Source of the DNA: Kiritimatiellia bacterium
Lineage (GTDB): Bacteria; Verrucomicrobiota; Kiritimatiellia; CAIKKV01; CAITUY01
Length of the DNA stretch: 64,000 nt
Direction: 5' to 3'
NCBI GenBank assembly: GCA_038330175.1
Contig: JBBQNS010000001.1
Location: forward strand, 15,552 to 79,551
Shown here: piece by piece, positions 1 through 64,000 of the stretch
Position numbering within the stretch: the stretch's first letter is position 1
Layout of the letters: every line of letters begins with the position of its first letter
Made by a program: the position numbers and the translations under genes
Notes under the pieces: generated by a model
Seen by the model: only the letters and a program-made list of their open reading frames with translations
Told to the model about the DNA's origin: nothing
Database searches by the model: none

Positions 1-55
1 CATTACGTGATAAGGCTAGCGACGATATTTTCCTACTTCAAGCCTAATCGCATCC

Positions 56-125
56 CTAGCAGCCTGTCGGGCTTCGCGCCTGTGGGGGGGGCTACCGGCG
101 GAGACCGCCGGCTCGAGAATATAAT
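56..125. repeat. Partial copy (left arm only) of a GC-rich MITE/REP-like palindromic element. It carries the core CTACCGGCGGAGACCGCCGGCTCC.
   Basis: Near-identical to 7249–7312 and 49833–49890. The core is itself a mini-hairpin (CCGGCGG-AGA-CCGCCGG). Confidence 0.6.
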
Positions 126-386
126 AAGTAATAACCATCAGAATCGCTACCTATCCCGCTTGGGCGCATCTGCGATCATGAGTTCTATTTAGGGACGTCG
201 CTTGCTACGTGCCGCTGGTCTATATGATCGCCGGTATAAGTCCAACGGCACGCCGCAAGCGACATCCCTACATAATGAGCGTGCGCAAAAAAATATCATC
301 ATTTTGGCTTTACACCGTCCCATCAAATGACTAAGTTATATTTATTAATTCGTAATGATGTAGTCTTTTGATGGCCAGAAATTATT

Positions 387-1373
387 ATGGAAGAGCGATA
401 TCAGACTATTGCCAAGGAGTTGCAGGCGGAGATTGATACCGGCATTTTCGTTGCAGGATGCCCGCTCCCTACGCGCGCCAAGCTTGCTGAACGCTTTAAG
501 GTGGCGCGCGCGACCATGGATCGTGCCGTGACCTGCTTGGTCAAAAAAGGCGTACTCACAGCTAGGCGTGGCGCGGGGACAGAAGTAGCCAGCGGCGCAC
601 CACTCAGAACCATTGGAGTGATTGAAGGTGTTTGGCCCTGGCTTTCTCAAATTCTTCCACCTGCTCCGTTCGGAGTTCAGCTCGAACGGATATCCAGTCA
701 TGAGCTACAAACCAAAGCCTATCGCAATACGTTGAGGAAATATGACGGCTTGATCTGGATTTGCCCGGAAGACCGAGAACTGGCGTGGGCACGCGAAACA
801 CCGCCCAACCAGCCTCAACTGCTCGTCAATCGGCATATCAGTGGGTTCAACTATGTCTCCTGTGATCACCGTGGCGCCATTTGCGACATCACTTCACGCC
901 GACTCGCAGAATGCCCGACCGCGCTTCCCGTCTTCCTCTCAGTGGCACAATCTGAAGGCCTGGTGTGGGGAATGCGGGAAAAGGGATTTGTCGACGCCTG
1001 TCGGCAAGCAGACCGCTTTTATGAAATTATCCCGTTACCAAACAGTTTCGACGAACGGCTACTTGTGCTCAACGCAAAACTCAAGGCTACCCCGAAACGC
1101 CCCATCATCCTCGTCTCCGGTAGCCGCATCAATACCGGCTCCGTTATCGCCTGGGTCAAAAGCCAAGGGCTAACTTGGCGCAAGGAAATCTTCTACTCTG
1201 ACTTCGATAACGAATACCCGCCCGATATCTGGGGCTTGACCGTCAGCAGCTTCATCCAAAATATGCCCGTCTTGTTTACGGAAGCACTGAGCAAGGCTCT
1301 TGCCCTAATCAACAACACGCAAACCTCTGCCACCGTGCTCATTCCCCCCACGTTTATCAATGGAGACACCTGA
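387..1373 (+). CDS. GntR-family transcriptional regulator with a C-terminal periplasmic-binding-protein-like (LacI-type) sugar-binding domain
   Basis: N-terminal winged-HTH pattern (IAKELQAEI...LPTRAKLAERFKVARATMDRAVTCLVKKGVL) followed by a ~250-aa PBP-like region. A 328-aa ORF. Confidence 0.65.
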   Translation: MEERYQTIAKELQAEIDTGIFVAGCPLPTRAKLAERFKVARATMDRAVTCLVKKGVLTARRGAGTEVASGAPLRTIGVIEGVWPWLSQILPPAPFGVQLERISSHELQTKAYRNTLRKYDGLIWICPEDRELAWARETPPNQPQLLVNRHISGFNYVSCDHRGAICDITSRRLAECPTALPVFLSVAQSEGLVWGMREKGFVDACRQADRFYEIIPLPNSFDERLLVLNAKLKATPKRPIILVSGSRINTGSVIAWVKSQGLTWRKEIFYSDFDNEYPPDIWGLTVSSFIQNMPVLFTEALSKALALINNTQTSATVLIPPTFINGDT

Positions 1374-1423
1374 TCCATTCACTCAATTTCGGAAATAAAA
1401 CATAGCAACAAACAAGGAGCAAT

Positions 1424-2317
1424 ATGTCAGCAATAACCAAAGTAGCCCTCGTCGGTCTTGACACCAGTCACAGCGTTGATTTCATCAGACTCATGCAAGG
1501 CACCGACTGCCCACCCGACCAGAAAATAACCGGCATGCTCGCCACCGCCTGCATGCGCTTCGACACCCCTTTCCAAAGTAAAGAAGGCCTGGATGACCGC
1601 CAGAAAATACTGGAGAGCTGGGGCGTCAAAGTGACAACCCATTTTGAAGAATGCGTAGCCGATTGCGACGCCATCATGCTCACCATCAATGACCCCGCCT
1701 TTCATCTTGAATATTTCACCAAATGCGCGAGCCTCGGCAAACCTATCTTCATGGACAAACCGCTGGCCGACACGCTCGCAAATGGAAAGGCGATCAGTGC
1801 TTTGGCTGCAGCCAAAGGAGTCAAGGTGATGTCCAGCTCGAGCCTACGCCATACCTCCGCGCTCCTGGAGGCCTGCGCAGCCATCCCCACTCCCGCCCAA
1901 GCCACAACCTTCGGGCCACTCGGAAAAGCTCCTGCAGGAAGCTCGATCGTCTGGTACGGCGTCCACGCCTTCGAGATGCTCGAACGCGCCATGGGCCGCG
2001 GCGCAGCCAACCTGACCGTGTACCGCGACAAGGCAGGCGCCGTGTGCACCGTCGCCTACGCCGATGGACGCCGCGGTGTCGTTGAACTTGCAGAAGGCAA
2101 TTACAGCTACGGCGGCGCGCTTCGAGGTGACGGCAAGGCCGCCGCTTTTGTGGTCGACATGCGCTTCGCTTCCTCGAAGCAATTACAAGATATTCAAACC
2201 TTTTTCCAAACCGGTACGGCCCCCCTCACTTTTGACGACACACTTGAGGTCATGGCACTTCTCGATGCCGCCCAGCATGCATTTACCACAGGAAAGACCG
2301 TAACAATCAACGTATAA
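1424..2317 (+). CDS. Gfo/Idh/MocA-like NAD(P)-dependent oxidoreductase (divergent)
   Basis: N-terminal Rossmann segment KVALVGLDTSH and the family-typical DKP motif (GKPIFMDKPLA). Sits directly upstream of a canonical family member. Confidence 0.5.
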   Translation: MSAITKVALVGLDTSHSVDFIRLMQGTDCPPDQKITGMLATACMRFDTPFQSKEGLDDRQKILESWGVKVTTHFEECVADCDAIMLTINDPAFHLEYFTKCASLGKPIFMDKPLADTLANGKAISALAAAKGVKVMSSSSLRHTSALLEACAAIPTPAQATTFGPLGKAPAGSSIVWYGVHAFEMLERAMGRGAANLTVYRDKAGAVCTVAYADGRRGVVELAEGNYSYGGALRGDGKAAAFVVDMRFASSKQLQDIQTFFQTGTAPLTFDDTLEVMALLDAAQHAFTTGKTVTINV

Positions 2318-2340
2318 CCAACAGCTCAGGAGGACAACAC

Positions 2341-3402
2341 ATGAAGAAATTAAAAGTAGGCATCATCGGGCAAGGCCGCAGCGGCAAAGATATCCACGCG
2401 CACACACTCGTTCTGCTCCCTGACGAATTCGAAATCGCAGCCATAGCGGATCCCCTTGAAGATCGCTGCGAAATCGCACGCCGGGAGTTCCACTGCGAAA
2501 CCTTCTCTACCTGGGAAGGCATGTTAGCGAAACGCCGGGATTTGGACTTGGTCGTCAACGCCACCCCCAGCCCCCTGCACCTTCCGCTTACGGAACAGAT
2601 TCTCAATGCGGGCTTCAATGTACTCTGCGAAAAACCGTTTGGCCGCCTTGTGGCGGATGTCGACCGGGTCATTGCCACAGCGAAAAGAACCGGCAAAACT
2701 CTTGCCATATTCCAACAGTCCCGCTACTCCGCCTATTTCCAACAAGTTAAAGCCGTCGTCGACTCCGGAGTGTTAGGCCGAATCGTGATGGTGAAAATCG
2801 CCTTTAACGGCTACGCCCGGCGCTGGGACTGGCAGACACTTCGCAAAATGGATGCTGGCAATCTCCTGAACACAGGGCCGCACCCGCTCGATCAAGCACT
2901 CCATTTCATCGGCCGCGACGCGATGCCGGAGGTGCTCAGCATCATGGATAACGTGAATACCTTTGGTGACGCTGAGGATCACGTCAAAATCATCCTCACC
3001 CGTAAAGGCCGACCGACCATCGATCTCGAAATTTCGTCCTGCTGCTCCTACAATCCCTACACCTATGTCGTTTACGGCAGTCGCGGCAGTCTGGCCGGCA
3101 CGATGAACCACCTCGAGTGGAAATACTACAAGGAGTCCGAGGCGCCGCAACAGCACCTCATCACCGGCCCGATGCCGAATCAGAGCTACTGTTCCGAACC
3201 GCTGGTTTTCCATGAGGAAAAATGGGATGCCCCTGAAGAGGCCGCCAAAAATCTCTTCGACTTCATGTCAGTCCGTTTCTACCGCGACCTCCACACCTCC
3301 CTCGTTACCGGCGCACCGCTGGTGATTTCCCACGAAGAGGTGCGCCAGCAAATCGCCGTTATCGAGGAAGCACACCGGCAAAACGGAACCTACGCAGACT
3401 AA
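2341..3402 (+). CDS. Gfo/Idh/MocA family oxidoreductase
   Basis: MKKLKVGIIGQGRSGKD N-terminus, a VLCEKP motif and a 353-aa length typical of the family. Confidence 0.85.
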   Translation: MKKLKVGIIGQGRSGKDIHAHTLVLLPDEFEIAAIADPLEDRCEIARREFHCETFSTWEGMLAKRRDLDLVVNATPSPLHLPLTEQILNAGFNVLCEKPFGRLVADVDRVIATAKRTGKTLAIFQQSRYSAYFQQVKAVVDSGVLGRIVMVKIAFNGYARRWDWQTLRKMDAGNLLNTGPHPLDQALHFIGRDAMPEVLSIMDNVNTFGDAEDHVKIILTRKGRPTIDLEISSCCSYNPYTYVVYGSRGSLAGTMNHLEWKYYKESEAPQQHLITGPMPNQSYCSEPLVFHEEKWDAPEEAAKNLFDFMSVRFYRDLHTSLVTGAPLVISHEEVRQQIAVIEEAHRQNGTYAD

Positions 3403-3422
3403 AATCTAGCAATTGTAATTAT

Positions 3423-3444
3423 GCCCCTTTGGGGCCAATTTTCC
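3423..3444 (+). terminator. Possible weak intrinsic terminator (GCCCC-TTT-GGGGC followed by a T-rich tail)
   Basis: Short GC hairpin followed by CAATTTTCC, about 20 nt after the stop of the 2341–3402 gene. Confidence 0.3.
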
Positions 3445-3707
3445 TCGGAGCGGAACGTGTAAACGTTCCGGAATTGCCCGGAATCGTCAACCGCCTTCGT
3501 CAAGCTTCGGCGTGTCATGGCGATTCCGATCCAAAAGAAGCCAAACCGTGGGGGGTAGACAAGGGCCATTGTTTTTGCGACATTACTTTCTTCGTTTTGA
3601 GTGCGGCATGGTGCCGCATAAAAAATGAAAGAAGCAGGTTGGGATGCCCCGTGTACCCCTGTCGGGGGTAAGGAATTTTCAACCTTGCTAGCAAAAAAAA
3701 GGACCCC

Positions 3708-4835
3708 ATGACCACCCCTCGCGTCAACTTCACACCCGGCCCCGAATACGCCGATTCCAACCGCTGTTTCGGTATCGCCTCTAGCATGGCCTGTACCCCC
3801 GGTGGTCGCCTCTGGTGCGGCTTCACCAGCGGAGGCAATGGCGAGGGGCAACTGAACTACGGAGTCGTCGTCCGCAGCGATGATGACGGGGAAACCTGGA
3901 CACCGCCAGCCATCGTCTTCGATGCTCATGACGAGGGGATGATTCGCAGCGACCACGTCACCACCTGGACGGCACCAACCGGCGCGCTCTGGATCATGTG
4001 GAGTCGGTATCCTTCTTCTTTGAATGGTCCCGGTTCCTCCCTTTGGTGCATCATCAGCGATAACCCTGATGCCGCCGCTCCCCGGTGGTCCCAGCCCCGC
4101 CAACTGGCGGAAGGGCAGAATCTTTTAACCAGACCCACTGTGCTCTCGGACGGCACATGGATCTTTCCCACCGGCTGCTGGAACCGCGGCGCCTCGCCGT
4201 CGCGGCCGCTGATTTCGCACGACCAGGGCGCAACCTTTGAACTGGGCGCAGCATTACATGCTGCAAAGGACCCCGACTTCGACGAGTACCAGATCGTAGA
4301 GCGGGGTGATAAGAAGCTGATCATCTTCAATCGCCACGCCGATTCTTTCCTGCAGTGCGAATCAGAAGATGGTGGGCAGAGCTGGACGCGTCAGGAGCCG
4401 AACGGCATTCGCCACACAGACTCGCGGTTCGTCTTCATGAAGCTGGCTTCCGGCAACTGGCTGCTAATCAAACAAGGTCACCTCAACTGGATCTCGGATG
4501 CAAAAGAAGAGCGCACGACACAACGGGGGCGCTCCCACCTCACCGCATATCTTTCAGAAGACGAGGGCAAGACCTGGAAAGGCGGCCTCTCGCTGGACGA
4601 GCGTGAATGCTCCTACCCTTTTGCGACGCAAGCCGCGGATGGCACGATCTACCTCTCCTACGAGCGTAACCGCTGGAACCTGCCGGAAATTTTGCTCGGA
4701 CGCTTCACGGAGGCTGATGCGCTTGCCGGCAAGCTGGTTTCCCCACGATCTGCCCTGCGGCGATTGGTGAACAAGGCCGGCGCGACGGCGAACGGTTGTC
4801 CGAGAAAAACGGCTGCGGCGAAGGAGAATGACTAA
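3708..4835 (+). CDS. BNR/Asp-box repeat exo-alpha-sialidase-like glycoside hydrolase (GH33-like)
   Basis: Four Asp-box motifs (SDDDGETW, SHDQGATF, SEDGGQSW, SEDEGKTW). A 375-aa ORF. Confidence 0.8.
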   Translation: MTTPRVNFTPGPEYADSNRCFGIASSMACTPGGRLWCGFTSGGNGEGQLNYGVVVRSDDDGETWTPPAIVFDAHDEGMIRSDHVTTWTAPTGALWIMWSRYPSSLNGPGSSLWCIISDNPDAAAPRWSQPRQLAEGQNLLTRPTVLSDGTWIFPTGCWNRGASPSRPLISHDQGATFELGAALHAAKDPDFDEYQIVERGDKKLIIFNRHADSFLQCESEDGGQSWTRQEPNGIRHTDSRFVFMKLASGNWLLIKQGHLNWISDAKEERTTQRGRSHLTAYLSEDEGKTWKGGLSLDERECSYPFATQAADGTIYLSYERNRWNLPEILLGRFTEADALAGKLVSPRSALRRLVNKAGATANGCPRKTAAAKEND

Positions 4836-4845
4836 ATGAAGACCG

Positions 4846-5339
4846 ATGTGCAGTTATGGGCTCAAGGGCGCACCGACGGGGAAACGCCCTTGTAAAGAGA
4901 CGCTGAATCATGCCGCGTTGATCAGCCGCGTGAGCGGTCTGGATGTCTATGAACACACACCAGAGGCCTTTCGCCGGGCCTATGCGGCGCTGGGCATTGA
5001 CATCATCAACCGCGTTCCGCTGGACAATGCGACGAAGTGGGTGGGCCACGAGCCGCGCCGCTAGAAGTCGTCGAGGAGCAGTTCGGCCAGACCGGGCACG
5101 TCTTCATCGGTGGTGCGGAAACCGGCCTGTTGACCCGGGGAACGCCAGAACAGGTTCGTAAAATGGTTCAACGGCTGGCACAGTGTACCCGCTACCCTGG
5201 CTTTGTCATCTGCTCGCCGGGGGGGCTGCACGATAATATCCCTATGGAAAATCTCGAGGCCTATTTCGATGCCCGAGTGACACTCGGCGTCACTCCGGAA
5301 AACTGGCGAACGGCGATGAAGTCGGATTTGGCCGAGTGA
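4846..5339 (+). pseudogene. Remnant of a uroporphyrinogen-decarboxylase (URO-D/MtaA-like) family gene. Only the C-terminal ~100 aa are intact in frame, and the upstream part is out of frame.
   Basis: The 5037–5339 product (GTPEQVRKMVQRLAQ...GGLHDNIPMENLEAYFDA) aligns with the C-terminus of the intact URO-D-family gene at 63097–63963. The region is only ~500 bp, versus ~1 kb for a full gene. Confidence 0.5.
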
Positions 5340-5418
5340 GCGAAAGCACGCTAAGGTTACACAGCGGCGCAAATTTCGAGGCGATTTGAATTTGCTGAAA
5401 CTTGATACAGGAGCGAAT

Positions 5419-6765
5419 ATGAAAAATAAATGTGATGTGTGTGTAGTGGGTGGTGGAAGCGGGGGATTTGGCGCAGCGTTGGCGGCTGCACGGCGCGGGC
5501 TGCGCGTGCTGTTGGTCGAGAAGGGCTCCATGCTAGGCGGAACCAGCACGCTGGGCGGAGTGAATACCTGGGAGCCCGGTGTCAGTAGTTCAGGCTTTCC
5601 CCTGGAGTTATATGAGCGCCTGCGTCGACAGCAGAACGCCATTGGCGTAAGCCGCACCATCCAAAATTGGCAGCCCGACAAACCGTGGGGCTGGTCGCGT
5701 GTTGATGCGTTAGCCGACTATCAGAGTTCAGAGAGGCGGGCGGGAACGCCGAGTGATCAATGGGCGCGGATCACTTTTGAGCCGGAGGCGATGGCGGCGG
5801 AAATGCTTGCCATGCTGCAGGAAACTGGGAACGTGGACGTACGGCTGAATACCCGGTTTGTCAGAGCGGAATGTCAGGGTGATCAAGTGAAGCGGCTATG
5901 GTTGTCCGATTCCTCAGGTGAATTTGAGATTGAACCTAGCTATGTCGTGGATAGCACGGCGGAACTGCTTGTGGCCTCCGCCGTGGGATGCCGGACAAGC
6001 ATAGGAACGGAGCCGAAGTCAATGTATGGCGAGGACTGTGCACCCATAGAGCCGTTGACGCAGATCAATGGGGTCACGCTATGTTTCCGCGTCACTCCGA
6101 GTGATGTTCCAAACGTTCAGCCGTTACCGCCCGAGCTGTCGGGCGGCACCTTTACGCCGCCAGTGAGTATCACGGAGTATCCCTGCGGGGACTTGAATAT
6201 GAATTCGCTGCCGACCCTAGATGGCTGGGAGTATCGGCAGCTGGGCGAAGTCGAAGGGCGGCGGATTTGTGAACAGCGGATCGCGTTATTATGGCATTGG
6301 TTACAGGCGGATAAGGGGTTCGACCGGTATCGCCTGGTCCGGCTATTCCCGATGGTTGGGGTGCGAGAAGGTGCTCGGTTGGTGGGGCGCCATGTGTTAA
6401 CCGAGCTGGAGGTGCGGGCAGGGTGTTCAGGACAACAGAACCGAGATCGATGGATCGCTTTGGCAGATCATGCGTTGGATGTCCATGGGCATGGCCACAT
6501 GTGTCGGGAGTTAAGCCAGCCCTATGGGGTCCCTTATGAGTGTTTATTGCCGCAGGAATTCGAGAACCTGATTGTTGCCTGTCGCGGAGCGTCCTTCTCG
6601 CACATTGCGGCTTCGTCCTGCCGGCTATCGCGCACGATGATGGCACTAGGTCATGCCACAGGATTGGCCGTTGCTGAGGCCGTAAAAAAGCGCACCGGGT
6701 TGTCCTCAATTGAGGTTGGACGTATCCAGCCGGAGTTGAACGTCCTGTGTGACGCTGCTGTTTAG
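5419..6765 (+). CDS. FAD-dependent oxidoreductase (FAD_oxidored/PF12831-like)
   Basis: Dinucleotide-binding motif CDVCVVGGGSGGFGAALAAARRG. An AGGAG RBS lies 6 nt upstream of the ATG at 5419. The ORF-track start at 5386 is probably an N-terminal over-extension. Confidence 0.8.
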   Translation: MKNKCDVCVVGGGSGGFGAALAAARRGLRVLLVEKGSMLGGTSTLGGVNTWEPGVSSSGFPLELYERLRRQQNAIGVSRTIQNWQPDKPWGWSRVDALADYQSSERRAGTPSDQWARITFEPEAMAAEMLAMLQETGNVDVRLNTRFVRAECQGDQVKRLWLSDSSGEFEIEPSYVVDSTAELLVASAVGCRTSIGTEPKSMYGEDCAPIEPLTQINGVTLCFRVTPSDVPNVQPLPPELSGGTFTPPVSITEYPCGDLNMNSLPTLDGWEYRQLGEVEGRRICEQRIALLWHWLQADKGFDRYRLVRLFPMVGVREGARLVGRHVLTELEVRAGCSGQQNRDRWIALADHALDVHGHGHMCRELSQPYGVPYECLLPQEFENLIVACRGASFSHIAASSCRLSRTMMALGHATGLAVAEAVKKRTGLSSIEVGRIQPELNVLCDAAV

Positions 6766-6781
6766 AGGCCACATTTTGTCG

Positions 6782-7060
6782 CTAGGCAAGCGGCAAGGGC
6801 GCCGCTTCTACGGTGGTGCCGTATGTCTGAAACAGAGCCAAGGCTTGGCTCACGTCCAGGCGGTCGGCCGCATCAGCGAAGGGATTTCTCAGGTAGGGCG
6901 AGGTGTCCCTACCGAGCCGGAGCAAGTTGTGGCCATGAAATGCGCCAAAATAGTCAAAGTCTTTTGCGGCGCTTCAGATGGATTGCCCTTTACACCACGG
7001 CTCATCGGGACGATTCGCCCTACCGAATCCTTTTCGAATGGGGGCGTAGATAAGAGCGAT
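6782..7060 (-). pseudogene. Decayed 3' fragment of an AbiEii/AbiGii-family nucleotidyltransferase toxin gene
   Basis: Minus-strand translation gives ...LRNPFADAADRLDVSQALAL..., homologous to the C-terminus (LRRQLADAVDRLDVRQAIADV...QALALW) of the intact AbiEii at 20343–21212. There is ~85 % nucleotide identity over the segment cagagccaaggcttg...cacgtccaggcggtcg[g/a]ccgcatcagcga. An in-frame stop lies upstream. Confidence 0.5.
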
Positions 7061-7099
7061 TAGGTGGCTGTCACCGCTGGGGACAGTGGCCACTACAAG

Positions 7100-7131
7100 C
7101 ATGATCAAGCTGTGTTTTAAAGCTTGATCAT
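7100..7131. repeat. AT-rich inverted repeat CATGATCAAGCT-N9-AGCTTGATCAT
   Basis: Perfect 11–12-bp inverted repeat. A related copy (CATGATCAA-N16-TTGATCATG) is at 16942–16975. Both lie in AT-rich non-coding DNA next to AbiE-type loci. Confidence 0.45.
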
Positions 7132-7245
7132 ACAATAAAATACCGACCGCGCATTGTCAGCACATTTCTTTTCTTACAGACCTCAGAGGTATGAGCCCGC
7201 CATTAGCGCAACATGGTTATGTAGCTGACTCAACCACCCGCTACG

Positions 7246-7452
7246 CTAGCAGCCTGTCGGGCTTCGCGCCTGTGGAGGGGCTACCGGCGGAGACCGCCGG
7301 CTCCAGAATATAATTTGCGTCAGCAAACAAGCGTCACGTGCTGCCCATTGCTGAATTCACCGAGGATAGCCCGTTCTTTTAATCTTTGGAGCCGGCGGTC
7401 ACCGCCGGTGGTGGCGGTTGAGTCCGAAGGCTGTGCAAGTCCGACAGGCTGC
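7246..7452. repeat. Complete ~205-bp MITE/REP-like element with ~60-bp imperfect terminal inverted repeats built around the core CTACCGGCGGAGACCGCCGGCTCC / GGAGCCGGCGGT(C/A)(T/C)CGCCGGT(A/G)G
   Basis: Left arm 7249–7306 and right arm 7387–7452 are reverse complements at both termini (GCAGCCTGTCGG...) and in the core. Related copies are at 56–125, 49831–50015 and 62976–63069. Confidence 0.7.
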
Positions 7453-7700
7453 CAGGCGTAGGGCGAACAGTTTGACCCTGTTTTTTTAAGCTCACGGAAC
7501 TGTACAGCGCGGGGCGTTTCGTCTATTTTTCAAGCATGTACATGAAGAACGAAGTGCGCAACCCAGTCTATATCAAGCTGGTAATAGCGATCGCCTTTAT
7601 CCAGCTACTCGCACTGGAGGCCATTTTACCTCCGGCCTTCGGACAAGAGCCTTCCGCCATTCTCGCCACTGTTAACACGCAAACGTAAAATACAGCTAAG

Positions 7701-9512
7701 TTGATAGAGAGCGCAGTCGGACGGGGCGGGAAAGCCTTACAGAACCTTTCATCCGGTGGCCTCTCCACATCATCGAAAGCGGAAGTGAACTCACGTATAC
7801 TTTTACTTGAGCAGGTGGTGGCGCAGGATCCTGGTTCCATGGAAGCTCACTACTGGCTGGGTTATTGCCTCTCCCTTCTGATCTTTGGCGAGGATGATAC
7901 CGTAAAGCGACTTAAGCGCGATGAGCGGCAAACCCGGGAATACGAGGCGGTTCTTGCAGGAACGGCGCCTGGAGACGCCCTGCGCGAGAAAGCCTTTTCC
8001 GAATACATGCAAGGCACCTGTGATCTACAGAATGTGGTTGCGGCACGCGCCACGAGCAACTACATGACGGCTCAAGAAATAGCCGAGTGGCAACCGAAGG
8101 CGCTTGCCGCCTGGCAACGTATGCGGGACTTCGTTGAGCGATATTTGACAGAGCCTCCGAAAAAGAAACGGGGCGATTATTTCCACCTCTTGCCGGCCTA
8201 CCGTTTGCGCCTGGCCAGCACGAACGATGCACAACCCTTAATCGATTGGTTCCTGCTGCTGGATACGGTTTACGGCTCCAATCATGCGGCTTATGACACG
8301 CGCTGCCCCTTCCTGTGCCTCGCCCAGGAGTTACTGTGGGCGAACCGGCCACAGCAGGCGCTGGCATTCTACCTGCGTGGAATGGAGGCGCATGGTCATG
8401 TTGCCACAACCCCGTGCCTCAACGGGAAAACGGCTTGGGGCCTTGAGTTGGAAATCCGCAAGGCACTCGGGGAGGGAGATTCAGATCAAGTGAAGCTGAT
8501 CGAGAAAACACTACAGGCGGAGGAGGCAGAACGTTGGTCATGTCAACCGTTACGGGAAGCCTTCTCCAAGTGGCCCGGCGCTGAGCCGCCCGTGGCCGAA
8601 GCTCCCGAGGGTCTCGTAGCAACCGTCGCCCGGTTCCCATTCGATGGTTCGGTTTTGGCCGCATCGACAGGCCGTTCCGACAGCTACTTCTTCATCGGCG
8701 CGGAAGGACTATCCGGTGGAAGTGGCAACGGTCAGCGCCGTGACCGCTACCGTGTTCATAAGCTCATTCGCAAGTCGCCGGGCTCGGGCATTACCGTGGA
8801 AATACCGCTCGAACGAAATGGAGAAACCGCTCGCGTCACCGTAATACTATCGGTCGGGGATACGGTGTGGTTCGGAACACATCAGGGTCTGGCAAGATAC
8901 GACGCTCGACGCCAAGACTCGCGCTGGCTGGAAAAAGCCGACGGAGTCCCCCTCTGCTCCATCCTGTCGGGCTGTTATGCAAACGGGAAACTGTGGTTCG
9001 GCGGCGACAATGGTGGCAATGCGTCGGTGATCTTTAGCCTGGACCCAGGTGAAGGCCGGGTTCGCACCTATGGTCTCGACATCGGACCGGCTTACGGCCC
9101 CCCATTGGGAATCGCCGTCCGGAAAGATATTGCCTTCGTCATAACACGCCCATGCGTCCATCAAATCGACCTCCGCTCTGGCCGGAGCACAGCGCTTGAA
9201 ATCCTTTCTCCGGCCGGCAAGTTGGCCGTCAATAAAAACGACATACGGCGTACCGGATATCAGCCGACAACCGTTCCTGTCTTCTGCCGGGGACAATGGT
9301 GGGTGGGGACGACAGGAGGATTGGCCTTACTCGAACAAGGGGATCCACCCGCCTTCCGCGTACTGTTTTCCACGGGGCACAATGAGTATCCGAGTGAATA
9401 TGAGGTCTTGGCGCGGCATTGCAAGGCGCGAGCCCTTCCGGGGCGGCGGCTTTGTTCCGAGCCGAGGGCGCGCTCTATCGGGGTCTCTACCACACCGGGG
9501 AAAACGCGCTGA
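7701..9512 (+). CDS. Large hypothetical protein. Its C-terminal part resembles two-component-regulator-propeller (Reg_prop/Y_Y_Y-like) repeats.
   Basis: A 603-aa ORF. Contains repeats such as VWFGTHQGLARYD and KLWFGGDNGG. The ORF continues in other frames downstream (see the 9419–10487 feature). Confidence 0.5.
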   Translation: MIESAVGRGGKALQNLSSGGLSTSSKAEVNSRILLLEQVVAQDPGSMEAHYWLGYCLSLLIFGEDDTVKRLKRDERQTREYEAVLAGTAPGDALREKAFSEYMQGTCDLQNVVAARATSNYMTAQEIAEWQPKALAAWQRMRDFVERYLTEPPKKKRGDYFHLLPAYRLRLASTNDAQPLIDWFLLLDTVYGSNHAAYDTRCPFLCLAQELLWANRPQQALAFYLRGMEAHGHVATTPCLNGKTAWGLELEIRKALGEGDSDQVKLIEKTLQAEEAERWSCQPLREAFSKWPGAEPPVAEAPEGLVATVARFPFDGSVLAASTGRSDSYFFIGAEGLSGGSGNGQRRDRYRVHKLIRKSPGSGITVEIPLERNGETARVTVILSVGDTVWFGTHQGLARYDARRQDSRWLEKADGVPLCSILSGCYANGKLWFGGDNGGNASVIFSLDPGEGRVRTYGLDIGPAYGPPLGIAVRKDIAFVITRPCVHQIDLRSGRSTALEILSPAGKLAVNKNDIRRTGYQPTTVPVFCRGQWWVGTTGGLALLEQGDPPAFRVLFSTGHNEYPSEYEVLARHCKARALPGRRLCSEPRARSIGVSTTPGKTR

Positions 9513-10487
9513 TTGAAATGGTACAGCACAATGATGATCACCACCCGCTGTTACAGGCAGAGGCAGCACGGCTACTGTGGGAAAGTCGGGCTTTCGCCCA
9601 CGGCGTCACCGATACCGCCCTGCTTCAATCGGCCCGCACACATTACCAAGTGGTGGCAAAAGGTCGGGGATCGGAGGCGATGTGGGCATGTTATGGTCTC
9701 ATGCGTCTTGCTGCTGCCTGCGCTGAGGACATCCCTTCACCGGCGCTGGAAGCAGCGCGGCGTTTCCCTCGCAGCGTGATCGCCGAGGAAGCCTGCAGGT
9801 TCTTGAATTCCTCGAATACCAGCACCCCTCCCGTGCTTTGCAGAACTATGGCCAGCCCACAGAAGGTCATAGCCGTTCGCCTCTTTCCCCGACGTGGCTT
9901 TGTCGCGGGGCAGCCGCTATGGGGAATACGGAGGCCTGGGCGGAAACAACGAGATCCAGAACTTGCTCGCAGAACTCCAGATATTGGAGTCATGGCAGAG
10001 CGCCGTGGCAATGGGGCAATACAATCAGCTTTTGGCCAACACCTCAGTGATGGCTACCTATTCTCATCGTTGGAAGCCCGTAACCGCACGCTTCTTACAT
10101 CAGCTTCGCGGAAGCGCTCTGGCCGAGTTAACGGGTTTGAAGGATTTAAAGGTAGCTGAAGGCCAGACGGAAGAACAAGCCGTACTTCTACTGGCACGCG
10201 TGGCAAAGGCTGCAAAAGACTGGAGCGCACTTGTCACCTGTCTCGACGCTTACCGATTAGCCGCCTTCGGAGTCCAACCCGTCCCGATTTGGCTCAATGA
10301 CGGTATTCAGGCCGGGCGGCAAATGGTGGCCGCCCGTCGGTTTGAGCAGGCGGGAGACGTGGCGCGTGCCGCATCGGCGTATGTCACCGTTCTCACGGCG
10401 GTATCGGATTTTGCCCCCGTGGAAGATGCGCTGCTGGATATCGGTCGGCTTCAAAAAATCAGGCCTGATGTCCTTGACTCATTATGA
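9419..10487 (+). pseudogene. Probable continuation of the 7701 gene in two further reading frames (9419–10159, then 9894–10487). This means either a frameshifted pseudogene or indel errors.
   Basis: Both overlapping ORFs read like real protein (helical/TPR-like LLQAEAARLLWESRAF..., then ...LLARVAKAAKDWSALVTCLDAYRLAAFG...). They abut the 603-aa ORF without intergenic space. Confidence 0.35.
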
Positions 10488-10497
10488 ATATGGGGGT

Positions 10498-11028
10498 TTA
10501 TAGAGACCCAGCCTTTGCAATAGTTACCTCGACAGTTGGTCTGTCCGTGAATTTCTCGAAACGCTTGTGTGCCAACACCTGGGCCAGACGCAACCGGTTG
10601 TAACGCTGGGCCAGAATGCACGGCAGATTAGCCACCACGCCATAGGCCACCATGACCAGCCCCACGCGCCAGCTGTTCCATAGAAAGAACAGCAACGCAG
10701 ACCCGCACACAACCCAGTGCACGATCTCGCCACGGCAGGTCTCTGTCAGGAAGCGGGCAAAATAATCTCGTCCGCCGCCTGCAAGTGACTTCTTCCGGAA
10801 TCCCTGTGTGAACAAGGCACCGCCATCTGGCAGAAGATCCTTCCAAGCCTTAATCGCGAAAAAACGTTCATAGACCCGTCCCCCCCGCTCCCACTTGCGC
10901 TCCCGAAAAAGCCAGCCTGCCGGGTTGAACCGCTCCGACGAAATCCGCATCCCCAGATAGGCCACGCCTAGATGGATCGTCAGCCACGCCAGGACATTGA
11001 CGACAACGATCCATAACGGCGAAATCAT
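10498..11028 (-). CDS. Glycosyl-4,4'-diaponeurosporenoate acyltransferase-like (CrtO-like) membrane protein
   Basis: A 176-aa hydrophobic protein with the WLFRERKWERGGRVYERF...KAWKDLLPD pattern typical of the staphyloxanthin CrtO family. Its ATGA overlap with the upstream GT2 gene suggests an operon. Confidence 0.55.
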   Translation of the reverse strand: MISPLWIVVVNVLAWLTIHLGVAYLGMRISSERFNPAGWLFRERKWERGGRVYERFFAIKAWKDLLPDGGALFTQGFRKKSLAGGGRDYFARFLTETCRGEIVHWVVCGSALLFFLWNSWRVGLVMVAYGVVANLPCILAQRYNRLRLAQVLAHKRFEKFTDRPTVEVTIAKAGSL

Positions 11029-12137
11029 ACCGCCCCCTTATCCGTCAGATCAATGCTTCGCCCCTTCCAGGACACATTCTTGCGCAACCCGGTCCTAACC
11101 AGCGAACGCATGAAAACCATGAGATAGAACAGCAGCGCTACGGGGTAACAGAGTGCCGTGATCCAGCGGAAGGATCCGATCCGAATCAGCATCATATAGA
11201 TCTGAACGGCATACAGCACATAAAGTATCAACCACACACCAAGGAGTTCACCCTTTACTGCGGCGATGGCGAGCAAAATGCCTGTGACCAGGCTCCCTGA
11301 TAACCACGCAATAATCGCCAAAAGCAACGTCAGAGGTGTCTGAGCCGCTCCTGTTGCAAATGCCTTAGCCCATCCCGCCTGCAACTCATGCACACCGTGA
11401 GGATACATTCGCATGGTCACAGTTCCCCTTCCCCCGCAGCAACGCATCGGTATGCCAGCCCGGCCAAAAAGCGGCGCCATGAAGAAGTTTTCAAGAATCT
11501 GGCCCCGCACCGCCGCATGCCCGCCAACCAACTCATAGGCCCGGCGGTCCACCATCAGAAAAGGCCCAAAAAGCCCTCCCGGGTTCAGTCTGCGGCCCGC
11601 TATCGTAAAGGCCCCCGTGCCTGCCGTCATGATAAGATTGAAGAAGGCTGACAACTCCTCATAATAACAGCGCACTTTATGATACGGCCCAATGGAAAGA
11701 ACGCCAGGACGGCGCGCATACGTATCCCGGATCGCGCGCAGGGCATGAGGTTCAAGGCGCGTATCGGCATCCATGAAGATCAGTACCGACCCGGAGGCCT
11801 CGTTGGCTCCTTGTTGGCAGGCCCACGTCTTGCCCCGCCACCCTGCGGGCAAAGGATGCGACGGCATCATACGCGCACCACCCGCAACCGCCACGGCGGC
11901 CGTCTGATCGCTCGACGAATCGTCAACCACAATGATCTCGTCTGGTGGCGGATCCTGTGAGGTCAGTGACTGGAGTAACCCCGGCAGATTTTCCTCTTCG
12001 TTCCGGGCGGGCACGATGACTGAAAGCGTGAAACCGGGTTCTGGCGCGGAACTGGGGCGGCATAAGGTAATGCGGCCTAGAAACACAAATCCCAGCGCCC
12101 ACAGCACGGTCACTGTCACCAGCAGCAAAACCGTCAT
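11025..12137 (-). CDS. Family-2 glycosyltransferase (CrtQ-like, 4,4'-diaponeurosporenoate glycosyltransferase-type)
   Basis: GT2 signature SVIVPARNEEENLPGLL...IIVVDDSSSD. The start at 12137 forms an ATGA overlap with the stop of the upstream desaturase gene. Confidence 0.7.
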   Translation of the reverse strand: MTVLLLVTVTVLWALGFVFLGRITLCRPSSAPEPGFTLSVIVPARNEEENLPGLLQSLTSQDPPPDEIIVVDDSSSDQTAAVAVAGGARMMPSHPLPAGWRGKTWACQQGANEASGSVLIFMDADTRLEPHALRAIRDTYARRPGVLSIGPYHKVRCYYEELSAFFNLIMTAGTGAFTIAGRRLNPGGLFGPFLMVDRRAYELVGGHAAVRGQILENFFMAPLFGRAGIPMRCCGGRGTVTMRMYPHGVHELQAGWAKAFATGAAQTPLTLLLAIIAWLSGSLVTGILLAIAAVKGELLGVWLILYVLYAVQIYMMLIRIGSFRWITALCYPVALLFYLMVFMRSLVRTGLRKNVSWKGRSIDLTDKGAV

Positions 12138-13618
12138 GGCCGATCCCATTCGATAATCTTGCGGCACACGTTCTGACCGCACAAAACGACCATGGGCATT
12201 CCGCCACCGGGGTTGACGGAACCTCCGACAAAGAAAAGGTTCGGGTAACGCGCATCTTGCTTAGGCGCCTTGAATCCAAAGTTTTTCCATTTGTCCGCCA
12301 CCACACCATAGATGGAGCCACAGTTCGAGTAGTACTGCTGCTGGATATCGCGGGGCGTCCAGACATGTTCAAACACGATGTGCTTGCGTAAGTCCGTAAG
12401 GCCCATGCGCTCGAGTTTGTCGATGACCCGCTCCTTGAAGGCCATGTAATCCGCATCCGTGAGCGGATGCGTCTCGTCCAGGCAGGGAATGTGGGGCAGG
12501 ATTTTCAGGCAATCACACCCGGGCGGCGCGACGGAGGGGTCTGTCTTCGACGCGGCCACCAGATAGATAGTGGGGTCGGCGGACAGCTCGCCCTTGTGGA
12601 ATACGGCATCGAAATGCTTCCGCGCATTAGCCGAATAGAAGAAGTTGTGGTGTGCCAGCTGCGGGTAGCTGATGTCCAGCCCCAGATCGAGAATCAGCCC
12701 GGAGCACGCCGGCTTGAAGCGCCGTAGTCGCCGCAGTGCGGCTTTATCCGGAGGAAGCAGTTGGCGGTGCGCCGGGATGAGCTCCATGTTCGAGACGACG
12801 ATATCCGCATCGGCCTGCCCACCATCGACCAGGGTGATCCCTGTGACGCGCTCACCCTGTGTTCGAATCCGGGCCACTTCGCGGTTCAGATGCACGACAA
12901 TTCCAAGTTCGTCCATCAACTTTTTTAATCCGTGGGCAATGTTGTATAGCCCGCCGTCCACGTACCAAAGATCATGACGAAACTGAATGGTCGGAAGGCA
13001 GTTCATGAACGCGGGCGCATCGTAAGCGGATGAGCCCACATACTTGATGAAGTAATCGAGCACATCGCGGACATGCGGCTCATCTATGAACCGAGCCACG
13101 CCCCCATGCATCGTGCGAAATAAATCAAACTTCAAAAAATCCATCAGGCCGTAATGGTGCTGAAAATCCTTAAGTGTGTCCAAACCGCGTTCAAAGTAGC
13201 CGGCGTTGACGGTATCGTAAAGTTTGCCTGCGTAATTCAGAAAAGCCTGGAACCGTTCAGGGTCCTGCCCGACCTTGCGCAATTCCGCCACCATCTGGTC
13301 CGTCTCCGGAACGAGGTCGAGCACCGTGCCGTCCTCAAAGAAATTTCGCCAATGCGGCCGCAGGGGCCGGATCGGGATGTAATCGGCCATGCGCTTTCCT
13401 GAGCGCTGAAAGAGCCGCTCGAAGAGATGGGGAAGCGTGAGGATCGAAGGGCCGAGATCAAACGAGTAACCTTGAGCCGTGAGGACATTCAGTTTCCCTC
13501 CGATCTGGGCGTTCTTTTCAAACACTTCGACCTGGTATCCCTCCTGCGCCAGCGAGATCGCCGCAGATAAGCCACCCAGCCCTGACCCGATCACAATCAC
13601 TTTTTTTGTTTCGCTCAT
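12134..13618 (-). CDS. Phytoene-desaturase-family enzyme (CrtN/CrtP/CrtI-like carotenoid desaturase or oxygenase)
   Basis: N-terminal FAD fold KKVIVIGSGLGGLSAAISLAQEGYQVEVFEKNAQIGGK. About 500 aa with a C-terminal NPGGGMP motif. The start at 13618 is MSETKK. Confidence 0.8.
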   Translation of the reverse strand: MSETKKVIVIGSGLGGLSAAISLAQEGYQVEVFEKNAQIGGKLNVLTAQGYSFDLGPSILTLPHLFERLFQRSGKRMADYIPIRPLRPHWRNFFEDGTVLDLVPETDQMVAELRKVGQDPERFQAFLNYAGKLYDTVNAGYFERGLDTLKDFQHHYGLMDFLKFDLFRTMHGGVARFIDEPHVRDVLDYFIKYVGSSAYDAPAFMNCLPTIQFRHDLWYVDGGLYNIAHGLKKLMDELGIVVHLNREVARIRTQGERVTGITLVDGGQADADIVVSNMELIPAHRQLLPPDKAALRRLRRFKPACSGLILDLGLDISYPQLAHHNFFYSANARKHFDAVFHKGELSADPTIYLVAASKTDPSVAPPGCDCLKILPHIPCLDETHPLTDADYMAFKERVIDKLERMGLTDLRKHIVFEHVWTPRDIQQQYYSNCGSIYGVVADKWKNFGFKAPKQDARYPNLFFVGGSVNPGGGMPMVVLCGQNVCRKIIEWDRP

Positions 13619-13890
13619 AGGCCTTCCTTTCTTTCCACGCCTCTTGTAAAACGCTACGGACGACACGGAGGTCGTCCCTCCATCTTGCAAGCCAGGCCGT
13701 TTCCATCATCTTCTGGAGGGTCGTGCTCCGTCACGACCGTCTTCTCTGGAGGTTTTGCAAGAGCCTCCCCCGTATCGTCCGCGTTACCTGTGAAACACAG
13801 TAACCGAGACATGGTCAGACATAGACGCTATTTCATGATCCCTTATACATTAACCTTGACTAGAAACCATGTTTTTTTTCTACTTACGGC

Positions 13891-15273
13891 ATGGGAGTAA
13901 ATTACAGCTTGGAAAACGTGCGTAGTTTATGGGAGACAGGCATAACCTTGCCCCTCTCTTTCCGGCGTGAACAGCTCCTGACGCTGCAACATGCCATCGA
14001 AGTTAACGAAGGCGTCATCCTCGATGCCTTGCGGGCCGATCTTGGTAAGCCGCCTTGCGAAGCCTATGCCTCGGAACTGGGCTTTGTGCTGGCCGATATC
14101 CAGTACGCGTTGAAACATCTTGCCGCCTGGGCGCGCCCCCAACGACACCATACACCGCTCGGGTTGCAGCCCGCGCGAAGCTCGGTACATCCCCAACCCT
14201 ACGGTATCGTTTTGATTATCGGACCTTGGAACTACCCCTTTGCCCTGACCCTCTCCCCGCTGGTATCCGCCCTGGCGGCCGGAAATGGTGTCTGCATGAA
14301 ACCCTCCGAGTTCGCCCCGCAGGTGTCGGCGGTGCTGGCACGTCTTGCCCGTGAGTATTTCCGACCAGACATCCTGACCGTCATCGAAGGCGATGCCACG
14401 GTTGCCGGAACCCTTGCCCGCCTGCCATTTGACAAGATATTCTTCACCGGCAGTACGGCGGTGGGCCGCCGCGTGCTGGAGGCGGCAGCAGCGAATCTCA
14501 TACCCGTTACCCTTGAACTGGGCGGCAAATCACCTTGTATCGTTTGTGACGATGCCGACCTGCGGGTCGCCGCACGCCGCATTGCCTGGGGCAAGTTTCT
14601 CAACGCGGGGCAAACCTGTGTCGCGCCCGATCATGTGTGGGTCCAAGCCTCCTGCCTGCGCCCGCTGGTGGAGCACCTTACGGCTACGATCCAGACATTC
14701 TATGGCCCCAACCCGCAACAGAGCCCCGACTACAGTCGCATTATCAACCTCCATCACCTGCAGCGGCTGACCGCCTATCTCGGGCAAGGACACCTCGAGT
14801 GCGGAGGGCAGCATGATCTGAATGATCGATACCTCGCTCCAACCATTATGACTGGTGTTCCGCTTGCGGCCTCCATCATGCAGGAGGAAATTTTTGGTCC
14901 CATCCTGCCGGTTCTGCCGTTCAACACGCTGGATGAGGTCATCAAGCAGGTCCGGACGCAGCCGCGGCCGCTGGCCCTTTACGCATTCACCGAAAACCGC
15001 GCAACACAAACGCGCCTTCTGGCGGAGACCTCTTCCGGTGGCGTCTGTTTCAACGACACCGTGAGCCACATTCTGGCACGCGATCTCCCGTTTGGTGGTA
15101 TCGGCGCCAGCGGCATGGGCGCCTATCACGGAAAGGCGGGATTCGATGCGTTCACACATTACCGAAGCGTCATGACGCGCTCCTTGCATTGGGATCCAGG
15201 ATTCAAGTATCCTCCGGTTACAACTTCGCTTGTCGCCATGAAACGTATCTATCGATTCCTATTAGGGAGTTAA
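13891..15273 (+). CDS. Aldehyde dehydrogenase family protein (candidate diapolycopene-dialdehyde / carotenoid aldehyde dehydrogenase)
   Basis: ALDH motifs ELGGKSP and FTGSTAVGRRV, plus the catalytic-Cys region GQTCVAPD. A 460-aa ORF. Confidence 0.85.
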   Translation: MGVNYSLENVRSLWETGITLPLSFRREQLLTLQHAIEVNEGVILDALRADLGKPPCEAYASELGFVLADIQYALKHLAAWARPQRHHTPLGLQPARSSVHPQPYGIVLIIGPWNYPFALTLSPLVSALAAGNGVCMKPSEFAPQVSAVLARLAREYFRPDILTVIEGDATVAGTLARLPFDKIFFTGSTAVGRRVLEAAAANLIPVTLELGGKSPCIVCDDADLRVAARRIAWGKFLNAGQTCVAPDHVWVQASCLRPLVEHLTATIQTFYGPNPQQSPDYSRIINLHHLQRLTAYLGQGHLECGGQHDLNDRYLAPTIMTGVPLAASIMQEEIFGPILPVLPFNTLDEVIKQVRTQPRPLALYAFTENRATQTRLLAETSSGGVCFNDTVSHILARDLPFGGIGASGMGAYHGKAGFDAFTHYRSVMTRSLHWDPGFKYPPVTTSLVAMKRIYRFLLGS

Positions 15274-15282
15274 GGAGCCACT

Positions 15283-16794
15283 ATGCCCAAAACAAAACAT
15301 ATCGTCATTGTTGGTGCCGGTCCGGGCGGTTTGACTTCCGCCATGATCCTGGCCCACCGCGGATTCAAGGTCACGCTTTTTGAAAAGCAACCCCAGGTCG
15401 GTGGTCGGAATGCAGCCCTGCGAGCGGGTCCCTTTGTGTTTGACGTTGGTCCGACTTTCCTGATGTTGAAAAGTGTGCTGGACGAGGTTTTCCACGAGGC
15501 TGGCGCAACCACCGATGCTTTGATGGATATGCGCCGGATCGAACCCATGTACCGGCTACAGTTCGCTGACAAATGGATCGAGCCCTCCACCGACCGGGCG
15601 CGCATGAAAGCCGAAATTGCGCGCGTGTTCCCCGGTCGCGAGGATTCTTATGACGCATTCATGGCGAGAGAGCAAGCGCGGTTCCGCCACCTCTTCCCGT
15701 GCCTGCAGAAATCCTATCACCGGTTTTCCTCCCTGTTCTCACCCGACCTGCTCAAAGCCCTGCCCCATATGGCCCTGGGCCGTACTCTTTTCTCGGAGGT
15801 CTTTCGTATCTTCAAACAAGAAGACCTGGCGCTATCCTTCACCTTCCAATCCAAGTACCTCGGCATGTCACCATGGGAATGCCCGGGACTGTTCTCGATG
15901 ATCCCCTACATCGAGCACGCCTACGGCATCTATCATCCCATCGGCGGCTTGAGCCGTATTTCCGAATGTATGGCGGAGGTCGCGCAGCGCAATGGCGCCA
16001 CGATTCGTCTCGGCACACCTGTTGAACAAATCATTGTGCGCAACGGCGTGGCGACAGGAGTGCGCCTGACGGGCGGCGAGGTTGTGGACGCCGACGAAGT
16101 GGTGATCAATGCCGACTTTGGACATGCCGCCACGGAGCTTTTCGCCCCGGGCGCACTTAAAAAGTACACTCCTAAAAAATTAGCAGGAATGAAGCTTTCC
16201 TGTTCTACCTTTATGATGTACCTGGGGCTCGATACGATTCTTGACCTGCCGCACCACTCGATCATTTTTGCGCGCGACTATCGGACCAACATCGAGCGCA
16301 TTTTCAAAGGGCAGGAACTGTCCGGCGATCTCTCGTTCTATATACGCAATGCCAGTATCACGGATCCGACGCTTGCGCCGGCAGGCCAGTCGGCACTTTA
16401 TATCCTCGTTCCCGTCCCGAATCTTCGAAGCGGACTGGACTGGGAGCAGCGTCGCGCGGCCTACCGGGAAATGACTCTGGACGCCGTGACGGCGCGCACG
16501 GGAGTGAATCTGCGCAACCACATCATATCAGAAAATATCGTCACGCCGGCCGACTGGAAAGAAACCTATCAGGTGTATGAAGGCGCCACCTTCAACCTGG
16601 CGCATAACATGGCCCAGATGGTTTACCTGCGGCCACGCAACAAATTTGAGGACGTCGACAACTGCTATCTGGTCGGCGGCGGCACTCACCCCGGCAGTGG
16701 GTTGCCCACAATCTACGAATCAGGGCGGATCTCCGCTAACCTCATCTGCCGCCGCCATAATATTCCGTTTGTTTCAGGTAACCTTGAGGTTTGA
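15283..16794 (+). CDS. Phytoene-desaturase-family enzyme (CrtI/CrtN-like carotenoid desaturase)
   Basis: KHIVIVGAGPGGLTSAMILAHRGFKVTLFEKQPQVGGR FAD-binding N-terminus. A 503-aa ORF with a C-terminal GGGTHPGSG motif. Confidence 0.85.
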   Translation: MPKTKHIVIVGAGPGGLTSAMILAHRGFKVTLFEKQPQVGGRNAALRAGPFVFDVGPTFLMLKSVLDEVFHEAGATTDALMDMRRIEPMYRLQFADKWIEPSTDRARMKAEIARVFPGREDSYDAFMAREQARFRHLFPCLQKSYHRFSSLFSPDLLKALPHMALGRTLFSEVFRIFKQEDLALSFTFQSKYLGMSPWECPGLFSMIPYIEHAYGIYHPIGGLSRISECMAEVAQRNGATIRLGTPVEQIIVRNGVATGVRLTGGEVVDADEVVINADFGHAATELFAPGALKKYTPKKLAGMKLSCSTFMMYLGLDTILDLPHHSIIFARDYRTNIERIFKGQELSGDLSFYIRNASITDPTLAPAGQSALYILVPVPNLRSGLDWEQRRAAYREMTLDAVTARTGVNLRNHIISENIVTPADWKETYQVYEGATFNLAHNMAQMVYLRPRNKFEDVDNCYLVGGGTHPGSGLPTIYESGRISANLICRRHNIPFVSGNLEV

Positions 16795-16941
16795 GGTAAA
16801 TCCTTGATTTTAGGGAGGCTCTCGCCAATCTCAAAATTGCAGGAGGTATATTGCTTCTATCCACATTCTTCAGCGGCGCGATATCGCTGACGCCGAGACG
16901 TCAATCACCTTCGCGACGTCTATAGGCGTGACAGATTAAGA

Positions 16942-16975
16942 CATGATCAAACTTTATAACAAGGCTTGATCATGT
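16942..16975. repeat. AT-rich inverted repeat CATGATCAA-N16-TTGATCATG, related to the one at 7100
   Basis: Lies in the ~370-bp AT-rich spacer that precedes the low-GC island starting at 17172. Confidence 0.4.
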
Positions 16976-17171
16976 TTTCGATATTTTGAATTTCCACTAA
17001 ATTTTATTGCCCCTGATCGACTCTCAACGTGATTAATCGTCGGTTTAAAAATAAAACAGTGCCGGATTTATCTCCTTGATACTATCGGTGCGCAATGATA
17101 TATAAATGCTCATAAATATATTATATCAGTGAACACTAATTATTCGGTTCGAAGTAAAAAGACGCGTTAAA

Positions 17172-18344
17172 ATGAATAGGCAACAATACTTATTTCAGAA
17201 AATGAACCTATGGTTGGAGGCTAAGGGTTACAAACCCGTCTTCTCGCTTTCCAACAAGGATGCTGAACTTGATAGAGATTCTATCTTCAGGAAAGAGGGT
17301 GCGGCTCCTCTTGCTGTCGAGATGCGGGTGCTGAATGCCTACAGGTCTCAGGAATTCAGAGCGTTGATCGGTGATGCGATACTGCGCAACCGATATGGCG
17401 AATCGGAACGGCAAGTTGAAAAGGAATTCTTCCTTGCCATCATGCTTAAACGCATAAGCCCGATGATCGTGAAGGATCTTCAGGATTATGCTCAAAGGTA
17501 TCTGCCATCTTTGAACTGGCTGGCAGTGGATGAAGTGGGCCAAGGACAGGCCTGGTTCAGTGGTGTACAGGAATCGATCTCATTGTCGGATGCCTTCCGA
17601 CAAGAGGTTGATGGAAAGGTTCAGAGCTCACCGGGAAATATCTTTTCCCAAAAGAACCAGTGGTTGTTCAAAATCCTTCTGTTGGCGGGCATTGATAAAC
17701 AGTACTGGGGAGGGCCCTCACGTGTTCCAGGCAGCATCAGCGAACTGGCTCAAATATCGGGCGTTCCCCAGCCCTCAGTCTCATCTTTTGTAATGAAAGC
17801 CGAAAGCGCGGGATTCCTGAAACGATCCCGAGGTGGATTTCACATCATTCGATATCATGAATTGCTGGATGAATGGTTCTACTCCGTCAAACAACGGCGG
17901 CGCTATGAAGTCGGAGCACGCTTTCTCTATGGTGAGGAACCCGATGAACGTTTTGTCGACAAGATGAGGGAGTACTGCCACAAGGCAAAGTCAGGAGTGG
18001 ATGGTCCGGTACTCATTGCCGGTCATCACCTTGCCTGCCATCTTCTGAAACTGGGCCGTTCCAATGTTCAGTTTGCCAAGATTTATGCAAATCGTCCGGT
18101 AGAGGAAATGATGTCGGAACTCGACCTGGCACGAGATGAATCCTCCGATCCTCAACTGGTCCTGGCGGTTCCGCCAATCGCGCAACCGGTCTTTGCGGGC
18201 CACGTTGTTTGCGATGGAATTCCCGTAAGCGATGTACTTCAATGCTATTTAGACGTGAGATCGTCGCTTGCGCGCGGCAATGAGCAGGCAGAATTCATTC
18301 TGGAAAAAATACTCATGCCCCATTTCGAAAGGAAGCCTCTATAA
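17172..18344 (+). CDS. Hypothetical 390-aa protein with a central winged-helix-like segment. Candidate AbiEi-like antitoxin/regulator partner of the downstream nucleotidyltransferase.
   Basis: Markedly AT-rich codon usage compared with its surroundings. A putative wHTH (ISELAQISGVPQPSVSSFVMKAESAGFLKRSRGG) is present. The stop overlaps the next start (TAATG). Confidence 0.4.
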   Translation: MNRQQYLFQKMNLWLEAKGYKPVFSLSNKDAELDRDSIFRKEGAAPLAVEMRVLNAYRSQEFRALIGDAILRNRYGESERQVEKEFFLAIMLKRISPMIVKDLQDYAQRYLPSLNWLAVDEVGQGQAWFSGVQESISLSDAFRQEVDGKVQSSPGNIFSQKNQWLFKILLLAGIDKQYWGGPSRVPGSISELAQISGVPQPSVSSFVMKAESAGFLKRSRGGFHIIRYHELLDEWFYSVKQRRRYEVGARFLYGEEPDERFVDKMREYCHKAKSGVDGPVLIAGHHLACHLLKLGRSNVQFAKIYANRPVEEMMSELDLARDESSDPQLVLAVPPIAQPVFAGHVVCDGIPVSDVLQCYLDVRSSLARGNEQAEFILEKILMPHFERKPL

Positions 18345-19213
18345 TGATAGGAAAAAGATTTGATCCTTTCTTTGCTCAGATTGTACAGACTCTGGGGCCC
18401 TATTTGGATGATGTTTTGTGTATCGGCGGGTGCGCCAACGCTCTTTACCGGTTCCACGATCTCGCGAGTCCTATGCCCTGGGGGTACCTTGGGACCAAGG
18501 ACGTGGATCTCGCCACACCTCAGCACCTGTTCGTGAAGGACGGAAAGTCACTGGCTGTTCTCATGGCGGAAGCCGGGCTTGAGGAGGAACAGAAGGGACA
18601 CGGCCACCAAGCTGTGATTAAATATAAGGCAAAGGATGGCGATCTGGCTGCGGAACTGGAGTTTCTGTGCCCATTGTCAGGAGCCAAGGGCCAACGAGAA
18701 GGATCAGAGTCACCCACTGTCTGTGTGGTTCAGGAAGGGTTGCATGCCCAGCCACTGCGTTACCTTGAAATTCTCTTCAGTCATCCCTGGTCGGTGAGTA
18801 TCGGGAAGATTCCTGAATTCAGGGAACTCGGCGGGTTGCAAGTTCATGTGCCGAATCCGGCGGCCTATGTTGTGCAGAAAATCCTGATTCGTGATCAAAG
18901 GCGGTCTGATCTATCGAAGGCGAAAGACTGTTACTACATCTATGAGATTTCGGTTATCTTCAGGGACGCCTTGGATCAGATCTCATCTGAGTTTGAAGGG
19001 CTGTTCCCATGTCTTCCCGCGTGGAAAAAACGGTTTCAGAAAGAGGCGAGCCACCTGTTTGAATCACAAAATTCAGAAGGGCCCGCTTTGGCTGTACGCA
19101 CATATCATGATGCAGGACGTCCAAGAACGGGAACTAAGATGCCTCCGACACCCGAGATGGTCTATCGCTCGGTCAAAAAACTACTTACGGCAATGAATAC
19201 CAGCCTTCTGTGA
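18344..19213 (+). CDS. Divergent AbiEii/DUF1814-like nucleotidyltransferase (candidate toxin or effector)
   Basis: NTase-fold motif hGG...Y...(D/E)hD (LCIGGCANALYRF...GTKDVDLATP). C-terminal KILIRDQRRSDLSKAKDCYYIY parallels the K..R..K.RDWYDL of the canonical AbiEii at 20343. Translationally coupled to the upstream gene. Confidence 0.5.
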   Translation: MIGKRFDPFFAQIVQTLGPYLDDVLCIGGCANALYRFHDLASPMPWGYLGTKDVDLATPQHLFVKDGKSLAVLMAEAGLEEEQKGHGHQAVIKYKAKDGDLAAELEFLCPLSGAKGQREGSESPTVCVVQEGLHAQPLRYLEILFSHPWSVSIGKIPEFRELGGLQVHVPNPAAYVVQKILIRDQRRSDLSKAKDCYYIYEISVIFRDALDQISSEFEGLFPCLPAWKKRFQKEASHLFESQNSEGPALAVRTYHDAGRPRTGTKMPPTPEMVYRSVKKLLTAMNTSLL

Positions 19214-19287
19214 TCATGACCTTAACGTTTAACGTTTCGTCACCTGATCCTTATATAAATCTGCTATTAACTTGTCCCTGATGAGCC

Positions 19288-20112
19288 TTAGCCTTCTAAT
19301 AGTTGTGTAAGCGCTTGGGGTGCAAGTTGTCGGCCATATTCCGACAGTTCGAACGATTCCACGTAATGGAATGAGTCGGCCTCGACGCCATACTGGGCGT
19401 GAAGTTGGGTCCGGTATAAATCGGCCTGAAGACGGTTGGAGGCTAACCATCGTTTTTCCAAAAAAGCCAATCGTTCAATCCGGGTCATGCGGCTCAGGTT
19501 AAAATCTTTGTTCCCGTCAAGCCAGGGTAGCCATTCGTAAAATTGCGACACGTGGCAGTCGAGCATCGCCAGTTTGGAGCTGACGGCATTGTCAATGGCG
19601 ATGCAGGCATCCGGACGGAACGGGGTGGGCTGTTGAAATCCATCCCAGCTCACGCAAAACACCGGCCACTCCAGGGGAATCGGAATTTCAGGGCAATACA
19701 GCGGCACCCGGATCAAAAAAGAGGCATCCTGTACCAGTTGGGCCGTTGCCCGATGATCAGCGTGGTAATCACATTGGCGATGTGAGATGACGATGTCCGG
19801 GGCGAATTCACGGATGATTTTTACGATTTGTGCCCGGTTCCCCAGTGACGGCACCAGTTGACCGTCGTGGTGATCCAATACTTGGTATTCTGCCAATCCC
19901 GCGATATGGGCGGAGGCCTGGGCTTCTGCATAACGCCGTTTGATCAGTTCAGTGGGGGACATGGCGTAATGTCCGGCATCTCCGTTGGTGGTAGACACGA
20001 ATTTCACTTTGTGGCCCAGTTTGGACAACTTGATGGCACATCCGCCGAACATCCCGTCCGGGTCATCGGGATGGGCTCCGATAATAAGAAATTTTTTGCA
20101 GGTCAACTTCAT
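19288..20112 (-). CDS. PIG-L/LmbE-family N-acetylglucosaminyl deacetylase
   Basis: LIIGAHPDDPD ... HADHRAT zinc-binding motifs. The ATG at 20112 is preferred over the TTG-extended ORF start. Confidence 0.8.
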   Translation of the reverse strand: MKLTCKKFLIIGAHPDDPDGMFGGCAIKLSKLGHKVKFVSTTNGDAGHYAMSPTELIKRRYAEAQASAHIAGLAEYQVLDHHDGQLVPSLGNRAQIVKIIREFAPDIVISHRQCDYHADHRATAQLVQDASFLIRVPLYCPEIPIPLEWPVFCVSWDGFQQPTPFRPDACIAIDNAVSSKLAMLDCHVSQFYEWLPWLDGNKDFNLSRMTRIERLAFLEKRWLASNRLQADLYRTQLHAQYGVEADSFHYVESFELSEYGRQLAPQALTQLLEG

Positions 20113-20342
20113 GGTTTTGTTAAAGAATATTGAATCCCTAGGGTTTTGCAACGTTTGATCAATCAGCCTAATTCATCCTGCCTACCTTCCGCCCCGGTTC
20201 CACTAGCGGCAGCCCCGTATTCGCTCGAGGCATAGAGTCACGAGTGAGTGAGTAGAGAGATCGAAAGATTTTCACGGCGCGATACGATGCGACCCTTCGC
20301 GGTTACGTAAGGGCCAGATGCAAGCCTTATTGCCGCAGACCG

Positions 20343-21212
20343 TCAAACCAACACGATTCGGCGCATGACTTCCGTGAAAAAGTCCTTTGACCACAGAGCC
20401 AAGGCTTGCCGATCCCGCACGAAAGGCTCGACGTCAGCAATGGCCTGCCTCACGTCCAGGCGGTCGACCGCATCAGCGAGTTGGCGCCGTAATTCGTCCG
20501 GCGCCAGTGCATGGGCTGCAGTGTAGTCTCCAGATTGGCGCATGCGAAATTCCAGATGCCGGACGTGCAGCTCCGGGTGTCGCCCCGCATACCAAACCAG
20601 ATCGTACCAGTCCCTTCCCTTTACCCGGTTCTTCCATTTCCGACACAGCACGGCATGGATTTTGCCAGCAAAGAGGTCGGGCAAAGAATAGGTGCGTACG
20701 GCAAAGGGGACAGGCTGGAGAACATACTTCGTTTCAGTGGTAAATCCGGGCGGGGGCTTTGTATCCACTTCCAGTTTGATCGTGAGTTGACGTCCTAAGG
20801 GAAGCGTTGCAACCATTTCAGGAGCCGCCTCCAGCACAATCATTTGTTGCACGGTGTCCGTCTTGAGAAATGCCGACTCAATCGCCGAGGCCTTCCGCAC
20901 GTTCGGTTTCTGATCAAACCGCACTGAAAACCCGAAACTACGGAGTTCATTCTGCAGCGCATCTCCGTAGCGGGCCAGTGTGAAATGGGCATCCGGCTTG
21001 AGGAGCGAGAAGTCCAGATCCTCCGAATAGCGGTCAAGCCCGTGAAGGATCCTCAGAGCGGTTCCTCCATAGAAAGCGGCATGCTCAAAAAACTTGCTTC
21101 GCCACAACCCCAGCAGCGCCAGTTCCTGAAGAATCTCGCGAAGGGCATTCAAGTAATCGTCACGGGTCTTGCAGTCGTACCGAGCCAACATCTGCCTAAC
21201 AGCCTCATTCAT
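20343..21212 (-). CDS. abiEii: AbiEii/AbiGii-family nucleotidyltransferase toxin (type IV TA / abortive-infection)
   Basis: Canonical FYGGTALRILHGLDRYSEDLDFSL motif. A 289-aa ORF. Overlaps the upstream abiEi stop by 4 nt. Confidence 0.85.
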   Translation of the reverse strand: MNEAVRQMLARYDCKTRDDYLNALREILQELALLGLWRSKFFEHAAFYGGTALRILHGLDRYSEDLDFSLLKPDAHFTLARYGDALQNELRSFGFSVRFDQKPNVRKASAIESAFLKTDTVQQMIVLEAAPEMVATLPLGRQLTIKLEVDTKPPPGFTTETKYVLQPVPFAVRTYSLPDLFAGKIHAVLCRKWKNRVKGRDWYDLVWYAGRHPELHVRHLEFRMRQSGDYTAAHALAPDELRRQLADAVDRLDVRQAIADVEPFVRDRQALALWSKDFFTEVMRRIVLV

Positions 21213-21859
21213 CGGTGTTTCCTCCGTGTGCGTTGGACGGCTTCAACCAATCCCGCGATCCGGGAGTCGTTATACCCTCCGGCAATTTCCTGCACCGCCT
21301 TCAGATCCAGTTGGGCAAGTCGTTCCCGGTCAATACGCAAATCGTCAAACAAGTAGACGGCATAATCGATGGACGCCGAGGGTTTAAACCGTCGATCCAA
21401 CCAAACGATATCAGCCAATGCCTTTTCAGGTGATGCGATTAGAAAATAATCAGCGCCGCTCTTCGCCTGCGTTAGTCCCATGGCGTAAGGCATCATGGGA
21501 ATCCGGCGATAAGTGAACAAACCGAACGGCGTCTGAAACCGGCGAGTCTTGCCACTGGTGACGCTCGTGACTACGTTTACCCGCTCGGGAATCATCCCAT
21601 GATGACTGAGGGCATACTGTAAACTGATATAGGAAGGCCCGCAAATGAGGTTAGCAAGAAGTTCCCTGCAAACCGGTTGCCGCCGCCACGCCTCTCCGAA
21701 AACATACAACCCCTTCTTGACACGCACAACGGCCCCTGTGGCCATCAAAGAACTGATCTTGTCACGTGGCTTGGAGTACTCCCGCAGAACATCCATCAGC
21801 TGCTGGTAGTCGATGACTTCCCAGTCAATGCTTCGTCTTAGTTCTTCCATTACATTCAC
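21209..21859 (-). CDS. abiEi: AbiEi-family antitoxin / transcriptional regulator
   Basis: 216 aa. Typical AbiEi N-terminal wHTH plus C-terminal domain (GLYVFG...ALSHHGMIPE). Immediately upstream of abiEii with a 4-nt overlap. Confidence 0.8.
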   Translation of the reverse strand: MNVMEELRRSIDWEVIDYQQLMDVLREYSKPRDKISSLMATGAVVRVKKGLYVFGEAWRRQPVCRELLANLICGPSYISLQYALSHHGMIPERVNVVTSVTSGKTRRFQTPFGLFTYRRIPMMPYAMGLTQAKSGADYFLIASPEKALADIVWLDRRFKPSASIDYAVYLFDDLRIDRERLAQLDLKAVQEIAGGYNDSRIAGLVEAVQRTRRKHR

Positions 21860-21884
21860 AGTTCAGAGTAAACCATATTTAATT

Positions 21885-21915
21885 CCAGTATGTCCAGTAT
21901 TATTGGACATACTGG
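21885..21915. promoter_or_regulatory. Perfect 12-bp inverted repeat CCAGTATGTCCA-N7-TGGACATACTGG, about 25–55 bp upstream of the abiEi start. Candidate AbiEi autoregulatory operator.
   Basis: The exact palindrome is seen in the sequence. AbiEi antitoxins are known to autorepress through inverted repeats in their own promoter. Confidence 0.5.
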
Positions 21916-21991
21916 ATTTCAAAGACGTCGCTGCCGCTTTGAAAAAACACGATACCCCACCCTGATGCGCATACGCGGGCGGGGTTCCTGC

Positions 21992-22828
21992 CTACCGCTG
22001 GAATTCGCGGGGATCTAGGGGCTGGATCGCAAAGTCCGGCTTCCAATGGGGAGATTGGCCATAAAAGGCCATGGCATTATCGAAGGTGAGACGGCTTATG
22101 TCGGATTCAGGGAACCCGTCTAAACGCAGTTGATTCACCACCTTCACCAGACTCAACGGATCGGATACGCCCCAATCGGCAGAGCCATCAACAATCATAC
22201 GCTCACTGCCATATTCCCGGATAATGGCGGTTACCCGCTCCGGATTAAGCTTGGAAATCGGGTAAACGGTCATCCCGCAATAGCAACCGCTTTCCCGTGA
22301 AAGCCGGATCGTATCCTCGGTATTATGATCGATCTCAACCAAGTCCGGATTGATGCCCTCGGCCTTTATAATTTCAAGAGTCCGCTTGGTCCCTCGCAGT
22401 TTATCCAGATGCGGAAGATGCACGATCACGGGCATGTGATGTTCATGGGCGATATGCAACTGGCGGACAAAGGCAATTTCCTCATTTACCGTAATAGCAT
22501 TAAACCCTATCTCTCCGATAGCCACACAGCGGGGATGGGTAAGGTACGGAGTCAGGCCATCCATAACCTCTTTTGCCAAAACCACATCTTCGGCTTCCTT
22601 GGGGTTGAGTGATATGGCGACGTAATGATCAATGCCAAATCGCCGGGCCCGGACCGTTTCAAACTCGAGTATCAGATCGAAATAATCAAAAAAGGTTCCG
22701 GCATATCGACGATTGCGCCCCATCCAAAAAGAAGGCTCCACGCAAGCTCTGATGCCAGCCTGAAACATGGCAACATAGTCGTCCGTGGTTCGCGAGTACA
22801 TGTGAATATGGGGTTCAATAATGCTCAT
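21992..22828 (-). CDS. TatD-related metal-dependent hydrolase (TIM-barrel amidohydrolase-like). Possibly an EboB-type hydrolase.
   Basis: N-terminus MSIIEPHIHMYSRTTDDY (PHxH metal ligands). A 278-aa ORF. Confidence 0.55.
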   Translation of the reverse strand: MSIIEPHIHMYSRTTDDYVAMFQAGIRACVEPSFWMGRNRRYAGTFFDYFDLILEFETVRARRFGIDHYVAISLNPKEAEDVVLAKEVMDGLTPYLTHPRCVAIGEIGFNAITVNEEIAFVRQLHIAHEHHMPVIVHLPHLDKLRGTKRTLEIIKAEGINPDLVEIDHNTEDTIRLSRESGCYCGMTVYPISKLNPERVTAIIREYGSERMIVDGSADWGVSDPLSLVKVVNQLRLDGFPESDISRLTFDNAMAFYGQSPHWKPDFAIQPLDPREFQR

Positions 22829-22837
22829 AACTACCGC

Positions 22838-23878
22838 CTATCTCGTAAAATTAATTCGTGGATCGATCAGAGTATAGCAAAAATCAGAAACAATGTTACC
22901 AAGCAGTCCCAGAATGGAGGTGAGCGCCAAGATTCCCATAAAAACAGGATAATCGCGTCCCACGATCGCGTCCAAACTCAGTCGACCCATCCCGGGAATT
23001 TCAAAAATCTGCTCAATAATCACGGAGCCGGCAAACATCACGCCCAGAATGCCGCCAATCCCTGTGGCGATGGGAATCAGGGCATTGCGCAAGGCGTGCC
23101 CCCAGACCGCACGCTGGGCAGAGCCGCCCTTAGCCAATACCGTCCGTAGGTAGTCTTTTCCTACTTGGTCCAGCAACGAATTTTTCATCAACAAGGTCAA
23201 AACCGCAAAGCCCCCAATGACATAGCAGAGAACCGGCAGCACCATATGCCAGAGTGCATCCGCCATCTGTCCGAGCCAGGAATAGGATTCAAAGGACTCA
23301 GAATGAACGCCCGAGAGCGGGAAGATATCCCAGAGATTATCTGCCGTGCCACACAACATCATCTTAAGCAACATCCCTAAGGCCACGACTGGAATCGCAT
23401 AGCCGCTTAACACAATGACGCTTGAGGCCATATCAAAAGCGCTACCGTTCTTCAGCGCCTTGGAAATTCCCAACGGAATACAGATCAAATAGCTCAATAC
23501 GACCCCGGTAAGACCGAACACAAGGGATACTGGAACCCGCTCGCGGATCAGTTGCCAAGCGGTTTTATTGGGATATTTGAAGGATTCCTGACGCATCCCC
23601 AGCCGGTCGTGTGCCAGCCATTTCCAGTACTGAGTCAGAAAGGGTTTATCGAAGCCAAAATGCTTCTCCAGCGCCTTGCGTTGCTCCGCCGTGATCGTTC
23701 CAGACGCCCCGGCGGCCATCTTCCCTTCCCCGGAGGAAATCCCCTTCATCTGCATGATGATCTGCTCGACAGGCCCGCCAGGGATAACTTGGACGAGCCC
23801 ATAGCATAAGAGGGTGATCCCTAAAAATGTAGGGATCACCATTAACAACCGCCTGATAAAGTAGCTAGCTCGCTCCAT
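22838..23878 (-). CDS. ABC transporter permease, OppB/YejB (peptide/microcin-C-type) family. An orphan with no ATPase or binding protein nearby.
   Basis: MERASYFIRRLLMVIPTFLGITLLCYGLVQ N-terminus and a ...DPRINFTR C-terminus. The true start at 23878 is internal to the longer ORF-track call. Confidence 0.75.
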   Translation of the reverse strand: MERASYFIRRLLMVIPTFLGITLLCYGLVQVIPGGPVEQIIMQMKGISSGEGKMAAGASGTITAEQRKALEKHFGFDKPFLTQYWKWLAHDRLGMRQESFKYPNKTAWQLIRERVPVSLVFGLTGVVLSYLICIPLGISKALKNGSAFDMASSVIVLSGYAIPVVALGMLLKMMLCGTADNLWDIFPLSGVHSESFESYSWLGQMADALWHMVLPVLCYVIGGFAVLTLLMKNSLLDQVGKDYLRTVLAKGGSAQRAVWGHALRNALIPIATGIGGILGVMFAGSVIIEQIFEIPGMGRLSLDAIVGRDYPVFMGILALTSILGLLGNIVSDFCYTLIDPRINFTR

Positions 23879-23894
23879 CGTCTGTGACGATAAC

Positions 23895-25349
23895 TTAAAC
23901 CACGTAGGTTGAAGACACCGTCGTTCCACCGGCGCCTGTCCAATTGGTATGGAAAGCCTCACCCCGCGGCTTATCCACACGTTCGTAGGTATGCGCACCG
24001 AAGTAGTCGCGCTGAGCCTGAAGCAGGTTCGCCGGCAAACGTTCACACCGGTAGCCGTCATAATAATTGAGCGCCGCGCTCATCGCAGGCATCGGGATGC
24101 CCAGCTTAATTGCCATGGACAACACTTTACGCCAGGACGTTTGCGCCCGAGCCGTCGCCTTCTGGAAGAAGGGATCCATCATCAGATTATCGAGACCCGG
24201 ATTCTTGGTGAACGCCTGCTTGATCTTGCCCAGGAAAGCGGACCGGATGATGCAGCCGCCGCGCCACATCAAGGCAATTCCACCATAGTTCAAGTCCCAC
24301 CCGTACTCCTTGGCCGCCGCGCGCATCAACTGATACCCCTGGGCATACGACACAATCTTGGAAGCGTAGAGGGCCTTGCGCAGGTCCTTGATCATCGAGG
24401 CCTTGTTCCCCTTGAACACCGCTTTGGATCCCACCAACACTTTCGAGGCCGCCACACGCTCGGACTTGATGGCCGAAATACAACGTGCGAATACGGCCTC
24501 TGAAATCAGTGTCAGCGGCATCCCTGTATCCAAGGCCGCAATGCAGGTCCATTTACCGGTCCCCTTCTGTCCGGCGGCATCCAGAATCAGGTCCACAACT
24601 TCACAGCCGTTTTCGTCCTTGTAACCAAGGATGTCGCGGGTGATTTCAATAAGATAGCTATCCAGCTCACCTTTGTTCCATTCGGCGAACACCTGATGCA
24701 TTTCGGTATTGGACATGCCCAAGCCGGACTTCATCATTTGATAGGTTTCGCAGATCATCTGCATGTCCCCGTACTCAATGCCATTGTGCACCATCTTCAC
24801 AAAATGGCCGGCCCCGTCCTGGCCCACCCAGTCGCAACAAGGCTCCCCTTTGTCCGTCATGGCACAGATCTTCTGAAAAATGGGCTTCACATGCGGCCAC
24901 GCTGCGGGCGAACCGCCGGGCATAATCGACGGTCCGAGCAAGGCTCCTTCTTCACCGCCACTGACGCCGGTTCCGACATAAAGCAACCCTTTGCTTTCAA
25001 CATACTTGGTGCGGCGCGTGGTGTCCGGGAAATGGCTGTTACCGCCATCGATAATAATATCGCCCGCTTGCAAATGAGGAATCAACTGTTCGATAAAATC
25101 GTCTACCGGCTGACCCGCCTTCACCATCATCATGACTTTCCGGGGCAATTTGAGTTGTGCAACCAACTCAGGAATGCTGTGGGCGCCAAGCAACTTTTTC
25201 CCCTTGCCACGCCCTGCCAGGAATTCATCCACCTTGCTGGTCGTCCGATTATAACACGCCACCGTAAACCCTTTGCTCTCCATATTGAGAACAAGATTTT
25301 CACCCATTACCGCCAAGCCAATCAATCCGATATCCGCTAATTGCGACAT
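23895..25349 (-). CDS. gnd: 6-phosphogluconate dehydrogenase (decarboxylating)
   Basis: MSQLADIGLIGLAVMGENLVLN and GTGVSGGEEGA motifs, with full-length similarity to Gnd. The start at 25349 is internal to the ORF-track call. Confidence 0.9.
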   Translation of the reverse strand: MSQLADIGLIGLAVMGENLVLNMESKGFTVACYNRTTSKVDEFLAGRGKGKKLLGAHSIPELVAQLKLPRKVMMMVKAGQPVDDFIEQLIPHLQAGDIIIDGGNSHFPDTTRRTKYVESKGLLYVGTGVSGGEEGALLGPSIMPGGSPAAWPHVKPIFQKICAMTDKGEPCCDWVGQDGAGHFVKMVHNGIEYGDMQMICETYQMMKSGLGMSNTEMHQVFAEWNKGELDSYLIEITRDILGYKDENGCEVVDLILDAAGQKGTGKWTCIAALDTGMPLTLISEAVFARCISAIKSERVAASKVLVGSKAVFKGNKASMIKDLRKALYASKIVSYAQGYQLMRAAAKEYGWDLNYGGIALMWRGGCIIRSAFLGKIKQAFTKNPGLDNLMMDPFFQKATARAQTSWRKVLSMAIKLGIPMPAMSAALNYYDGYRCERLPANLLQAQRDYFGAHTYERVDKPRGEAFHTNWTGAGGTTVSSTYVV

Positions 25350-25371
25350 AGTTTTCTCCTTCGTATGTATC

Positions 25372-26226
25372 TTACACGCCACTAAACGCACTAAACCCGC
25401 CATCCACAGGAATCACAGTTCCCGTCACAAAACCCGATGCCTCGTGGCTTGCCAACCACAACAGAACCCCCGTCAGGTCTTCAGGCCGTCCGAATTTATT
25501 CATCGGCGTATGCGAGACAATCGTGTTGCCCCGCGCCGTAAGGGATCCATCTGCCTGCGTGAGCAAGGTGCGGTTCTGCTCAGTTAGGAAAAATCCGGGT
25601 GCAATCGCATTCACACGAACCCCCACCTTCGACATGTGAACCGCCAGCCACTGGGTAAAATTACTCACGGCCGCCTTGGCGGCACCATAGGCCATCACCT
25701 TGGTCAAAGGCATCATGGCGCTCATCGAAGTGACATTAATGACTGCGCCACGTCCGGCTTTGGCCATCTCCCGGGCAAAGACCTGAGTAGGAATTAATGT
25801 GCCCAAAAAATTCAAATTAAACACAAGCTCAATCCCCTGCGGATCCAGATCAAAAAAAGTTGCAATCCCGGCCGTGGGCGCCACCAAGTCTTCGGGGAGC
25901 AGATATTCCCGACTGGTGTTTCCCTTGGAATTATTCCCGCCGGCCCCGTTAATCAGAAGCGTAACCATGCCAAACTTTTTTTCAACCACCGTATTCGCCC
26001 GCTCCACACTCGCTTTATCCAGAACATCCAGCGCGACCCCCATGGCGACACCACCGGCGGCGCATATCTCTCCGGCGACCTGATCGACCGCCGCCTGGCG
26101 CCGACTCGCCACCACGACTTTGGCCCCGCACTCCGCCAACGCCTTAGCCATGCACCCACAAAGAATGCCGCTCCCTCCTGTCACCACCACCACTTCATTA
26201 CTCAGATCCACTTTGAAAGGCACCAT
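25372..26226 (-). CDS. SDR-family oxidoreductase
   Basis: VVVTGGSGILCGCMAKALAECGAKVVV Rossmann motif. A 284-aa ORF. Confidence 0.8.
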   Translation of the reverse strand: MVPFKVDLSNEVVVVTGGSGILCGCMAKALAECGAKVVVASRRQAAVDQVAGEICAAGGVAMGVALDVLDKASVERANTVVEKKFGMVTLLINGAGGNNSKGNTSREYLLPEDLVAPTAGIATFFDLDPQGIELVFNLNFLGTLIPTQVFAREMAKAGRGAVINVTSMSAMMPLTKVMAYGAAKAAVSNFTQWLAVHMSKVGVRVNAIAPGFFLTEQNRTLLTQADGSLTARGNTIVSHTPMNKFGRPEDLTGVLLWLASHEASGFVTGTVIPVDGGFSAFSGV

Positions 26227-26272
26227 CGTATGTCTCCTTGAAGAAGTTAATCATTTCTATTCCCACCGGGGC

Positions 26273-27544
26273 TCACCCGCCTAATTCCTTTGGGGCATTT
26301 TTCAACCGATACAAAACTTCACCTGCCTTGGGCACATACAGGATTCCTTCAGCCTCACGATCGGCGTAATCGGCAGGATTAATTTCTCGGTAATCCATCC
26401 AGCCCATATTGATCTTCCGGCAAATCGCCTCAGAAATTCCCGTGGCCAACACGACCTTCACACGCCCTTTTTCCACACCATTCTCATACGTCCCGATTCC
26501 CCGGACATGCGTTGAATGCGCGAGAACGCCCCATGGAAAGCCCTTGAATCGCTCCCACTGCTTGAGGAAATAGTCGCGCGTGTGGTAGCCTAGTTCTTCA
26601 ATCAATTTGCCATGGGAAACCGACACCTCGGTGATATGGGGCGCATAAATGATCAATGTTCCACCATCCGCCACCACGGGCTCCAATTTATACATACACT
26701 TCGCCCCAACCCACAGGTCATCGTACATCTTCGGTGCACAGGACAACACGGTATGAAATGGCTTATCCTTGAACTGGATATGAACCTGGCGAGAAAGATC
26801 CGAAGCCTGTTCCCACGCCTCCTCAGGAGTTCCGGCAAACAGCCCCGCCAGCTCATGCCCCTTAACCACCATGCATAACGCCTTACGCTCCACTTTCAGC
26901 AGGGCCGCCGCGCGGTCGACTACTTTGCGGACCGGCGTCCACTTGCTTCCGATAATCATGGGGTTGGTGATGACGGCCCCCAGCCAGTGAAAAAAATTAA
27001 GGATTTCTTCACCTGCAATACCAGGGAACAAATATTTATTTCCGCCGGAGAACCCTACCACTTCGTGCGGAAAAACCGGCCCGAGGATCACGAGCAGATC
27101 ATAGTTCTGAACCATTCGATTGATGGAAACCCCCACGTCCATCTCGAACAAGCCCCCAGTTAATTCGCGCACCTCGGCACAGGACAGGCGCCCCACTTCA
27201 AATAAAGCCTTGGGGTTATTCCATTCATGATTAAAAAAACGAGTCCGGGAATAGTTCGCATGGTGCTCGGCTTCGGTGATCTCAACCCGCGCATAAATCT
27301 GCTGCATGGTCATGGGTGGATGCGTCCCCAGTGCCACCATGAAATCAAGTTCCGCGGCATCTGCGGCCGCCTCCTGAACCAGCCGGAACATCATGCCGAG
27401 CGGGCATGAGCGCGTGGCATCGGGAATGACGACTAATACCTTTCGTCCACGGACATTCCAGGCGGCAAACGCCTCGCTACAAATGCGTTTGGCGTCCTCC
27501 TCAGTAACTGATTGATCCGGATAACCTAACCCTAATGTCTTCAT
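26273..27544 (-). CDS. LarA-like (DUF2088 / nickel-pincer-cofactor racemase/epimerase family) protein
   Basis: VVIPDATRSCP ... ALGTHPPMT segments and a 423-aa length characteristic of lactate racemase LarA homologues. Confidence 0.55.
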   Translation of the reverse strand: MKTLGLGYPDQSVTEEDAKRICSEAFAAWNVRGRKVLVVIPDATRSCPLGMMFRLVQEAAADAAELDFMVALGTHPPMTMQQIYARVEITEAEHHANYSRTRFFNHEWNNPKALFEVGRLSCAEVRELTGGLFEMDVGVSINRMVQNYDLLVILGPVFPHEVVGFSGGNKYLFPGIAGEEILNFFHWLGAVITNPMIIGSKWTPVRKVVDRAAALLKVERKALCMVVKGHELAGLFAGTPEEAWEQASDLSRQVHIQFKDKPFHTVLSCAPKMYDDLWVGAKCMYKLEPVVADGGTLIIYAPHITEVSVSHGKLIEELGYHTRDYFLKQWERFKGFPWGVLAHSTHVRGIGTYENGVEKGRVKVVLATGISEAICRKINMGWMDYREINPADYADREAEGILYVPKAGEVLYRLKNAPKELGG

Positions 27545-28464
27545 GGAGTCACAATAGCTCTTAACCCTTCCTCTAAACCAAACTTGGGAGCATATCCCAA
27601 AGCGTCCCGAATCTTTGAGATATCGGCCAGGGAGTGCTTGATATCACCGGCTCGCGCCTCCTTGAATTGGGGTGCCACCTGAATCCCTGTAATTTTTTTG
27701 AGCGTGTCCAGCAATTGCAACAAAGAGACCGTCTTTCCCGTCGCCACATTAAATATTTCACCCCGCCCCACCTTCGATGAGCGCATGGCGAGAAGGTTGG
27801 CTTGCACCACATCCTTCACATACACAAAGTCGCGGGTCTGTTGTCCATCCCCGAAAATCGTGGGAGTCCGCCCGTTCCTAAGGTCATCGGTGAACCGCGA
27901 AATCACACCGGAGTACATGGACTTGCCGTCCTGCCGCGGACCAAACACATTGAAATAACGGAGGGCCACCGTCTCCACTCCATAGAGGCTGCTGAATAAT
28001 TTGAGATAATATTCGCCCGTCAGTTTACCCAAAGCATAAGGAGATTCCGGTTCCGGTAACATGTTCTCACGCTTGGGAAGATCGGGATTATTACCATAGA
28101 CGGCCGCCGAGGTGGCAAACACCACCCGCTTGACCCCCGCCACACGGGCCGCCTGCAACACATTCAAAGTCCCCCGAATATTGATCGCATCATTATCCAG
28201 CGGCTTATCAACCGAAACCGCGACAGAAACCAGGGCCGCTTCATGAAACACCTGCGTGATGCCTTTCATGGCGCCATTCAAGGACTCAGGATCACAGATA
28301 TCACCCCGGATCACTTCAATATCAGATCCAAAGCCGTTCAGGTTCTCAAGCTTTCCACTGGAGAAATTATCAAATATCCGCACATTGGTTCCATCCGCAA
28401 CCAACGCTTCCGCAATGTGAGACCCGATAAATCCACACCCGCCGGTGATTAATGTCTTACTCAT
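27541..28464 (-). CDS. NAD-dependent sugar epimerase/dehydratase (UDP-sugar 4-epimerase-like)
   Basis: MSKTLITGGCGFIGSHIAEAL Rossmann N-terminus. Catalytic residues conform to a YxxxK-type arrangement. A 307-aa ORF. Confidence 0.85.
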   Translation of the reverse strand: MSKTLITGGCGFIGSHIAEALVADGTNVRIFDNFSSGKLENLNGFGSDIEVIRGDICDPESLNGAMKGITQVFHEAALVSVAVSVDKPLDNDAINIRGTLNVLQAARVAGVKRVVFATSAAVYGNNPDLPKRENMLPEPESPYALGKLTGEYYLKLFSSLYGVETVALRYFNVFGPRQDGKSMYSGVISRFTDDLRNGRTPTIFGDGQQTRDFVYVKDVVQANLLAMRSSKVGRGEIFNVATGKTVSLLQLLDTLKKITGIQVAPQFKEARAGDIKHSLADISKIRDALGYAPKFGLEEGLRAIVTP

Positions 28465-28468
28465 AATT

Positions 28469-29602
28469 TCAAACGTGTTTCTTTAAATGTTCCTGTACAC
28501 AACGTTCCATGGCGTCCGCTTGGTCCTCCATGCTTCGCACCATTTTGAACTGGCCTCGGCACCGATCGATGTTGTGGCTGGGCCGCTTGATTTTGAAATA
28601 GGTATCGCCCTGCAGGTAATCCGTGAGAAAACGCATTCCGATCTCCATCGTGATCAACCGTCCTGAGAACACCAATTCCTCTCGTTCGGCGGGGTTCAAG
28701 AAGGACGCTTCCGACAAGTACCCGCCTGCCAGCGACTCGAAAACATCCATACGCATATTAACTTTGCGCAAATCCTGCTCGTCCTCACTAGCCGAGGCGG
28801 TCGCACTCCGGACCATATCGCCGAAATCATACAAGGCGAGTCCCGGCATCACCGTATCAAGATCCACAACGCAAACCCCTTCCTGGGTTTTCTCGTCCAG
28901 CATGACATTGTTGAACTTGGTATCATTATGGGTGATCCGTTCAGGAATCTCACCTTTGGCAAAACGATCCAATAACCGTCCACACATCGCCGCCCGGCTT
29001 TCAACAAAGGCGATATCATCTTTGACTTCAGCCGCCCGATTACAGACATCTTTTTGAACCGCCTCTTGCAGTGCCTTGAACCGCATGGGCGTATTATGAA
29101 AATCGGGAATGGTTTCATGCAACCGGGGCGCAGGCAAATCGGCCAGGCACAGTTGAAAACGGGCGTAGGCGCGTGCGGCTTCAAACGCCTGGCGGAAGCT
29201 CTCGACCTTGTCATAGGTGACCGCCCCCTCGACAAAGAGATACATTCTCCACCAATTACCATCGGCATCGTGATGACACGTTTTGCCATCACGCGTGATG
29301 ACTACACACAAAGAATGGCGGGTCACATCAGGACAGCCGTTTTGAGCCAACTTTATGCGCAGATGGTTTGTCACCCGGAGGATGTTATCCATCAAGGCGA
29401 CGGGATCCTTAAAAATCTGGTGATTAATCCGTTGCAGCAGGTAATGAACAGGGGCCCCCGCCATATTAAAGGTGACTTTATAGGTGTCGTTGATATGGCC
29501 AGTTCCATGGGGTTTAATATCAATGATGTCGCCCCATGCACGAAAATGCGACACTACTTTCTTAAATTCCACCTGACTTTTAGCGCAAGTTCCCATGATC
29601 AA
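28469..29602 (-). CDS. APH-fold phosphotransferase (sugar kinase, e.g. N-acetylhexosamine-1-kinase-like)
   Basis: HGTGHINDTYKV nucleotide-binding motif and a conserved HNDTKFNNVMLD catalytic loop. A 377-aa ORF. Confidence 0.55.
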   Translation of the reverse strand: MIMGTCAKSQVEFKKVVSHFRAWGDIIDIKPHGTGHINDTYKVTFNMAGAPVHYLLQRINHQIFKDPVALMDNILRVTNHLRIKLAQNGCPDVTRHSLCVVITRDGKTCHHDADGNWWRMYLFVEGAVTYDKVESFRQAFEAARAYARFQLCLADLPAPRLHETIPDFHNTPMRFKALQEAVQKDVCNRAAEVKDDIAFVESRAAMCGRLLDRFAKGEIPERITHNDTKFNNVMLDEKTQEGVCVVDLDTVMPGLALYDFGDMVRSATASASEDEQDLRKVNMRMDVFESLAGGYLSEASFLNPAEREELVFSGRLITMEIGMRFLTDYLQGDTYFKIKRPSHNIDRCRGQFKMVRSMEDQADAMERCVQEHLKKHV

Positions 29603-29704
29603 TATCCTTCATGCAGACAAAATGATTAAGCCTAAACAGTTACAAAAGTGCCTCATCTTATAGCAGAAAGCGATTCACTCCGTGAGTCTAAATTGCGAAA
29701 AATC

Positions 29705-30577
29705 TCAACCGGAAGTGATGATCCGCCATACACAAGAAAATGAGGTGCCAGGATCCTGCATGATCAAGCCGGGCTTGTGCATCAACTCACCATCATGTTG
29801 AGCGGGGTCCGCATGCCCGTACCACGGCTCGATACATACAAAGGGCGCACCGGGCTTGGCCCAGATCCCGAGATAGGGATAACCCGGGAATTCGACGGTG
29901 ACCCGGCGTGAATGCCGTCGCGAACACAGCCGGACCTGCTTGGACCTTACTTTCAAGAAAATCAAGGCATCGCGATCGAATAGATCTGACCGTAACGGGA
30001 GCACATTCTTATTGGAAAGAATCCGTTCTGATTTATCCGACAATAAGCCATTGGAGTCGAGCCAATGGGTGTCCAGTTTCTCTGCCTTTTCAAACTTTAA
30101 TGCGTAATCAGACACCTTATCCCCTGCCCCCCAGTTCAAGGCAAACCCCGGATGCTCCCCAATGGAAAACGGCATCACGCCTGTTCCGGTATTGAAAACT
30201 TCGGTCGTGATCTCCAGAATACCATCAGTCAGGCGATAGTGGCGCAGCAGAGAAAATTCAAAAGGATACTGTTTCCGGGTTACCGGCGTTGACTGAAGCT
30301 TGAACGATAGGACTTTTTCGGAAGCCTCAACCAATTCGAAGTTCAAATCCCGGGCAAAGCCATGTGGCGCCATCTCATATTTCCTGCCATCGAGGAGGTA
30401 ACTATTGTTGATCAACTTGCCGACAATTGGAAAAAGTAACGGAGCATGGCGCCCCCAGATAGCCGGGTTCGCCTGCCAGAGATATTCCGTTCCATCGGCC
30501 GCCTTCACACTGCTCAGTTCCGCTCCATGCCGTTTCACCGTGACTGATAATGCTGAATTGCTAATCGTGTGCTGCAT
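29705..30577 (-). CDS. Aldose 1-epimerase (galactose mutarotase-like) family protein
   Basis: GRHAPLLFPIVGKL...HGFAR...GEHPGF motifs. The start at 30577 (MQHT) is preferred. The ORF-track N-terminal extension to 30913 is implausible. Confidence 0.75.
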   Translation of the reverse strand: MQHTISNSALSVTVKRHGAELSSVKAADGTEYLWQANPAIWGRHAPLLFPIVGKLINNSYLLDGRKYEMAPHGFARDLNFELVEASEKVLSFKLQSTPVTRKQYPFEFSLLRHYRLTDGILEITTEVFNTGTGVMPFSIGEHPGFALNWGAGDKVSDYALKFEKAEKLDTHWLDSNGLLSDKSERILSNKNVLPLRSDLFDRDALIFLKVRSKQVRLCSRRHSRRVTVEFPGYPYLGIWAKPGAPFVCIEPWYGHADPAQHDGELMHKPGLIMQDPGTSFSCVWRIITSG

Positions 30578-30854
30578 TCTATGTTCTCCATTATTTTTAA
30601 AAGCTGTTTTTGAGGGAGGCCGCAAACCGGTCAACTTTCGCCGGCAAATAATCGCCCCAAAGTTATTCGATACGCCTAAACGGACGTACTTGTACCAAGC
30701 GTCACCAGTCGATGCAAACGCATATATACGCACAAAAAGATTAAAAATATTTGAACAGAAGCACGGTAGAGCCCGCAAAGGGCATCTACGGCGCGAACGC
30801 CGCAGCTGCATATTATTGAAAATCAAAACCGTTGGTATTATCGCCGTAGGCGTA

Positions 30855-30896
30855 AAACCTATTCCCTTCGCGATCTTCGCGTGCTTCTGTTCAAAC
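30855..30896. repeat. Copy of a ~45-bp conserved block AAACC(T/C)ATTCCC(T/C)T(T/C)GCGATCTTCG(C/T)GTGCTTCTGTTCAAA
   Basis: Near-identical to 50021–50066. The 3' part of that copy is in turn shared with 61106–61165. Confidence 0.5.
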
Positions 30897-30967
30897 TCTT
30901 TTCTTTCCGGCACGCCAAACGTCGTCAGTAAAGTGATCGAAGAAATTTGTCATACACCCGTCTTCAG

Positions 30968-31546
30968 TCAATGAATCATCTGCCACTGTTTGATCGCATC
31001 GACCGGACACAACAGCATGAGAATGTTAAGAGTAAGATTGTCGCGGACAATAAAAAGAAGCAGCAACTCAATGGCCACAAACACAACTAAAGCGAGCCGG
31101 AAACCAAGATAACGGGCAAGAATAAAACCGAAACCGCAGCACAAAATATCAGCAAAGGAATTACAGATGGAGTCGCCCTCATAACCCAGTCCCATCGTTG
31201 CTTCCCGATAACGTTGAATGATCAATGGTGAGTTTTCCACCACCTCCCATATCGCCTCAAGAAATAGAGCCAAGGTCAGCCGCCAGGAAAAAGACACGCG
31301 CCGAAATAGCCAGGTCAGGACCCAGAAAAAAAGCACACCGTGTAGAACATGCGTAAAACTATAGGGATCGAAAATATGCTGGGAATTGTGGGCGCTCCAA
31401 ATATCGCCAGCCCACAGATTGGTTCCCCCGCACACACACCACCAAACCCGCCCTTGCCGCCAAAGCTGGAAGGTTGTAGCAGCCAGAATTAATGCTACTA
31501 CCCATCCAGCCCGGACCGTTCCGAATACCCGCTTTATCCGTTCCAT
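30968..31546 (-). CDS. Integral membrane protein (DUF2585/UPF0314-like)
   Basis: A 192-aa ORF with multiple hydrophobic helices. No catalytic motifs were recognised. Confidence 0.45.
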   Translation of the reverse strand: MERIKRVFGTVRAGWVVALILAATTFQLWRQGRVWWCVCGGTNLWAGDIWSAHNSQHIFDPYSFTHVLHGVLFFWVLTWLFRRVSFSWRLTLALFLEAIWEVVENSPLIIQRYREATMGLGYEGDSICNSFADILCCGFGFILARYLGFRLALVVFVAIELLLLFIVRDNLTLNILMLLCPVDAIKQWQMIH

Positions 31547-31646
31547 TTAAATAATAGTCCATTAGCGTCGCACAGGACGCAGGCTAATAGACTGTAGGCT
31601 GTTAGGCAATACGAGAGATCTCATCTGGTTACAGCCCCGGTCATTT

Positions 31647-32386
31647 TCAATTCTTCTGATTTTTGTTTTCCCATTTTCGACTAACAGCCATGGCGTCCTG
31701 TGGGACGCCAGTGGTAATATTCCATTCATTTGCTGGATTGATTAGTACCCTTAAAACTATTGCGTTCCCAGCGCCCTTTCTGCTCCACCCCATTCGCATA
31801 AACAAACACCCCTTCCCCATCGAACGCGCCGTCCTTGAACTCGCCTCGGTAGAGAGCCCCGTTACTGTAAATAAACGTGCCCTTCCCATTAAAGCGATTA
31901 TTTTAAAAATCACCCACATACTGATCGCCACCGGCGCGTGTCAACACCCCCTTGCCGCAAAACTCATTATCGACGAACGCGCCCTGATATTTATCGCCAT
32001 TTGAATAGATAACAATTCCTGGCCCCTGAGCCTGATCATCCTTGAAATCACCCTCAAATCGGTCGCCATTCTTACGAATCATCATTCCCTTACCCTGAAA
32101 AAGTCCATTTGAAAAAGTACCCACATAAGTAGTTGTGTGATTCGAGCAGATCCTGCCCGTGCATCAATCCGTCTTTAAATTCCCCAGTGTAGGAGCAACC
32201 ATCCCTCCGGGCTAACGTCCCTTTACCGTTGAAAAGGCCGTTAGTGAACTCACCCTTATAAACCGAACTATCCGGCAATGAGGCAGATCCCTGCCCATCC
32301 GGAACCATCCCTCCCTGCGTCATTCCGGCCAGAGCGACAATACCAACCCACAAAACCAACCCCATCCTTCGTGGATACCTAATCAT
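31647..32386 (-). pseudogene. Secreted MORN-repeat protein, disrupted. It reads through three frames, with frameshifts or a nonsense codon at homopolymer tracts.
   Basis: Signal-peptide-like N-terminus, then MORN repeats (YKGEFTNGLFNGKGT, YTGEFKDGLMHGQ, YQGAFVDNEFCGKGV, YVGDF). The 'gatttttaaaataat' tract gives an in-frame TAA exactly where a K is expected. Confidence 0.55.
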
Positions 32387-32487
32387 TTTACACTTCTCCT
32401 TTTTCGGGTCTGAGCCGAACTCATTCCATCACGAGTCTTAGCCCATTTTATCCGCGCGATGCGGTTAAGTAAACGCGAACTGGGTTC

Positions 32488-33651
32488 CTATTCTCCGATG
32501 CACCAGAGATGATCCAGGCCGCGAATATACATCCGGGTTCCGGAAAAAATCGGGCATGAACGAAATTTCTCAAGGCTGTTCCGAGACACTTCCTGATACT
32601 CGCGGCCGGGTTGAATCACCACCGTTTGGCCGCCATCGGATGACAAGAAGATGTATTTCCCAGCAAGGGCAGGACTCGGATAGACCGTTCCCTGCAGGTA
32701 TTCCAGCTTCTTCTGATAAACAAGTGCCCCCGTTTTCTGATCCAACACCGATAGATTACGGGCTTGATTGATCGCATAGACCAGTCCGTCATACACAAGG
32801 GGCGTTGCATAATAGCGATCTCCTGCAATCACGACGTTCGTCCAGAGAGCAACAAGGGTTCCATCGGCCGTCGTCGGCAGGGTATAGGCTTGAGGTTTCT
32901 GTTGCAGGTAATACAAAACACCATCCACGAGACAGGGGCTATTATAATCCAACTGCACCAAGCCTTTCGCCAGCTCCTTGCCACTGGCGGCTTCCACGGC
33001 GACCCCTTTACAGGTATACAGAACATCGACCTTGCCGATCCGGGCTACCACAGGCGAGCCCCAACCCCAGCCGGTCTTCAACTTCCACTGCACCACCCCC
33101 GTTTCAGGGTCGAGACCGAACAAATGATCGAACTGCACCACCACTTTCCCGCCCGCCAGTCGCGGAGAGATACAACCACCCCAGTCGTGCGGCGGTTTTT
33201 CCAGTGTTACCGACCAGAGCAACTTACCGGTCAGGTCCCAGCACGCCACGACGCCCTGTCCGAATACAGCCCAGATTCGGCGTCCATCCGAACACGGTGT
33301 TGCGGAGGTATACCCATTGACGTTGTGAGTTTTCGGTAGGGCAGCCGGAAGATCAGTCACGGTATTTTGCCACAGGATTTTGCCCGTGTCCGCTTCGACG
33401 CAGATCAGGGATGCCGGTTCAGCGCAAATGAAAAGGTGTTTTCCAATCAGAAGGGGGCTGGCATTGGACCAATTGGTAGCGGTCGTTTTCCACACCACAT
33501 GGGAGTTTGTCGACCAGGACGTAAACGGCTTAGCTTTAGGATAAAGCCCTGCTCCATCCCCTCTGAATCCAGCCTGCTCAGTTGCTAAAATCGAAAGGCT
33601 GGCAACTCCTGCAAGCACCACACATAACATTCGCTGTATTCCTGCGCTCAT
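32488..33651 (-). CDS. Secreted PQQ-like beta-propeller repeat protein
   Basis: Signal peptide MSAGIQRMLCVVLAGVASLSILA, then repeated GKILWQ / GKLLWS / GVVQWK propeller blades. Confidence 0.7.
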   Translation of the reverse strand: MSAGIQRMLCVVLAGVASLSILATEQAGFRGDGAGLYPKAKPFTSWSTNSHVVWKTTATNWSNASPLLIGKHLFICAEPASLICVEADTGKILWQNTVTDLPAALPKTHNVNGYTSATPCSDGRRIWAVFGQGVVACWDLTGKLLWSVTLEKPPHDWGGCISPRLAGGKVVVQFDHLFGLDPETGVVQWKLKTGWGWGSPVVARIGKVDVLYTCKGVAVEAASGKELAKGLVQLDYNSPCLVDGVLYYLQQKPQAYTLPTTADGTLVALWTNVVIAGDRYYATPLVYDGLVYAINQARNLSVLDQKTGALVYQKKLEYLQGTVYPSPALAGKYIFLSSDGGQTVVIQPGREYQEVSRNSLEKFRSCPIFSGTRMYIRGLDHLWCIGE

Positions 33652-33720
33652 AAAAAACCTTCCAGTGAGATTTATACTAATTACAATTGCCAACGGCCTT
33701 CGCACCTGCATGTCGTGAGG

Positions 33721-33906
33721 TTATGATGCCGGGGTAAAAATGCTTAATTTCCGGGCCTGTTCAGCCAGACATCGCTGGGGGGTGTTGCGTCGCACCGTCG
33801 CTTGGCCTTCCGCCCAGGATATGGCCTCCATAATCAAACGCCATTTTTCCCGTGCATCTAAATGACGGTCACGCTTGTGTTCTTCCTGCTGCAAAATATC
33901 ATTCAT
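33721..33906 (-). CDS. Small hypothetical protein (61 aa) overlapping the 3' end of the upstream nucleotidyltransferase gene
   Basis: Its 8-nt overlap with 33899–34384 suggests a coupled two-gene module. No recognisable domain. Confidence 0.3.
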   Translation of the reverse strand: MNDILQQEEHKRDRHLDAREKWRLIMEAISWAEGQATVRRNTPQRCLAEQARKLSIFTPAS

Positions 33907-34384
33907 GGGGAGTCATGGCTTTCTGCAATTCCTGAATCCGATCGTTTTTCCGGGATTCTACGGGAATGCTTAATTGACAGGCCAGCATATCGGCATCCGA
34001 AAGTCCGGAATAGGCCGTCCCTGAAGCGGTAGTCCCTGAGACGGACACCGTAAACGCCTCATCCCAATCCGACAATCCTTGGACCAACCGAAAAATATCG
34101 ATAGCGCCATGGGGACTGGTAAGGCAAAAGACGGGCTGCTGCGAAAGCCACCCCGCCGCCAAGTTAGCCACCGCCCCCCAATCAGAATCTGTTCGACCCC
34201 ATTCGGCATTCAGTTCGTTTAAGGCTTCTTCACAACGTCGCCGATTCGCTTCGCTATCTTCGATCCAAAAATCAACATCGAATGTGAGAACGGGCTTGTG
34301 CCGGAGGAGAAAGTTCACACCGCCAATGAGCAAATACCGAACCTCATGGCGATTAAAGACGGCCAATATGTGTTCAATATTCAT
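33899..34384 (-). CDS. Minimal nucleotidyltransferase-fold protein (MNT/AbiEii-like small NTase)
   Basis: RYLLIGGVNFLLRH...LTFDVDFWIE matches the hG[GS]...DhD NTase signature. A 161-aa ORF. Confidence 0.45.
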   Translation of the reverse strand: MNIEHILAVFNRHEVRYLLIGGVNFLLRHKPVLTFDVDFWIEDSEANRRRCEEALNELNAEWGRTDSDWGAVANLAAGWLSQQPVFCLTSPHGAIDIFRLVQGLSDWDEAFTVSVSGTTASGTAYSGLSDADMLACQLSIPVESRKNDRIQELQKAMTPHE

Positions 34385-34580
34385 TCCATGAAGGTAACAT
34401 GAAGCCTATTAAGGCGAACAGTGGAATTTACAGGGCATTGGGGGGGGGCGAGACTTGGAGGAATGCCTCCAAGTCGTGAATCGCTTCAGAATTGTTTCCA
34501 TTGACCATATTATGGCGGTGGCCAAAGGGACGGTGGCCGATTCGTTCCATGAAAAAAACATCAACGGGGCTTGAGAAAGC

Positions 34581-36008
34581 TCAGAGATCCCGAGCAGGCG
34601 GGAAACCCTCAATGTAGTCTGGGATCGCTTTCACAACCGCATTGCGCCAGCGCCCAGAACGCCAACGCCACCATAAAGGCACCGGGAAAAGGGTGCAAAT
34701 CAACACCACCAAGGCCCAGGCCGTAATCGAACTTACATGGAATGCCTTGAAGGCGATCAAAACGGTAAAAGCCAGGATCCAGTGCAGGCTCACAGTAAGG
34801 GCCATGGTGAAAAGCGTGTCCCCCGCCCCACGCAAAGCACCGGTGTACACTAGAAACAAACCATTGGAGACCACATAGAACGATGCCAGGCGCAACATGT
34901 GGGTTGCAATGGGGGTGGCCTGCTCAAACACCGGATCCGGCTGACTGGGTCTGAATATGCAGACGAGCTCATGTGGAAAAAACATGAAAACAACAAAAAC
35001 CACCGCTGCAAAGCCCCAGATCACATAGAGTCCGGAACGGGCGGAACGTAGAACGGCCGGTTCATCATGCGCCCCCACATAACGGCCCACCAGACTGGTG
35101 ACCCCAATTTCCACCCCCACTAAAGGGAGAAAGGAAACCATATCCCAGTTGAAAAGGATTGTGGAGGCCGTGGCGGTCGCCGCCCCCTGCTGATAGAGCA
35201 GACCAATGATGATGTTAAAAGCTAGTAAATTAAAAAAAAGTTCCAGACCAGCCGGGTAGCCGAAACGCAATAGCAGCCCCATCAGGGCACGATCAAACCG
35301 GAATGCGGCGACGACGTTGTAGGCTCTGCGCGTTGCCGGAGCCAAATAGGCCACTAGTAAGACCATAAATCCCGCAAACGTTCCGAGCAGCGTTCCTATC
35401 CCGGCCCCGCGAATCCCGAGCGCCGGAAAACCGGCATGCCCGAAAATGAGAATCCACGCAGCCAGGGCATTCACCGTCAGCGCCGTTAGAGCCGCAAGCA
35501 TCACCACCCGCGTACGGCCCACCCCGCAGAAGAAACCGGAAAGGGCGCCACGCAAAAGACTGATTCCCGTTCCGAACATGAGGATCCGAAAATATTGTTG
35601 CTGCAGGGCCGCCTGACCCGGCGGCAAGTTGAAATGGTTAAAAACGGGGGCGAGCAATAACCCAAGGCCTGTCAGGAACGGCCAGGCTACCACGGCCACA
35701 ATCATCGCCTGAAACGCGGCCAGACTCGCCTTCTCCACACGCCCGGCCCCAAACTGCTGCGCCACTAGGGCATTGGTGTATCCGAGCAATCCAACAAAAA
35801 ACGTCATGCACAAAAAACTAGCCAAGCCACCGCCCATGGCGGCATTCATGGATTCAGGCGAAACACGTGCCAGGAAAAGACGATCCGTGAAAATCATAAG
35901 GGTATCGCAACTCAGCGACACCACCATGGGGAAAACCATCGTCATCATTTCGCGAACGCCACCCTTGATCAAGGCAGGCGACTGCGGCGCATTAGTCTCA
36001 ATAGCCAT
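34581..36008 (-). CDS. MATE-family multidrug/metabolite efflux transporter
   Basis: 12-TM profile with MATE motifs (PMVVSLSCDTLMIFTDRLFLARV, GYTNALVAQQFGAG). The start at 36008 (MAIETN) sits 11 nt from the stop of the upstream gene. Confidence 0.8.
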   Translation of the reverse strand: MAIETNAPQSPALIKGGVREMMTMVFPMVVSLSCDTLMIFTDRLFLARVSPESMNAAMGGGLASFLCMTFFVGLLGYTNALVAQQFGAGRVEKASLAAFQAMIVAVVAWPFLTGLGLLLAPVFNHFNLPPGQAALQQQYFRILMFGTGISLLRGALSGFFCGVGRTRVVMLAALTALTVNALAAWILIFGHAGFPALGIRGAGIGTLLGTFAGFMVLLVAYLAPATRRAYNVVAAFRFDRALMGLLLRFGYPAGLELFFNLLAFNIIIGLLYQQGAATATASTILFNWDMVSFLPLVGVEIGVTSLVGRYVGAHDEPAVLRSARSGLYVIWGFAAVVFVVFMFFPHELVCIFRPSQPDPVFEQATPIATHMLRLASFYVVSNGLFLVYTGALRGAGDTLFTMALTVSLHWILAFTVLIAFKAFHVSSITAWALVVLICTLFPVPLWWRWRSGRWRNAVVKAIPDYIEGFPPARDL

Positions 36009-36018
36009 GGTCAGCCCT

Positions 36019-38139
36019 TCACAACCGCACCACTTTAGCCGCAATATCGTTGACGAATTCCGGCACCCCCACGACCAGTTGGCCTTCGCTATCGGGCGTA
36101 ACCTTGCCCCCATGGGTAATTTCACCGGATACGGTGTCCCACCACTCGAGGCGATAATCACCCGCAGGGAGATTTTTCAGGGCCACCCGCATGCCGGTTA
36201 CCGGCTCGACCTTGGTTCCATACCGTGAAGTGTGCCAGGTGTAGTCAGTGTTATAGATCCACAGGAGCGCACGGCCGGGATACTGAAGTCCTTGCACCGT
36301 GACACGGGGAGCATGGGTCCGATAATTCGTCAGTACCATATGGCCTGTCACAAACATCCCCTCACCGACATTGGTGACGCTGACCGTGTGCTTCCCGGCC
36401 GGAACCGGCACTGTTAATCGATCGCAGTAGAGATCCGCCACTGCGGGATCTTGTGGCTTAATCTTAACCGGGCGTCGCAGCGCCACCACATCGTCAACAC
36501 GGATCTCCGCAATAGGGTCACTCGCGCTCTCCGGACCGCTGACGATGCTGTTACAATTATTCCCTCCACCCCAAACCATGGGGGTGAAGGTCCCCTCCTG
36601 CGGAAAATCTACGTGATAGGTCGTACGGAAATTAACATGCGGCCGGTCCACCCCGTAATAGGTATTGGGCACCAAATGCCCTTCGGTTACCGTGCCATTG
36701 CGCACAATATCGAATTGAGAACGGTAATAATCGCTGCCCGACATCGTAGTGGGCACCTTGAGATCCACGGGCGGATCAAATTGACGCGCAGGTATACCCA
36801 GCGCCGCTACCTCAAGCGGCTGGGTTTCTACCTCATGCCACCGCTCGTCACGCAGGAATTTGGCAATGCCGGTGTAATGCTTTAGCAATCCGTAGCGATG
36901 GATATATTCATCCCAAAACCACATGAAGCCCGGCCCACAGGACTTTGCCAAAACCGCTGTTGACCAGAGAATATTATGCAGCGTACTGCCATCGTGTTCC
37001 CACACACTTTGCGCACCGGCAAAAGACACCCCGACTTCGCTGGCGATATGCGGTTTTCGATAAAGCTCAACATTACTCTCGTGATAGCCTTTGAGCAGTA
37101 TGGAAATGTGCTCCACACTATCCATGTATCCGTAGTGATGAGTGTGAGTAAATTCCATCTCCGGCAAACGCCACATCGCAGCGAAATTCAACGGGTGACC
37201 CGTAGAAGTGGTGATGATGTGTGCGACAGGATCAGCTTGCCGCAATACTTGCGCCATCTCCTGATGCCAGGCCAGCTGCTGATGGGCATTAACCGATTCA
37301 ATACCGCATCCATCGACTTCATTCCAAAACTCCCAACACCAAATCGCCGGACTATATCCCCACCGGGCGGCTACATATTTCATCTTTTCCCGCGTCATCA
37401 ACCGTGCTTCTGGCAGATTGAAATAATCCGCAGTAGTCTTACAGGGGCCCCCATTCTCGAGCCCATAGGGCGACCGGGACAAATTGCCCCCCACCCAGTT
37501 ATTCGCCGCGTCGATACAGAACATGATACGCAATTTCAGTCGTTCCGCCGCTTCAATGATGAGATCAAGCGTGGCACAGCCGCCCATCGATAATTCACCA
37601 AATTTAAGAGGAGTCGCCTCCTCGCTCGAGCTCCAGTCGATAGACTGCGCCCATGAGGTGTTGGCCCACAATCGAAAAGCAGTCCCTCCGGCAGCGGCAA
37701 GCTCCTCCATCATGCTTATTAAATCATCAACGTTCTGTCCAGGTTGCGTATTACAGGACCGTGCCCAGCATAAGTTTGAGCCGATCGGGTAAAAAGCCTC
37801 TCCCGCATCTGTCTTAAAAGTGTAGTGGTTGGGGCTAATCCGCACATAACCGGAATGGGCGGCGGCTTCCGCTTTAAAGGTATCCTCACGGCCCGCCAGG
37901 GTTTTGACCTGAGAAAGTTCAAACCAGGTACGCAGATGATACGTGCCCGCGAGCGTCGGCGCATAGCGCAATCGGAACTCCGATGGGCCGACGGCAAAAC
38001 CGTTCACATGTAGCAGTTTGCCATCAGGCAGGGTAAGCTCTCCTCGCAATACAATTTGCCGCGTATCAAAGGGATTACCTGATACATTCGGAGCCAGCAC
38101 GGATATTTCATAACGGGAAAATACGGGTAAGGTCTTCAT
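36019..38139 (-). CDS. Glycoside hydrolase family 5-like (DUF5060 + GH5 catalytic domain) protein
   Basis: The GH5 acid/base region WEFWNEVDG, a TIM-barrel length, and an N-terminal Ig-like domain. The start at 38139 is MKTLPVF. Confidence 0.7.
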   Translation of the reverse strand: MKTLPVFSRYEISVLAPNVSGNPFDTRQIVLRGELTLPDGKLLHVNGFAVGPSEFRLRYAPTLAGTYHLRTWFELSQVKTLAGREDTFKAEAAAHSGYVRISPNHYTFKTDAGEAFYPIGSNLCWARSCNTQPGQNVDDLISMMEELAAAGGTAFRLWANTSWAQSIDWSSSEEATPLKFGELSMGGCATLDLIIEAAERLKLRIMFCIDAANNWVGGNLSRSPYGLENGGPCKTTADYFNLPEARLMTREKMKYVAARWGYSPAIWCWEFWNEVDGCGIESVNAHQQLAWHQEMAQVLRQADPVAHIITTSTGHPLNFAAMWRLPEMEFTHTHHYGYMDSVEHISILLKGYHESNVELYRKPHIASEVGVSFAGAQSVWEHDGSTLHNILWSTAVLAKSCGPGFMWFWDEYIHRYGLLKHYTGIAKFLRDERWHEVETQPLEVAALGIPARQFDPPVDLKVPTTMSGSDYYRSQFDIVRNGTVTEGHLVPNTYYGVDRPHVNFRTTYHVDFPQEGTFTPMVWGGGNNCNSIVSGPESASDPIAEIRVDDVVALRRPVKIKPQDPAVADLYCDRLTVPVPAGKHTVSVTNVGEGMFVTGHMVLTNYRTHAPRVTVQGLQYPGRALLWIYNTDYTWHTSRYGTKVEPVTGMRVALKNLPAGDYRLEWWDTVSGEITHGGKVTPDSEGQLVVGVPEFVNDIAAKVVRL

Positions 38140-38216
38140 TTGGTGGCACATATTGGAGAGAACCCCATAAACCGCAAGCACGAAAATCACGGTAAATTAT
38201 GAGGGTAGCGTAGGCT

Positions 38217-39215
38217 TTACACCCAGTAATAGAGTTCGCGGTACCATTTGGCCCAAGTTCGGAATCCGGGATTATCGGTCACTTCCGCCGCCGCCACTAG
38301 GGCGTCTGATGGGAACCCAAAAAAACGGTCTTTTCGGCCCAATAAGTTTTTAAACGCTTCCATGGCGGGCAAAAGGCGCTCGTTCCGAGGATGATAGACC
38401 ACCGAGGAGAATACCTTCTTATACCGGCCATTCGGATCGGCTTCAATGGCCGTCGCCAACAGCTGATTCCGCCATAATTGATTCAGCGCGCCCTTGAAAG
38501 GACAGGATGCCTCTTTCTGCAGGGTTTCAAGCGGAAAAGCGGATTCATTCTGCAAGGTGATTTTCCAGTAATTAAACTTTTTCGCAGAATGGTAGTAACA
38601 GTTTTCCCGCCCTAACCGTGCCGCTGCATTACTATCACAGGCCTCCTTGTGCCGGTTCGCCGGACTTCGATAAGCCCCGCATGCAGCAAACTCAGCTTCG
38701 GTCAATTTGTGCTCAATCAACCACAGACACAACTCCCCCTCCTGGTTCCGGTACGCGATCGCGATATCCACATCGGTTCCGCTGTCCGGAGTATGGTCAC
38801 CCAGCCGATTCACCCCTTGATCCCAGAATTCGAGGCGAAAGCCATGGCCGAGTTCCTCAACTGCAATCGATTTCAAGTCCGTCTTAACCGTCCTCAAAAC
38901 CTCAGCAGCACACACAGGCGACTCCATCAGCGGCAAAAATAGATTGGCACACGCGATTTGCGAACTGGCCATGTGGCCGGCGAATTTATGCGTCTTGAAC
39001 GGGAAGTTTTTCTGATGATTCAGGAACTGATCTCGAACGGGCCCATAGAGGTGCGGCAGCCCCTTCTGCATCTTCCCCGGCAAAATAACATCGTATAAGG
39101 CCCCGCCGAAACTGCCCGGCAGAGCCGTTATATTCCGGCTTTTCCACTCGCACAAATGGCGATACATCTCTTGCTGGAATTCATTTAATTGTTCAGGTAT
39201 TCGATATTTTATCAT
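38217..39215 (-). CDS. Hypothetical protein with a PD-(D/E)xK restriction-endonuclease-like motif
   Basis: GTDVDIAIAY...GELCLWLIEHKLTE fits the D-x(n)-(D/E)-x-K core of the PD-(D/E)xK fold. No family match was recalled. Slightly lower GC than its flanks. Confidence 0.4.
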   Translation of the reverse strand: MIKYRIPEQLNEFQQEMYRHLCEWKSRNITALPGSFGGALYDVILPGKMQKGLPHLYGPVRDQFLNHQKNFPFKTHKFAGHMASSQIACANLFLPLMESPVCAAEVLRTVKTDLKSIAVEELGHGFRLEFWDQGVNRLGDHTPDSGTDVDIAIAYRNQEGELCLWLIEHKLTEAEFAACGAYRSPANRHKEACDSNAAARLGRENCYYHSAKKFNYWKITLQNESAFPLETLQKEASCPFKGALNQLWRNQLLATAIEADPNGRYKKVFSSVVYHPRNERLLPAMEAFKNLLGRKDRFFGFPSDALVAAAEVTDNPGFRTWAKWYRELYYWV

Positions 39216-39561
39216 TTAGTCTGCCTATTCCATCATCAACGCCCGCTTTGCGAAAGCGGATTAAAAAAGCGGAGCCAGCCGTGAAGCAGGCCACAAATCC
39301 GAGAATAACGGCCATGCGGAACCACGGCTGAGACAAGTCTTGCCGTTGACGGGCAATGCCCACCAGGGTGCGAACCCATTCGGCCGCTGCTAGCGCCAAC
39401 AAAATCTGCACCATGCGTGTGGCCCATACATTTTTAATCAAAGTGAGCCAGGGGAAAACGAGGCCGAGAACCACCAACGGGAGTATCTCCATCCGGAGGA
39501 AATGCGCCGAGATTAACACTCCGCTCACCACTGATCCAACCATTCCTATTTTACGCGTCAT
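39193..39561 (-). CDS. Small integral membrane protein (~4 TM), probably co-transcribed with the nuclease-like gene
   Basis: Overlaps the 3' end of 38217–39215 by 23 nt. Four hydrophobic helices. The start codon is uncertain (39561 or 39675). Confidence 0.4.
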   Translation of the reverse strand: MTRKIGMVGSVVSGVLISAHFLRMEILPLVVLGLVFPWLTLIKNVWATRMVQILLALAAAEWVRTLVGIARQRQDLSQPWFRMAVILGFVACFTAGSAFLIRFRKAGVDDGIGRLNDKISNT

Positions 39562-39657
39562 ATTTTTGCTTTCGTTGCGATCATAAAGCAAGCTGGGGTT
39601 AAATTCAAACTGCAAAACCTGGTTTGGCAAGGGCCTCTGATGTGATAGATTGAAGCT

Positions 39658-40425
39658 ATGTTCGGACTCATCCATAGACGAAGGCGACGATTAAAGGCGC
39701 AATCATTCCCTACGGAATGGGCGGGAATGATTGAACGTAATGTCCCATTCTATCAGCACCTGCCCCTTGACGATCAGCGCGAATTGCAGGGTCATATCCA
39801 GGTGTTCCTGGCCGAAAAACGGTTTGAAGGATGCGGGGGATTGGCGATAACCGATGAGATCCGTGTGACGATCGCTGCCTATGCCTGCATGTTGCTGCTC
39901 CACCGCGAGACAGACTATTATCCCTTGCTTGTCACCATTCTGGTCTATCCCCATACCTTCGTGGTGCCGCGATATAGGGAGGGGCCAGCGGGCCAGGTTC
40001 TGGAGGGCTCCGAAACGCTGGTAGGCGAATCCTGGCGGTACGGGAATGTGGTGCTGGCCTGGGACGAGGTCCGGCGTAGCGCCTTTGATCCTCATGATGG
40101 GCATAATGTGGTGTTTCATGAATTCGCCCATCAACTTGACGAGGAAGACGGATCCTCGAATGGGGCACCTATTTTACCTCAACGGACCCTGTATGGTGCG
40201 TGGTCCCGGATATTAGGAAAAGAGTATGCCCAACTGGTAAATGATGCCGAGGAAGGACGTGTTTCATTTCTGGATCAATATGGGGCCACGAACCCCGCAG
40301 AGTTCTTTGCCGTTGCGACGGAGGCATTTTTTGAGTCACCGGTCAGCCTGCGCGCCAAACACCCCCAACTCTATTCAGAACTGATGGCCTATTATCAGCA
40401 GGATCCCGCCGCGCGGGATGGATGA
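39658..40425 (+). CDS. mtfA: MtfA (Mlc titration factor A) family zinc-dependent peptidase, M90
   Basis: HEFAHQLD zinc motif, and a C-terminus AFFESPVSLRAKHPQLYSELMAYYQQDP that parallels E. coli MtfA ([28 protein letters not shown]). Confidence 0.8.
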   Translation: MFGLIHRRRRRLKAQSFPTEWAGMIERNVPFYQHLPLDDQRELQGHIQVFLAEKRFEGCGGLAITDEIRVTIAAYACMLLLHRETDYYPLLVTILVYPHTFVVPRYREGPAGQVLEGSETLVGESWRYGNVVLAWDEVRRSAFDPHDGHNVVFHEFAHQLDEEDGSSNGAPILPQRTLYGAWSRILGKEYAQLVNDAEEGRVSFLDQYGATNPAEFFAVATEAFFESPVSLRAKHPQLYSELMAYYQQDPAARDG

Positions 40426-40509
40426 TGGGTTCGGCGTCATTTAGCCACGCCCCCAATCTTCGCCTAAACAATCTGAAGCCTCCCTGAGATCTCCGATACA
40501 CCCGGTATT

Positions 40510-40599
40510 CACGCGGCTCAGCAAGCTTCGCCCACCAAAAAATATGATCCATAAGGTGGAGACAATTCTTCTGGAGGGCGAAGCTTGCTGAGCCGCGTG
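40510..40599. repeat. 24-bp perfect inverted repeat (CACGCGGCTCAGCAAGCTTCGCCC ... GGGCGAAGCTTGCTGAGCCGCGTG) with a 42-nt loop containing a nested CCACC/GGTGG stem
   Basis: Exact reverse complementarity is seen directly in the sequence. Not followed by a T-tract, so not a canonical terminator. It lies in the 330-bp gap between mtfA and the large glycoside hydrolase gene. Confidence 0.6.
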
Positions 40600-40752
40600 G
40601 GCAGGGTGAATCAGGCGAGTCTATCGGGGCCGGAACGTTCTCAGGTGCGGATTTCTTGGCCAAACGGCACAAACTATGCCATAGTCTTTACCGCGATGCC
40701 CAAAAAAGGCACGTAATAATAACCCGTTGGATCGTTTTGGAAGGTCAATTAT

Positions 40753-43700
40753 ATGAAAAAGTCCTTACTCGATGTTTTCAAAAACCCCAGTGCCGAATAC
40801 CGTGGCGCCCCGTTCTGGGCCTGGAATGGTAAACTCGAACCCGAAGAACTGCGACGGCAGATCCGGATCATGCAGCAAATGGGCTTAGGCGGATTCTTCA
40901 TGCATTCCCGGATAGGGCTCTCCACCCCCTATCTCTCCAAAGACTGGTTCAACTGCATTGATGCCTGTGTGGACGAGGCTAAGAAACAGGGCATGTCTGC
41001 CTGGCTATACGACGAGGACCGTTGGCCCTCCGGCGCCGCAGGCGGTTTGGTCACTAAAAACCCGGAGTACCGGATGCGGAGCCTGAAGGTTCATACGCTG
41101 GACAAATCAACGGATCTTAAATGGACCCAAGACACCTTGGCCGCCTTTGTTGCACGCATTGAAGGTACTTCTGTATACGATGTCCGACAGGTTTCAAAAG
41201 GAAAAACTGCTCCAAAATTAGCCTCTGGAGAAAAATTGATCGTATTCGTCATAGAATTGCAGCAGGGAAGCAACTGGTATAATGGGTTCACCTACCTCGA
41301 CACCCTCAACCACAAAGCCGTCAAAGCCTTCATTAAAGTCACCCACGAGGCCTATAAAAAACATCAGGGCAAGGAGTTTGGACGCACCATTCCCGGGATG
41401 TTCACGGATGAACCCAATCACGGCAACAAACTTGGGCATGACAACAACACGGGCGATCCGGGTGGTCTTCCTTGGACCGGAGCCCTGCCCAAGACTTTTC
41501 AGAAGCGCTATGGATATAACCTCATCCCGCATCTGGTCGAATTGGTCTTTGACGTCGAAGGGAACGGCATACGCCCCGCACGCCTGCACTACCACGATTG
41601 CGTAACACATCTTTACGTCGACGCCTTCAACCGCCAGATCTTTGATTGGTGCGCGAAAAACAAACTGACCTATACCGGACACCAACTGGAAGAGGACTTC
41701 CTTTCCAGCCAGACCAATATGGTGGGCAGTTGCCTCCGCACCTACGAGTACATGCAAGCACCTGGCATGGATCTGCTGACCGAGCGCTGGCGCGTTTTCA
41801 ACACCGCGAAGCAGGTCAGCTCCGGCGCACGTCAGTTCGGTGCCAAATGGCGATTGACCGAAACCTACGGTTGTACCGGCTGGGATTTCCCGTTCGCAGG
41901 TCATAAGGCACTGGGTGATTGGCAGGTGGCCCTAGGCATCAACCTGCGCTGTCAGCATCTCGCTTGGTACACCATGGAAGGTGAGGCTAAACGCGACTAC
42001 CCCGCCAGCATTTTCTATCAGTCACCCTGGTGGCAGTTGTATCCTAAAGTCGAGGATTATTTTGCCCGTATTCATACCGTCATGACTCGCGGCGAGGAAG
42101 TCCGGGATCTGTTGGTGGTCCATCCCGTGGAGAGCATGTGGATGCAAGTCAAAATTGGTTGGCGCGGTAATCCGGCTACTCATCATTTCGACAACCAGCA
42201 CACGAAACTGACTGAATCCCTTCTGGCACAGCATCTTGACTTCGACTTCGGCGATGAGGAACACATCGGACGTCTTGGCAAAGTGGCCAAGCAAAGCGAC
42301 GGTCCCGTTTTTCGCTTGGGCGATGCCACTTACAAGGCCGTTCTGGTACCTCCACTCAAAACCATGCGCCGGACCACCCTCGCCCTGTTGAGGAAATTCA
42401 AGGCAGCGGGGGGTACGGTCGTGTTTGCTGGCACGCCCTCAGCCTATGTCGACGCCGTCGCGTCCACGGATGTGGTTGATTTCGCCACGACCTGTCCGGC
42501 CGTTCCCCCCAACGGATCAGAGGTAGGCGCGCCGTTGGAAAAGACCTGCCGCCGGATTTCAATTGCCGACGCCGCAGGGAAGGAAATCAGTCCAGCCCTC
42601 TATCTGTTGCGCGAAGATCGCGACACCTTCTTCCTCTTCATCTGCAATACTAGTGAGGATTACACCGCCACGCAGGAGTATATCATGAACCAGCCCCAGG
42701 CACGCGACCGTACGCTAGCGTTTAGCGACGTTCGTATCCGCGGGCTCGCGGGTTGTAAGGGCGTTCCAGTTGAATTGAATCCCGAAACCGGTGCCCCCAC
42801 CGCAGTTGATTTCACCCGCAGTGCGAATGGCCTGGAAATCCGTACCAGCCTACCCACCCTTGGCAGCCGCCTGTTCTTGATACCCAAGGTGGCCACCGGC
42901 CTTCCCCTGGCAGCGGCGCCTATACTCAAAACACTGCGGACCAATAAACTCAGCGGTAAGAAATGGGATATCACTCTTTCGGAGAGCCCTAATCTGGTAC
43001 TGGATCGACCGCGCCACAAAATTGGCGACGAACCGTGGCAAAACGCTGAAGAGATCCTGCGCGTTGATCGCAAGGTCCGAGCTTCCATGGGGATCCCGCA
43101 CCGGTCAGGCGATATGATTCAGCCTTGGGCGAGGACTCCTAATTCGAACCCGAAACGGACGCAGGTCTCCTTGGCCTACACCTTCGACTGTCAGGCCTTG
43201 CCCACTGGCGACCTGTTCGTCGCCCTGGAACAGCCACAGACTTTCCGGGTGTCACTGAATGGCGTCCCCGTAAGTCAGGACGCTCAATGTGGCTGGTGGG
43301 TGGATCTCTCGATGCACAAGTTACCACTGGATCCGGCGGTATTGCGCCTGGGCCAGAATGAACTGGTACTGGAATGTGATTATGTCGAAACTCACCCCGG
43401 CTTGGAAATCGTATACCTGCTCGGGAACTTCGGAACACAGGCCCATGGCACGAACGTGGGCATCACCGCCCTGCCAACCTCACTCCAACTGGGCGACTGG
43501 GTGCCACAGGGGTTAACCTTCTACTCCGGTTCCGTCAGCTACCGACGACGCGTCGAGTTGAAGGCCGGGAAAGGCGAGCGCCTGTTCATCCGCGTCCCCG
43601 AATATCGCGGCGTGGCGGTGAGGGTTTTGGTGGATGGCAAGGAAGCCGGAATTGTAGCCTGGGAACCCAATGAAGTCGAAATCACCGGTCTTGCCAATGG

Positions 43701-43890
43701 CACGGCGGACTTGCAGATCCAACTCATCGGGCATCGGCGCAATTCGCATGGGCCTTTCCATCTGACTGAAAAGTGGCCCAGCTGGACTGGACCGGGCGAA
43801 TTCGTCCGGAGCGGCGATGGATGGCTTGACGGCTATCAACTTGTGCCCTGTGGCCTGATGGCCGAACCTGAACTCATCGTGCGAAGCTGA
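40753..43890 (+). CDS. Large glycoside hydrolase, probably GH106-like (alpha-L-rhamnosidase-type); the family is assigned from memory
   Basis: N-terminus EYRGAPFWAWNGKLEPEELRRQIRIMQQMGLGGFFMHSRIGL...WLYDEDRWPSGAAGG recalls the Glyco_hydro_106 N-terminal consensus. A 1045-aa ORF with no signal peptide. Confidence 0.55.
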   Translation: MKKSLLDVFKNPSAEYRGAPFWAWNGKLEPEELRRQIRIMQQMGLGGFFMHSRIGLSTPYLSKDWFNCIDACVDEAKKQGMSAWLYDEDRWPSGAAGGLVTKNPEYRMRSLKVHTLDKSTDLKWTQDTLAAFVARIEGTSVYDVRQVSKGKTAPKLASGEKLIVFVIELQQGSNWYNGFTYLDTLNHKAVKAFIKVTHEAYKKHQGKEFGRTIPGMFTDEPNHGNKLGHDNNTGDPGGLPWTGALPKTFQKRYGYNLIPHLVELVFDVEGNGIRPARLHYHDCVTHLYVDAFNRQIFDWCAKNKLTYTGHQLEEDFLSSQTNMVGSCLRTYEYMQAPGMDLLTERWRVFNTAKQVSSGARQFGAKWRLTETYGCTGWDFPFAGHKALGDWQVALGINLRCQHLAWYTMEGEAKRDYPASIFYQSPWWQLYPKVEDYFARIHTVMTRGEEVRDLLVVHPVESMWMQVKIGWRGNPATHHFDNQHTKLTESLLAQHLDFDFGDEEHIGRLGKVAKQSDGPVFRLGDATYKAVLVPPLKTMRRTTLALLRKFKAAGGTVVFAGTPSAYVDAVASTDVVDFATTCPAVPPNGSEVGAPLEKTCRRISIADAAGKEISPALYLLREDRDTFFLFICNTSEDYTATQEYIMNQPQARDRTLAFSDVRIRGLAGCKGVPVELNPETGAPTAVDFTRSANGLEIRTSLPTLGSRLFLIPKVATGLPLAAAPILKTLRTNKLSGKKWDITLSESPNLVLDRPRHKIGDEPWQNAEEILRVDRKVRASMGIPHRSGDMIQPWARTPNSNPKRTQVSLAYTFDCQALPTGDLFVALEQPQTFRVSLNGVPVSQDAQCGWWVDLSMHKLPLDPAVLRLGQNELVLECDYVETHPGLEIVYLLGNFGTQAHGTNVGITALPTSLQLGDWVPQGLTFYSGSVSYRRRVELKAGKGERLFIRVPEYRGVAVRVLVDGKEAGIVAWEPNEVEITGLANGTADLQIQLIGHRRNSHGPFHLTEKWPSWTGPGEFVRSGDGWLDGYQLVPCGLMAEPELIVRS

Positions 43891-43943
43891 TTGCAGAGCA
43901 CTTACCTTGCAGTGGCGGGCGTTTTGGATATGATGTTTTCATC

Positions 43944-45626
43944 ATGACGATGAAAGATCAAATCAAGACGCTTGCCACTGAACTGGGGTATCAGGTTTGT
44001 GGCATTACGGGTATCCAGCCGTTTGAAAAATATCAAACGGCTCTCAAAGAACGCTCTCTGCGCTTTCCAGAAGCCGCCCACCTCTATCAGGAGATGGAGC
44101 AGCGTATCGATCCCACCACTAACGCACCTTGGGCAAAGTCCATCATCGTCGCGGTCCGCCGTTATGGAAAATACGACCTACCCGACTCCATCACCGGACA
44201 CATCGGGCGGAACTATCTTTGTGATCGTCGCATCAAGGGGTGTCCCGATAACGCCCTGCCGAAACGCATGAAGCAGGGTCTCATCGCGCTGGGACACCGC
44301 GTCAAAATAGGAGGCGTGCCCTGTCGAGAAGCCGCCGTCCGCGCAGGAATCGTTAAAATCGGGCGAAATGGATTTGCCTATGCCGACGGGTGTGGTTCCT
44401 GGCTGAATATTGAGGCTTGGCTGATTGATGCTGAGCTTGAGCCCGACGCGCCATCCACCCAGAAGGCCCCCTGCCCCCCGGGATGTCGAGCCTGTCTGGA
44501 TGCCTGCCGAACGGGCGCCCTTGCCGAACCCTATGTTATGAATATGAAGCGCTGCATCGCTCGCTTGACCTACGGCGAAGAGGCGCCCATTCCCACTGAC
44601 TTGTGGAATAAAATGGGGCCTTGGATTTATGGATGTGATGACTGCCAGACTGCCTGCCCCATGAATCATGGAAAATGGAGCCCGCTGGAGCCTGCCCCTT
44701 GGATTAAGGACATTGCCGATCGTTTAACGCCAGAGGCGCTCGCCTCCATGGATTTGGATACCTACAAAAAAATCATCTATCCTCTTTTCTGGTACATTTC
44801 CGAAAATGATGTGGAACGTTGGCACCGAAATGCAAAACGCGTGATTGAATTGGCTAAAGAGCACCCACCCGCTCTACCTCGCACGGCGACGTACTTCGAA
44901 GGGACGCGCCCTTTGCTGTTTGAAAACTTATCCCTGCCCTCGGAACTACGCGTCATGGTGCTCGCCCCACATCCCGACGACTTTGATGCTATCAGCGTTA
45001 CCCTTCGGTATCTACACCAGAACGGTAACCCCATTAACCTGGTGGTACTGACTTCAGGTGACAGTGGCGTCGAGGATGACTACGCCAACGCACACCTGCC
45101 GTTGACCAAAGCCGAAATCCGGGAAATTGAACAAAAAGCCAGCTGCCAGTTTTTCGGCCGACCTGCGGAGCATGTCCAATTTCTTCGGTTCGCCACCGAC
45201 GCGATGGGAAGTATGCTGGCGGACACCGAGAATCTCGAAAGTCTCCGCACCTCCATTCTGGCGCTCCGCCCGGATATTGTCTTTTTGCCACACGGAAACG
45301 ACACCAATGCCGATCACCGGCGCACGTATGCCTTTCTCCAAAAATGTGTTCAGCAGGAAAAATTATCACTGGTCGCCTGCTTAAATAGGGATCCCAAGAC
45401 CATCGCCATGCAGGAAGATATGTTGACACTATTTACGGCAGAAACTGCGGAATGGAAAAAAGAATTGCTACGATTCCATGATTCCCAACAGCAACGCAAC
45501 CTTCGCACGCGTGGACATGGCTTCGATGACCGGGTGCTTAAAAGCAATCTACGCTCTTTGCCAGCAGGGCAGGATTCATTACCCTTTGCCGAAATTTTCG
45601 AACTGGAATTCTTTTCCCACGAATAA
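43944..45626 (+). CDS. Fusion protein: N-terminal epoxyqueuosine-reductase (QueG)-like double-[4Fe-4S] domain joined to a C-terminal PIG-L/LmbE deacetylase domain
   Basis: N-terminus MTMKDQIKTLATELGYQVCGI (QueG/DUF1730-like), then CPPGCRACLDACRTGAL...CDDCQTACPMNHG ferredoxin motifs. C-terminus VMVLAPHPDDFD...HGNDTNADHRRT is a LmbE signature. Confidence 0.6.
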   Translation: MTMKDQIKTLATELGYQVCGITGIQPFEKYQTALKERSLRFPEAAHLYQEMEQRIDPTTNAPWAKSIIVAVRRYGKYDLPDSITGHIGRNYLCDRRIKGCPDNALPKRMKQGLIALGHRVKIGGVPCREAAVRAGIVKIGRNGFAYADGCGSWLNIEAWLIDAELEPDAPSTQKAPCPPGCRACLDACRTGALAEPYVMNMKRCIARLTYGEEAPIPTDLWNKMGPWIYGCDDCQTACPMNHGKWSPLEPAPWIKDIADRLTPEALASMDLDTYKKIIYPLFWYISENDVERWHRNAKRVIELAKEHPPALPRTATYFEGTRPLLFENLSLPSELRVMVLAPHPDDFDAISVTLRYLHQNGNPINLVVLTSGDSGVEDDYANAHLPLTKAEIREIEQKASCQFFGRPAEHVQFLRFATDAMGSMLADTENLESLRTSILALRPDIVFLPHGNDTNADHRRTYAFLQKCVQQEKLSLVACLNRDPKTIAMQEDMLTLFTAETAEWKKELLRFHDSQQQRNLRTRGHGFDDRVLKSNLRSLPAGQDSLPFAEIFELEFFSHE

Positions 45627-45638
45627 CAATAAGAGAAT

Positions 45639-46523
45639 TTACAGGCCGTTCGCGCGCCGGGCAGACTCCACAGTGTTGTAAAGCAACATGGTGATGGTCA
45701 TGGGCCCCACCCCACCGGGGACCGGCGTGATCATGCTGGCTTTAGCCATGCATCCATCAAAATCAGCATCGCCTACGAGTCGGAAGCCCGCCTTCTTAGT
45801 GGAATCTTCAATCCGATTTACCCCGACATCAATGACAACCGCGCCTTCGCGAATCATATCGGCGGTCACGGTATTAGGGCGCCCCGCCGCCGCAATCACA
45901 ATATCCGCCTGGCGGGTATACTGAGCAATATTCTTAGTTTTCGTATGACAGACGGTCACCGTCGCATTACCCAGTGGGCCTTTTGCCATCAGCATATTGG
46001 CCAGTGGCTTGCCGACAATATTGCTGCGTCCAACAATCACCACATACGCGCCTTCTATTTTCACGCCACTACGCGCCAACATCTGCAGGACGCCATGGGG
46101 TGTGCAGGGCAGAAAGGCTTTTTCGCCCACCAACATACGCCCGACATTGGTAGGATGGAACCCATCCACATCTTTCTCGGGATCGATCGTCAGCAATACT
46201 TCACTTTCATTCAGATGCTTAGGTAAAGGTAATTGAACCAGAATACCGTTGATGTGGGGATCCGCATTCATTTTTCGGATCAGAGCCAGCAGTTGCGCCT
46301 GCGAGGCATCGACCGGAAGGCGGTTGTCATCGGAGAAAATCCCGATTTCGTGACACGCCTTTTCCTTGGCCGTTACATAGGACCGTGACGCAGGATCATC
46401 CCCAACCAAGATCACCCCGAGACCGGGCACAACGCCCTTCTCTTTTAGTTGCTTAATTTCCACAGTCAATTCTTCGCGAATTTGCCGGGCAATCTCTTTA
46501 CCATCAATAATCTTTGCGGTCAT
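45639..46523 (-). CDS. folD: Bifunctional methylenetetrahydrofolate dehydrogenase / methenyl-THF cyclohydrolase
   Basis: Full-length FolD similarity (AKIIDGKEIA..., GILVQLPLPKH, VVIVGRSNIVGKP). Start at 46523. Confidence 0.9.
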   Translation of the reverse strand: MTAKIIDGKEIARQIREELTVEIKQLKEKGVVPGLGVILVGDDPASRSYVTAKEKACHEIGIFSDDNRLPVDASQAQLLALIRKMNADPHINGILVQLPLPKHLNESEVLLTIDPEKDVDGFHPTNVGRMLVGEKAFLPCTPHGVLQMLARSGVKIEGAYVVIVGRSNIVGKPLANMLMAKGPLGNATVTVCHTKTKNIAQYTRQADIVIAAAGRPNTVTADMIREGAVVIDVGVNRIEDSTKKAGFRLVGDADFDGCMAKASMITPVPGGVGPMTITMLLYNTVESARRANGL

Positions 46524-46552
46524 GGTGTCCTTTGCTTGTGGCGCAAAACCGT

Positions 46553-48325
46553 TCAAAACAAGCCTTTTACCCGACCGGTTTCGACATCAATATCGATGTT
46601 CGCGAAAGCCGGCTCCGAGGCCGTGCCCGGCATCAACTTGATTTCACCAGCCACGGGCACCACGAAACCAGCTCCTCGATAGACCAGCATATCCCTAATC
46701 GGCAGAGTCCACCCTTTTGGCCGCCCCTTAAGCGTGGGATCATGCGAAAGGCTCAAATGCGTTTTTACCATACAGGTTCCCATGGCCGCAGTAGCTGGAT
46801 CCGCCTCTAATTTGAGAGCTTTATCCAGTGCCACCTCGCTATAGCTCACCCCGTCAGCCCCGTAGATCTCCTTGGCAATTAATTCAATCCGCTGGCGGAG
46901 CGGGGTCTTGAGATCATAAAGAAATTTGAAGTCATTCTTCTCATTAGCCGCCGTCACCACCACTTCAGCCAGTTCGCGGGCACCTTCGCCCCCCTTGAGC
47001 CAATGCTGAGAGAGCGCCACATAAGCTCCGTGCTGCTCCGCCACTTTGCGCACCAACGCCACTTCCGCCGCCGTATCCGTGTAAAAACCATTGATGCATA
47101 CCACCGGGCGCACACCGGACTTTTTGACAATTTCAATATGCGCGACCAGGTTCTCACAACCCTTTTCAAGTAAACCGAGGTTCTCGCGAATATACGCCTC
47201 ATCCAATTTGGCGCCGGGTTTAACTTCCGGACCGCCGCCATGCATCTTCAGCGCCCGGATCGTTGCCACCACGACCACCGCACTCGGCTTCAACCCCGAG
47301 AACCGGCACTTCAGGTTCCAGAATTTTTCAAACCCAATATCCGCAGCAAAACCGCTTTCGGTGACATGGTATTCCGCCAATCGGGTTCCAATTTCATCAG
47401 CGATAATGGAACTCTGTCCAATGGCAATATTAGCAAACGGACCGGCATGCACAAAGATCGGCTGACCTTCCACCGTTTGAACTAGGGTGGGATTAATGGC
47501 ATCCACCATCCAGGCGGCCATCGCTCCATCCACCTTCAAATCCGCCGTAGTGATTTCATTGCCATCCCTATCACAGGCCAGAACCATCCGCCCCAACCGT
47601 TGACGCAAATCCTTGAGGTCTTTGGAAACGGCCAAAATAGCCATGACTTCACTGCCCACGGAAATCTGAAAACCGGAGTCCATTTCGAGACCATCCATCT
47701 TGCCGCCGCGTCCAATTGTGATATTTCGCAAGCTCTGGGCGCAGAAATCCATGCACCACTTCACACTCACCCGTGCCGGATCCACATTCAACCGCCGGAT
47801 CCCCGTTCTGGCCAGACGGGCATCATCGTAGTTTTTCTCGTGTTGCATCCGGGAGGTCAAGGCCACCATCGCTAGATTATGCGCATTGGTAATGGAATCG
47901 ATATCACCCGTCATGCGGATGGAGAAAGGTGCCAGGGGAATACACTGCGAAATACCGCCCCCTGCCGCAGAGCCTTTGATGTTAAACGTAGGGCCGCCGC
48001 TGGGCTGACGAATCGCACCGGTCACCGATTTGCCTAGCACCGACAAGCCTTCAATCAGCCCGATCGTCGTGGTGGTTTTCCCCTCGCCCAATGGCGTAGG
48101 GGTGATGGCGGTGACATCGATGTATTTACCCACCGGCCTGGAACCAATCCGCTCCATCACGGCACGCTGATCCACCTTCGCCAACTGCCGCCCCATCATG
48201 ATCACTTCGTTTTCGTGAAGGCCCAACTCGGAGGCCAACTGCATGACCGGCTTCATGGTTTGCTCAGCCGCTTCCGCAATTTCCCAGTCTTTCATCTTTG
48301 TCGGGTCTAATTTCAATCGCGTCAT
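46553..48325 (-). CDS. fhs: Formate--tetrahydrofolate ligase
   Basis: A 590-aa ORF with the P-loop [15 protein letters not shown] and full-length Fhs similarity. Confidence 0.9.
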
Positions 48326-48351
48326 ACAATTTCTCCTGAAACTCGATTAGC

Positions 48352-48591
48352 TCATTCCACCAATTTGCCTTCACGATGGGCCAGAATAAATTCCACGCCG
48401 AATAGGTCCTCACCCGTCAACAACGCCTGGGCAAGCTTAAATGACTCAGACGCTGTATCCACCGCCGTCAAAATTTTCCCGTTCATTTGAAGCGGATCCA
48501 AGATCCCACTGTCGCCGCCCGCTTCCACCACCATCCAGGTAAAGACCTGACGGAAGCCTGAGAGGCCCCCCTTCTCCTCAATTTTCACCAT
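48352..48591 (-). CDS. Small hypothetical protein (~80 aa) overlapping the 3' end of the upstream nuclease gene
   Basis: Overlaps the end of 48578–49165 by 14 nt. The start at 48591 (MVKIEEKGG) is preferred over the longer ORF-track call. No domain recognised. Confidence 0.3.
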   Translation of the reverse strand: MVKIEEKGGLSGFRQVFTWMVVEAGGDSGILDPLQMNGKILTAVDTASESFKLAQALLTGEDLFGVEFILAHREGKLVE

Positions 48592-49165
48592 GCGCTTGCT
48601 CGTATTTTTTGATCGCGTCCCTGATTTTAGCGGCCTCTTCGTAGTTTTCCTTGGCGATCGCTTTATCCAACTTGGCCTTAAGTTGTTCCAGTGGAGGCCC
48701 AGCTGGCTTAGGCGCCGCTGCCACATGCGCTTGATCTCCCGTTTTTGCGGGAGCCTCTTGCGCTTTCGCCTCATCCAGTAACACCCCTACCTTATTCATT
48801 ACCTCCGCGGTAACATAAAGCGGAGTAGAACATCTCAACCCGAGGGCAATGGCATCACTAGGGCGCGCATCAATTTCAGTTTCAACCCCGTCATGCTCCA
48901 GCACCAGCACCGCATAAAATGTGTTTTCGATCACCTCTTTGACCACCACGCGTTTCAACCGGCATTCCATGCAGTCCAAGACGTTTTTAAACAAATCGTG
49001 GGTCAAAGGCCGGGGAATCTGCACCTTTTCGAGCCACAACGCTATCGATTGAGCTTCCGTTCCCCCAATAAAAATGGGCAACGTCCGAGGATCAGGATCC
49101 CCCTTGAGTAGAATCACAAATCCAAGATTTGATAACGACAAACCAGCTACTTTGACATGAACCAT
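48578..49165 (-). CDS. Bifunctional nuclease (BFN/DUF151) domain protein with a C-terminal UVR motif
   Basis: BFN-like core (FIGGTEAQSIALWLEK...RPLTHDL) and a C-terminal UvrB/UvrC-type UVR helix (EQLKAKLDKAIAKENYEEAAKIRDAIKKYE). Confidence 0.6.
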   Translation of the reverse strand: MVHVKVAGLSLSNLGFVILLKGDPDPRTLPIFIGGTEAQSIALWLEKVQIPRPLTHDLFKNVLDCMECRLKRVVVKEVIENTFYAVLVLEHDGVETEIDARPSDAIALGLRCSTPLYVTAEVMNKVGVLLDEAKAQEAPAKTGDQAHVAAAPKPAGPPLEQLKAKLDKAIAKENYEEAAKIRDAIKKYEQAHGEN

Positions 49166-49313
49166 AAATCACCTCTCTATAATCATTTATCTTAACACGC
49201 TTCACCGCACCGTGAAAAGGAGGAAGAGTTCATCAGATACAATGGGGTGCATCTGCGATCATTGGTGTTTTCAATGGATGTCGAACAGCATATCGTTTAT
49301 ATATTCTCCACTC

Positions 49314-49832
49314 ATGAAGATTATCGCCTGTGACCAACGCCACGTACCGCAAATTAGGACCATTTTTAATGATGCCATCTTGAATTCTACGGTACTCTGG
49401 GAATATGAGCCCCGCAGCCTGAAAACAGTCACGGACTGGTTTGAATCGAAGCGAAAGGGATCCTTTCCTGTAATTGGAATGGAAAATGATTTGGGTGAAT
49501 TCATGGGATTTGCCAGTTATGGAACTTTTCGTGACCGGCCGGGATATAAATACACTGCCGAACATTCCGTATACGTCGACCAACGGTTCCGCGGAAAGGG
49601 AATTGGCTCTCTCTTGATGAAGGAGTTGATCGTAAGCGCCCAATCTCACGATCTCCACACCCTGATTGGAGCCATTGATACCACCAATGAAGCCAGCATC
49701 GCGCTCCATCGCAGCCTTGGCTTTGAATACTGTGGCAGCATCAAACAAGCTGGCTTTAAGTTCGGGCGCTGGCTGGACATGGTCTTTTATCAGTTGATCT
49801 TGCCTACTCCGGCCCGCCCCATCGCTGGCTAA
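49314..49832 (+). CDS. GNAT-family N-acetyltransferase (phosphinothricin/PAT-like)
   Basis: GNAT motif A QRFRGKGIGSLLMKELI. ATG at 49314 (MKIIACDQ). Its TAA stop lies at the first bases of the adjacent repeat element. Confidence 0.75.
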   Translation: MKIIACDQRHVPQIRTIFNDAILNSTVLWEYEPRSLKTVTDWFESKRKGSFPVIGMENDLGEFMGFASYGTFRDRPGYKYTAEHSVYVDQRFRGKGIGSLLMKELIVSAQSHDLHTLIGAIDTTNEASIALHRSLGFEYCGSIKQAGFKFGRWLDMVFYQLILPTPARPIAG

Positions 49833-50015
49833 CAGCCTGTCGGGCTGCGCACCCTCGTAAGGCTACCGGCGGAGACCGCCGGCTCCAGAATATAGCTCGC
49901 GTCGGTAATCAAGCGCCATGTGCTTCACATTGCTTAATCCACCGAGGATAGCCCCGGATCTCCATCTTTGGAGCCGGCGGTCTCCGCCGGTAGTGAAGGT
50001 CTAGGCTGAAGGCGG
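49831..50015. repeat. MITE/REP-like element copy (left arm, diverged centre, and a truncated right arm)
   Basis: CAGCCTGTCGGG...CTACCGGCGGAGACCGCCGGCTCCAGAATAT...TTGGAGCCGGCGGTCTCCGCCGGTAG. The centre is ~75 % identical to the 7246–7452 copy. Confidence 0.7.
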
Positions 50016-50020
50016 TTGCA

Positions 50021-50100
50021 AACCCATTCCCCCTTTGCGATCTTCGTGTGCTTCTGTTCAAAAATCCTGCATTTTAGCTAACCGGTTGCAAATAAATAGG
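50021..50100 (+). promoter_or_regulatory. Conserved ~80-bp block upstream of the ECF sigma operon. Its 5' half matches 30855–30896 and its 3' half (...TTCAAAA-TCCTGCATT...GGTTGCAAATAAA) matches 61106–61165, upstream of the chitinase gene.
   Basis: Direct sequence similarity among three loci. Two of them sit ~100–140 bp upstream of plus-strand genes, suggesting a shared promoter or operator (inference). Confidence 0.4.
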
Positions 50101-50198
50101 ACACCGAAATTATCGTGTGCCCAAGAAATACCGACTGGAATATAAAATTTGTAATATATCGTCGCTTCCGCGTAATAGGAACTAGAGGGCTACATCCA

Positions 50199-50756
50199 GT
50201 GAACGAAGAAGAACTAGATCTACTTGTCGAACGGATCCAAAACGGTGACCGGGAGGCCTTTGGCGAAGTAGTGTTTGCCATCCGTAAAGAACTGCGGATT
50301 TTCCTCTCTGCCCACGCTTGCTCCGTCGATATGGTCGAAGAAGTACTCCAACACACCTTGGTGGTATGTTACGAAAACATCGCGAAATATGAACGACGCG
50401 GCACCTTTCTTTCCTGGACCAAGGGCATTGCCCGTAATCTCATGCTCAAAGAGCTTAAGGCCCGCTCCCGCTATGTGGCGCCCGGAGAGGACGAATTGGA
50501 TCGGATCGTTCTCGATGCCTCCATGCAATCGATCAAAGCCTTGGATCGTGAAGAAGTTTACGTGGAACACCTGCGCCATTGCCTCACTAAACTGTCCGAT
50601 GACTCACGCCAACTTGTGCAACAACGGTATTTCGACCGGTTATCAATCCGGGAGCTTGCGGAACGAAATCACCGAACCGAAACCTGGGTTGCTGTCGCCT
50701 TGTTCCGTGTGCGAGACATTCTGAGAGATTGCATGATGAGAGAGGTGGCCTCATGA
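50199..50756 (+). CDS. ECF-family RNA polymerase sigma factor (sigma-70 region 2 + region 4)
   Basis: ELDLLVERIQNGDREAFGEVV (region 2 start) and a C-terminal RQLVQQRYFDRLSIRELAERNHRTETWV HTH (region 4). Probable GTG start at 50199, with a GAGGG RBS 9 nt upstream. Confidence 0.8.
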   Translation: MNEEELDLLVERIQNGDREAFGEVVFAIRKELRIFLSAHACSVDMVEEVLQHTLVVCYENIAKYERRGTFLSWTKGIARNLMLKELKARSRYVAPGEDELDRIVLDASMQSIKALDREEVYVEHLRHCLTKLSDDSRQLVQQRYFDRLSIRELAERNHRTETWVAVALFRVRDILRDCMMREVAS

Positions 50757-52561
50757 ATGAACAAGAATTCATCCTGTTGATGGAAGAATACCTTGAGGGA
50801 AGCATTACCCCCCAAGGCCGGTTTGCCCTCAAGACCGAAGTATTAAAAAATCCCACACGCCGCCAGCTCTTTGAAAACCAGGCGCGGCAACATGTGCGGC
50901 TCCATGCCCAATCCAGCCGGATCGATTTCTCAGAATCTCAACGTATCGCCGTCATGGTCATGGATATTGCAGATAAGCAGAAGGAACCCAATGCCTTCAT
51001 GGAACTGATCCGCAAAAAAACCTTCCGTGAACGGGCCTCGTTGATTCTGAAAGGACTGCGAGCCGCTCCGGGCACGCCCGCCCACCGCGCAGCCAAAGCC
51101 GAATTAATTCGAATATTCGGCCCCGCAAGCCTTTCAGTAGTCGTCAATGTCGCCGCCCTACTCCTGCTCCTGTTCTGGGTTCCCTACGTCCTCCCCCCTC
51201 CGCCCGGCGACAGCAGAGCAGATACCGAAGGCGTCGTCATCAATCTGGGTGATCCCCAGGCGGACAATTCGAAACCACAAGCTGATAATAATCCTGATAA
51301 TTCCCAATCGGACTCACACCCTGATAAGGGCTCGATATCGGCCCCAAATATCGGCACTGCGCAAGGCCCAGTCGGCCCCATCATTCCGGGGTACGATGGG
51401 CCCCCGACGGACATCATGGATATAGCCCCCCCGGGAAAACCAAATAATGATGGCGACCTCCTGGCTATGACCCCGAAAACCAAGGGGATTACAGCGTCCC
51501 TATTTCCCGGTTCCCGCGGTAATCGCGACAGAAAGGATCGTGACCGTATTCTTATTGAACAAAAGGCCACCAAAACGGAGATAGCCGTAGTGAAAGCCCT
51601 CAAGTGGCTCAAAGCCAAACAATTACCGGATGGAAGCTGGCCGGGCCAGGATACTACGGCCATGACCGGCTTGGCGTTGCTCACTTACCTGGCACATAAC
51701 GAAATGCCGACATCACCCCAATTCGGTGACACCGTAACGCACGGCCTGCAAAGCCTACTTAAAAATCAAAGCAAGGATGGCGCCTTTTCACAAAACGTCT
51801 ATGCGCACGCCATTGCCACCTACGCCATTGCGGAAGCGTATACCATGACGCGCATCATGGATCTTAAAGCTCCTCTCGAAAAAGCGGTCAGCGTCATCAT
51901 TAAAGGTCAGCAAACTAATGGCGGTTTCGATTATAACTACCTGAAAGGATCACGGTTCGATACCTCCGTCACGGGTTGGCAAATTCAAGCGCTAAAGGCC
52001 GCGCGTACCGCAGAGCCCGACATGGACGGTTTGGAAGAAGCGCTCGCCCGCTCCACACGATTCCTTCTCTCGGATGCCTTTGCCCGAGATGGAAGCGGCT
52101 TTGTCTATGAGGGAAAAAACGGGGTCGTGTCCGCCAGCGGCGGCAAACAGAGCATGACAGGGGTCGGCACCCTCTGCCTGCAAATGCTTGGCAAAAATAC
52201 TTCAGCCCCGGTCAGGGCAGGACTTAAAGTGCTTCAGAATGCCGAACTCGAATGGGTGCCTGATGGCAAAGCCAATGTCTATACCAGCTATTATGTAGCG
52301 CAAGCCAAGTTTCAGAGCGGGAATCAACCCGAGTGGATGCGCTGGAACCTCAACATGCAAAAAATCCTACTGGCCAGGCAGGATAAAGACGGACACTGGG
52401 AGCAAGGCGACTTCGATAATGGCTCCCATGTCTATACCACCACACTTTGCGTATTGATGCTGGAAGTGTATTATCGGTATCTTCCTTCTGATGCACATCC
52501 AATCGAACAAAAACCAGCAGGAAAGATCGTCTCAGGAGATGTCCTCATTGACGTCCTCTAA
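50753..52561 (+). CDS. Anti-sigma factor-like membrane protein with a C-terminal prenyltransferase/squalene-oxidase-repeat (terpenoid cyclase / alpha-alpha toroid) domain
   Basis: ATGA overlap with the sigma gene stop. The N-terminal cytoplasmic helix EEYLEGSITPQGRFAL is anti-sigma-like. There is one TM segment (VVNVAALLLLLFWVPYVL) and a Pro/Asp-rich linker. C-terminal repeats KWLKAKQLPDGSWPG...NQSKDGAFS...GQQTNGGFDYNY. Confidence 0.65.
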   Translation: MNEQEFILLMEEYLEGSITPQGRFALKTEVLKNPTRRQLFENQARQHVRLHAQSSRIDFSESQRIAVMVMDIADKQKEPNAFMELIRKKTFRERASLILKGLRAAPGTPAHRAAKAELIRIFGPASLSVVVNVAALLLLLFWVPYVLPPPPGDSRADTEGVVINLGDPQADNSKPQADNNPDNSQSDSHPDKGSISAPNIGTAQGPVGPIIPGYDGPPTDIMDIAPPGKPNNDGDLLAMTPKTKGITASLFPGSRGNRDRKDRDRILIEQKATKTEIAVVKALKWLKAKQLPDGSWPGQDTTAMTGLALLTYLAHNEMPTSPQFGDTVTHGLQSLLKNQSKDGAFSQNVYAHAIATYAIAEAYTMTRIMDLKAPLEKAVSVIIKGQQTNGGFDYNYLKGSRFDTSVTGWQIQALKAARTAEPDMDGLEEALARSTRFLLSDAFARDGSGFVYEGKNGVVSASGGKQSMTGVGTLCLQMLGKNTSAPVRAGLKVLQNAELEWVPDGKANVYTSYYVAQAKFQSGNQPEWMRWNLNMQKILLARQDKDGHWEQGDFDNGSHVYTTTLCVLMLEVYYRYLPSDAHPIEQKPAGKIVSGDVLIDVL

Positions 52562-53486
52562 CCCCCATGCCCCTAGCGGCCTGAAAGGCTGGGTTTCGCT
52601 ATTTCGCCCACCTAATCTATTTACGGTACCCGGCGATCCCCTGATCGGCGCCCTTCTGGCTGCCTTGGCGCTGAAAACGGTTCCGCAGTGGAATGCCATT
52701 TATGCCTTAATGGGTGCTGCCCTCGCCTTCTATGCCAGTGGACTGCTGGCGAATGATTTCTTTGACCGCGCGATTGACGCCCAAGAACGGCCTAATCGGC
52801 CCATTCCATCTGGTGCCGTGAATGCCAACGCGGTGAAATGGGTTGCCATTTTACTCTCACTCGTAGGCTTGAGCCTGACTCTCCCTGCGGGGCGTCTTGC
52901 CAGCGAGATCGGACTCCTTTTAACGCTGAACGCCTGGTTCTATGACGCGTATGGAAAAAAGATGGCATGGCTCGCCCCCTTCTCCATGGGATTATGCCGA
53001 GGTTTGAGCGTATTGTTGGGCGCTGCCGCACTGGGCCTCAACGGCCTCACCTCCCCAGCCGTGCTGATTGCCACCCTTTTCATGACCCTTTACATCGCAC
53101 TTATCACAGTCATCGCTCGACACGAAGCTGATCCCGACGCCGCCCCGATTCCCACCGGAATTCGCTGGGGAATCCCGGTGGTTTTGATCCTGTGGCTCAC
53201 CCTCCTCCTGATCAGACCGGGGGCATTAGAATTCCAGTGGAAAAGCCTGGCCACCCTAGTGGCCGCCATGTCTATTCTCTGGTCCATTCTATGGACAGCC
53301 CAGATGAAACCCCATGCCTCCCCTCGCCTCATTCAGGCGGCGGTAGGCGGCCTGATCCGCGGACTGCTCTTTACCCAAGCAGCACTCTGCGCCTCCTATG
53401 GAGCAACGGGTGAAGGCTTCGCCTTCCTCCTGCTCTTCCTGTTCCCGGTAAGTGGCTGGATCGGAAGATGGTTTTATGGTAGTTAA
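52539..53486 (+). CDS. eboC: UbiA-family prenyltransferase (EboC-like)
   Basis: UbiA motifs LLANDFFDRAIDAQERPNRPIPSG and 8–9 TM helices. First of four tightly coupled genes. Confidence 0.7.
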   Translation: MSSLTSSNPHAPSGLKGWVSLFRPPNLFTVPGDPLIGALLAALALKTVPQWNAIYALMGAALAFYASGLLANDFFDRAIDAQERPNRPIPSGAVNANAVKWVAILLSLVGLSLTLPAGRLASEIGLLLTLNAWFYDAYGKKMAWLAPFSMGLCRGLSVLLGAAALGLNGLTSPAVLIATLFMTLYIALITVIARHEADPDAAPIPTGIRWGIPVVLILWLTLLLIRPGALEFQWKSLATLVAAMSILWSILWTAQMKPHASPRLIQAAVGGLIRGLLFTQAALCASYGATGEGFAFLLLFLFPVSGWIGRWFYGS

Positions 53487-53493
53487 GGCTCAC

Positions 53494-54792
53494 ATGAAAA
53501 AGCGACTGGTCATCATTCAAGTGGCAGGATTGGGGCACAATTTCCTAACCGAATCTCTCGGCACACAGTGGAAGGGGCTCACCTTTAAACCGCTCAAGAG
53601 CGTCTTTCCCGCGCTGACCTGCACCGCTCAGGCCACCTTCCGAACGGCCGCACCTATAGCAAACCACGGGATGGTCGCTAATGGGCGGTACCATCGTGAA
53701 CTCCGAAAGCCATTGCTCTGGGAACAATCCTGCGATTTGGTCTCCGGCCCACGAATATGGGACTCTTTTCGCCAAAGCGGAAAACGCGTGGCCCTGCTTT
53801 TCTGGCAGCAATCGTTGGGCGAAGCCGTGGATATTATCCTTTCGCCCTCCCCCATCCACAAACATGGTGGCGGCATGGTCCAAAGCGTATACAGCCAACC
53901 TGCGGGCCTTTATGAATCTCTCTGTAAATCCATCAAACGCACGTTCCCTCTGCACCGTTATTGGGGGCCCCTCGCCTCGCCAGCCTCGTCTGACTGGATT
54001 GCACGCGCGACGGCGCTTCTTCTGGCTGACCGCTCCCAAGCGCCTGATCTTTGCCTGACTTATCTACCCGCCCTCGATTACGATCTCCAGCGGCATGGTC
54101 CCAAACACCCGTCCGCCCAGCGCTCTTTGACCGCCTTGCTTGCGCAGCTTTCACTCATCCGGAACGTCGCCGATGAAAATGGGTACGATCTCATCATCTT
54201 CGGTGATTACGCCATCGGGCATTCCTCTCAAGCCATCTTCCCCAACCGCGCCTTACTTCACGCTGATTTATTCAAAACCCGCACCGTCGAAGGCCGACTC
54301 TATCCGGACTTCCACGCCAGCCAATCTTTTGCGATGGTCGACCATGAGGTTGCCCACGTCTACCTGCGCCACCCCGCCGATCTCGAAGCCACGCGCACCG
54401 TCTTGGCAACCCTTGAGGGAGTTGAAACCATCATGGATGCCCATGCCCAACAGCTTGCCGGAATCGCCCACCCGCATGGGGGCGAATTGGTGCTGGTAGC
54501 CAAACCAGGGTACTGGTTTGCCTACCCGTGGTGGTCCGACAAAAAACAGGCCCCCGACTTTGCCACGCATGTGGATATCCATAACAAGCCCGGCTATGAT
54601 CCTTGCGAACTGTTCTTCGGTTGGCCTCCCATTTCTGTGAGTCAAGATACAAGCCGAATCAAGGGCTCACATGGTACCACGGGGAACGAGCGCGCGGCCA
54701 CGTGGGCCAGCACGTGCTCCTTTAAGGGTACCCCAGCTAATTTGCAGGAACTCGCCCAACTCGTGAAGCAACACCTGGAGACATTATCGTGA
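53494..54792 (+). CDS. eboF: Alkaline-phosphatase-superfamily nucleotide pyrophosphatase/phosphodiesterase (EboF-like)
   Basis: AP-superfamily type-I phosphodiesterase-like pattern (LVIIQVAGLGHNF...LTCTAQATFRT...YLPALDYDLQRHG). Start at 53494 (MKKRLVII). Confidence 0.65.
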   Translation: MKKRLVIIQVAGLGHNFLTESLGTQWKGLTFKPLKSVFPALTCTAQATFRTAAPIANHGMVANGRYHRELRKPLLWEQSCDLVSGPRIWDSFRQSGKRVALLFWQQSLGEAVDIILSPSPIHKHGGGMVQSVYSQPAGLYESLCKSIKRTFPLHRYWGPLASPASSDWIARATALLLADRSQAPDLCLTYLPALDYDLQRHGPKHPSAQRSLTALLAQLSLIRNVADENGYDLIIFGDYAIGHSSQAIFPNRALLHADLFKTRTVEGRLYPDFHASQSFAMVDHEVAHVYLRHPADLEATRTVLATLEGVETIMDAHAQQLAGIAHPHGGELVLVAKPGYWFAYPWWSDKKQAPDFATHVDIHNKPGYDPCELFFGWPPISVSQDTSRIKGSHGTTGNERAATWASTCSFKGTPANLQELAQLVKQHLETLS

Positions 54793-55964
54793 GTCGTCCC
54801 ATCACCGGTTTTCATCAGCATCTCTCGATTCCATTCGACTTCCCCGTGTATTTTCATCGAAAGACTTTTTCACCCGATAACCCCCTGCTTGCCAAAACCA
54901 TTAACCGGCTCCATGAAAAATGCCGACACCGGGTGCTGGTCTGTATCGACCAAGGCGTGTCCCGTGCCTGGCCTCACTACGAATCCCAAATCAAGAAATA
55001 CTTCGCAACTTATCAGGACACACTAGAACTGGCAGGCCCCATCGAAACGCTCACGGGTGGCGCGCAGGCCAAACATAATTTAACTGGCCTGACCCGCATG
55101 ATTGATCTGATGGCCAAACGTAACCTGGCCCGCCAAAGTGTGGTGTTAATCATTGGCGGAGGAAGCATCCTCGATATGGTGGGCCTCGCCGCTTCGCTCG
55201 TTCACCGCGGCTTACGGGTCATCCGTATGCCCACCACCGTGGTCGGTCAAAACGACGTCGGGGTCGGCGTCAAAACCGGTATTGATCTCTATGGATGCAA
55301 AAATTTTCTCGGAACCTTTGCTCCGCCTTTTGCAGTCATCAATGATTTCGATTTTTTGGATCGCCTGCCCGATCGCGATTGGATTGCCGGCATTGCCGAA
55401 GCCTTCAAAGTCGCCATGATCCGGGATCGTCGCTTTTATTCGTATCTCTGTCGCCATACCCAAGCGCTACGCCAACGGAATGCGCCGGTTATGGAACGGC
55501 TCGTTACTGAATGCGCCAAACTGCACCTAGATCATATTCGCGACGGGGGCGATCCTTTTGAGACTGGAAGTGCGCGCCCTCTCGATTTTGGCCACTGGTC
55601 GGCTCATCAACTTGAAGTTATGTCCGGTTATCGACTGCGACATGGCGAAGCGGTATCCATAGGTATCGCCTTGGACTCCTATTACGCCATGCGATTGGGA
55701 TTGATCCCAAAAAGAGCCGTCACCACCGTACTCGCCCACCTGCAAGCGGTGGGGCTGCCCATTTGGAACCGGCATCTGACCACCCGCAAAGCTGACGGGA
55801 CGCTGGCCATTTTAGAAGGGTTGATTCGTTTTCAAGAACATCTGGGTGGCCCGCTGACCATCACCCTCCCCGCCCCCATCGGGGCCAGAATTGAAGTTCA
55901 TACTATGGATTCAAATATCATAGCCGAAGGCATTGTTTATCTTCATTCTGAGTCATCCCTATGA
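54789..55964 (+). CDS. eboD: 3-dehydroquinate-synthase-family sugar-phosphate cyclase (EboD-like)
   Basis: DHQS-fold motifs (LIIGGGSILDMVG, VIRMPTTVVGQNDVGVGVKTG, GIAEAFKVAMI). ATGA overlap with the upstream gene. Confidence 0.75.
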   Translation: MSRPITGFHQHLSIPFDFPVYFHRKTFSPDNPLLAKTINRLHEKCRHRVLVCIDQGVSRAWPHYESQIKKYFATYQDTLELAGPIETLTGGAQAKHNLTGLTRMIDLMAKRNLARQSVVLIIGGGSILDMVGLAASLVHRGLRVIRMPTTVVGQNDVGVGVKTGIDLYGCKNFLGTFAPPFAVINDFDFLDRLPDRDWIAGIAEAFKVAMIRDRRFYSYLCRHTQALRQRNAPVMERLVTECAKLHLDHIRDGGDPFETGSARPLDFGHWSAHQLEVMSGYRLRHGEAVSIGIALDSYYAMRLGLIPKRAVTTVLAHLQAVGLPIWNRHLTTRKADGTLAILEGLIRFQEHLGGPLTITLPAPIGARIEVHTMDSNIIAEGIVYLHSESSL

Positions 55965-57211
55965 AAATGAATGAACACCACCTGACCTACTGCTTGAATG
56001 TTCATCCAGGTGAGACATGGACTGAAAATCTAGCCGCCATACAGACGCATGCCTTAGCCATTCGGGATCACGTCTCATCACGCGCCCCCTTTGGACTGGG
56101 CTTGCGAATCAGTCAGCAGGCGGCCACCACGCTACGCCGTCCCGAGCCCTTGGCCGATTTCAAGAGGTTCATGGCTGAACAAAATCTCTATGCCTTTACG
56201 ATCAACGGGTTCCCTTATGGTGCCTTTCATACCAAGCCGGTAAAAACCGCTGTTTATCAACCCGACTGGGCCTCCCGCAAACGGCTCGATTACACCTTAG
56301 CTCTGGCACAGATTCTGTCATCGCTACTCCCAGACGGAATGGACGGCAGCATCAGCACCCTGCCACTCGGGTATAAATACACGCCCGGAAGCGACGCGGT
56401 TGCTTGCCCCACCGCTGAGATGGTTCAGCATCTTGCAGAATGCGCGGCCGCATTGCATGAAATTCATTTGAAAACCGGCAAGGAAATACATATCGGACTC
56501 GAACCCGAGCCTGACTGCATTCTTGAGACCACCACAGAAGTTATCCAGTTTTTTGAAAACCAGTTGATGCCGCAAGGGATCCCTTATCTGACATCACGGT
56601 TTTCATGTACCCAGGCCGAAGCAGAAACCCTTTTGCGCAAGCATATCGGCATCTGCTTTGACACCTGCCATCTGGCGCTCCAATTCGAGGAGTTGGGGGG
56701 TAGCCTGAATCGACTAGCCCGACATGGCATTCGGATTTCCAAAGTGCAATTGAGTTCTGCGCTTGAAGTCACACCTACGCCTCTCGCCAGAGCGAGATTG
56801 CATGATTTTCTCGACCCCGTCTATCTGCACCAGGTCAAAGCGTTATTACTCAATCAAGACGTAGAGGCCCGTGCCGCCATCCCACCGCCCCCATCAATCA
56901 TCCTCGATCGATATTCGGATTTGGACGAAGCGTTAACGTCAGCAGAACTTCAGAACCCGCCCACAGCACTCTGGCGCATTCATTTTCATGTTCCTTTGAA
57001 TTTTACAGGGAAGGGCGCTCTTCATTCGACGGCCGCCACCATGGATGCACATTTCTGGGATCAGCTTAATAGCCTGAAAATCAAACATCTGGAAATCGAA
57101 ACTTACACATTTCATGTATTGCCCCTGGCCCTGCAAACGGGGGGGGTGGTAGCCAGCACGATCCGTGAATACGAATGGGTGCTCAACAAGATGAAAAAGG
57201 CTCATCAATAA
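55961..57211 (+). CDS. eboE: Xylose-isomerase-like TIM-barrel protein (EboE-like)
   Basis: N-terminal HHLTYCLNVHPGETW and a 416-aa length. ATGA overlap with the upstream DHQS-like gene. Last of the four-gene core found together in ebo/EDB clusters. Confidence 0.55.
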   Translation: MKMNEHHLTYCLNVHPGETWTENLAAIQTHALAIRDHVSSRAPFGLGLRISQQAATTLRRPEPLADFKRFMAEQNLYAFTINGFPYGAFHTKPVKTAVYQPDWASRKRLDYTLALAQILSSLLPDGMDGSISTLPLGYKYTPGSDAVACPTAEMVQHLAECAAALHEIHLKTGKEIHIGLEPEPDCILETTTEVIQFFENQLMPQGIPYLTSRFSCTQAEAETLLRKHIGICFDTCHLALQFEELGGSLNRLARHGIRISKVQLSSALEVTPTPLARARLHDFLDPVYLHQVKALLLNQDVEARAAIPPPPSIILDRYSDLDEALTSAELQNPPTALWRIHFHVPLNFTGKGALHSTAATMDAHFWDQLNSLKIKHLEIETYTFHVLPLALQTGGVVASTIREYEWVLNKMKKAHQ

Positions 57212-57213
57212 GC

Positions 57214-58590
57214 TTAGAGCGCAGGAGGCAAGCGAAGCGACGCATTCAGTAAAGGAACATCAGCCAGAACTTTACCCGCTGCTATTCCGCCCAGCTTCAG
57301 CAGTTTCTCCCCACTGGGCCGGACTCTCCGCTCATAGCTGCCGACAGCATCATTGAACGCATTGTTCGCTTTCTCCAAACCCTGCCGAATCTGTGCAAAG
57401 TGTTCGGTAAAGATCATTACACGGGAGTACAATTCCTGTGCCGCCTCCGCTATGGCCTGGGCATTTTCGGTCTGGGCATGCTGTTGCCAGCTCACACTCA
57501 CGGATCGTAACAAACCGATCAGCGAAGCGGGTGTAGCCAACATGATTTGTTTGCCAGCAGCCCAAACAATCAGATCCCGATCGCCTTCAAGCGCAGCACT
57601 GAACAGGGATTCCGCAGGGAGAAAGAGGACAACATAGTCAAGCGCTGTCGGAAACTCGTGCGGGTAATCGCGATCCGCAAGCGCCTTGATGGTGCCCTTC
57701 AATTTTACGGCATGATTCGCAAAGGCCTCGGCGCGCTTCACGGGATCGGCCGCTTCCATGGCATCGAGGAAATCCAGGTCCGGCACTTTAGCATCCACAA
57801 TGATCAACCGATCGCCGGGAAGCTTGACGATCAGATCCGGCTTGCTGTCGCCAGATTGCGCCTGTTCGACAAAGTCGCAATGCGCACTCATCCCCGCGGC
57901 TTCGACCACACGACGTAACGTTTCTTCTCCCCAACGGCCACGCGCCTGGTTCGAACTCAACACGCGACGAAGTTGCAAGGTTTCATTTGAAAGAGACTGG
58001 CTTTGCGTCGCCAACGTTTCAAGGTGCTTTTTCACTTCCCCAAGGGTAGTTGATTGCGAGGTTTCACTTTGCTGCAAACGCAACTGATAATTCTTCAATT
58101 GCTCTTCCAGCGGCTTGACCAGCGTCGCAATGGACTGCTGACGTTGAGCGAGATCCCCTTTTGCGGTTTCTTGGAACTTGGCTAGCGTTTCATTGGCAAG
58201 CCGCAAAAATTCAGGATGCGTTTGCTTGAGCGCATCAGCGCTCAAGGCCTTAAACGCTTCGCGGAGATCCAGAATCGCTTTGTCCTGTGCCAGGCGCGCT
58301 TCTTTGAGGGCCTGCTCATGAAGTTGACGTTGTTCCGTTAAATGCTTTTCTGCCGCCGCTTGATTGGCATCTGCCGAAGCACGGGCCGCTTGGGATGATG
58401 CCAATAACTCGCGGGTTTGCGTCAGCTCGCTCTCCCTCTGGATAATTTGCTGGCGTAACTCATTCTCAATACGGCTATCAGGTGCAGAAGCCGAAGCCCG
58501 GCGTTGCCCCAACAACCAGCCAATCAAAAGGCCAAGTAAGCCACCAATGGCCAAACCCATCAGGATATATAGTGCCGAATTCATAATCAA
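57214..58590 (-). CDS. rmuC: DNA recombination protein RmuC
   Basis: N-terminal TM anchor, a long coiled-coil (QQLRESELTQTRELL...) and the C-terminal RmuC nuclease-like domain (PDLIVKLPGDRLIIVDAKVP). Confidence 0.85.
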   Translation of the reverse strand: MIMNSALYILMGLAIGGLLGLLIGWLLGQRRASASAPDSRIENELRQQIIQRESELTQTRELLASSQAARASADANQAAAEKHLTEQRQLHEQALKEARLAQDKAILDLREAFKALSADALKQTHPEFLRLANETLAKFQETAKGDLAQRQQSIATLVKPLEEQLKNYQLRLQQSETSQSTTLGEVKKHLETLATQSQSLSNETLQLRRVLSSNQARGRWGEETLRRVVEAAGMSAHCDFVEQAQSGDSKPDLIVKLPGDRLIIVDAKVPDLDFLDAMEAADPVKRAEAFANHAVKLKGTIKALADRDYPHEFPTALDYVVLFLPAESLFSAALEGDRDLIVWAAGKQIMLATPASLIGLLRSVSVSWQQHAQTENAQAIAEAAQELYSRVMIFTEHFAQIRQGLEKANNAFNDAVGSYERRVRPSGEKLLKLGGIAAGKVLADVPLLNASLRLPPAL

Positions 58591-58629
58591 TAAACGTGCC
58601 AGTGCAGTGCCGGGATGTCAAGGGCAACG

Positions 58630-59784
58630 TCAGGCCAACTTCCGACCCTGCGCCAAAGAAAAGGAAGGAAAATAGAGCCACAAATGGCTGGCCCGCTCAT
58701 GCTGGCCGAAGCAGATCTCACCGCCGGCCATCGTCAAGGCACTGCGAAAGTGATAGCCGTATTGTCGAACCGAGAGCGTCGAGACTGGCACGCCCAAGTC
58801 GGCCAAGGCGCCGGTGGCCGGATCATAAACAAACAGGTGACCAATGTCTTCTGTTGTGCCTGCCATGCCGTAAACGCGACCGTCGTGGCTGACCGTTAGA
58901 CAGTGGATCTCATCGAGGCGGGTGGGTTTACCCAGTGGCGTCATCTGCCGGGTCTCCGGATTGAACTTGAAGAAAAACCCATCGGGACTTGTGCCGCCAT
59001 AGATCAGGCCGCTAACCGGATCGACCGCCCAGGCCGAGACGGTGGAATGTGCCTCGCGACCAGCGGCGCAAAGGACGCGCGGGCCCGAAAACACCAGTTG
59101 GCAACTCTGCGGATCGTAGTGCCAGAGATTAGCGGAACCGCTCGTGCCCCACACACGTCCACCACGATCCAACACCATTCGTGACGAGAAAAAAGGCCGG
59201 TGCGGTCTATCCAGCGACTTTGGTGGCGGATCGACAGGCCCCACCACCTCGACTGCGGGGTGCTCAGCCGTCAGATTCAGCATGAAAAACTGGCCGTCGC
59301 CCTCGCAAAGGCCGTACAACCGGCCCTCGGGGGTGAAGACGGCGCCCGTCACACGCCGGTTTGCACACAGGTCACAGACTTTGATGAACTCGCTGCGGGC
59401 CATCCCCCACTCCTGAATAAGAAAGGCGGCAAGCTCCAGCCGAGGATGGCGCCACAAGGCGCTACCAAGGGGCCCAGAGGCGACGAAATAAACCCATTCC
59501 TCGCCGATGCCAATAGCGTCGACACGGTCGGCGTCGGGAATGACGCCAAGATCCTGAATAACACCGCTGTCGGCATGGGTCGCCGCCACCATGGCGTGCG
59601 CCGCCCTGCCACTCGTGCCCAGATAAATCGCCATATTAGCCGCATCCTCCGCCAGAGCGCCGATCAAAGTCTCGTCAGCGGGCGGCGGCAGCGATTGCCC
59701 CGGAAAACACAAAGGCAGCGCCAACATAATGCCATCGCTCACAAAGTCACCAGTTCGTTTCGTCGAATATGAATTCATCTTCAA
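58630..59784 (-). CDS. Hypothetical beta-propeller-like protein. A paralogue of the next gene.
   Basis: Repeated G-rich blade-like segments (GRLYGLCEGDG, GRVWGTSGS, GLIYGGTSPDG, GRVYGMAGT). No known family recalled. Confidence 0.45.
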   Translation of the reverse strand: MKMNSYSTKRTGDFVSDGIMLALPLCFPGQSLPPPADETLIGALAEDAANMAIYLGTSGRAAHAMVAATHADSGVIQDLGVIPDADRVDAIGIGEEWVYFVASGPLGSALWRHPRLELAAFLIQEWGMARSEFIKVCDLCANRRVTGAVFTPEGRLYGLCEGDGQFFMLNLTAEHPAVEVVGPVDPPPKSLDRPHRPFFSSRMVLDRGGRVWGTSGSANLWHYDPQSCQLVFSGPRVLCAAGREAHSTVSAWAVDPVSGLIYGGTSPDGFFFKFNPETRQMTPLGKPTRLDEIHCLTVSHDGRVYGMAGTTEDIGHLFVYDPATGALADLGVPVSTLSVRQYGYHFRSALTMAGGEICFGQHERASHLWLYFPSFSLAQGRKLA

Positions 59785-59813
59785 GTTCCCTTATATTGGT
59801 CAGCCGTCTCTAC

Positions 59814-61043
59814 TCAACCCCAAGTCCGCAGGGGAAGATGCACACCTGTTCCGGCGGCTGGCATCGGTACGCGGGAGAGCCCCACAGGAATCGGACGGTT
59901 CACTTGCCCAAAAAAGAGGTTGCCAAACTTGTCGCGGGCGCCCCGTGAGACGTAGTTGCCGAAGGATCCTGGCTTCAGTAGCCGCACGAAGTCTCGCTTC
60001 TCACCCGTGCGCACATCCATCTGCACGACTACGGTCTCCATCAGGCCCTTGGCATCATGCTCGCATTGACGGAATTCTGCGCCGTCTTGCCAGCGGGTGA
60101 TCGCAAAATAAAGTTTGCCGTCGGTTCCAAAGACCAGCCCACCACAATGGTCGAGATAGAAGGCCACTGGCATGGTGAGGTCGCGCCGCTGGTGCACCGG
60201 CCCTAGATCTTCCATCCGTCCGAACTCCCCCTCCTCCGGCCAATAGCGAAAGAGGTGCGGATCAACTGTCCAAGGTACACCGTATACACAGTCACCCTCC
60301 GGCGAGGCCACCACGTCATAAAAAACGCTGTGCCAACCGTCGAGATACGGGGCGTGCGGCACACGGACGGGGATCTCCAGAAGCCGGTCGGTCTCGGGGT
60401 CGTAACGAACGAGCTGGCCATCGCCATTAGTGGTAAAGGCCCGGCCACGACGATCGGTGAAGACCACTTGGGAGTTCACTGAACCCAGACGCCCAAGATC
60501 GCGGATGGTGCGTTTGTCCAGGTCGAAGATCCAAAAATGATCCCGTGGGTAAGACACGGCGTAGAGGCGACGGCGCGCAGCATCGAGAGCCAGGCAGCGG
60601 CAGCCCTCGCGCGGAATGAACGCACTCGTCCAGGCAACGGTATCAGTTTTCGTGTCGAAGGCGATAAGCACCGAGTGAGGAAAAGAACGGCGGTCATCCT
60701 TCCAGTCGCTCCACGGCGAATAGCGCCGCACCCCCATGCCGGGCGCACTCAAGTGTGTGGCCATGTAGAGAATGCCATCTTCGGCTGACGGCGCGAAGCT
60801 GTAGTGGATCTTACACTGCGACGCGCGCCCGGTGTTACCGGGCTCGCCTGCCGCCTCGGCCACGTTCAAAACGGTATCAAGGCTGTCGGTGGCGTCGTTG
60901 TAGCGAACGATCTTGGCCTCGCCGCCGCCGGCGTATTCGCAACAAGAAGCGGCATAGATACGCCCATCGGGTCCGGTGTGCAGACTCCAGCAACTGTCCG
61001 AGGCGGGCTGATGCTCAAATTGATAAAATCTCGCTGTTGTCAT
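59814..61043 (-). CDS. Hypothetical beta-propeller-like protein. A paralogue of 58630–59784.
   Basis: Similar periodic motifs (GRIYAASCCEYAGGG, DGILYMATH, GKLYFAITRWQDG) and shared YDPxTxxL segments with its neighbour. Confidence 0.45.
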   Translation of the reverse strand: MTTARFYQFEHQPASDSCWSLHTGPDGRIYAASCCEYAGGGEAKIVRYNDATDSLDTVLNVAEAAGEPGNTGRASQCKIHYSFAPSAEDGILYMATHLSAPGMGVRRYSPWSDWKDDRRSFPHSVLIAFDTKTDTVAWTSAFIPREGCRCLALDAARRRLYAVSYPRDHFWIFDLDKRTIRDLGRLGSVNSQVVFTDRRGRAFTTNGDGQLVRYDPETDRLLEIPVRVPHAPYLDGWHSVFYDVVASPEGDCVYGVPWTVDPHLFRYWPEEGEFGRMEDLGPVHQRRDLTMPVAFYLDHCGGLVFGTDGKLYFAITRWQDGAEFRQCEHDAKGLMETVVVQMDVRTGEKRDFVRLLKPGSFGNYVSRGARDKFGNLFFGQVNRPIPVGLSRVPMPAAGTGVHLPLRTWG

Positions 61044-61105
61044 AAATGATTAAACCTTCAACCCTTAACGGGTGTGACTGAAATCGATGGGTGCATTATC
61101 CGTTC

Positions 61106-61165
61106 TGACCTTCGCGTGTTTTCTTTCAAAATCCTTGCATTCCCGCTGAGGGGTTGCAAATAAAA
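61106..61165 (+). promoter_or_regulatory. Copy of the conserved upstream block (CTTCGCGTGTTTTCTTTCAAAATCCTTGCATTCCCGCTGAGGGGTTGCAAATAAA), ~140 bp upstream of the GH18 gene
   Basis: ~75 % identity to 50042–50097, which lies upstream of the ECF sigma operon. Confidence 0.4.
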
Positions 61166-61301
61166 AAACCAACGATCACAAATGCGCCCAAACAGGGATG
61201 CCAGAATTTACCCAAAATAGCTAGGCACGCTAACTGCTACTTAACTTATTCATGCGAAACAGGGAGTTATTTCAGGGCAACATTATCAAAGGAAAGAATC
61301 A

Positions 61302-62951
61302 ATGAATTCAAGCATACAAACCGCATTATGTCTGAAGAATCGGGATTTGTTTCTCAAATCAAAAACAATTCGTTACGCCTCGCTCTGTTTCTCGTTTTTA
61401 AGAAAGGCTGTATTTGGAGCGCTCTTGTTGGCCGTAACAAGCGGAACGGCGTTCAGTCAAATTGTTGCGGGTTATTATGCTGACTATACCGTTTCCGAAT
61501 ATCCGCCTTCGGCTATCCCTATGCAAAATCTGACGCATATTATGCATGCTTTTGCCTGGCCAAATGCCGATGGATCAATTTCGTATCCACAGGGGTTTCT
61601 GACCCCCGTTCCCGAGCTCACTCAGCGCGCTCACGCGGCAGGTAAAAAGGTCCTGTTGTCATTGGGGGGGTATAGCGATTCACTTGGATTCCCTGCAATG
61701 GCAGCCAATTCAAATGCTCGGGCAAAATTTGTGACGGCCCTGACGACATTTTGTCTTGCGAATCACTATGATGGGGCCGATCTAGACTGGGAATACCCAT
61801 CGAGTGCCACTGATTGTCAGAATCTGACCCTTTTGGTACAGGACATCAGGGCCTATTGGAAGCAAGCAGCGCCTGCCTTATTGCTCACCATGACCATCCA
61901 GGCCGATGATTGGCGCGGTAAATATTACGATGTCGCCACTCTGCACCCTTTATTGGATTGGATCGGCGTAATGACCTACTGCTATTATGGCTCATGGTCC
62001 GGGATTTCCGGGCATAATGCGCCTCTTTACTCTAACCCCTTGGATCCGATGGATGCTGGCTCAATCGACCAAAGTATCCGCCAATACTTCCATGACAAAC
62101 GGGGTGTTCCTTACAATAAATTGGTGTCGGGGATCGCATTTTATGGATTGGCTTTTACCGGGACCACCCAGCTCTATCAGCCTGCAGGCGGTGGCACGGC
62201 TTGCGAATACAAAGATTTGGTGGGTCTCAATTACACCTACAACTGGGATAGTGTCGCTCAAGTACCTTATCTGACCACTCCCAATAATGGGAAAATGATT
62301 ATTCCTTTTGATGACCCGGTATCGGCGCGCCTGAAATGTCAGTACACCAAAAAGCAAGGTTTGGCAGGAATCATGATCTGGGAATTGAGCCAGGACGTGG
62401 TCGCTATTGGCAACCAGCCGCTCCTCAGTGCCATTGGTTCAGAAATGTTGGCCCTCACCCCGCCGCCTCCGCCGCCCCCACCGCCGCCGCCGCCCGCAAC
62501 GCCCGTAAATGATTACGCAACAGGTGAAATACGAAGCGCAGGCACCCTTTCAGGCTCAGTGTCAGCCTTGCTCACGTCTGACAATGTCTATGAGTCGCTT
62601 AAAGAAGTACTTTCAAGTGGGACCTACAAAAAACAGTATTCCTATCTGAGCCACACATGGACTTTCAATGTCACTGGCGGAAATACCGTAGTCTTCACTG
62701 TCCAGGCGCACCATTCATCTAATAGCGAGAATGATCACTTTGCCTTCTCTTACTCGACAGATAACGTAAACTTTAAATCCATGCTGACCGTTACCAAAAC
62801 GAAGGACAATAACAGCAACCAAACGTTTTCATTGCCCCCCACCCTGAAGGGGAAAGTCTATATCCGAGTCACAGACACGAATCAATCGGCGGGTAAAAAA
62901 TCATTGGACACGCTGTATATCGACCAAATGTATATCCAATCTTCGCCGTAA
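61302..62951 (+). CDS. Glycoside hydrolase family 18 (chitinase-like), with a poly-proline linker and a C-terminal beta-rich domain
   Basis: GH18 catalytic motif DGADLDWEYP. The hydrophobic signal-like segment AVFGALLLAVTSGTAFSQ lies ~35 aa from the annotated start. A (P)13 linker is present. AAGGAAAG RBS. Confidence 0.85.
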   Translation: MNSSIQTALCLKNRDLFLKSKTIRYASLCFSFLRKAVFGALLLAVTSGTAFSQIVAGYYADYTVSEYPPSAIPMQNLTHIMHAFAWPNADGSISYPQGFLTPVPELTQRAHAAGKKVLLSLGGYSDSLGFPAMAANSNARAKFVTALTTFCLANHYDGADLDWEYPSSATDCQNLTLLVQDIRAYWKQAAPALLLTMTIQADDWRGKYYDVATLHPLLDWIGVMTYCYYGSWSGISGHNAPLYSNPLDPMDAGSIDQSIRQYFHDKRGVPYNKLVSGIAFYGLAFTGTTQLYQPAGGGTACEYKDLVGLNYTYNWDSVAQVPYLTTPNNGKMIIPFDDPVSARLKCQYTKKQGLAGIMIWELSQDVVAIGNQPLLSAIGSEMLALTPPPPPPPPPPPPATPVNDYATGEIRSAGTLSGSVSALLTSDNVYESLKEVLSSGTYKKQYSYLSHTWTFNVTGGNTVVFTVQAHHSSNSENDHFAFSYSTDNVNFKSMLTVTKTKDNNSNQTFSLPPTLKGKVYIRVTDTNQSAGKKSLDTLYIDQMYIQSSP

Positions 62952-62975
62952 GGCGGTTTTGCAAAGCCTTCGGCC

Positions 62976-63069
62976 TAGACAGTCACTACCGGCGGAGACC
63001 GCCGGCTCCAAAAATTGAGAACTGGAGCTATCCTATTATATTCTGGAGCCGGCGGTCCCCGCCGGTAGC
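62976..63069. repeat. Short (~95-bp) variant of the MITE/REP-like element: CTACCGGCGGAGACCGCCGGCTCC - 35-nt loop - GGAGCCGGCGGTCCCCGCCGGTAG
   Basis: Same core palindrome as the other three copies. Located between the convergent ends of the GH18 gene and the URO-D-family gene. Confidence 0.65.
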
Positions 63070-63096
63070 CTTCCTTGGGTGCGAAACCAAACAGGC

Positions 63097-63963
63097 TCAT
63101 AGCCCTTCCACGTCCGGGGCCAATTTCCCATACTCACGAAACGCCGTGCACATGGCGGCGAGTTTCTCTGGGGTGTGCTGAATCACATCCGGCGTGCTGT
63201 AGGCCATGCTGACCAACCCGCCCTGGTGGTTGCCTAGGGTGGCGATCATCCGGCGGACATAGGCACGAATGTCATCGAGCGAGCCATTGATCATCGTCTG
63301 CTGGATATCGACGGGACACCAAAAAGCCAATTTTCCGCCGACAGCAGCATCGAGATTTTCTAAACCCATATTTTCCTGCTGGTCCTGCTGGATCACGTCT
63401 AGACCCCATGCCTGCAGCCGCGGCAACAGGGGCAGGATATAGCCGCAAGAGTGGAGCCAGACATCCATGCCGAGATCATGGGCCAGCTTCCAATTCTCCA
63501 TGTAGTGGGGCATGAAGAATTCCTCAATCAGATCGAAGCCCACCATCATACGATCCTGCAGACCCCAGTCATCGTAGCCCATAACACCGTCGCAACCGGC
63601 GGCATGCAGGCTGCGGATGGAGTCACGCTGGGCATCAGCGAGGCGCGCAATGAGAGCCTTGGTCTCGTCCGGATTCTCATAGTAGGCAATGAACAGATTG
63701 TCCAAGCCGAGCAGATTGTGGGCACCTTCATTGAGGCTCGAGACGGGCATGACGCCAAGGCAGTACTTGGGGTTAGCCGACGCATTATTGGCGCGGATGG
63801 CCTCGCGAGCGCCCTCGAAGTGCCGGGGGTTATTCTGGTCGGGAATGACGTATTCGGCTTGGCGGGCAATATCGGGAATCGGCAATGAGGTCTTCTCGCC
63901 ATGGTTCCCCTCGCCCACGGGCCGAGTCCAGGTCGTGCCCCATGCATCGATTTTGTGCTCCAA
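63097..63963 (-). CDS. Uroporphyrinogen-decarboxylase (URO-D)/MtaA-like family protein. The N-terminus probably lies beyond the window edge.
   Basis: C-terminal conservation typical of the URO-D fold (DIRAYVRRMIATLGNHQGGLVSMAYSTPDVIQHTPEKL). Only 288 aa are in the window, versus ~340 expected. Confidence 0.65.
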   Translation of the reverse strand: MEHKIDAWGTTWTRPVGEGNHGEKTSLPIPDIARQAEYVIPDQNNPRHFEGAREAIRANNASANPKYCLGVMPVSSLNEGAHNLLGLDNLFIAYYENPDETKALIARLADAQRDSIRSLHAAGCDGVMGYDDWGLQDRMMVGFDLIEEFFMPHYMENWKLAHDLGMDVWLHSCGYILPLLPRLQAWGLDVIQQDQQENMGLENLDAAVGGKLAFWCPVDIQQTMINGSLDDIRAYVRRMIATLGNHQGGLVSMAYSTPDVIQHTPEKLAAMCTAFREYGKLAPDVEGL

Positions 63964-64000
63964 ACCGTCGACCCCGACGGCCCACGGCTGCGGATCCGGC

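Follow-up and report, generated by a model that had tools for sequence, protein, structure and literature searches.

AbiE is a bicistronic, autoregulated toxin–antitoxin system of type IV (PMC3985639, PMC7319586), and its control has been traced to the action of the antitoxin protein together with autorepression (PMC3985639, PMC7319586). REP doublets, or REPINs, have the anatomy defined by Bertels & Rainey (PMC3116915, PMC3337134). The stretch of DNA analysed here, 64,000 nt from a poorly sampled Kiritimatiellia MAG and hereafter called the window, holds an AbiE module, an orphan scrap of abiEii DNA some distance away from it, and, beside the scrap, an inverted doublet of REP type.

The pair of genes at 20343–21859 is, judged by its sequence, a genuine AbiE module; the identification of an intact abiEi/abiEii pair made in a first-pass annotation was confirmed by PF08843 and PADLOC. 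The two genes overlap by 4 nt. The closest AbiEii, at 84% amino acid identity, comes from a Kiritimatiellia MAG (locus L003) in which the cassette stands among unrelated genes, and DNA homology to this relative (73%) is limited to window 21918–20352, starting with the operator and ending just short of the stop codon. Because the relative's homology is confined to these 1.57 kb and lies in a different genomic context, the abiE cassette behaves as a movable unit that is gained and lost as a module. The operator repeat is kept between cassettes of 73% DNA identity and marks the left edge of the mobile 1.57-kb unit.

A second, divergent AbiE pair had been proposed at 17172–19213, and this assignment did not hold. 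The gene at 18344–19213 matches PF12281 (NTP_transf_8, 1.1e-13), not PF08843; its partner is a 390-aa protein with weak HTH matches only. Searches of the pair gave no PADLOC AbiE match and no NCBIfam match, and hhalign against an AbiEii profile returned a probability of 0.05%. The pair would thus seem AbiE-like in architecture at most, and by these searches it falls outside AbiE. It has a 1-nt start/stop overlap, a toxin–antitoxin-like arrangement, and a position in the lowest-GC kilobase of the window (0.46). Further along, an ORF with REase-ARP / PD-(D/E)XK nuclease domains (38217–39215) adjoins a 723-aa ORF without a Pfam match (36019–38190), and the two may form another defence-type locus. 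Between the scrap and the intact abiE genes lies a carotenoid-type cluster (11025–16794) with a family-2 glycosyltransferase, two amine-oxidase/CrtN-like desaturases and an aldehyde dehydrogenase.

A patch of abiEii DNA in an intergenic mosaic

The scrap, which we call the patch, lies in a 935-nt intergenic region between a gene for an FAD-dependent oxidoreductase and a gene for a TPR protein (from about 7701). This region is a mosaic of two small hairpins, the abiEii patch, a REP doublet, a 33-bp palindrome and a MITE-like element (Table 1). From the stop codon of the FAD gene to the patch there are 67 nt, in which no intrinsic terminator is predicted. Neither Rfam families nor tRNAs were found in the region.

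Table 1. Features of the intergenic region and of the AbiE module, in window coordinates
Feature	Position	Strand	Remarks
FAD-dependent oxidoreductase gene	5419..6765	+	PF12831, 1.7e-71
47-codon ORF, TTG start, patch in frame	6782..6925	-	no homologues
Orphan abiEii-derived patch	6832..6879	-	lacks 39 internal nt; substitutions at 6848 and 6867
Perfect 17-nt palindrome GAGCCAAG-G-CTTGGCTC across the deletion junction	6835..6851		
REP-like hairpin unit GGTAGGGCGAGGTGTCCCTACCGAGCCG, 28 nt	6892..6919	+	same 28 nt, without mismatch, dispersed in other PVC-group MAGs
Degenerate inverted partner of the REP unit, GGTAGGGCGAATCGTCCCGATGAGCCG	6997..7024	-	with extended arms, forms the doublet 6877-7042
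33-bp palindrome CATGATCAAGCT-N9-AGCTTGATCATA ("AT-rich palindrome")	7100..7132		
MITE-like inverted-repeat element	7246..7455		copies or half-copies at 56-125, 49828-49991 and 62959-63070
Source segment in intact abiEii, encoding LADAVDRLDVRQAIADVEPFVRDRQALALW	20393..20479	-	
Intact abiEii toxin gene	20343..21212	-	PF08843, 1.5e-35; PADLOC AbiEii, 8.1e-108
Intact abiEi antitoxin gene	21209..21859	-	PADLOC AbiEi, 9.5e-63; NCBIfam TAA_AbiEi, 1.5e-12, below cutoff
Operator-like inverted repeat CCAGTATGTCCA-N7-TGGACATACTGG upstream of abiEi	21885..21915		conserved in the L003 cassette (146-184)

The patch corresponds to 87 nt of the C-terminal coding part of abiEii (20393–20479) less 39 nt, on the same, minus strand, and 46/48 of its nucleotides are identical; the nucleotide stretch that the first-pass annotation had seen to be shared with the intact gene is therefore real. 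Short-word blastn of 6500–7600 against the window recovers it as two blocks, both collinear with abiEii and on the same strand: 6832–6847 matches 20393–20408 at 16/16, and 6849–6879 matches 20449–20479 at 30/31 (E = 3.8e-9). In abiEii the 39 nt absent from the patch are flanked by TGCC direct repeats (20407–20410 and 20446–20449), and the 48-mer expected from their removal agrees with 6832–6879 at the 46 positions counted above. Read in the abiEii frame the patch gives (F)ADAADRLDVS-QALALF. The two differences, G6848 and G6867, amount to a point divergence of about 4% and are both non-synonymous in that frame (R to S, V to A). Homologues of abiEii in other taxa carry the same residues over the source stretch and encode them with different nucleotides, which identifies the stretch as native to abiEii. 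The 48 nt at 6832–6879 descend from abiEii DNA.

Chance similarity is ruled out, both by the E-value of the longer block and by the value for the whole 48-mer (~1e-20; the analytic probability of a 48-mer with at most two mismatches anywhere in the window is ~1.7e-20). So is a chimera or artefact of MAG assembly, since an independent Logan contig (L002, run SRR19962012) is 100% identical to window 5192–6914, patch included. That contig stops at 6914, exactly on the 3' side of the REP hairpin (6892–6913); coverage may fall or the assembly graph may break at the repeat, or the population may be heterogeneous to the right of it.

Homology to abiEii ends abruptly at both edges of the patch. Its 30-nt flanks agree with those of the source at 10/30 and 8/30 positions, a random level, and exact-word matching of 6300–7700 against 19900–22100 on both strands found no non-random match besides the patch itself. 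The last 50 nt of the abiEii gene are missing from the locus. The derived part of 6782–7060 is accordingly 48 nt, or 16 codons, compared with the 279 nt and ~60 aa claimed before. Metagenome scans (with the deletion junction and a 31-mer) and a viral scan turned up no further copies of the patch.

Protein-level tests and the repeats around the patch

In the first-pass annotation, 6782–7060 encoded ~60 aa homologous to the C-terminus of AbiEii. A tblastn search with the intact AbiEii product, the check proposed there, matched 19 aa in the region (68% identity, E=0.025) and no longer span. The 118-residue minus-strand translation, with its stop masked, matched no Pfam family at E<=10 and none of the 40-odd PADLOC AbiEii models at E<=1; the intact abiEii matches 26 PADLOC AbiEii models. 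Against a custom AbiEii profile of 120 homologues (63–100% identity to the intact gene), run in --max mode with all filters off, 20 aa aligned at 0.3 bits; filling the deletion with 13 X residues brought the score to 1.9 bits, and each flank taken by itself, upstream or downstream, scored negatively and at wrong profile positions. By hhalign, 27 columns of the AbiEii profile aligned, with a probability of 15%. Among 5.8 billion proteins a word-indexed search gave no match, and a phmmer search of the 63-codon open stretch against 1.84 billion representative proteins gave no AbiEii protein. Across all tests, AbiEii support ends at about 20–27 residues. The first-pass annotation had itself named beforehand what would tell against it, a similarity limited to 40–50 nt with no longer support at the protein level, and that is in full what is seen.

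The few phmmer matches have other causes. The sole meaningful one (P0242) is a 168-residue ENA metagenome ORF made of tandem LGRDTSPYLRGNWK units; this peptide is the minus-strand translation of the REP unit at 6892–6919, and the match, which runs through LGRDTSPYL, was rejected as a toxin homologue because it is a translated tandem REP. Two others (P0241 and P0243) are repetitive proteins that match through summed weak repeats.

The nucleotidyltransferase domain with its catalytic motifs is absent, as had been stated, and the sequence upstream of the patch shows no alignment to AbiEii at any position. An in-frame stop does exist on the minus strand (6974–6976), but it falls in the spacer of the REP doublet, which is non-homologous to abiEii, and so does not interrupt a toxin remnant as had been supposed. 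AbiEi gave no tblastn match near 6.7–7.7 kb, and no abiEi DNA, abiE operator or other copy of the operator-like inverted repeat was found near the patch. The segment 6782–7060 is a piece of the DNA of the AbiEii family (PF08843 / DUF1814) and not a member of it.

One could still read the whole of 6782–7060 as an old pseudogene of the abiEii C-terminus, some 90 codons long and broken by a single in-frame stop, in which a core of 48 nt either stayed similar or was made alike again when the intact copy converted it. A 63-codon open stretch contains the patch in frame and has a codon score within the range of genes, and a stop follows 15 codons after the patch, exactly as in abiEii. Yet the codon-usage score of the 47-/63-codon frame is equalled by 9–14% of spurious open frames in the window, and the tail leading to the stop is identical to that of abiEii, by manual alignment, at only 16/50 nt, the random level. 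The family residues W-S-x-x-F-F that follow QALAL (motif W-S-x-D-F-F) are invariant or nearly so among AbiEii homologues, and the patch frame has F-Q-T-Y-G-T in their place. Upstream the supposed pseudogene consists of the REP doublet, no test gives an AbiEii signal outside the 20–27 residues, and gene conversion needs pre-existing flanking homology, which is absent here. We therefore consider this reading highly improbable. The 47-codon ORF in Table 1 is probably not a gene, and the 47-/63-codon frame was rejected as coding, being indistinguishable from spurious open frames.

What occupies most of the former "remnant" is a REPIN-like inverted doublet of a REP hairpin at 6877–7042. Its unit, GGTAGGGCGAGGTGTCCCTACCGAGCCG, forms a hairpin with a 7-bp stem, starts with GTAG and is dispersed and palindromic, and two such units in inverted orientation form the larger hairpin. 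The arms 6892–6909 and 7007–7024 are 83% complementary and extend to about 6877–7042; the region folds with z-scores of -5.9 (plus-strand RNA), -4.9 (minus strand) and -3.6 (DNA) relative to shuffles. The window holds one intact REP copy and one or two degenerate ones. In a scan of one genome per species, the central 20-mer of the unit had ten exact sites at nine loci, in a Verrucomicrobiota MAG, six contigs of "Lentisphaerae bacterium RIFOXYC12_FULL_60_16", a "delta proteobacterium" MAG and one bin; 7/10 of these sites are in the one Lentisphaerae MAG. More degenerate copies were found as well. The full 28-mer is 100% identical in six loci with variable flanks. In many cases a slightly different, inverted partner accompanies it, with about 50 nt from one start to the other, and such inverted doublets are seen in loci L012, L013 and L015 (for example L012 1708–1776; L015 1774–1837 and 6573–6640). 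The spacer between the 28-nt units is ~77 nt in the window and about 25–30 nt in the other MAGs. No transposase-like Pfam domain was found in the scanned ORFs of the window, which were those of 180 aa or more apart from the last three. Identity of the unit at 100% among Verrucomicrobiota, Lentisphaerae and "delta proteobacterium" MAGs (L007–L015) is unusual for REP-type repeats.

The two other repeats of the region, a MITE-like element and an AT-rich palindrome noted as neighbours of the patch in the first-pass annotation, are both real. The palindrome has a twin at 16942–16974; the two share a 12-nt half-site (CATGATCAARCT) and a 9-nt spacer, and both have an operator-like look. The first comes directly after a -35/-10-like site on the minus strand (7160–7132); the HTH-like gene at 17172 follows the twin at a distance of about 200 nt. 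A link between the patch and the NTP_transf_8 pair through this shared palindrome was considered and rejected, as there is no protein or DNA similarity besides the palindrome. The MITE-like family has inverted ends of ~70 nt with the hairpin CCGGCGGAGACCGCCGG followed by CTCCAGAATATAAT, which resembles a -10 box, and variable central parts; one copy is a solo half. No member was found in the other loci compared.

Routes by which the patch may have arisen

We consider the patch a non-functional scrap derived from abiEii by some route, with a probability of roughly 0.8. Our preferred route, to which we give about even odds, is erosion, with the patch as the last vestige of a second abiE cassette removed by deletions. 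A nearly identical second cassette would once have stood between the FAD-oxidoreductase and TPR-protein genes, and larger deletions would have removed it down to the present 48-nt fragment, which would now be without function. The fragment itself shows the loss of 39 nt between the 4-nt TGCC direct repeats, a deletion of the slipped-strand type, and two point changes. Deletion is a common fate of a toxin gene that has lost its antitoxin. The collinear, near-identical blocks, the flanks without homology and the modularity of the cassette in a relative are in favour of erosion, and the non-synonymous character of both substitutions is consistent with the absence of selection on the peptide. Against it, the surroundings of the patch show no other piece of a cassette, be it abiEi, the operator or more of abiEii, so that erosion needs at least two flanking deletions besides the internal one, all at about 4% divergence; and the gene's last 50 nt, which a simple 5' truncation would have kept, are gone.

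Comparison with relatives has little reach at this site. One other assembly, from the same run, carries the window genes. The closest homologues of the FAD gene are at most 65% identical and occur in unrelated, glycan-utilisation contexts with no AbiE downstream; a scan of genome contigs with the FAD protein gave no match. None of the relatives compared has a full abiE cassette at the site of the patch, though FAD homologues at 65% identity or less are too distant to decide the matter. Of the repeated gain and loss of abiE modules suggested earlier, what stands is compatibility with one loss event; one intact cassette and one 48-nt scrap demonstrate none.

The main rival to erosion is a short ectopic copy, in which ~87 nt of abiEii (or already 48 nt) would have been inserted without a full cassette ever having been present, through template switching during replication, or as "filler" DNA during repair, in a hairpin-rich region, again with a non-functional product. 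The sharp edges of homology on both sides, with flanks at random identity, the density of hairpins and palindromes at the site and the lack of other cassette debris all fit such a copy. So does G6848, the one base at the junction without a source in abiEii, which completes the perfect 17-nt palindrome at 6835–6851. Palindrome completion of this sort is a signature of template switching at quasipalindromes; G6848 could be a trace of this process, and it hints at a template switch as opposed to plain decay. Two points weigh on the other side. There is no microhomology between the flanks of the abiEii segment and those of the insertion site at the outer junctions, and bacterial genomes more often lose duplicated or acquired cassettes through deletional decay than they gain short pieces of genes by templated insertion, which is rare. 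We hold the ectopic copy to be possible, and less likely than erosion, which we continue to prefer.

A functional reading starts from the strand of the patch. An RNA transcribed from the plus strand, either the 3'UTR of the FAD gene or a small RNA, would pair with the 3' coding region of abiEii mRNA through 47 complementary nt and would damp toxin expression in trans. The patch lies just past the FAD stop in the antisense orientation, with no predicted terminator between; the predicted duplex has -98.6 kcal/mol, compared with -47 for shuffles; and the region is highly structured. The complementarity, however, is what common descent would produce in any case, the fold predicted for the plus-strand RNA has the patch already engaged in base pairs, there is no Rfam match (a known RNA family at the locus was rejected on the same ground), and AbiE is controlled by protein-level antitoxin action and autorepression (PMC3985639, PMC7319586). 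We regard this antisense role as very doubtful, a shade more so than the 90-codon pseudogene. If true, it would represent an RNA-level safety catch, recruited from the toxin gene itself and laid over a type IV system.

Least probable of all, in our estimate, is a recombination scar, in which the two copies would be attL/attR-type repeats around a 13.5-kb element (6880–20392) integrated in the 3' end of abiEii. The patch and its source are direct repeats 13,561 nt apart, and they match the 3' end of a gene as in many integrative elements. Contrary to this, the interval contains ordinary genes (a TPR protein, a glycosyltransferase, two CrtN-like oxidases and an aldehyde dehydrogenase, along with the NTP_transf_8 pair and a PIG-L deacetylase), has no integrase among its ORFs of at least 180 aa and no tRNA, and has a GC profile without a clear island between the repeats; one "core" moreover carries a 39-nt deletion. 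Among all window ORFs of at least 180 aa, scanned except for the last three, beyond 59.8 kb, there was no integrase, transposase or reverse transcriptase. An integrative island, a DGR and a retro-element were rejected on these grounds, together with the lack of a tRNA.

Comparison with known systems

The locus is best called an ordinary genomic scar, as opposed to a toxin pseudogene of ~60 residues. An annotation as "AbiEii pseudogene, ~60 aa" would be wrong here; what is present is a 16-codon scrap and a REP-type doublet. As evidence that abiE cassettes turn over in a Kiritimatiellia genome the patch counts as one weak data point, and it is a neat example of a slippage deletion between 4-nt repeats.

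Like the AbiE system described by Dy et al. 2014 (PMC3985639), the module at 20343–21859 is bicistronic and has an upstream inverted-repeat operator. The patch, although taken from the C-terminal coding region of abiEii, has no nucleotidyltransferase domain, no match to the family HMM and no antitoxin. Type I and type III systems, with their antisense RNA antitoxins, resemble it only in the speculative reading, as a separately encoded RNA complementary to the toxin mRNA; AbiE, in contrast, is a type IV system with a protein antitoxin.

The patch shares more with vestiges of toxin–antitoxin and defence cassettes. Like them it is an intergenic piece of a toxin gene without antitoxin, promoter/operator or catalytic domain, and like them it lies near an intact paralogous cassette and bears a slippage deletion between short direct repeats. 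It differs in being unusually small (48 nt) and fresh (46/48) with both edges sharp and, compared with a simple truncation, in lacking the natural 3' end of the gene.

The doublet at 6877–7042 shares with the RAYT-mobilised REPs and REPINs its two inverted, GTAG-initiated palindromic units and their spacer, and as there, the 28-nt unit is dispersed in the intergenic DNA of other genomes, often as inverted doublets. Compared with the doublets of the other MAGs, that of the window has a longer spacer and a degenerate partner. Exact identity of the 28-mer across MAG taxa is atypical of lineage-specific REPs. This 28-mer, common to several PVC-group MAGs, is a more reusable by-product of the analysis than the patch itself: REPINs have been described in Proteobacteria, the present unit comes from PVC-group MAGs, and together with the two other repeat families of the same intergenic region it could define REPIN-type elements outside Proteobacteria.

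Follow-up and report, generated by a model that had tools for sequence, protein, structure and literature searches.

Scattered through the window, as the whole 64,000-nucleotide (64-kb) stretch of DNA analysed here will be called (G+C 54%), are four GC-rich palindromic loci, which raise the question of what kind of repeat they represent and by what means it was dispersed. The earlier note had described them as a family of MITE- or REP-like elements sharing a 24-nt core, CTACCGGCGGAGACCGCCGGCTCC. With up to three mismatches allowed, this core is found seven times in the window, at four loci (elements A to D), against zero matches expected by chance from dinucleotide-preserving shuffles, which bears out the common core. 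The four loci are very probably copies of a REPIN-type element, a class of small, non-coding hairpins that are dispersed by a REP-associated tyrosine transposase (RAYT), built of pairs of REP hairpins in inverted orientation with a 35–83-nt spacer and lineage-specific outer arms.

The REP unit has the consensus 5'-TGGAG-CCGGCGG-NNN-CCGCCGG-TAG-3' and its palindrome comprises a 7-bp stem closed by a 3–4-nt loop. Elements B, C and D are inverted doublets, and A is a half element, a copy decayed to a single REP. Alignment by blastn gave identities of 96% over 70 nt between A and B, 81% over 197 nt between B and C, and 85–86% between C and D, the latter lying in the opposite orientation with ~45 nt of its centre missing; no copy beyond the four loci was detected in the window. 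Since the homology of the arms and the spacer reaches far beyond the core, the repeated unit is the whole 150–220-nt composite and not the hairpin alone. The fold, which the earlier note had proposed as a check, agrees with this anatomy: B, C and D each form one long hairpin, with z-scores of −6.7 to −8.4 relative to shuffled sequences, the values for B being −129 kcal/mol as RNA (z −8.4) and −68 kcal/mol as DNA (z −7.1). Element B had been taken as the complete copy, at 7246-7452, with a centre of ~75 bp. It is indeed a full doublet, but its pairing runs somewhat further at both ends and its cores are 83 nt apart, the same spacing as in C, with 35 nt in D. The left ends of all four copies start with CTA(G/A/T), and the outermost ends are paired only in B (CTAGCAGCCTGTCGG / CCGACAGGCTGCCAG). 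In A, B and D the left REP is immediately followed by the string AGAATATAAT (116-125, 7305-7314 and 63035-63044), in which a perfect TATAAT is embedded; this string marks the breakpoint of both the truncation of A and the internal deletion of D, and no matching −35 element was found.

Positions of the four elements and of their seven REP units in the window; each REP row starts at a match to the 24-nt core
Feature	Position	Strand	Description
Element A, half element	56..125	+	Left arm 56-91, one REP 92-115, first 10 nt of spacer
Element B, full long-form REPIN-like doublet	7241..7462	+	Paired region about 7241-7462
Parts of B			Left arm 7246-7280, REP 7281-7304, spacer 7305-7387, inverted REP 7388-7411, right arm 7412-7455
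Element C, doublet	49829..50024	+	REP 49863-49886, 83-nt spacer, inverted REP 49970-49993
Element D, doublet	62955..63102	-	35-nt spacer; REPs 63045-63068, 62986-63009
REP of A	92..115	+	CTACCGGCGGAGACCGCCGGCTCG; opposite strand reads 5'-cGAG-hairpin-TAG
Left REP of B	7281..7304	+	Core match
Right REP of B	7388..7411	-	2 mismatches: loop TCA, tail TGG
Left REP of C	49863..49886	+	Core match
Right REP of C	49970..49993	-	Core match
REP of D, right in D's own orientation	62986..63009	+	Core match
REP of D, left in D's own orientation	63045..63068	-	Loop GGG

All copies, seven units at four loci within the 64 kb, are extragenic according to the Pfam annotation of their neighbours. Element A is located 260 nt upstream of a GntR-family gene, and B is found between the genes of an FAD-dependent oxidoreductase and a TPR protein. 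Element C begins at the stop codon (TAA, 49830-49832) of a GNAT gene, which encodes a phosphinothricin/YncA-like acetyltransferase; its left terminus, CTAA, includes this stop, and an ECF sigma factor gene lies downstream. Element D fills the whole 145-nt gap between the convergent GH18 and URO-D genes and touches both stop codons, the one of URO-D being contained in the left-arm terminus CTATGAGCC. The location of these two copies at gene ends, as originally proposed, was thus confirmed. The accompanying claim, that the elements lie near gene remnants, stood only in part: there is a remnant of an AbiEii C-terminus near B (6836-6892, minus strand), merely 19 aa long, but no URO-D fragment, since the gene adjoining D is truncated only by the window boundary and shows 84% identity to homologues of 330–350 aa over 97–99% of the length, among them records named Lentisphaeria and Victivallales. 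The role in mediating rearrangements, which had been derived from this one 19-aa remnant and the unfound URO-D fragment, is consequently not supported. An intact AbiEi/AbiEii-like pair is present at 20343-21859 on the minus strand, 13 kb from the AbiEii remnant. A tRNA/tmRNA scan found no such genes in the window.

The position of C and D against stop codons, together with stable GC-rich stems that carry compensatory changes and with the reported effects of REPs on mRNA stability and termination in other bacteria (PMC3733652), is what would be expected if the hairpins were host regulatory elements, terminators or mRNA 3'-end stabilisers, selected at gene ends and not spread as mobile DNA. This reading is unlikely. 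The hairpins are followed by CTCCAG or TAG and none by a T-run, so they are not canonical intrinsic (Rho-independent) terminators; a consensus terminator scan calls none, and the suggestion that they act as bidirectional terminators is not supported. Furthermore, A and B lie upstream of genes and not at 3' ends, what is repeated is the whole 150–220 nt with arms and spacer included, the site works without the element in two syntenic relatives, and the arrays around RAYT genes described below would be left unexplained.

Other assignments were also considered and rejected. There is no consensus promoter in B or C, and a TTGAGA/TATATT match (10/12) is found in the spacer of D only, so no promoter is common to the copies. 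Integron attC sites were discarded because the copies are 7–43 kb apart, in mixed orientation and with no GTTRRRY cores visible at their ends, and a CRISPR reading was ruled out on anatomy. No Rfam 15 family matched the window at its gathering score, and around B, at E-values up to 10, only chance-level hits appeared.

The same hairpin is found in other genomes. The exact core occurs at 28 loci, 15 of them from a scan with one genome per species and 13 from metagenomes, and it recurs in at least ten other genomes; every named record bearing it is a MAG of the PVC group (Lentisphaerae, Victivallales, Verrucomicrobiota, Kiritimatiellae). One MAG, bin-7679, accounts for six contigs among the 15 genome loci, with only 8 exact cores found. 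The distribution of the REP, taken with the Lentisphaeria and Victivallales names of the URO-D homologues, suggests a PVC bacterium as the source of the window. Scans of viral contigs and of plasmids gave no core, which argues that the element is not phage- or plasmid-borne. Between genomes only the core, 25–34 nt, is common, and an nhmmer search with the arms and spacer of the window copies gave no significant match in the fetched loci. This last result, and the fact that only four loci are visible in the window's own genome, are compatible with a local segmental duplication or a chance similarity with no family beyond the window, an explanation of vanishingly small probability in view of the zero matches expected by chance, the unrelated flanks of the four copies and the presence of the core in the other genomes. 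The sole match to the outer ends is an exact 15-mer, CTAGCAACCTGTCGG, at the edge of a REPIN of bin-7679 (L015, 3227-3369), which is identical to the left-arm terminus CTAGCARCCTGTCGG of the window copies; this REPIN is bracketed as GAAG-TA ... TA-GAAG. With this shared 15-mer there is a hint that the long form acquired its outer ends before the window's lineage arose.

The REP-bearing genomes mostly carry a short doublet, composed of CTACCGGCGGRGACCGCCGGCTCCAG, 10–30 nt of intervening sequence and CTGGAGCCGGCCGTCCCGGCCGGTAG. Tag-in and tag-out pairings are both seen, as well as some direct tandems, in which two or three REP units stand head to tail (L001, about 5100-5215; L016, about 2100-2210); such tandems are reportedly uncommon among REP families. 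In the stem of the partner hairpin a G-C of the first is replaced by C-G, which keeps a perfect hairpin within each arm, and a third stem variant, with C-G changed to A-T, is present in L030. Pairing was examined on 14 distinct 25-mers gathered without requiring complementarity. Across these variants 99% of the stem cells are paired, two of the seven stem pairs have compensatory, double-sided changes, and the observed covariation was reached by no shuffle. The stem pairing and the covariation indicate that the local hairpin is constrained, and not only the long-range doublet. In several PVC-group genomes, therefore, the REP hairpin is conserved as a unit under structural constraint; that the core is itself a hairpin had been stated in the earlier note. 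Regarding the flanks of the hairpin, TGGAG is found on its 5' side in 65 of 68 oriented units, and TAG on its 3' side in 52 of 68.

A link to a possible enzyme came from one of the bin-7679 contigs (L012). A motif screen of all loci revealed there a 158-aa ORF with HUH and Y..NPV motifs, which has REP doublets directly upstream (784-956) and downstream (1489-1701). The ORF matches the NCBIfam model NF047646, ‘REP-associated tyrosine transposase’, over positions 11-145 of 146 with an E-value of 3.7e-18 and a score of 65.8 bits, short of the curated threshold of 80; its match to Pfam Y1_Tnp is weak. Its best match in the PDB is 4ER8, the E. coli TnpA_REP (E 6e-5), with the HUH and Y..NPV motifs aligned. 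A database search returned 151 homologues, several of which carry the JGI name ‘REP element-mobilizing transposase RayT’, and the contigs of four of them were fetched (L029, L030, L031 and L033). The two closer homologues, with 67% (L029) and 62% (L030) identity, have arrays of the two L012 hairpins on both sides, so that arrays of the same REPs flank a RAYT-type gene in three related MAGs. The two more distant ones, with 52% (L031) and 47% (L033, from a Pontiellaceae genome) identity, are accompanied by different hairpins with the same 5' tag, CTGGAG(G). As judged from these sequences, there is a clear co-variation of the hairpin stem with the RAYT protein, while the tag stays conserved. In three genomes, then, a small HUH/Y1 gene of RAYT type has the hairpin on either side, a REP-RAYT-REP layout known for RAYTs as the REPtron (PMC3733652, PMC5581495).

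A profile HMM made from 120 RAYT homologues found no RAYT in the 64-kb window, in agreement with the earlier statement that it contains no transposase, and a cognate enzyme is accordingly assumed in the window's organism. Applied to the 28 REP-bearing loci that had been retrieved by pattern, the family profile HMM detected a RAYT in L012 only; one in 28 fits a rare, roughly single-copy gene with dispersed repeats. Two side observations concern these surroundings. The RAYT gene of L030 has an AbiEii gene and a PIN/PhdYeFM pair as neighbours. In the window, a solitary inverted repeat at 40510-40599, with 31-nt arms that are 94% complementary and a 28-nt loop, lies ~150 nt upstream of a gene for 1045 aa at 40753; beside its loop is CTGGAGG, the tag of the REPs around the L031 and L033 RAYT genes, and no second copy of this repeat is present in the window or the fetched loci.

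The site of element C could be compared with related contigs. The gene order BFN/UVR, GNAT, ECF sigma factor and downstream genes is common to the window and to two relatives, one (L034-L036) with a GNAT 74% identical to that of the window and the other (L037) collinear with window positions 43878-55930 at 75–82% nucleotide identity. In L034, the GNAT stop adjoins the conserved leader TTTGTAATAT and the intergenic region is 52 bp long; in L037, 51 bp of non-aligned sequence separate two aligned blocks. The interval between GNAT and ECF sigma in the window, with element C inside, measures 315–333 bp, and the comparison with the 51–52 bp of L034 and L037 shows that the C site is empty in them. 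Element C thus lies in DNA that is absent from two syntenic relatives, which have no REP core within 15–20 kb. This presence/absence polymorphism refers to one site only; an orthologous site for D was sought via URO-D homologues and not found, the neighbouring genes being different.

The extra DNA at C holds a second repeat of ~100 nt, unrelated to the REPs, which follows the element at 50031-50128, so that it cannot be attributed to one clean insertion event. Further copies of this repeat, whose core is CGTGCTTCTGTTCAAA...GGTTGCAAATAAA, are found on the plus strand at 61099-61195 and about 30864-30960, with an inverted partial copy at 30743-30765. It is intergenic, placed upstream of the ECF sigma gene and of GH18, and L034 and L037 lack it in their syntenic intergenic region; a promoter/leader module is one possible identity, a further small mobile element another. 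Just before the leader TTTGTAATAT, the sequence ATACCGACTGGAATATAAAA (50127-50147) resembles the 3' end of the L034 GNAT gene, CATCCGACTGAAGGATAA, stop included, and the homology of the window GNAT to L037 fades 17 nt before its stop (49816-49832). On sequence grounds, inserted sequence may have displaced the ancestral end of the GNAT gene and taken its place, in which case the last 5–6 codons might stem from the element. Here the evidence conflicts, as the current C-terminus, PARPIAG, is still in keeping with the family pattern PxxPx[DE]G. The alignment with L034 and L037 also suggests that the ECF sigma gene (50115-50756) starts at a GTG near 50199 and not at the first in-frame start, 50115.

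The earlier note had left room for a MITE, with terminal inverted repeats and target-site duplications. On such an account the long form of ~200 nt, ending in CTAG-CAGCCTGTCGG, would be moved by a DDE transposase, for instance an IS630-like (TA targets) or IS5-like (CTAG targets) enzyme, and the REP hairpins would be mere body of the element. Element B does carry an outer inverted repeat of 12–19 nt (CTAGCAGCCTGTCGGGCTT / AAGTCCGACAGGCTGCCAG), CTA(G/A/T) opens all four left ends, and the L015 REPIN ends in the shared 15-mer with TA/GAAG bracketing on both sides. Nevertheless, the outer ends match in B only, those on the right of C and D being different, and neither a consistent target-site duplication nor, in the window or the fetched loci, a DDE transposase or a parent IS with these ends was seen; between genomes, moreover, conservation is limited to the REP core, and it is with RAYT genes that this core is associated. 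A TIR-type MITE is for these reasons quite improbable, and no target-site signature could be defined from the available copies. The other half of the proposal, a REP-like non-autonomous family served by a RAYT/IS200-type enzyme encoded elsewhere, is upheld by the hairpins flanking RAYT-like genes in three MAGs, the dispersed extragenic copies and the empty C site in two relatives.

For the favoured REPIN-type reading, a mechanism can be outlined by analogy with E. coli TnpA_REP and the REPINs of Pseudomonas. A single-copy RAYT, encoded outside the window, would bind the hairpin in its folded, single-stranded state along with the TGGAG tag on its 5' side; the AG of this tag would guide cleavage at a CT dinucleotide, which is usually located just upstream (CTGGAG). 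The enzyme would then cleave and join at CT sites, and a copy of the whole ~150–220-nt doublet would be placed at an extragenic site, in many cases directly after a stop codon. The homology among the copies starts at C-TA(G/A/T), which fits cleavage and joining at CT. In E. coli, binding and cleavage by TnpA_REP depend on the GTAG found on the 5' side of the hairpin foot, and A3 and G4 of this tetranucleotide were proposed to specify the CT cleavage site (PMC3479197). In the present units TGGAG takes the place of the canonical GTAG as the 5' tag, with AG common to both, and GTAG sits at the 3' foot, in 52 of the 68 oriented units. Effects on transcripts, such as 3'-end protection or the damping of translation near stop codons, would be secondary, and a stabilisation of mRNA by the hairpins is possible. 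Liang, Rudd and Deutscher are said to have found in 2015 that REPs placed no more than about 15 nt from a stop codon can lower expression in E. coli, a damping that could be relevant to C and D.

Nearly all work on REP/REPIN-RAYT systems has, to our knowledge, concerned Proteobacteria. Among the closest known systems, the E. coli REP/BIME system with TnpA_REP (RayT; PDB 4ER8), resembles the present one in its GC-rich hairpin of ~25–35 nt with an unpaired tag at the 5' foot, in two hairpin variants that alternate in inverted orientation, and in repeats flanking the RAYT gene as a REPtron, with aligned HUH and catalytic-Tyr motifs. It differs in the tag, GTAG instead of TGGAG with only AG in common, and in the stem, which here is perfect and only 7 bp long with a 3–4-nt loop; the similarity between the proteins is remote, and the host here is probably a member of the PVC group and not an enterobacterium. 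The Pseudomonas fluorescens REPINs (Bertels & Rainey 2011, PMC3116915) and the Group 2/3 RAYTs (PMC5581495) share with the window copies an inverted doublet replicated with its spacer and some flank, singlets that are decayed doublets, and extragenic copies, and their RAYT is encoded elsewhere, typically in about one copy per genome (PMC3116915, PMC5581495). Unlike the P. fluorescens REPINs, the elements described here have a longer spacer (83 nt) and outer arms of 35–45 nt. Within the PVC group, the GTAG REPs of Opitutus terrae and Rhodopirellula baltica (Di Nocera et al. 2013, PMC3733652), which could be compared by description only, also form dimers and are often found downstream of or inside genes, whereas TGGAG departs from the GTAG rule in both tag polarity and sequence. 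IS200/IS605 ends and the non-autonomous PATEs likewise combine a Y1 HUH enzyme with subterminal single-stranded hairpins and a 5' guide tetranucleotide (PMC3479197). In IS200/IS605, in contrast, the hairpins of the two ends point the same way and enclose the transposase, with which they move as a single unit; here, inverted doublets are dispersed without the gene.

The window repeats very probably belong to a REP/REPIN-RAYT system, a kind in which REPs, dimers and REPtrons are already well known: hairpin-foot tags, inverted dimers with 20–100-bp spacers, sites downstream of genes, REP-flanked RAYTs and REPs of the PVC group have all been described (PMC3733652, PMC3479197, PMC5581495). They do not constitute a new kind of element, and nothing suggests an unusual function. 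A more speculative extension, which we regard as doubtful, is that the TGGAG hairpin, together with the corresponding RAYT clade, represents a separate REP-RAYT lineage, either vertical and old or repeatedly exchanged, with a 25-nt REP almost invariant across at least two PVC classes; that the CTA(G) terminus of the long form marks C^T cleavage and joining points; and that insertion at the last codons may rewrite C-termini, the displaced GNAT 3' end at 50127-50147 being a possible example. If the CTA(G) terminus were the C^T junction, it would provide a natural, sequence-defined unit for testing the copying of REPINs by RAYTs. What the analysis documents is a REP-RAYT system in uncultured PVC bacteria with a non-canonical tag, TGGAG, that keeps the putative cleavage-guiding AG. 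This tag, together with the co-variation of RAYT and hairpin stem, makes the system a useful comparative point on substrate recognition by RAYTs, and the result helps the annotation of intergenic repeats in PVC MAGs.

Follow-up and report, generated by a model that had tools for sequence, protein, structure and literature searches.

Here we report that five genes at 10498-16794 of a 64-kb stretch of DNA from a Kiritimatiellia-like bacterium (the window) probably encode the late steps of a squalene-fed pathway to acylated glycosyl esters of C30 carotenoid acids, with a leader made of REP-like repeats in front of one of the two operons; we put the probability of this reading at about 0.75. By orthology, CrtN would convert the C30 backbone into 4,4'-diaponeurosporene or 4,4'-diapolycopene, CrtP would oxidize a terminal methyl group to an aldehyde, AldH would turn the aldehyde into a carboxylic acid, CrtQ would join the carotenoid acid to a sugar as an ester, and CrtO would acylate that sugar. 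A staphyloxanthin-type assignment had already been proposed in a sequence-only reading of this DNA, and it is upheld by the clades of CrtN and CrtP, the family of CrtO and a full-length CrtQ homologue, with all five open reading frames recovered at the coordinates given there, full length and with their motifs intact.

The five-gene cluster and its enzymes

The cluster consists of crtO-crtQ-crtP on one strand and aldH-crtN on the other (Table 1), a divergent layout that is also found in relatives from the Kiritimatiellia, Hydrogenedentota, and Acidobacteriota. Coupling of the minus-strand genes through ATGA overlaps, as claimed earlier, is present at both junctions, where the crtQ stop meets the crtO start (11025-11028) and the crtP stop meets the crtQ ATG (12134-12137). 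The crtQ frame (11025-12182) extends back to a GTG at 12182; because of the overlap with the crtP stop we place its start at the ATG at 12137, and an independent gene call likewise gives 370 aa. A ribosome-binding site, AAGGAAGG, precedes the crtP ATG, while the 9-nt gap between aldH and crtN is preceded by an AAGGAG that spans the aldH stop.

Table 1. Genes, repeats and other features of the cluster, in window coordinates; functions are predicted
Feature	Position	Strand	Description
crtO	10498-11028	-	176 aa membrane protein; PF18927 110 bits (cutoff 27.3); predicted glycosyl-carotenoate acyltransferase
crtQ	11025-12137	-	370 aa from ATG at 12137; family-2 glycosyltransferase, PF00535 2.3e-21
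crtP	12134-13618	-	494 aa; crtI_fam TIGR02734 347 bits; predicted C30 carotenoid terminal oxygenase, aldehyde-forming
REP-like palindromic unit 1	13656-13682	-	ACGGACGACACGGAGGTCGTCCCTCCA; holds the first inverted repeat, GGACGAC-N6-GTCGTCC
REP-like unit 2	13714-13740	+	TGGAGGGTCGTGCTCCGTCACGACCGT; inverted relative to unit 1, 31-nt spacer, REPIN-like doublet
Partial third REP-like unit	13764-13781	-	minus-strand CGGACGATACGGGGGAGG; 15 nt pair with unit 1 at 87%; read from sequence
Putative remnant start of lost TPR-like gene	13828-13836	-	ATG AAA TAG; frame stops after two codons
Conserved core of putative divergent promoter	13842-13860		CTTATACATTAACCTTGAC; the four closest relatives have nearly the same sequence
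aldH	13891-15273	+	460 aa; PF00171 2.5e-87; predicted carotenoid aldehyde dehydrogenase
crtN	15283-16794	+	503 aa; crtI_fam 444 bits; predicted C30 backbone desaturase

In a neighbour-joining tree of 67 sequences and 490 columns, which includes few C40 references, the 503-aa oxidase groups with the CrtN of Staphylococcus and Niallia (bootstrap 97) and with the hpnCDE-linked CrtN of alphaproteobacteria (bootstrap 99), excluding the CrtI of Pantoea, Thermus, and Streptomyces and one haloarchaeal CrtD; the CrtP clade of the same tree has a bootstrap of 99. This placement, suggested earlier as a check, puts both oxidases with C30 CrtN and CrtP and not with C40 CrtI/CrtD. Against Palleronia CrtN, whose gene adjoins hpnC, hpnD, and hpnE, the 503-aa protein reaches 45% identity and 444 bits. 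Pairwise scores do not separate CrtN from CrtI (249 bits against Staphylococcus CrtN, 253 bits against Thermus CrtI), so the CrtN assignment leans on the tree and its few C40 references. This CrtN-clade desaturase carries the LVGGGTHPGSGLPTIYES and LVGGGTHPGSGLPTI signatures. The 494-aa protein is 48% identical to Staphylococcus warneri CrtP (455 bits) and has in common with Staphylococcus CrtP a C-terminal FVGGSVNPGxGMPMV signature. Judged by placement and similarity, the 494-aa oxidase is a CrtP orthologue and the 503-aa oxidase belongs to the CrtN clade, outside CrtI/CrtD. An identity as HpnE was considered for the oxidases and rejected.

The profile searches recommended for the remaining genes (PF18927, PF00535, and PF00171) returned CrtO, a family-2 glycosyltransferase (GT2), and an aldehyde dehydrogenase, respectively. 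CrtQ aligns over its full length with its S. warneri counterpart at 35% identity (E 8e-81) and is 28% identical to the GT2 of alphaproteobacterial clusters. The 176-aa protein, previously read as a CrtO-like acyltransferase, does belong to that family: besides its PF18927 match, it is 33% identical over 141 aa (E 6e-25) to the CrtO of a crtOPQMN operon on an S. warneri plasmid, and the two have a (N)xPCxxxQRYNR motif in common. An LPLAT-type acyltransferase was also sought in the window and rejected. AldH is 42% identical to the aldehyde dehydrogenase of the hpnCDE-linked C30 cluster of Palleronia, its catalytic motifs ELGGKSP and NAGQTCVAP, read by eye, are intact, and aldH is paired with crtN in relatives too. 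Its best model is benzaldehyde dehydrogenase, at a score under that model's cutoff; from gene context, its substrate would be a carotenoid aldehyde.

Source of the C30 backbone

The reported absence of crtM and crtB from the window was corroborated in three ways. Pfam scans of all window ORFs of at least 100 aa found no member of the SQS_PSY family, tblastn of the 64 kb with CrtM, CrtB, HpnC, HpnD, HpnE, and Sqs-like queries gave noise only (E >= 0.1), and a six-frame hmmsearch of the 64 kb for SQS_PSY had zero matches at E <= 10. Genes for crtE, crtY, polyprenyl synthases, or cyclases were likewise not found in the window. That crtM is missing is no surprise, because the published squalene route needs no crtM: PMC9907078 describes a squalene-fed, crtM-less set of the same five genes, shown experimentally in Planctopirus and widespread, Verrucomicrobia included, and attributes HpnCDE or Sqs, instead of CrtM, to CrtN carriers outside the Firmicutes, again including Verrucomicrobia.

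Indirect support for the squalene route comes from the grouping of CrtN with hpnCDE-adjacent CrtN and from a squalene-synthase-like gene in the operon of a relative, L006 (67% CrtN identity), where a 275-aa SQS_PSY gene lies between a TPR-like gene and crtP. The best profile of the L006 synthase is squalene synthase (63.7 bits), the next is HpnD (48 bits), and a CrtM model was not among its profile matches. It is about 67-76% identical to cyanobacterial proteins of about 270 aa, and it resembles the 277-aa Synechocystis type represented by sll0513, a genetically verified squalene synthase (PMC3953072); it may possibly be of the sll0513 type, a likeness that does not come from a direct alignment with sll0513. 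Linkage lends thin support to the squalene route, since an SQS_PSY gene occurs within 10 kb of crtN in only 1 of 80 genome loci. From sequence comparison, the C30 backbone is most probably squalene, and an Sqs or an enzyme of HpnD type, with its gene beyond the window, would supply it.

The same five enzymes could also work on 4,4'-diapophytoene supplied by a dehydrosqualene synthase of the CrtM type whose gene lies in another part of the genome, as in the Staphylococcus route. CrtP, CrtQ, and CrtO are indeed nearer to the Staphylococcus than to the alphaproteobacterial proteins, among which the acyltransferase is of LPLAT type, and the stretch analysed is a 64-kb window of a larger genome. 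We nevertheless regard this source as unlikely: CrtM is confined to Firmicutes according to PMC9907078, the CrtN groups with hpnCDE-linked and not with CrtM-linked Firmicute CrtN, and the sole synthase in an orthologous cluster, that of L006, favours the squalene synthase profile. A C40 pathway of CrtI/CrtD type, leading to glycoside esters comparable to the thermozeaxanthin-like or myxol-type esters and with oxidases acting on C40 or other carotenoids, appears quite improbable, given oxidases that fall into the CrtN (97) and CrtP (99) clades, a window in which crtB, crtE, crtY, and cyclases are all absent, and a gene set and order as in C30 operons. What speaks for C40 substrates is that NCBIfam gives both oxidases the generic crtI_fam only, with CrtD and CrtID matches below threshold, that pairwise scores to CrtI are close to those to Staphylococcus CrtN, and that a "CrtN-like" branch with C40 substrates is mentioned in PMC9907078.

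The intergenic region and its repeats

The 272 bp between the operons (13619-13890) contain the inverted repeats GGACGAC-N6-GTCGTCC (13658-13677) and GGTCGTG-N6-CACGACC (13719-13738) and two TTGCAAG boxes (13685 and 13755), which had been proposed as candidate operators. Their presence stands and exceeds chance: hairpins whose stem pairs perfectly over 7 bp or more number about 45 per 64 kb, or about 0.2 expected in 272 bp, and for TTGCAAG the expectation is about 10 copies per 64 kb, or about 0.04 in 272 bp. The operator role is not borne out: the repeats are missing at the orthologous promoter of close relatives, they belong to a dispersed family, and the sequence around them took the place of a gene that relatives still have. 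Unit 1 matches L090:15488-15514, a site flanked by two unrelated convergent genes, at 27 of 27 positions, and the arms of unit 2 are 78% complementary to unit 1. When metagenome contigs were searched with the unit pattern and a free loop, the pattern occurred on at least 120 contigs, and 59 of 124 matches had a partner unit within 70 nt. The consensus of unit 2 is that of the partner units at the metagenome loci, where the stems differ yet stay complementary (TGGAGGGTCGGGCTCCGTCCCGACCGT in L168). In the GC-rich contigs that hold the repeats, most positions are spanned by stop-free frames of 120 aa or longer, which deprives a test for intergenic location of its power. In Rfam, the whole window had no match at gathering scores and the intergenic region had none at E <= 1, a RAYT (Y1) transposase was not seen among the window ORFs scanned with Pfam, and searches for tRNAs and tandem repeats returned nothing relevant. 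In the literature, the hairpin sequence matched unrelated primers only, and no paper describing the repeat family was found. By their structure and distribution, the hairpins are copies of a widely dispersed REP/REPIN-like palindromic repeat.

Next to the repeats, the CTTATACATTAACCTTGAC core aligns in the four closest relatives (L089, L090, L092, and L005; 78-84% CrtN identity), and its CTTGAC stays the same even in relatives at 66-67%. A scan for the sigma-70 consensus gave zero sites in the intergenic region, with overall counts at chance level. Conservation suggests that this core acts as a promoter from which both operons would be transcribed outward, the aldH-crtN transcript being close to leaderless and the crtP-crtQ-crtO transcript carrying a leader of about 220 nt, built of REP-like units in place of an ancestral TPR-like first gene. 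In relatives, a TPR-like gene of about 261 aa starts at the CAT aligned with the putative remnant ATG, and it adjoins crtP in at least 14 related loci; tblastn found no significant match to this gene in the window, as a remnant or relocated. By alignment, the REP-like doublet occupies the place of the TPR-like gene kept in relatives, and loss of this conserved gene might impair the pathway.

That the inverted repeats and TTGCAAG boxes serve a dedicated regulator as operators is very unlikely. They are statistically non-random, they sit between divergent operons, and the crtPQO leader that contains the repeats folds unusually well (-82.4 kcal/mol, z = -3.1), but at the orthologous region of L089, L090, L092, and L005 the repeats are missing and another motif is conserved, an exact copy of unit 1 occupies an unrelated site in L090, the family is spread over metagenome contigs, compensatory variation of the stems fits a repeat based on structure better than a sequence specific to a protein, and no regulator gene is adjacent. 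The cluster could also be a decaying remnant, with crtPQO silenced by loss of the TPR-like gene and invasion of repeats, a view that draws on the retention of this gene beside crtP in related loci and on the ATG that is all that is left of it here. This, too, is highly improbable, in that all five genes have kept their full length, their motifs, and their translational coupling, and several relatives are likewise without the TPR-like gene or without other genes of the cluster. We prefer to see a squalene-fed cluster with a REP-like leader. A fuller history is more of a long shot: the C30 pathway of this lineage would be fed by an L006-like short squalene synthase, possibly of sll0513 type and cyanobacterial origin, and would depend on a conserved secreted TPR-like protein, both since lost from this cluster, so that crtPQO would now be read through a structured REPIN-like leader, from an undescribed and widely dispersed repeat family, that could regulate them.

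Host and comparison with known systems

The relatives of the FTHFS and CrtN of this DNA are Kiritimatiellia and other PVC metagenome-assembled genomes. Anaerobe-type genes (FTHFS/FolD, HydF, and Mbh-like complexes) occur among neighbours and relatives. CrtP presumably requires O2, which, if true, would hint at oxygen exposure in the lineage. A literature search found no paper on carotenoids of Kiritimatiellota.

Like REP and REPIN elements, the repeats measure 23-27 nt, have a GC-rich stem that varies with compensatory changes, appear to be scattered between genes, and often come as inverted pairs about 30 nt apart. Unlike them, they come with no RAYT seen in the window and with one doublet only in 64 kb. 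This family, with its GGAGGG head and a loop of CTCCGT or similar, is not in Rfam; it is widespread and can be mistaken for operators. Alongside it, the analysis yielded a conserved TPR-like partner of the crt cluster.

Compared with crtOPQMN of Staphylococcus (S. warneri plasmid, L002), the enzymes are 48% (CrtP), 35% (CrtQ), 33% (CrtO), and 30% (CrtN) identical, and a CrtO-type PF18927 acyltransferase is found in both; in Staphylococcus, crtM is part of a single operon and aldH lies elsewhere, whereas here the cluster includes aldH, lacks crtM, and is split into two divergent operons. The clusters of Palleronia (L003) and Azospirillum (L004), of the Methylobacterium type that uses the squalene route, hold the closest labelled relatives of CrtN (45% and 41%) and, like the cluster here, an aldehyde dehydrogenase and a GT2. 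They differ in having an LPLAT-family acyltransferase in place of CrtO and a CrtP only 35-36% identical; hpnCDE is adjacent in Palleronia, together with DUF2141 and a sulfotransferase, and DUF2141 is also present in Azospirillum.

[quoted passage not shown] 2022, PMC9907078) likewise does without crtM and uses the five downstream enzymes found here, in a bacterium that also belongs to the PVC superphylum, and yields acylated glycosyl esters of C30 carotenoid acids, which is the product class predicted here from the genes. The part of its text consulted mentions neither a divergent two-operon layout nor a Kiritimatiellia-like host. The cluster is otherwise an ordinary example of this known five-gene C30 glycosyl-ester pathway, and adds an uncultured Kiritimatiellia-like PVC lineage to its carriers.

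Composition of the cluster and placement of its oxidases

The sequence-only reading had placed five open reading frames at 10498-16794, with crtO, crtQ and crtP on the minus strand, coupled by ATGA overlaps, and aldH and crtN on the plus strand. All five lie at those positions and the overlap is present at both minus-strand junctions, so that crtQ, whose 385-aa ORF is a family-2 glycosyltransferase by Pfam, starts at the ATG at 12137 and encodes 370 aa, a length also given by a separate gene prediction from a Logan contig of this organism. The aldH-crtN gap is 9 nt, with AAGGAG over the aldH stop codon. In Pfam, the 176-aa protein scores 110 bits with PF18927 (CrtO; cutoff 27.3), and the 460-aa protein is an aldehyde dehydrogenase (2.5e-87). 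The phytoene-desaturase-family model TIGR02734 recognizes the 494-aa and 503-aa proteins (347 and 444 bits, respectively), neither of which passes any NCBIfam equivalog cutoff.

Exact matches to the proteins were restricted to one NCBI contig plus Logan contigs from SRR19962012. One Logan contig of this organism (L217) ends at 13683, at the edge of repeat unit 1, and another (L001) begins inside aldH at 14106; the interval 13683-14105 is therefore spanned by the NCBI MAG contig only.

Reference oxidases were taken from annotated plasmids and comprised the Staphylococcus warneri operon crtO-crtP-crtQ-crtM-crtN, Palleronia and Azospirillum clusters combining two crtI-family genes with GT2, acyltransferase and ALDH genes (the former adjoining hpnC, hpnD and hpnE), CrtI of Pantoea, Thermus and Streptomyces, and a haloarchaeal CrtD-type gene. 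The 494-aa protein shares 48% identity (455 bits) with Staphylococcus CrtP, against at most 30% (at most 253 bits) with any CrtN or CrtI reference. The 503-aa protein is nearest to the first oxidases of the two alphaproteobacterial clusters (Palleronia, 45%, 444 bits; Azospirillum, 41%) and about equally distant from Staphylococcus CrtN, Pantoea CrtI and Thermus CrtI (249, 234 and 253 bits). These near-equal scores are resolved towards CrtN, and away from CrtI/CrtD, by a neighbour-joining tree (67 sequences, 490 trimmed columns, 200 bootstraps, HpnE outgroup), where the protein and its relatives cluster with those first oxidases from alphaproteobacteria (bootstrap 99) and then join Staphylococcus and Niallia CrtN (97), with all CrtI and CrtD references outside. 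The same tree unites the 494-aa protein in one clade (99) with a Cytobacillus homologue and Staphylococcus CrtP. In agreement with the tree, the CrtN class carries the C-terminal signature LVGGGTHPGSGLPTIYES, and the CrtP class FVGGSVNPGxGMPMV, common to the 494-aa class and Staphylococcus CrtP.

Staphylococcus CrtQ can be aligned with the entire glycosyltransferase (35%, E 8e-81), and Staphylococcus CrtO with the 176-aa protein (33%, E 6e-25). Two alternatives raised earlier, oxidases of a C40 CrtI/CrtD clade and a 176-aa protein foreign to the CrtO acyltransferase family, are thus contradicted by the clade placements, these alignments and the PF18927 match, in agreement with the proposed C30 pathway.

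Source of the C30 backbone

Every window ORF of at least 100 aa was scanned with Pfam, and the window was searched in six frames with CrtM, CrtB, HpnC, HpnD, HpnE and Sqs-like queries and an HMM built from them. These searches detected neither a squalene/phytoene-synthase-family gene nor HpnE in the 64 kb, confirming that crtM and crtB are missing from it. Santana-Molina et al. (PMC9907078) confine CrtM to Firmicutes, assign HpnCDE or Sqs to other CrtN carriers, Verrucomicrobia included, and describe distant genomes with crtN and crtP in operons with aldH, crtQ and crtO, so that outside Firmicutes a cluster with this very gene set and no crtM is to be expected. They also rebuilt the pathway in E. 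coli, starting from either hpnCDE or a cyanobacterial sqs, and identified the pigments as glycosylated and acylated C30 carotenoid acids.

Across 80 genome loci with a homologue of the 503-aa protein and three metagenome neighbourhoods, an SQS_PSY gene lies within 10 kb of the CrtN homologue at only one locus, L006 (67% CrtN identity to the window). The top NCBIfam profile of its product is squalene synthase and the second HpnD, both under cutoff, and it shares 67-76% identity with ~270-aa proteins that many cyanobacteria encode, one of them a Synechocystis sp. protein of 277 aa. In Synechocystis PCC 6803, deletion established sll0513, also 277 aa, as the squalene synthase (PMC3953072); going by length, source organism and annotation rather than direct comparison, the L006 protein is possibly of this type. 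The sequence relationships suggest lateral transfer of its gene between cyanobacteria and PVC bacteria. The L006 synthase supports squalene as the substrate in this lineage; a precursor gene of the window genome itself would lie outside the window. Having no sqs in the cluster is common to nearly all relatives examined.

Repeats and a lost gene between crtP and aldH

In close relatives the crtP operon begins with an additional gene, located between crtP and aldH, for a TPR-like protein of ~261 aa that has faint TPR matches and starts with a signal peptide or lipobox. This gene adjoins the cluster in at least 14 loci and has no homologue in the window. Alignment of relatives reveals a conserved block upstream of aldH, CAT-(5-8 nt)-CTTATACA(A/T)TAA(C)CTTGAC, followed ~30 nt on by the aldH ATG; the TPR-like gene of the relatives has this CAT as its start codon. 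The CAT survives in the window at 13834-13836, with a stop two codons later, which marks the ~215 bp up to the crtP start, where the hairpins sit, as the site of the lost gene.

The inverted repeats and TTGCAAG boxes described there are present and non-random, and had been regarded as candidate operators. The pattern ACGGACGAC-N6-GTCGTCCCTCCA, however, occurs in at least 120 metagenome contigs (loci L097-L216), from many different datasets by their contig prefixes. Among the matches listed, loops are mostly ACGGAG or ACGGCG, nearby partner units have the form TGGAGGG-stem-loop-stem, with stems that vary in sequence and stay complementary, and 59 of 124 have a partner within 70 nt. REP elements and REPIN doublets are built in this way and share with the window repeats their dispersed palindromic units and inverted doublets; the present family is headed by GGAGGG, is not in Rfam, and a literature search found no paper with the palindrome motif. 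Membership of a dispersed palindrome family, in the place of a lost gene, argues against an operator role. The TTGCAAG boxes form part of the outer arms of this nested palindrome (repeats I3 and I6); in two close relatives (L090 and L092) the TPR-like gene has a CTTGCAA at its 3' end, so one box may, tentatively, be a remnant of that gene. If transcription starts at the conserved core, crtPQO would have a leader of ~220 nt folding at -82.4 kcal/mol (z = -3.1), for which a regulatory effect could be speculated upon.

Elsewhere, many C30 clusters of PVC bacteria and Chitinivibrionales have the TPR-like gene directly upstream of their crtP. The window also holds three overlapping ORFs (frames 0, 2 and 0) with no Pfam match except a weak TPR_14; together they could be a pseudogene or a single long TPR-containing gene interrupted by two frameshifts. 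A MITE-like intergenic repeat of ~100-200 bp, present in four copies, has paired CCGGCGG-NNN-CCGCCGG hairpins and terminal inverted repeats GCAGCCTGTCGG ... CCGACAGGCTGC.

Features of the window and of comparison loci (L-numbers)
Feature	Position	Strand	Remarks
Repeat unit 1	13656-13682		27/27 copy in L090, flanked by two unrelated convergent genes
Repeat unit 2	13714-13740		partner unit, inverted to unit 1, 31-nt spacer
Partial third unit	13764-13781
SQS_PSY gene	L006:6725-7552	-	275 aa; between TPR-like gene and crtP in minus-strand operon; Verrucomicrobiota MAG
TPR-like gene	L089:6301-7092	-
TPR-like gene	L090:7764-8549	-
TPR-like gene	L092:7764-8549	-
TPR-like gene	L005:9146-9916	-
TPR-like gene	L006:7697-8476	-
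TPR-like gene	L008:7326-8057	-
TPR-like gene	L010:7715-8560	-
TPR-like gene	L023:18939-19910	-
TPR-like gene	L032:18538-19302	-
TPR-like gene	L049:5956-6777	+
Overlapping ORFs	7701-9512, 9419-10159, 9894-10487	+
MITE-like repeat	49-125, 7239-7434, 49822-50016, 62979-63085
AbiEii-type toxin gene and 216-aa ORF	20343-21859	-	adjoining
PD-(D/E)XK 'REase-ARP' nuclease gene	38217-39215	-
ECF-type sigma factor gene and 610-aa ORF	50115-52561	+	overlapping; 33 kb from crt cluster

Host lineage and comparison with known pathways

Relatives from Kiritimatiellia, Hydrogenedentota, Acidobacteriota and Victivallales also have the divergent layout crtO-crtQ-crtP / aldH-crtN; other lineages of the synteny set have single-strand arrangements, and many have crtN alone. 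CrtN-class homologues with no crtP, aldH, crtQ or crtO within 10 kb occur among L012-L084 (e.g. L045, L052 and L072), in MAGs of Geobacter, Thermodesulfobacteriota, Endomicrobia and archaea. The closest CrtN homologues share 63-84% identity and belong to MAGs labelled as Verrucomicrobiota (GTDB sense), Kiritimatiellia, Tichowtungia, Pontiellaceae, Lentisphaerae and Hydrogenedentota. The window formate-tetrahydrofolate ligase has relatives at 85-95% identity, the first taxon-labelled ones, at 76-77%, being Kiritimatiellia, Kiritimatiellota, Lentisphaerae and Verrucomicrobia MAGs. By these similarities the host lineage is an uncultured PVC-group bacterium near Kiritimatiellia. The window also encodes a PD-(D/E)XK nuclease, a possible type IV toxin-antitoxin pair (an AbiEii-type nucleotidyltransferase toxin and a 216-aa ORF) and an ECF-type sigma factor with a possible anti-sigma factor (610-aa ORF).

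The cluster is assigned to the C30 carotenoid acid glycosyl-ester pathway of a Kiritimatiellia-like bacterium, with squalene as its most likely precursor. A pathway of this kind is known; what sets the window copy apart is that its TPR-like gene has been lost and that a repeat doublet lies in the divergent promoter region.

Follow-up and report, generated by a model that had tools for sequence, protein, structure and literature searches.

Two gene pairs encoding nucleotidyltransferases (NTases), with a PIG-L deacetylase gene in between, lie within 17172–21859 of the 64-kb window (the whole stretch of DNA analysed). An earlier note had described two NTase-based modules in ~5 kb, which the gene map and family matches confirm, both modules being bicistronic (Table 1). 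What was observed directly is the anatomy of the genes, their families and folds, which motifs are conserved, the strict pairing, the limits of the cassettes and the conservation of the operator; the pairs probably represent two independent, self-contained NTase toxin-antitoxin or abortive-infection cassettes, separated by an unrelated PIG-L gene.

Table 1. Genes and other features of the locus, in window coordinates
Feature	Position	Strand	Description
orfA	17172-18344	+	390 aa
orfB	18344-19213	+	289 aa; ATGA stop/start overlap with orfA
PIG-L / LmbE-family N-acetylglucosaminyl deacetylase gene	19288-20151	-	PF02585
abiEii	20343-21212	-	DUF1814 nucleotidyltransferase toxin
abiEi	21209-21859	-	wHTH antitoxin/autorepressor, COG5340/AbiEi_4 type; 4-nt overlap with abiEii
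Candidate crtI-operon terminator hairpin	16941..16975	+	ACATGATCAA-N15-TTGATCATGT and U-rich tail
orfAB promoter / candidate operator region	17063..17171	+	homology start, promoter scan, repeats
abiE operator palindrome	21884..21916	.	perfect TCCAGTATGTCCA-N7-TGGACATACTGGA
Candidate terminator, ABC-permease/TatD-like operon	21941..21993	-	GC-rich hairpin and U-run
Short abiEii 3'-end-like remnant	6832..6892	-	blastn, tblastn

Both cassettes would be flanked by terminators, one belonging to a carotenoid (crtI) operon and the other to an ABC-transporter/TatD-like operon. The AT-rich spacer, earlier put at 370 bp, measures 377 bp (16795-17171; 38.7% GC vs 54% for the window). The hairpin within it, which has perfect 10-bp arms, an RNA fold of -16.8 kcal/mol (z = -3.0) and UUUUCGAUAUUUU directly after it, is probably the intrinsic terminator of the crtI operon together with the distal part of the spacer; the stretch is missing from the homologous cassette in L001 and lies outside the orfAB cassette. 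The second hairpin (-28.4 kcal/mol, z = -2.1; stem CCCCGCCC...GGGUGGGG, then GUGUUUUUUC), probably the intrinsic terminator of the upstream ABC-permease/TatD-like operon, bounds the abiE cassette on the right.

The PIG-L gene, which scores 92 bits against PF02585 and likewise 92 bits against the BshB1 equivalog, below its cut-off of 182.5, belongs to neither cassette: it is absent beside every homologous cassette and linked to neither module in any relative compared, and nothing found marks it as a defence gene. Of the third decayed AbiEii copy proposed at 6782-7060, what stands is ~60 bp of DNA similarity to the abiEii 3' end (blastn, 6836-6879 vs 20436-20479, 39/44, and 6832-6847 vs 20393-20408, 16/16; tblastn, 13/19 aa, E = 0.025). 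The three minus-strand translations of 6760-7700 match no PADLOC model, and a 117-aa frame-1 piece over the remnant matches no Pfam model.

The abiEi-abiEii pair and its palindrome

By family matches and motifs, abiEi-abiEii is a canonical AbiE system. AbiEii matches PF08843 (123.7 bits) and the PADLOC AbiEii model (8e-108), and its G49 G50, S63-E-D65-L-D67, K184 and R200-D201-x-x-D204 are kept in 8 homologues; AbiEi matches the PADLOC AbiEi model (9.5e-63) and has homologues (n = 2358) with the JGI name 'predicted transcriptional regulator of viral defense system'. Identity of AbiEii to its partners in L089, L103 and L105 is 78-84%, and the GTG start of abiEi at 21859 is supported because L089 has ATG at the aligned position. 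DNA homology between abiE cassettes starts at the palindrome's outer edge and continues as far as the stop codon of abiEii.

The perfect 12-bp inverted repeat noted earlier, CCAGTATGTCCA-N7-TGGACATACTGG, is found exactly at 21885-21915, and its arms in fact extend to 13 bp each. Its proximal edge lies 24 nt upstream of the abiEi GTG. Among perfect inverted repeats with loops of 3-12 nt, none in the window is longer, and at arms >= 12 first-order Markov simulations predict 0.03 of them per 64 kb; no position relative to it could be assigned to the abiE promoter. A matching palindrome occurs 21-33 nt upstream of abiEi homologues on unrelated contigs, with perfect arms and differing spacers in three loci (L103, L104, L105), while in L089 a compensatory A>G / T>C double change on both arms preserves it. 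Degenerate forms are present in L090, L091 and L044, and half-sites persist at 41-47% protein identity. Because the arms are kept among homologues only 61–70% identical, with flanks and spacers differing among loci, sequence comparison makes the palindrome a strong phylogenetic footprint of the AbiEi operator. Arm conservation, variable spacers, the compensatory change and the recurrence of the palindrome upstream of homologues on unrelated contigs support and strengthen the earlier reading of a canonical AbiEi/AbiEii pair with an operator palindrome.

The orfA-orfB pair

OrfB is a clear member of PF12281 NTP_transf_8 (52.1 bits, cut-off 26.3; NCBI 'GSU2403 family nucleotidyltransferase fold protein'), a domain carried by all 155 retrieved orfB homologues. 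In 38 homologues G28 G29, T51-x-D53-x-D55, K179, K194-D195 and Y198 are invariant, and E106 is kept in 37; as read from sequence, orfB thus keeps AbiEii/MenT-type motifs, including a phospho-acceptor-like residue. Profile comparison gave no significant similarity to the window's own AbiEii family, profile search detected no solved structure for PF12281/orfB, and full-text literature searches found no functional study of PF12281.

The AF2 model of orfA (pLDDT 85) comprises a PD-(D/E)xK-like domain (~1-140; D36...E50-x-R52), a MarR-type winged helix (~160-235; 38 of 42 family members match Pfam MarR) and, at ~240-390, a C-terminal domain with a degenerate NTase fold. The last matches AbiEi and MenT structures and lacks DxD, having R296-S297-N298 at that position; the N-terminal domain probably serves DNA binding or oligomerisation rather than catalysis. 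By hhalign, a PF09952 (AbiEi_2) protein can be aligned with the orfA profile over its full length (85.7%, E 5.5e-6, 327 columns), a link made up of this single template sequence (85.7% probability) and sub-threshold matches on the C-terminal domain of orfA family members (13-15 bits vs cut-off 21). PF09952 was matched neither by orfA itself nor, at E <= 0.01, by ten more distant relatives in a representative search, and similarity of the orfA family profile to the window's own AbiEi family was not significant. Neither orfA nor orfB matches a PADLOC or NCBIfam model, and both fall outside the Pfam AbiE models. Accordingly, the 'divergent AbiE-like pair' of the earlier note stands in fold and remote homology (PF09952 hhalign, AbiEii/MenT-type motifs) but not in family models or own-family profile comparisons; at that level, alignments and model support orfAB as a distant, uncharacterised relative of the AbiE design.

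Moreover, orfAB is a conserved mobile cassette. An orfA homologue of ~380-396 aa always precedes an orfB homologue, the genes always overlap by 1-10 nt, and identity ranges from 88% down to ~27%. The pair is found in Verrucomicrobiota, on other metagenome/MAG contigs (one Planctomycetota MAG) and on Burkholderia and Paraburkholderia conjugative plasmids, with integrases, IS elements, PIN/MazE and MqsA genes as neighbours. DNA homology begins at 17063 and ends at the orfB stop codon (87.7% over 2151 bp against L001), and GC3 is 0.52-0.54 vs 0.62-0.67 in flanking genes. A promoter scan gave a sigma-70-like -35/-10 match at 17095-17124, together with the inverted repeat TGATATA (17096-17102) / TATATCA (17122-17128). 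At the equivalent place L001 has a perfect 12-bp inverted repeat, CATTGATATATT-N10-AATATATCAATG, 40 nt before the start codon, and L004 and L101 likewise carry repeats there, direct or inverted. The region 17063-17171 would be the orfA operator region, although the repeat in the window's own copy is only a degenerate one of 7 bp.

Alternative readings of the locus

An island or hotspot of turnover, as the earlier note had it, is plausible only. Both cassettes recur in unrelated contexts, DNA homology stops sharply at their edges, and a synteny comparison places the loss of synteny with the nearest relative directly after crtI, but this break is weak evidence because even the two nearest relatives share little gene order around crtI. 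That poor conservation also suits a locus of five ordinary, vertically inherited genes and no acquired island, in which orfAB would pair a transcription factor with an enzyme for a housekeeping or regulatory task and not for toxin-antitoxin (TA) activity or defence; so do the absence of tRNA, integrase and transposase from the segment and immediate flanks, an abiE GC3 of 0.59-0.63, near that of the flanks, the unchanged arrangement in the sole other contig with identical proteins, and the lack of homologues found in viral contigs. Such inheritance is nevertheless unlikely, given that both cassettes recur across unrelated neighbourhoods and phyla with sharp homology limits, some of them carried by conjugative plasmids, with IS elements, integrases and further TA genes close by, that orfAB GC3 is distinctly below that of its neighbours, and that an abiEii-like remnant lies 10 kb away.

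The roles within orfAB might also be reversed, orfA being the effector, a wHTH-guided PD-(D/E)xK nuclease toxin, and orfB an NTase antitoxin modifying it. NTase antitoxins have an established precedent in the HEPN-MNT (type VII) systems, in which the NTase AMPylates the toxin, and the N-terminal domain of orfA folds like a restriction endonuclease and matches HamA, NucS, Hjc and CdiA-CT DNases, with D36, E50 and K/R52 conserved in 32, 39 and 40 of 42 family members. We consider this quite unlikely: the catalytic Lys position is Arg in the window's orfA and its closest relatives, Glu is replaced in a Paraburkholderia homologue, so that catalysis is no constant of the family, the DNA-binding protein is encoded by the upstream gene, like antitoxins in AbiE/MenAT, a HEPN domain is lacking, and orfB retains a full toxin-type active site, including the Thr auto-phosphorylated in MenT1 (PMC11375011). 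It is very unlikely that the abiE palindrome acts as RNA (a 5'-UTR hairpin for translation or stability, or a terminator) or as a recombination, boundary or cassette-end element instead of a protein operator. Its arms are conserved in sequence, beyond pairing alone, across five loci, whereas variation is free in the loop and flanks, as is typical of a site that a dimer binds sequence-specifically, and half-site cores survive with changed spacing even at 41-47% protein identity. The RNA hairpin would be very stable (-21.8 kcal/mol, z = -7.3), cassette homology starts exactly at the outer edge, and the double change at one locus is compensatory; yet no U-run follows, a real terminator-like hairpin stands 25 nt further out, no Rfam family scores above threshold, and AbiEi homologues bind promoter inverted repeats (PMC3985639, PMC7319586).

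Known systems and predicted mode of action

The closest known systems are AbiE (AbiEi/AbiEii; COG5340-COG2253/DUF1814) of Lactococcus lactis and Streptococcus agalactiae, and MenA3/MenT3 and MenA4/MenT4 of M. tuberculosis. Like them, the window's abiEi/abiEii is a bicistronic operon of overlapping genes in which the antitoxin precedes the toxin; an inverted-repeat operator lies shortly before it, the toxin is a PF08843 protein bearing motifs I-IV, and the antitoxin is composed of wHTH and C-terminal domain. Its operator differs, being 13-N7-13 with its own sequence vs 23-3-23 in S. agalactiae AbiE (PMC3985639). AbiEi autorepresses via inverted repeats in its promoter, and the C-terminal domain by itself suffices for antitoxicity (PMC3985639); MenT toxins modify the acceptor stems of tRNAs and are themselves silenced when the antitoxin induces their auto-phosphorylation (PMC11375011), and the same modification and silencing have been reported for S. 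agalactiae AbiEii (bioRxiv 10.64898/2026.01.19.700257). By homology with these characterised toxins, AbiEii would nucleotidylate tRNA acceptor ends, arresting translation. The AbiEi C-terminal domain would neutralise it by binding and by inducing auto-phosphorylation, which in the systems studied falls on a Ser/Thr two positions ahead of the first catalytic Asp, corresponding to S63 here, and AbiEi would also repress its own operon, one molecule being expected per 13-bp arm.

OrfAB resembles AbiE in gene order, overlap and design: a DNA-binding protein whose C-terminal domain is a degenerate NTase fold is followed by an NTase with an intact active site, while orfA differs from AbiEi in its extra N-terminal PD-(D/E)xK-like domain and is ~175 aa longer. 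Pairs of COG4861 (PF09952 AbiEi_2) and a COG4849 NTase, a bioinformatic observation of Dy et al. 2014, likewise have a ~350-390-aa regulator ahead of an NTase and TA-rich neighbourhoods, and the PF09952 protein of L101 aligns with the whole orfA profile (N-terminal domain with VE.K-like motif, wHTH, C-terminal domain); the NTase partner in orfAB, however, is PF12281, not DUF1814/COG4849. No experimental test of either pair type was found in the literature searched. HEPN-MNT systems share two genes, a minimal NTase and possible covalent-modification control, but orfAB lacks a HEPN partner, its NTase is encoded downstream and has a MenT/AbiEii-like active site, and a DNA-binding protein takes the partner's place.

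For both cassettes we infer toxicity, neutralisation mechanism, target, DNA binding and phage defence. OrfB would be an NTase toxin with its GG / T51-x-D53-x-D55 / K179 / K194-D195 site intact, and orfA its translationally coupled antitoxin and autorepressor, the MarR-type wHTH being predicted to recognise repeats within the promoter of its own gene (17063-17171) and the DxD-less C-terminal domain, with its AbiEi C-terminal-domain fold, to contact and silence orfB. The PF12281 family, to which neither function nor partner had been ascribed, is shown here to have an obligatory orfA-type partner.

Gene content and boundaries of the segment

The most likely reading of the segment between the CrtI-family desaturase gene (crtI) and a TatD-like hydrolase gene is that the window holds two autoregulated nucleotidyltransferase (NTase) toxin-antitoxin (TA) cassettes of the AbiE/MenAT kind, their function being assigned by analogy. 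The earlier note had seen two NTase modules here; the observation was confirmed and its interpretation is essentially right. Five genes occupy the interval in the ORF map, the ATG of orfB overlapping the stop codon of orfA and abiEi overlapping abiEii by 4 nt. As also noted earlier, the segment opens with an AT-rich spacer, the crtI-orfA gap being 377 bp at 38.7% GC versus 54% for the window, and third-position GC is the lowest in the neighbourhood for orfA and orfB (0.52–0.54 versus 0.62–0.67). Terminator-like hairpins bracket the segment, so that both cassettes lie in a terminator-to-terminator gap.

Coordinates of genes, domains and terminator-like hairpins in and around the segment
Feature	Position	Strand	Remarks
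CrtI-family desaturase	15283–16794	+	TIGR02734, 444 bits; left flank of segment
Terminator-like hairpin with U-rich tail	16941–16975	+	end of crtI operon
orfA	17172–18344	+	390 aa
orfA middle domain	residues ~160–235		MarR-type winged helix; Pfam MarR in 38 of 42 members
orfA C-terminal domain	residues ~240–390		best matches are NTase-fold proteins and AbiEi
orfB	18344–19213	+	289 aa
PIG-L deacetylase	19288–20151	-	287 aa; PF02585 (Pfam)
abiEii	20343–21212	-	289 aa; PF08843 (Pfam)
abiEi	21209–21859	-	216 aa
Terminator-like hairpin with U-rich tail	21941–21993	-	end of TatD/ABC-permease operon
TatD-like hydrolase	21992–22828	-	right flank of segment

The PIG-L gene between the two pairs is a member of PF02585 only; as a BshB1 bacillithiol deacetylase it scores 92.1 bits, under the NCBIfam equivalog cut-off of 182.5. 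It was rejected as part of either module, being absent beside all homologous cassettes, and is treated as a bystander. A second, distant PIG-L-family paralogue lies at ~44877–45341 (26% identity, tblastn 3.8e-6).

The abiE pair and its putative operator

The pair described earlier as canonical AbiEi/AbiEii is borne out by the database matches. AbiEii scores 123.7 bits against PF08843 (DUF1814; cut-off 22.5) and 8e-108 against the PADLOC AbiEii model, and NTase motifs I–IV are present (GG...DxD, a third acidic residue, K...R and RDxxD), with G49 G50, S63-E-D65-L-D67, K184...R191 and R200-D201-x-x-D204 conserved in eight homologues (D65 in seven of the eight). The overlapping gene 5' of it matches PADLOC AbiEi at 9.5e-63 and qualifies as a COG5340-type winged helix-turn-helix (wHTH) antitoxin; PF13338 is found in its homologues, to which JGI gives the name 'transcriptional regulator of viral defense system'; the window protein has no Pfam match of its own, and its 47.5 bits against the NCBIfam TAA_AbiEi equivalog fall under the 150-bit cut-off. 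AbiEi belongs to a very large family (2358 matches). S63 of AbiEii stands two residues ahead of the first catalytic Asp, the same position as the MenT1 phospho-acceptor T39, which accompanies D41 (PMC11375011), and in Streptococcus agalactiae AbiEii, T65 has been discussed as the equivalent residue (bioRxiv 10.64898/2026.01.19.700257). In three homologous loci on other contigs (L089, L103 and L105), compared with window 20343–21859, AbiEii is 78–84% and AbiEi 61–70% identical at the amino acid level, so the toxin is the more conserved partner. By sequence, then, abiEi/abiEii is an ordinary further member of the known AbiE system, with a putative operator that is unusually well supported.

The perfect 12-bp inverted repeat reported earlier upstream of abiEi, CCAGTATGTCCA-N7-TGGACATACTGG at 21885–21915, is present as claimed, its perfect arms in fact extending to 13 bp at 21884–21916. 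Among perfect inverted repeats with a 3–12-nt loop it is the longest in the 64 kb, where Markov-simulated sequences give an expectation of 0.54 such repeats with arms of at least 10 bp and 0.03 with arms of at least 12 bp. The GTG start codon of abiEi, supported by an ATG at the aligned codon of L089, lies 24 nt from the proximal edge of the palindrome. Four other perfect short-loop inverted repeats with 10–11-bp arms occur in the window, at 23813–23840, 34452–34475, 39700–39733 and 44017–44042, against the expectation of 0.54 per 64 kb.

Upstream DNA of abiEi homologues was gathered from metagenomes and metagenome-assembled genomes (MAGs) for comparison of the palindrome, which recurs at the nearer loci with variable spacers.

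Arms and spacers of the palindrome upstream of abiEi in the window (gene orientation) and at homologous loci
Locus	AbiEi identity	Left arm	Spacer	Right arm
Window		TCCAGTATGTCCA	ATAATAC	TGGACATACTGGA
L103	64%	TCCAGTATGTCCA	TTTTTTC	TGGACATACTGGA
L104	70%	TCCAGTATGTCCA	ATAATGC	TGGACATACTGGA
L105	61%	TTCCAGTATGTCCA	TTATTAC	TGGACATACTGGAA
L089	68%	CCGGTATGTCCA	ATAATAA	TGGACATACCGG

An A>G change on one arm of L089 is matched by T>C on the other, and the palindrome is thus kept. Where AbiEi is only 41–47% identical, a half-site core persists, as CCAGTATGT...ACATACTGG in L091, TATGTCGAA-N5-TTCGACATA in L090 and GTAAGTCGA-N7-TCGACATAC in L044. DNA homology of the cassette runs from the outer edge of the palindrome to the abiEii stop codon (window ~21918 to 20345, 70–73% identity), and the DNA beyond the palindrome is unrelated between loci.

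Arms that keep their sequence around a freely varying spacer are the hallmark of a site bound by a protein dimer or by two monomers, and the DNA element at 21884–21916, statistically exceptional and phylogenetically conserved, is supported as a putative AbiEi autorepression operator. The pattern agrees with that of S. agalactiae, in which AbiEi represses its own promoter via two inverted repeats (23-3-23) and its C-terminal domain alone suffices for antitoxicity (PMC3985639). The palindrome could instead act as an RNA hairpin, and its RNA fold of -21.8 kcal/mol speaks for this, but conservation of the arm sequence around a free spacer suits a hairpin less than a protein-binding site, and a real terminator-like hairpin with a U-run, the one ending the TatD operon, lies further out. 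An Rfam scan of 16600–22200 returned nothing but an artefact, a miRNA hairpin placed on the palindrome with a score below threshold, and when the putative abiE operator was scanned for the sigma-70 consensus no promoter was convincing.

The orfA/orfB pair

The upstream pair is AbiE-like in architecture, judged from sequence and predicted fold, and combines an unannotated antitoxin family with the unstudied PF12281 NTase family. OrfB matches PF12281 (NTP_transf_8) at 52.1 bits (gathering cut-off 26.3) with an intact GG...DxD catalytic core, and all 155 retrieved homologues carry the same domain, under the NCBI name 'GSU2403 family nucleotidyltransferase fold protein'. Across 38 diverse members G28 G29, T51, D53, D55, K179, K194-D195 and Y198 are invariant, and E106 is kept in 37. 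The layout GG...T-x-D-x-D / acidic / K...R / (K/R)D is analogous to that of AbiEii and MenT toxins, down to a Thr in the place of the phospho-acceptor. PF12281 is the only Pfam match of orfB, DUF1814 (COG2253/COG4849) not being among its matches, and orfB matches neither the PADLOC AbiEii model nor any other PADLOC or NCBIfam model. As a profile-level relative of AbiEii the orfB family was rejected, hhalign being not significant against either the single AbiEii sequence or an eight-sequence profile. The orfB-family profile HMM found nothing meaningful among PDB sequences, so that no solved structure is detectable, and an orfB-profile scan found no relatives on viral contigs. Full-text searches of the literature turned up no functional study of the PF12281/NTP_transf_8/DUF3620/GSU2403 family.

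OrfA has no match in Pfam, NCBIfam or PADLOC. Its family comprises 71 word-indexed matches, and an exhaustive profile search reached 314 cluster representatives (clustering at 50% identity) with E <= 1e-30, a number that rises to 679 with E <= 1e-10. The AF2 model (pLDDT 85) has three domains, of which the first (residues ~1–140) adopts a restriction-endonuclease-like fold and belongs by that fold to the PD-(D/E)xK superfamily. The complete catalytic D...(D/E)-x-K triad is absent from this domain, the window protein having D36...E50-M-R52; among 42 family members D36 is present in 32 and E50 in 39, position 52 is Lys in 28 and Arg in 12, and a Paraburkholderia homologue has the triad Glu replaced. 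An essential nuclease activity is made less likely by the Arg that stands for Lys in the window protein and by the missing Glu in Paraburkholderia. The C-terminal domain has its fold in common with the AbiEi C-terminal domain, and is a pseudo-enzyme by sequence, because R296-S297-N298 replaces the DxD of active NTases.

The relationship of orfA to named antitoxins was examined by profile comparison. Against PDB sequences, its family profile HMM retrieved generic wHTH regulators only. A direct relationship with AbiEi_4 was rejected as a candidate and is not claimed, since hhalign of the orfA family with the window AbiEi family gave 0.7%, which is not significant. PF09952 matched the window protein at no E <= 1 and none of ten more distant relatives at E <= 0.01; six of 42 family members matched it weakly (E >= 0.013, 13–15 bits versus a cut-off of 21), always in the C-terminal domain. 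A chance find, L101:8803–9870 on a MAG contig, is a bona fide PF09952 AbiEi_2 protein (2.7e-12), and the orfA profile aligned with this single-sequence template over 327 columns and all three domains at 85.7% probability (E 5.5e-6). COG4861-COG4849 pairs have been noted as a second AbiE-like family (Dy et al. 2014, PMC3985639), and orfAB resembles another offshoot of this design, one in which the NTase comes from a different family.

In every context examined, an orfA homologue lies 5' of the NTase gene with an overlap of 1–10 nt. These contexts comprise L001–L006 (88% and 44% identity), L101 and L102 (34–41%), a JGI contig where an integrase is adjacent, and conjugative plasmids of Paraburkholderia and Burkholderia. 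The GSU2403-type cassettes of Paraburkholderia pSYMBR3459 (L107) and B. gladioli p1 (L108) adjoin IS110, IS481 and integrase genes. The orfA-type partner is annotated as 'hypothetical' on the Paraburkholderia plasmid, where its match to the orfA profile reaches 99.2% (E 1.8e-19), and as an 'RpiR family' transcriptional regulator on the B. gladioli plasmid. Neighbours of such cassettes include PIN/MazE, MqsA-like and AbiEi_2 genes. At L101:3820–9873 only 3 kb separate a cassette of the orfAB type from the PF09952 AbiEi_2 gene, small unannotated ORFs follow the latter, and an MqsA-like antitoxin gene on the same contig makes this a TA-rich neighbourhood. HEPN-MNT type VII systems differ in that a HEPN-domain toxin adjoins the NTase; no HEPN domain was found beside the orfAB NTase by Pfam scans of orfA and its family, and fold searches gave nuclease, wHTH and NTase folds only.

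Window 17063–19213 is 87.7% identical in DNA to L001, the homology running from 109 bp upstream of orfA to the orfB stop codon. The upstream stretch of L001 contains a perfect 12-bp inverted repeat, CATTGATATATT-N10-AATATATCAATG, whose window equivalent is a degenerate TGATATA-N19-TATATCA overlapping a sigma-70-like match, and other homologues have direct or inverted repeats of their own at the equivalent place. These repeats are consistent with autoregulation by the orfA wHTH. OrfB might be held in check either sterically, its way blocked by the C-terminal domain of orfA, or through induced auto-phosphorylation of T51, both being compatible with the sequence; we infer all functional steps of the abiE and orfAB models by analogy.

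Genomic setting and significance

The earlier note took the segment for a hotspot of defence gene turnover. The island was examined in one contig scan with crtI as query, the closest CrtI relatives being Verrucomicrobiota MAGs at 78–80% amino acid identity. The left junction of the segment is a synteny break relative to L008, the closest relative with the desaturase-aldh-crtI block, which has nothing downstream of crtI in common with the window; L007 has only crtI in common with it. These relatives are distant and mutually non-syntenic, L007 and L008 having no downstream genes in common, and no empty site was found among them. Exact-protein look-ups led to one 11-kb contig only, from another assembly of the same organism and with the genes arranged as here, and no tRNA, integrase or transposase lies near the segment. 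The source is an uncultured Verrucomicrobiota-like bacterium, and the nearest named AbiEi and orfB relatives are in Kiritimatiellia and Lentisphaerae MAGs. The hotspot or island reading appears reasonable because of two mobile cassettes, a nearby remnant and atypical GC3.

That remnant had been described as a third decayed AbiEii copy at 6782–7060. About 60 bp of DNA holds up, with 39/44 and 16/16 identities to the abiEii 3' end; the full extent lacks model-level support, as neither PADLOC (three minus-strand frames of 6760–7700) nor Pfam (a 117-aa frame-1 piece) matched its translations. Some 210 bp away, at 7101–7131, lies a perfect inverted repeat with 11-bp arms, ATGATCAAGCT-N9-AGCTTGATCAT, which has the core CATGATCAAG in common with the hairpin that ends the crtI operon; the common core may mark a site for one regulator or have arisen by chance. 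TTGATCATG occurs five times in the window versus 0.94 expected. On the left flank, a carotenoid-type cluster (12134–16794), in which crtI and a second CrtI-family desaturase gene (12134–13690, minus strand) flank an aldehyde dehydrogenase gene (13891–15273), is reminiscent of C30 apocarotenoid pathways, and the block is conserved in L008, a Verrucomicrobiota MAG.

For the abiE half, the consensus TCCAGTATGTCCA-N7-TGGACATACTGGA is a clean phylogenetic footprint, and thereby offers a DNA site ready for testing with antitoxins of a COG5340 clade widespread among environmental bacteria. This half is routine, and orfAB matters more. It gives PF12281, a family that has no more than the name used in genome annotation, an obligatory partner and a place in the AbiE/MenAT design; pairs of this type occur in Verrucomicrobiota and as far afield as plasmids of Burkholderia and Paraburkholderia, and are currently overlooked by defence and TA annotation pipelines (PADLOC, NCBIfam). 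We regard it as rather unlikely that the pairing of an orfA-type protein of roughly 380–390 aa with a PF12281 NTase represents a distinct, functional and widespread TA or anti-phage family missed by catalogues, in which the nuclease-like N-terminal domain would serve as DNA sensor and trigger input, maybe recognising phage or damaged DNA and releasing the NTase toxin. If true, a DNA-sensing trigger by the antitoxin N-terminal domain would be a route not described for AbiE/MenAT systems. If orfAB is toxic, it would add to the NTase toxins that nucleotidylate tRNA or some other target, and the pseudo-NTase antitoxin domain would be an ancient, recurrent way of controlling NTase toxins.
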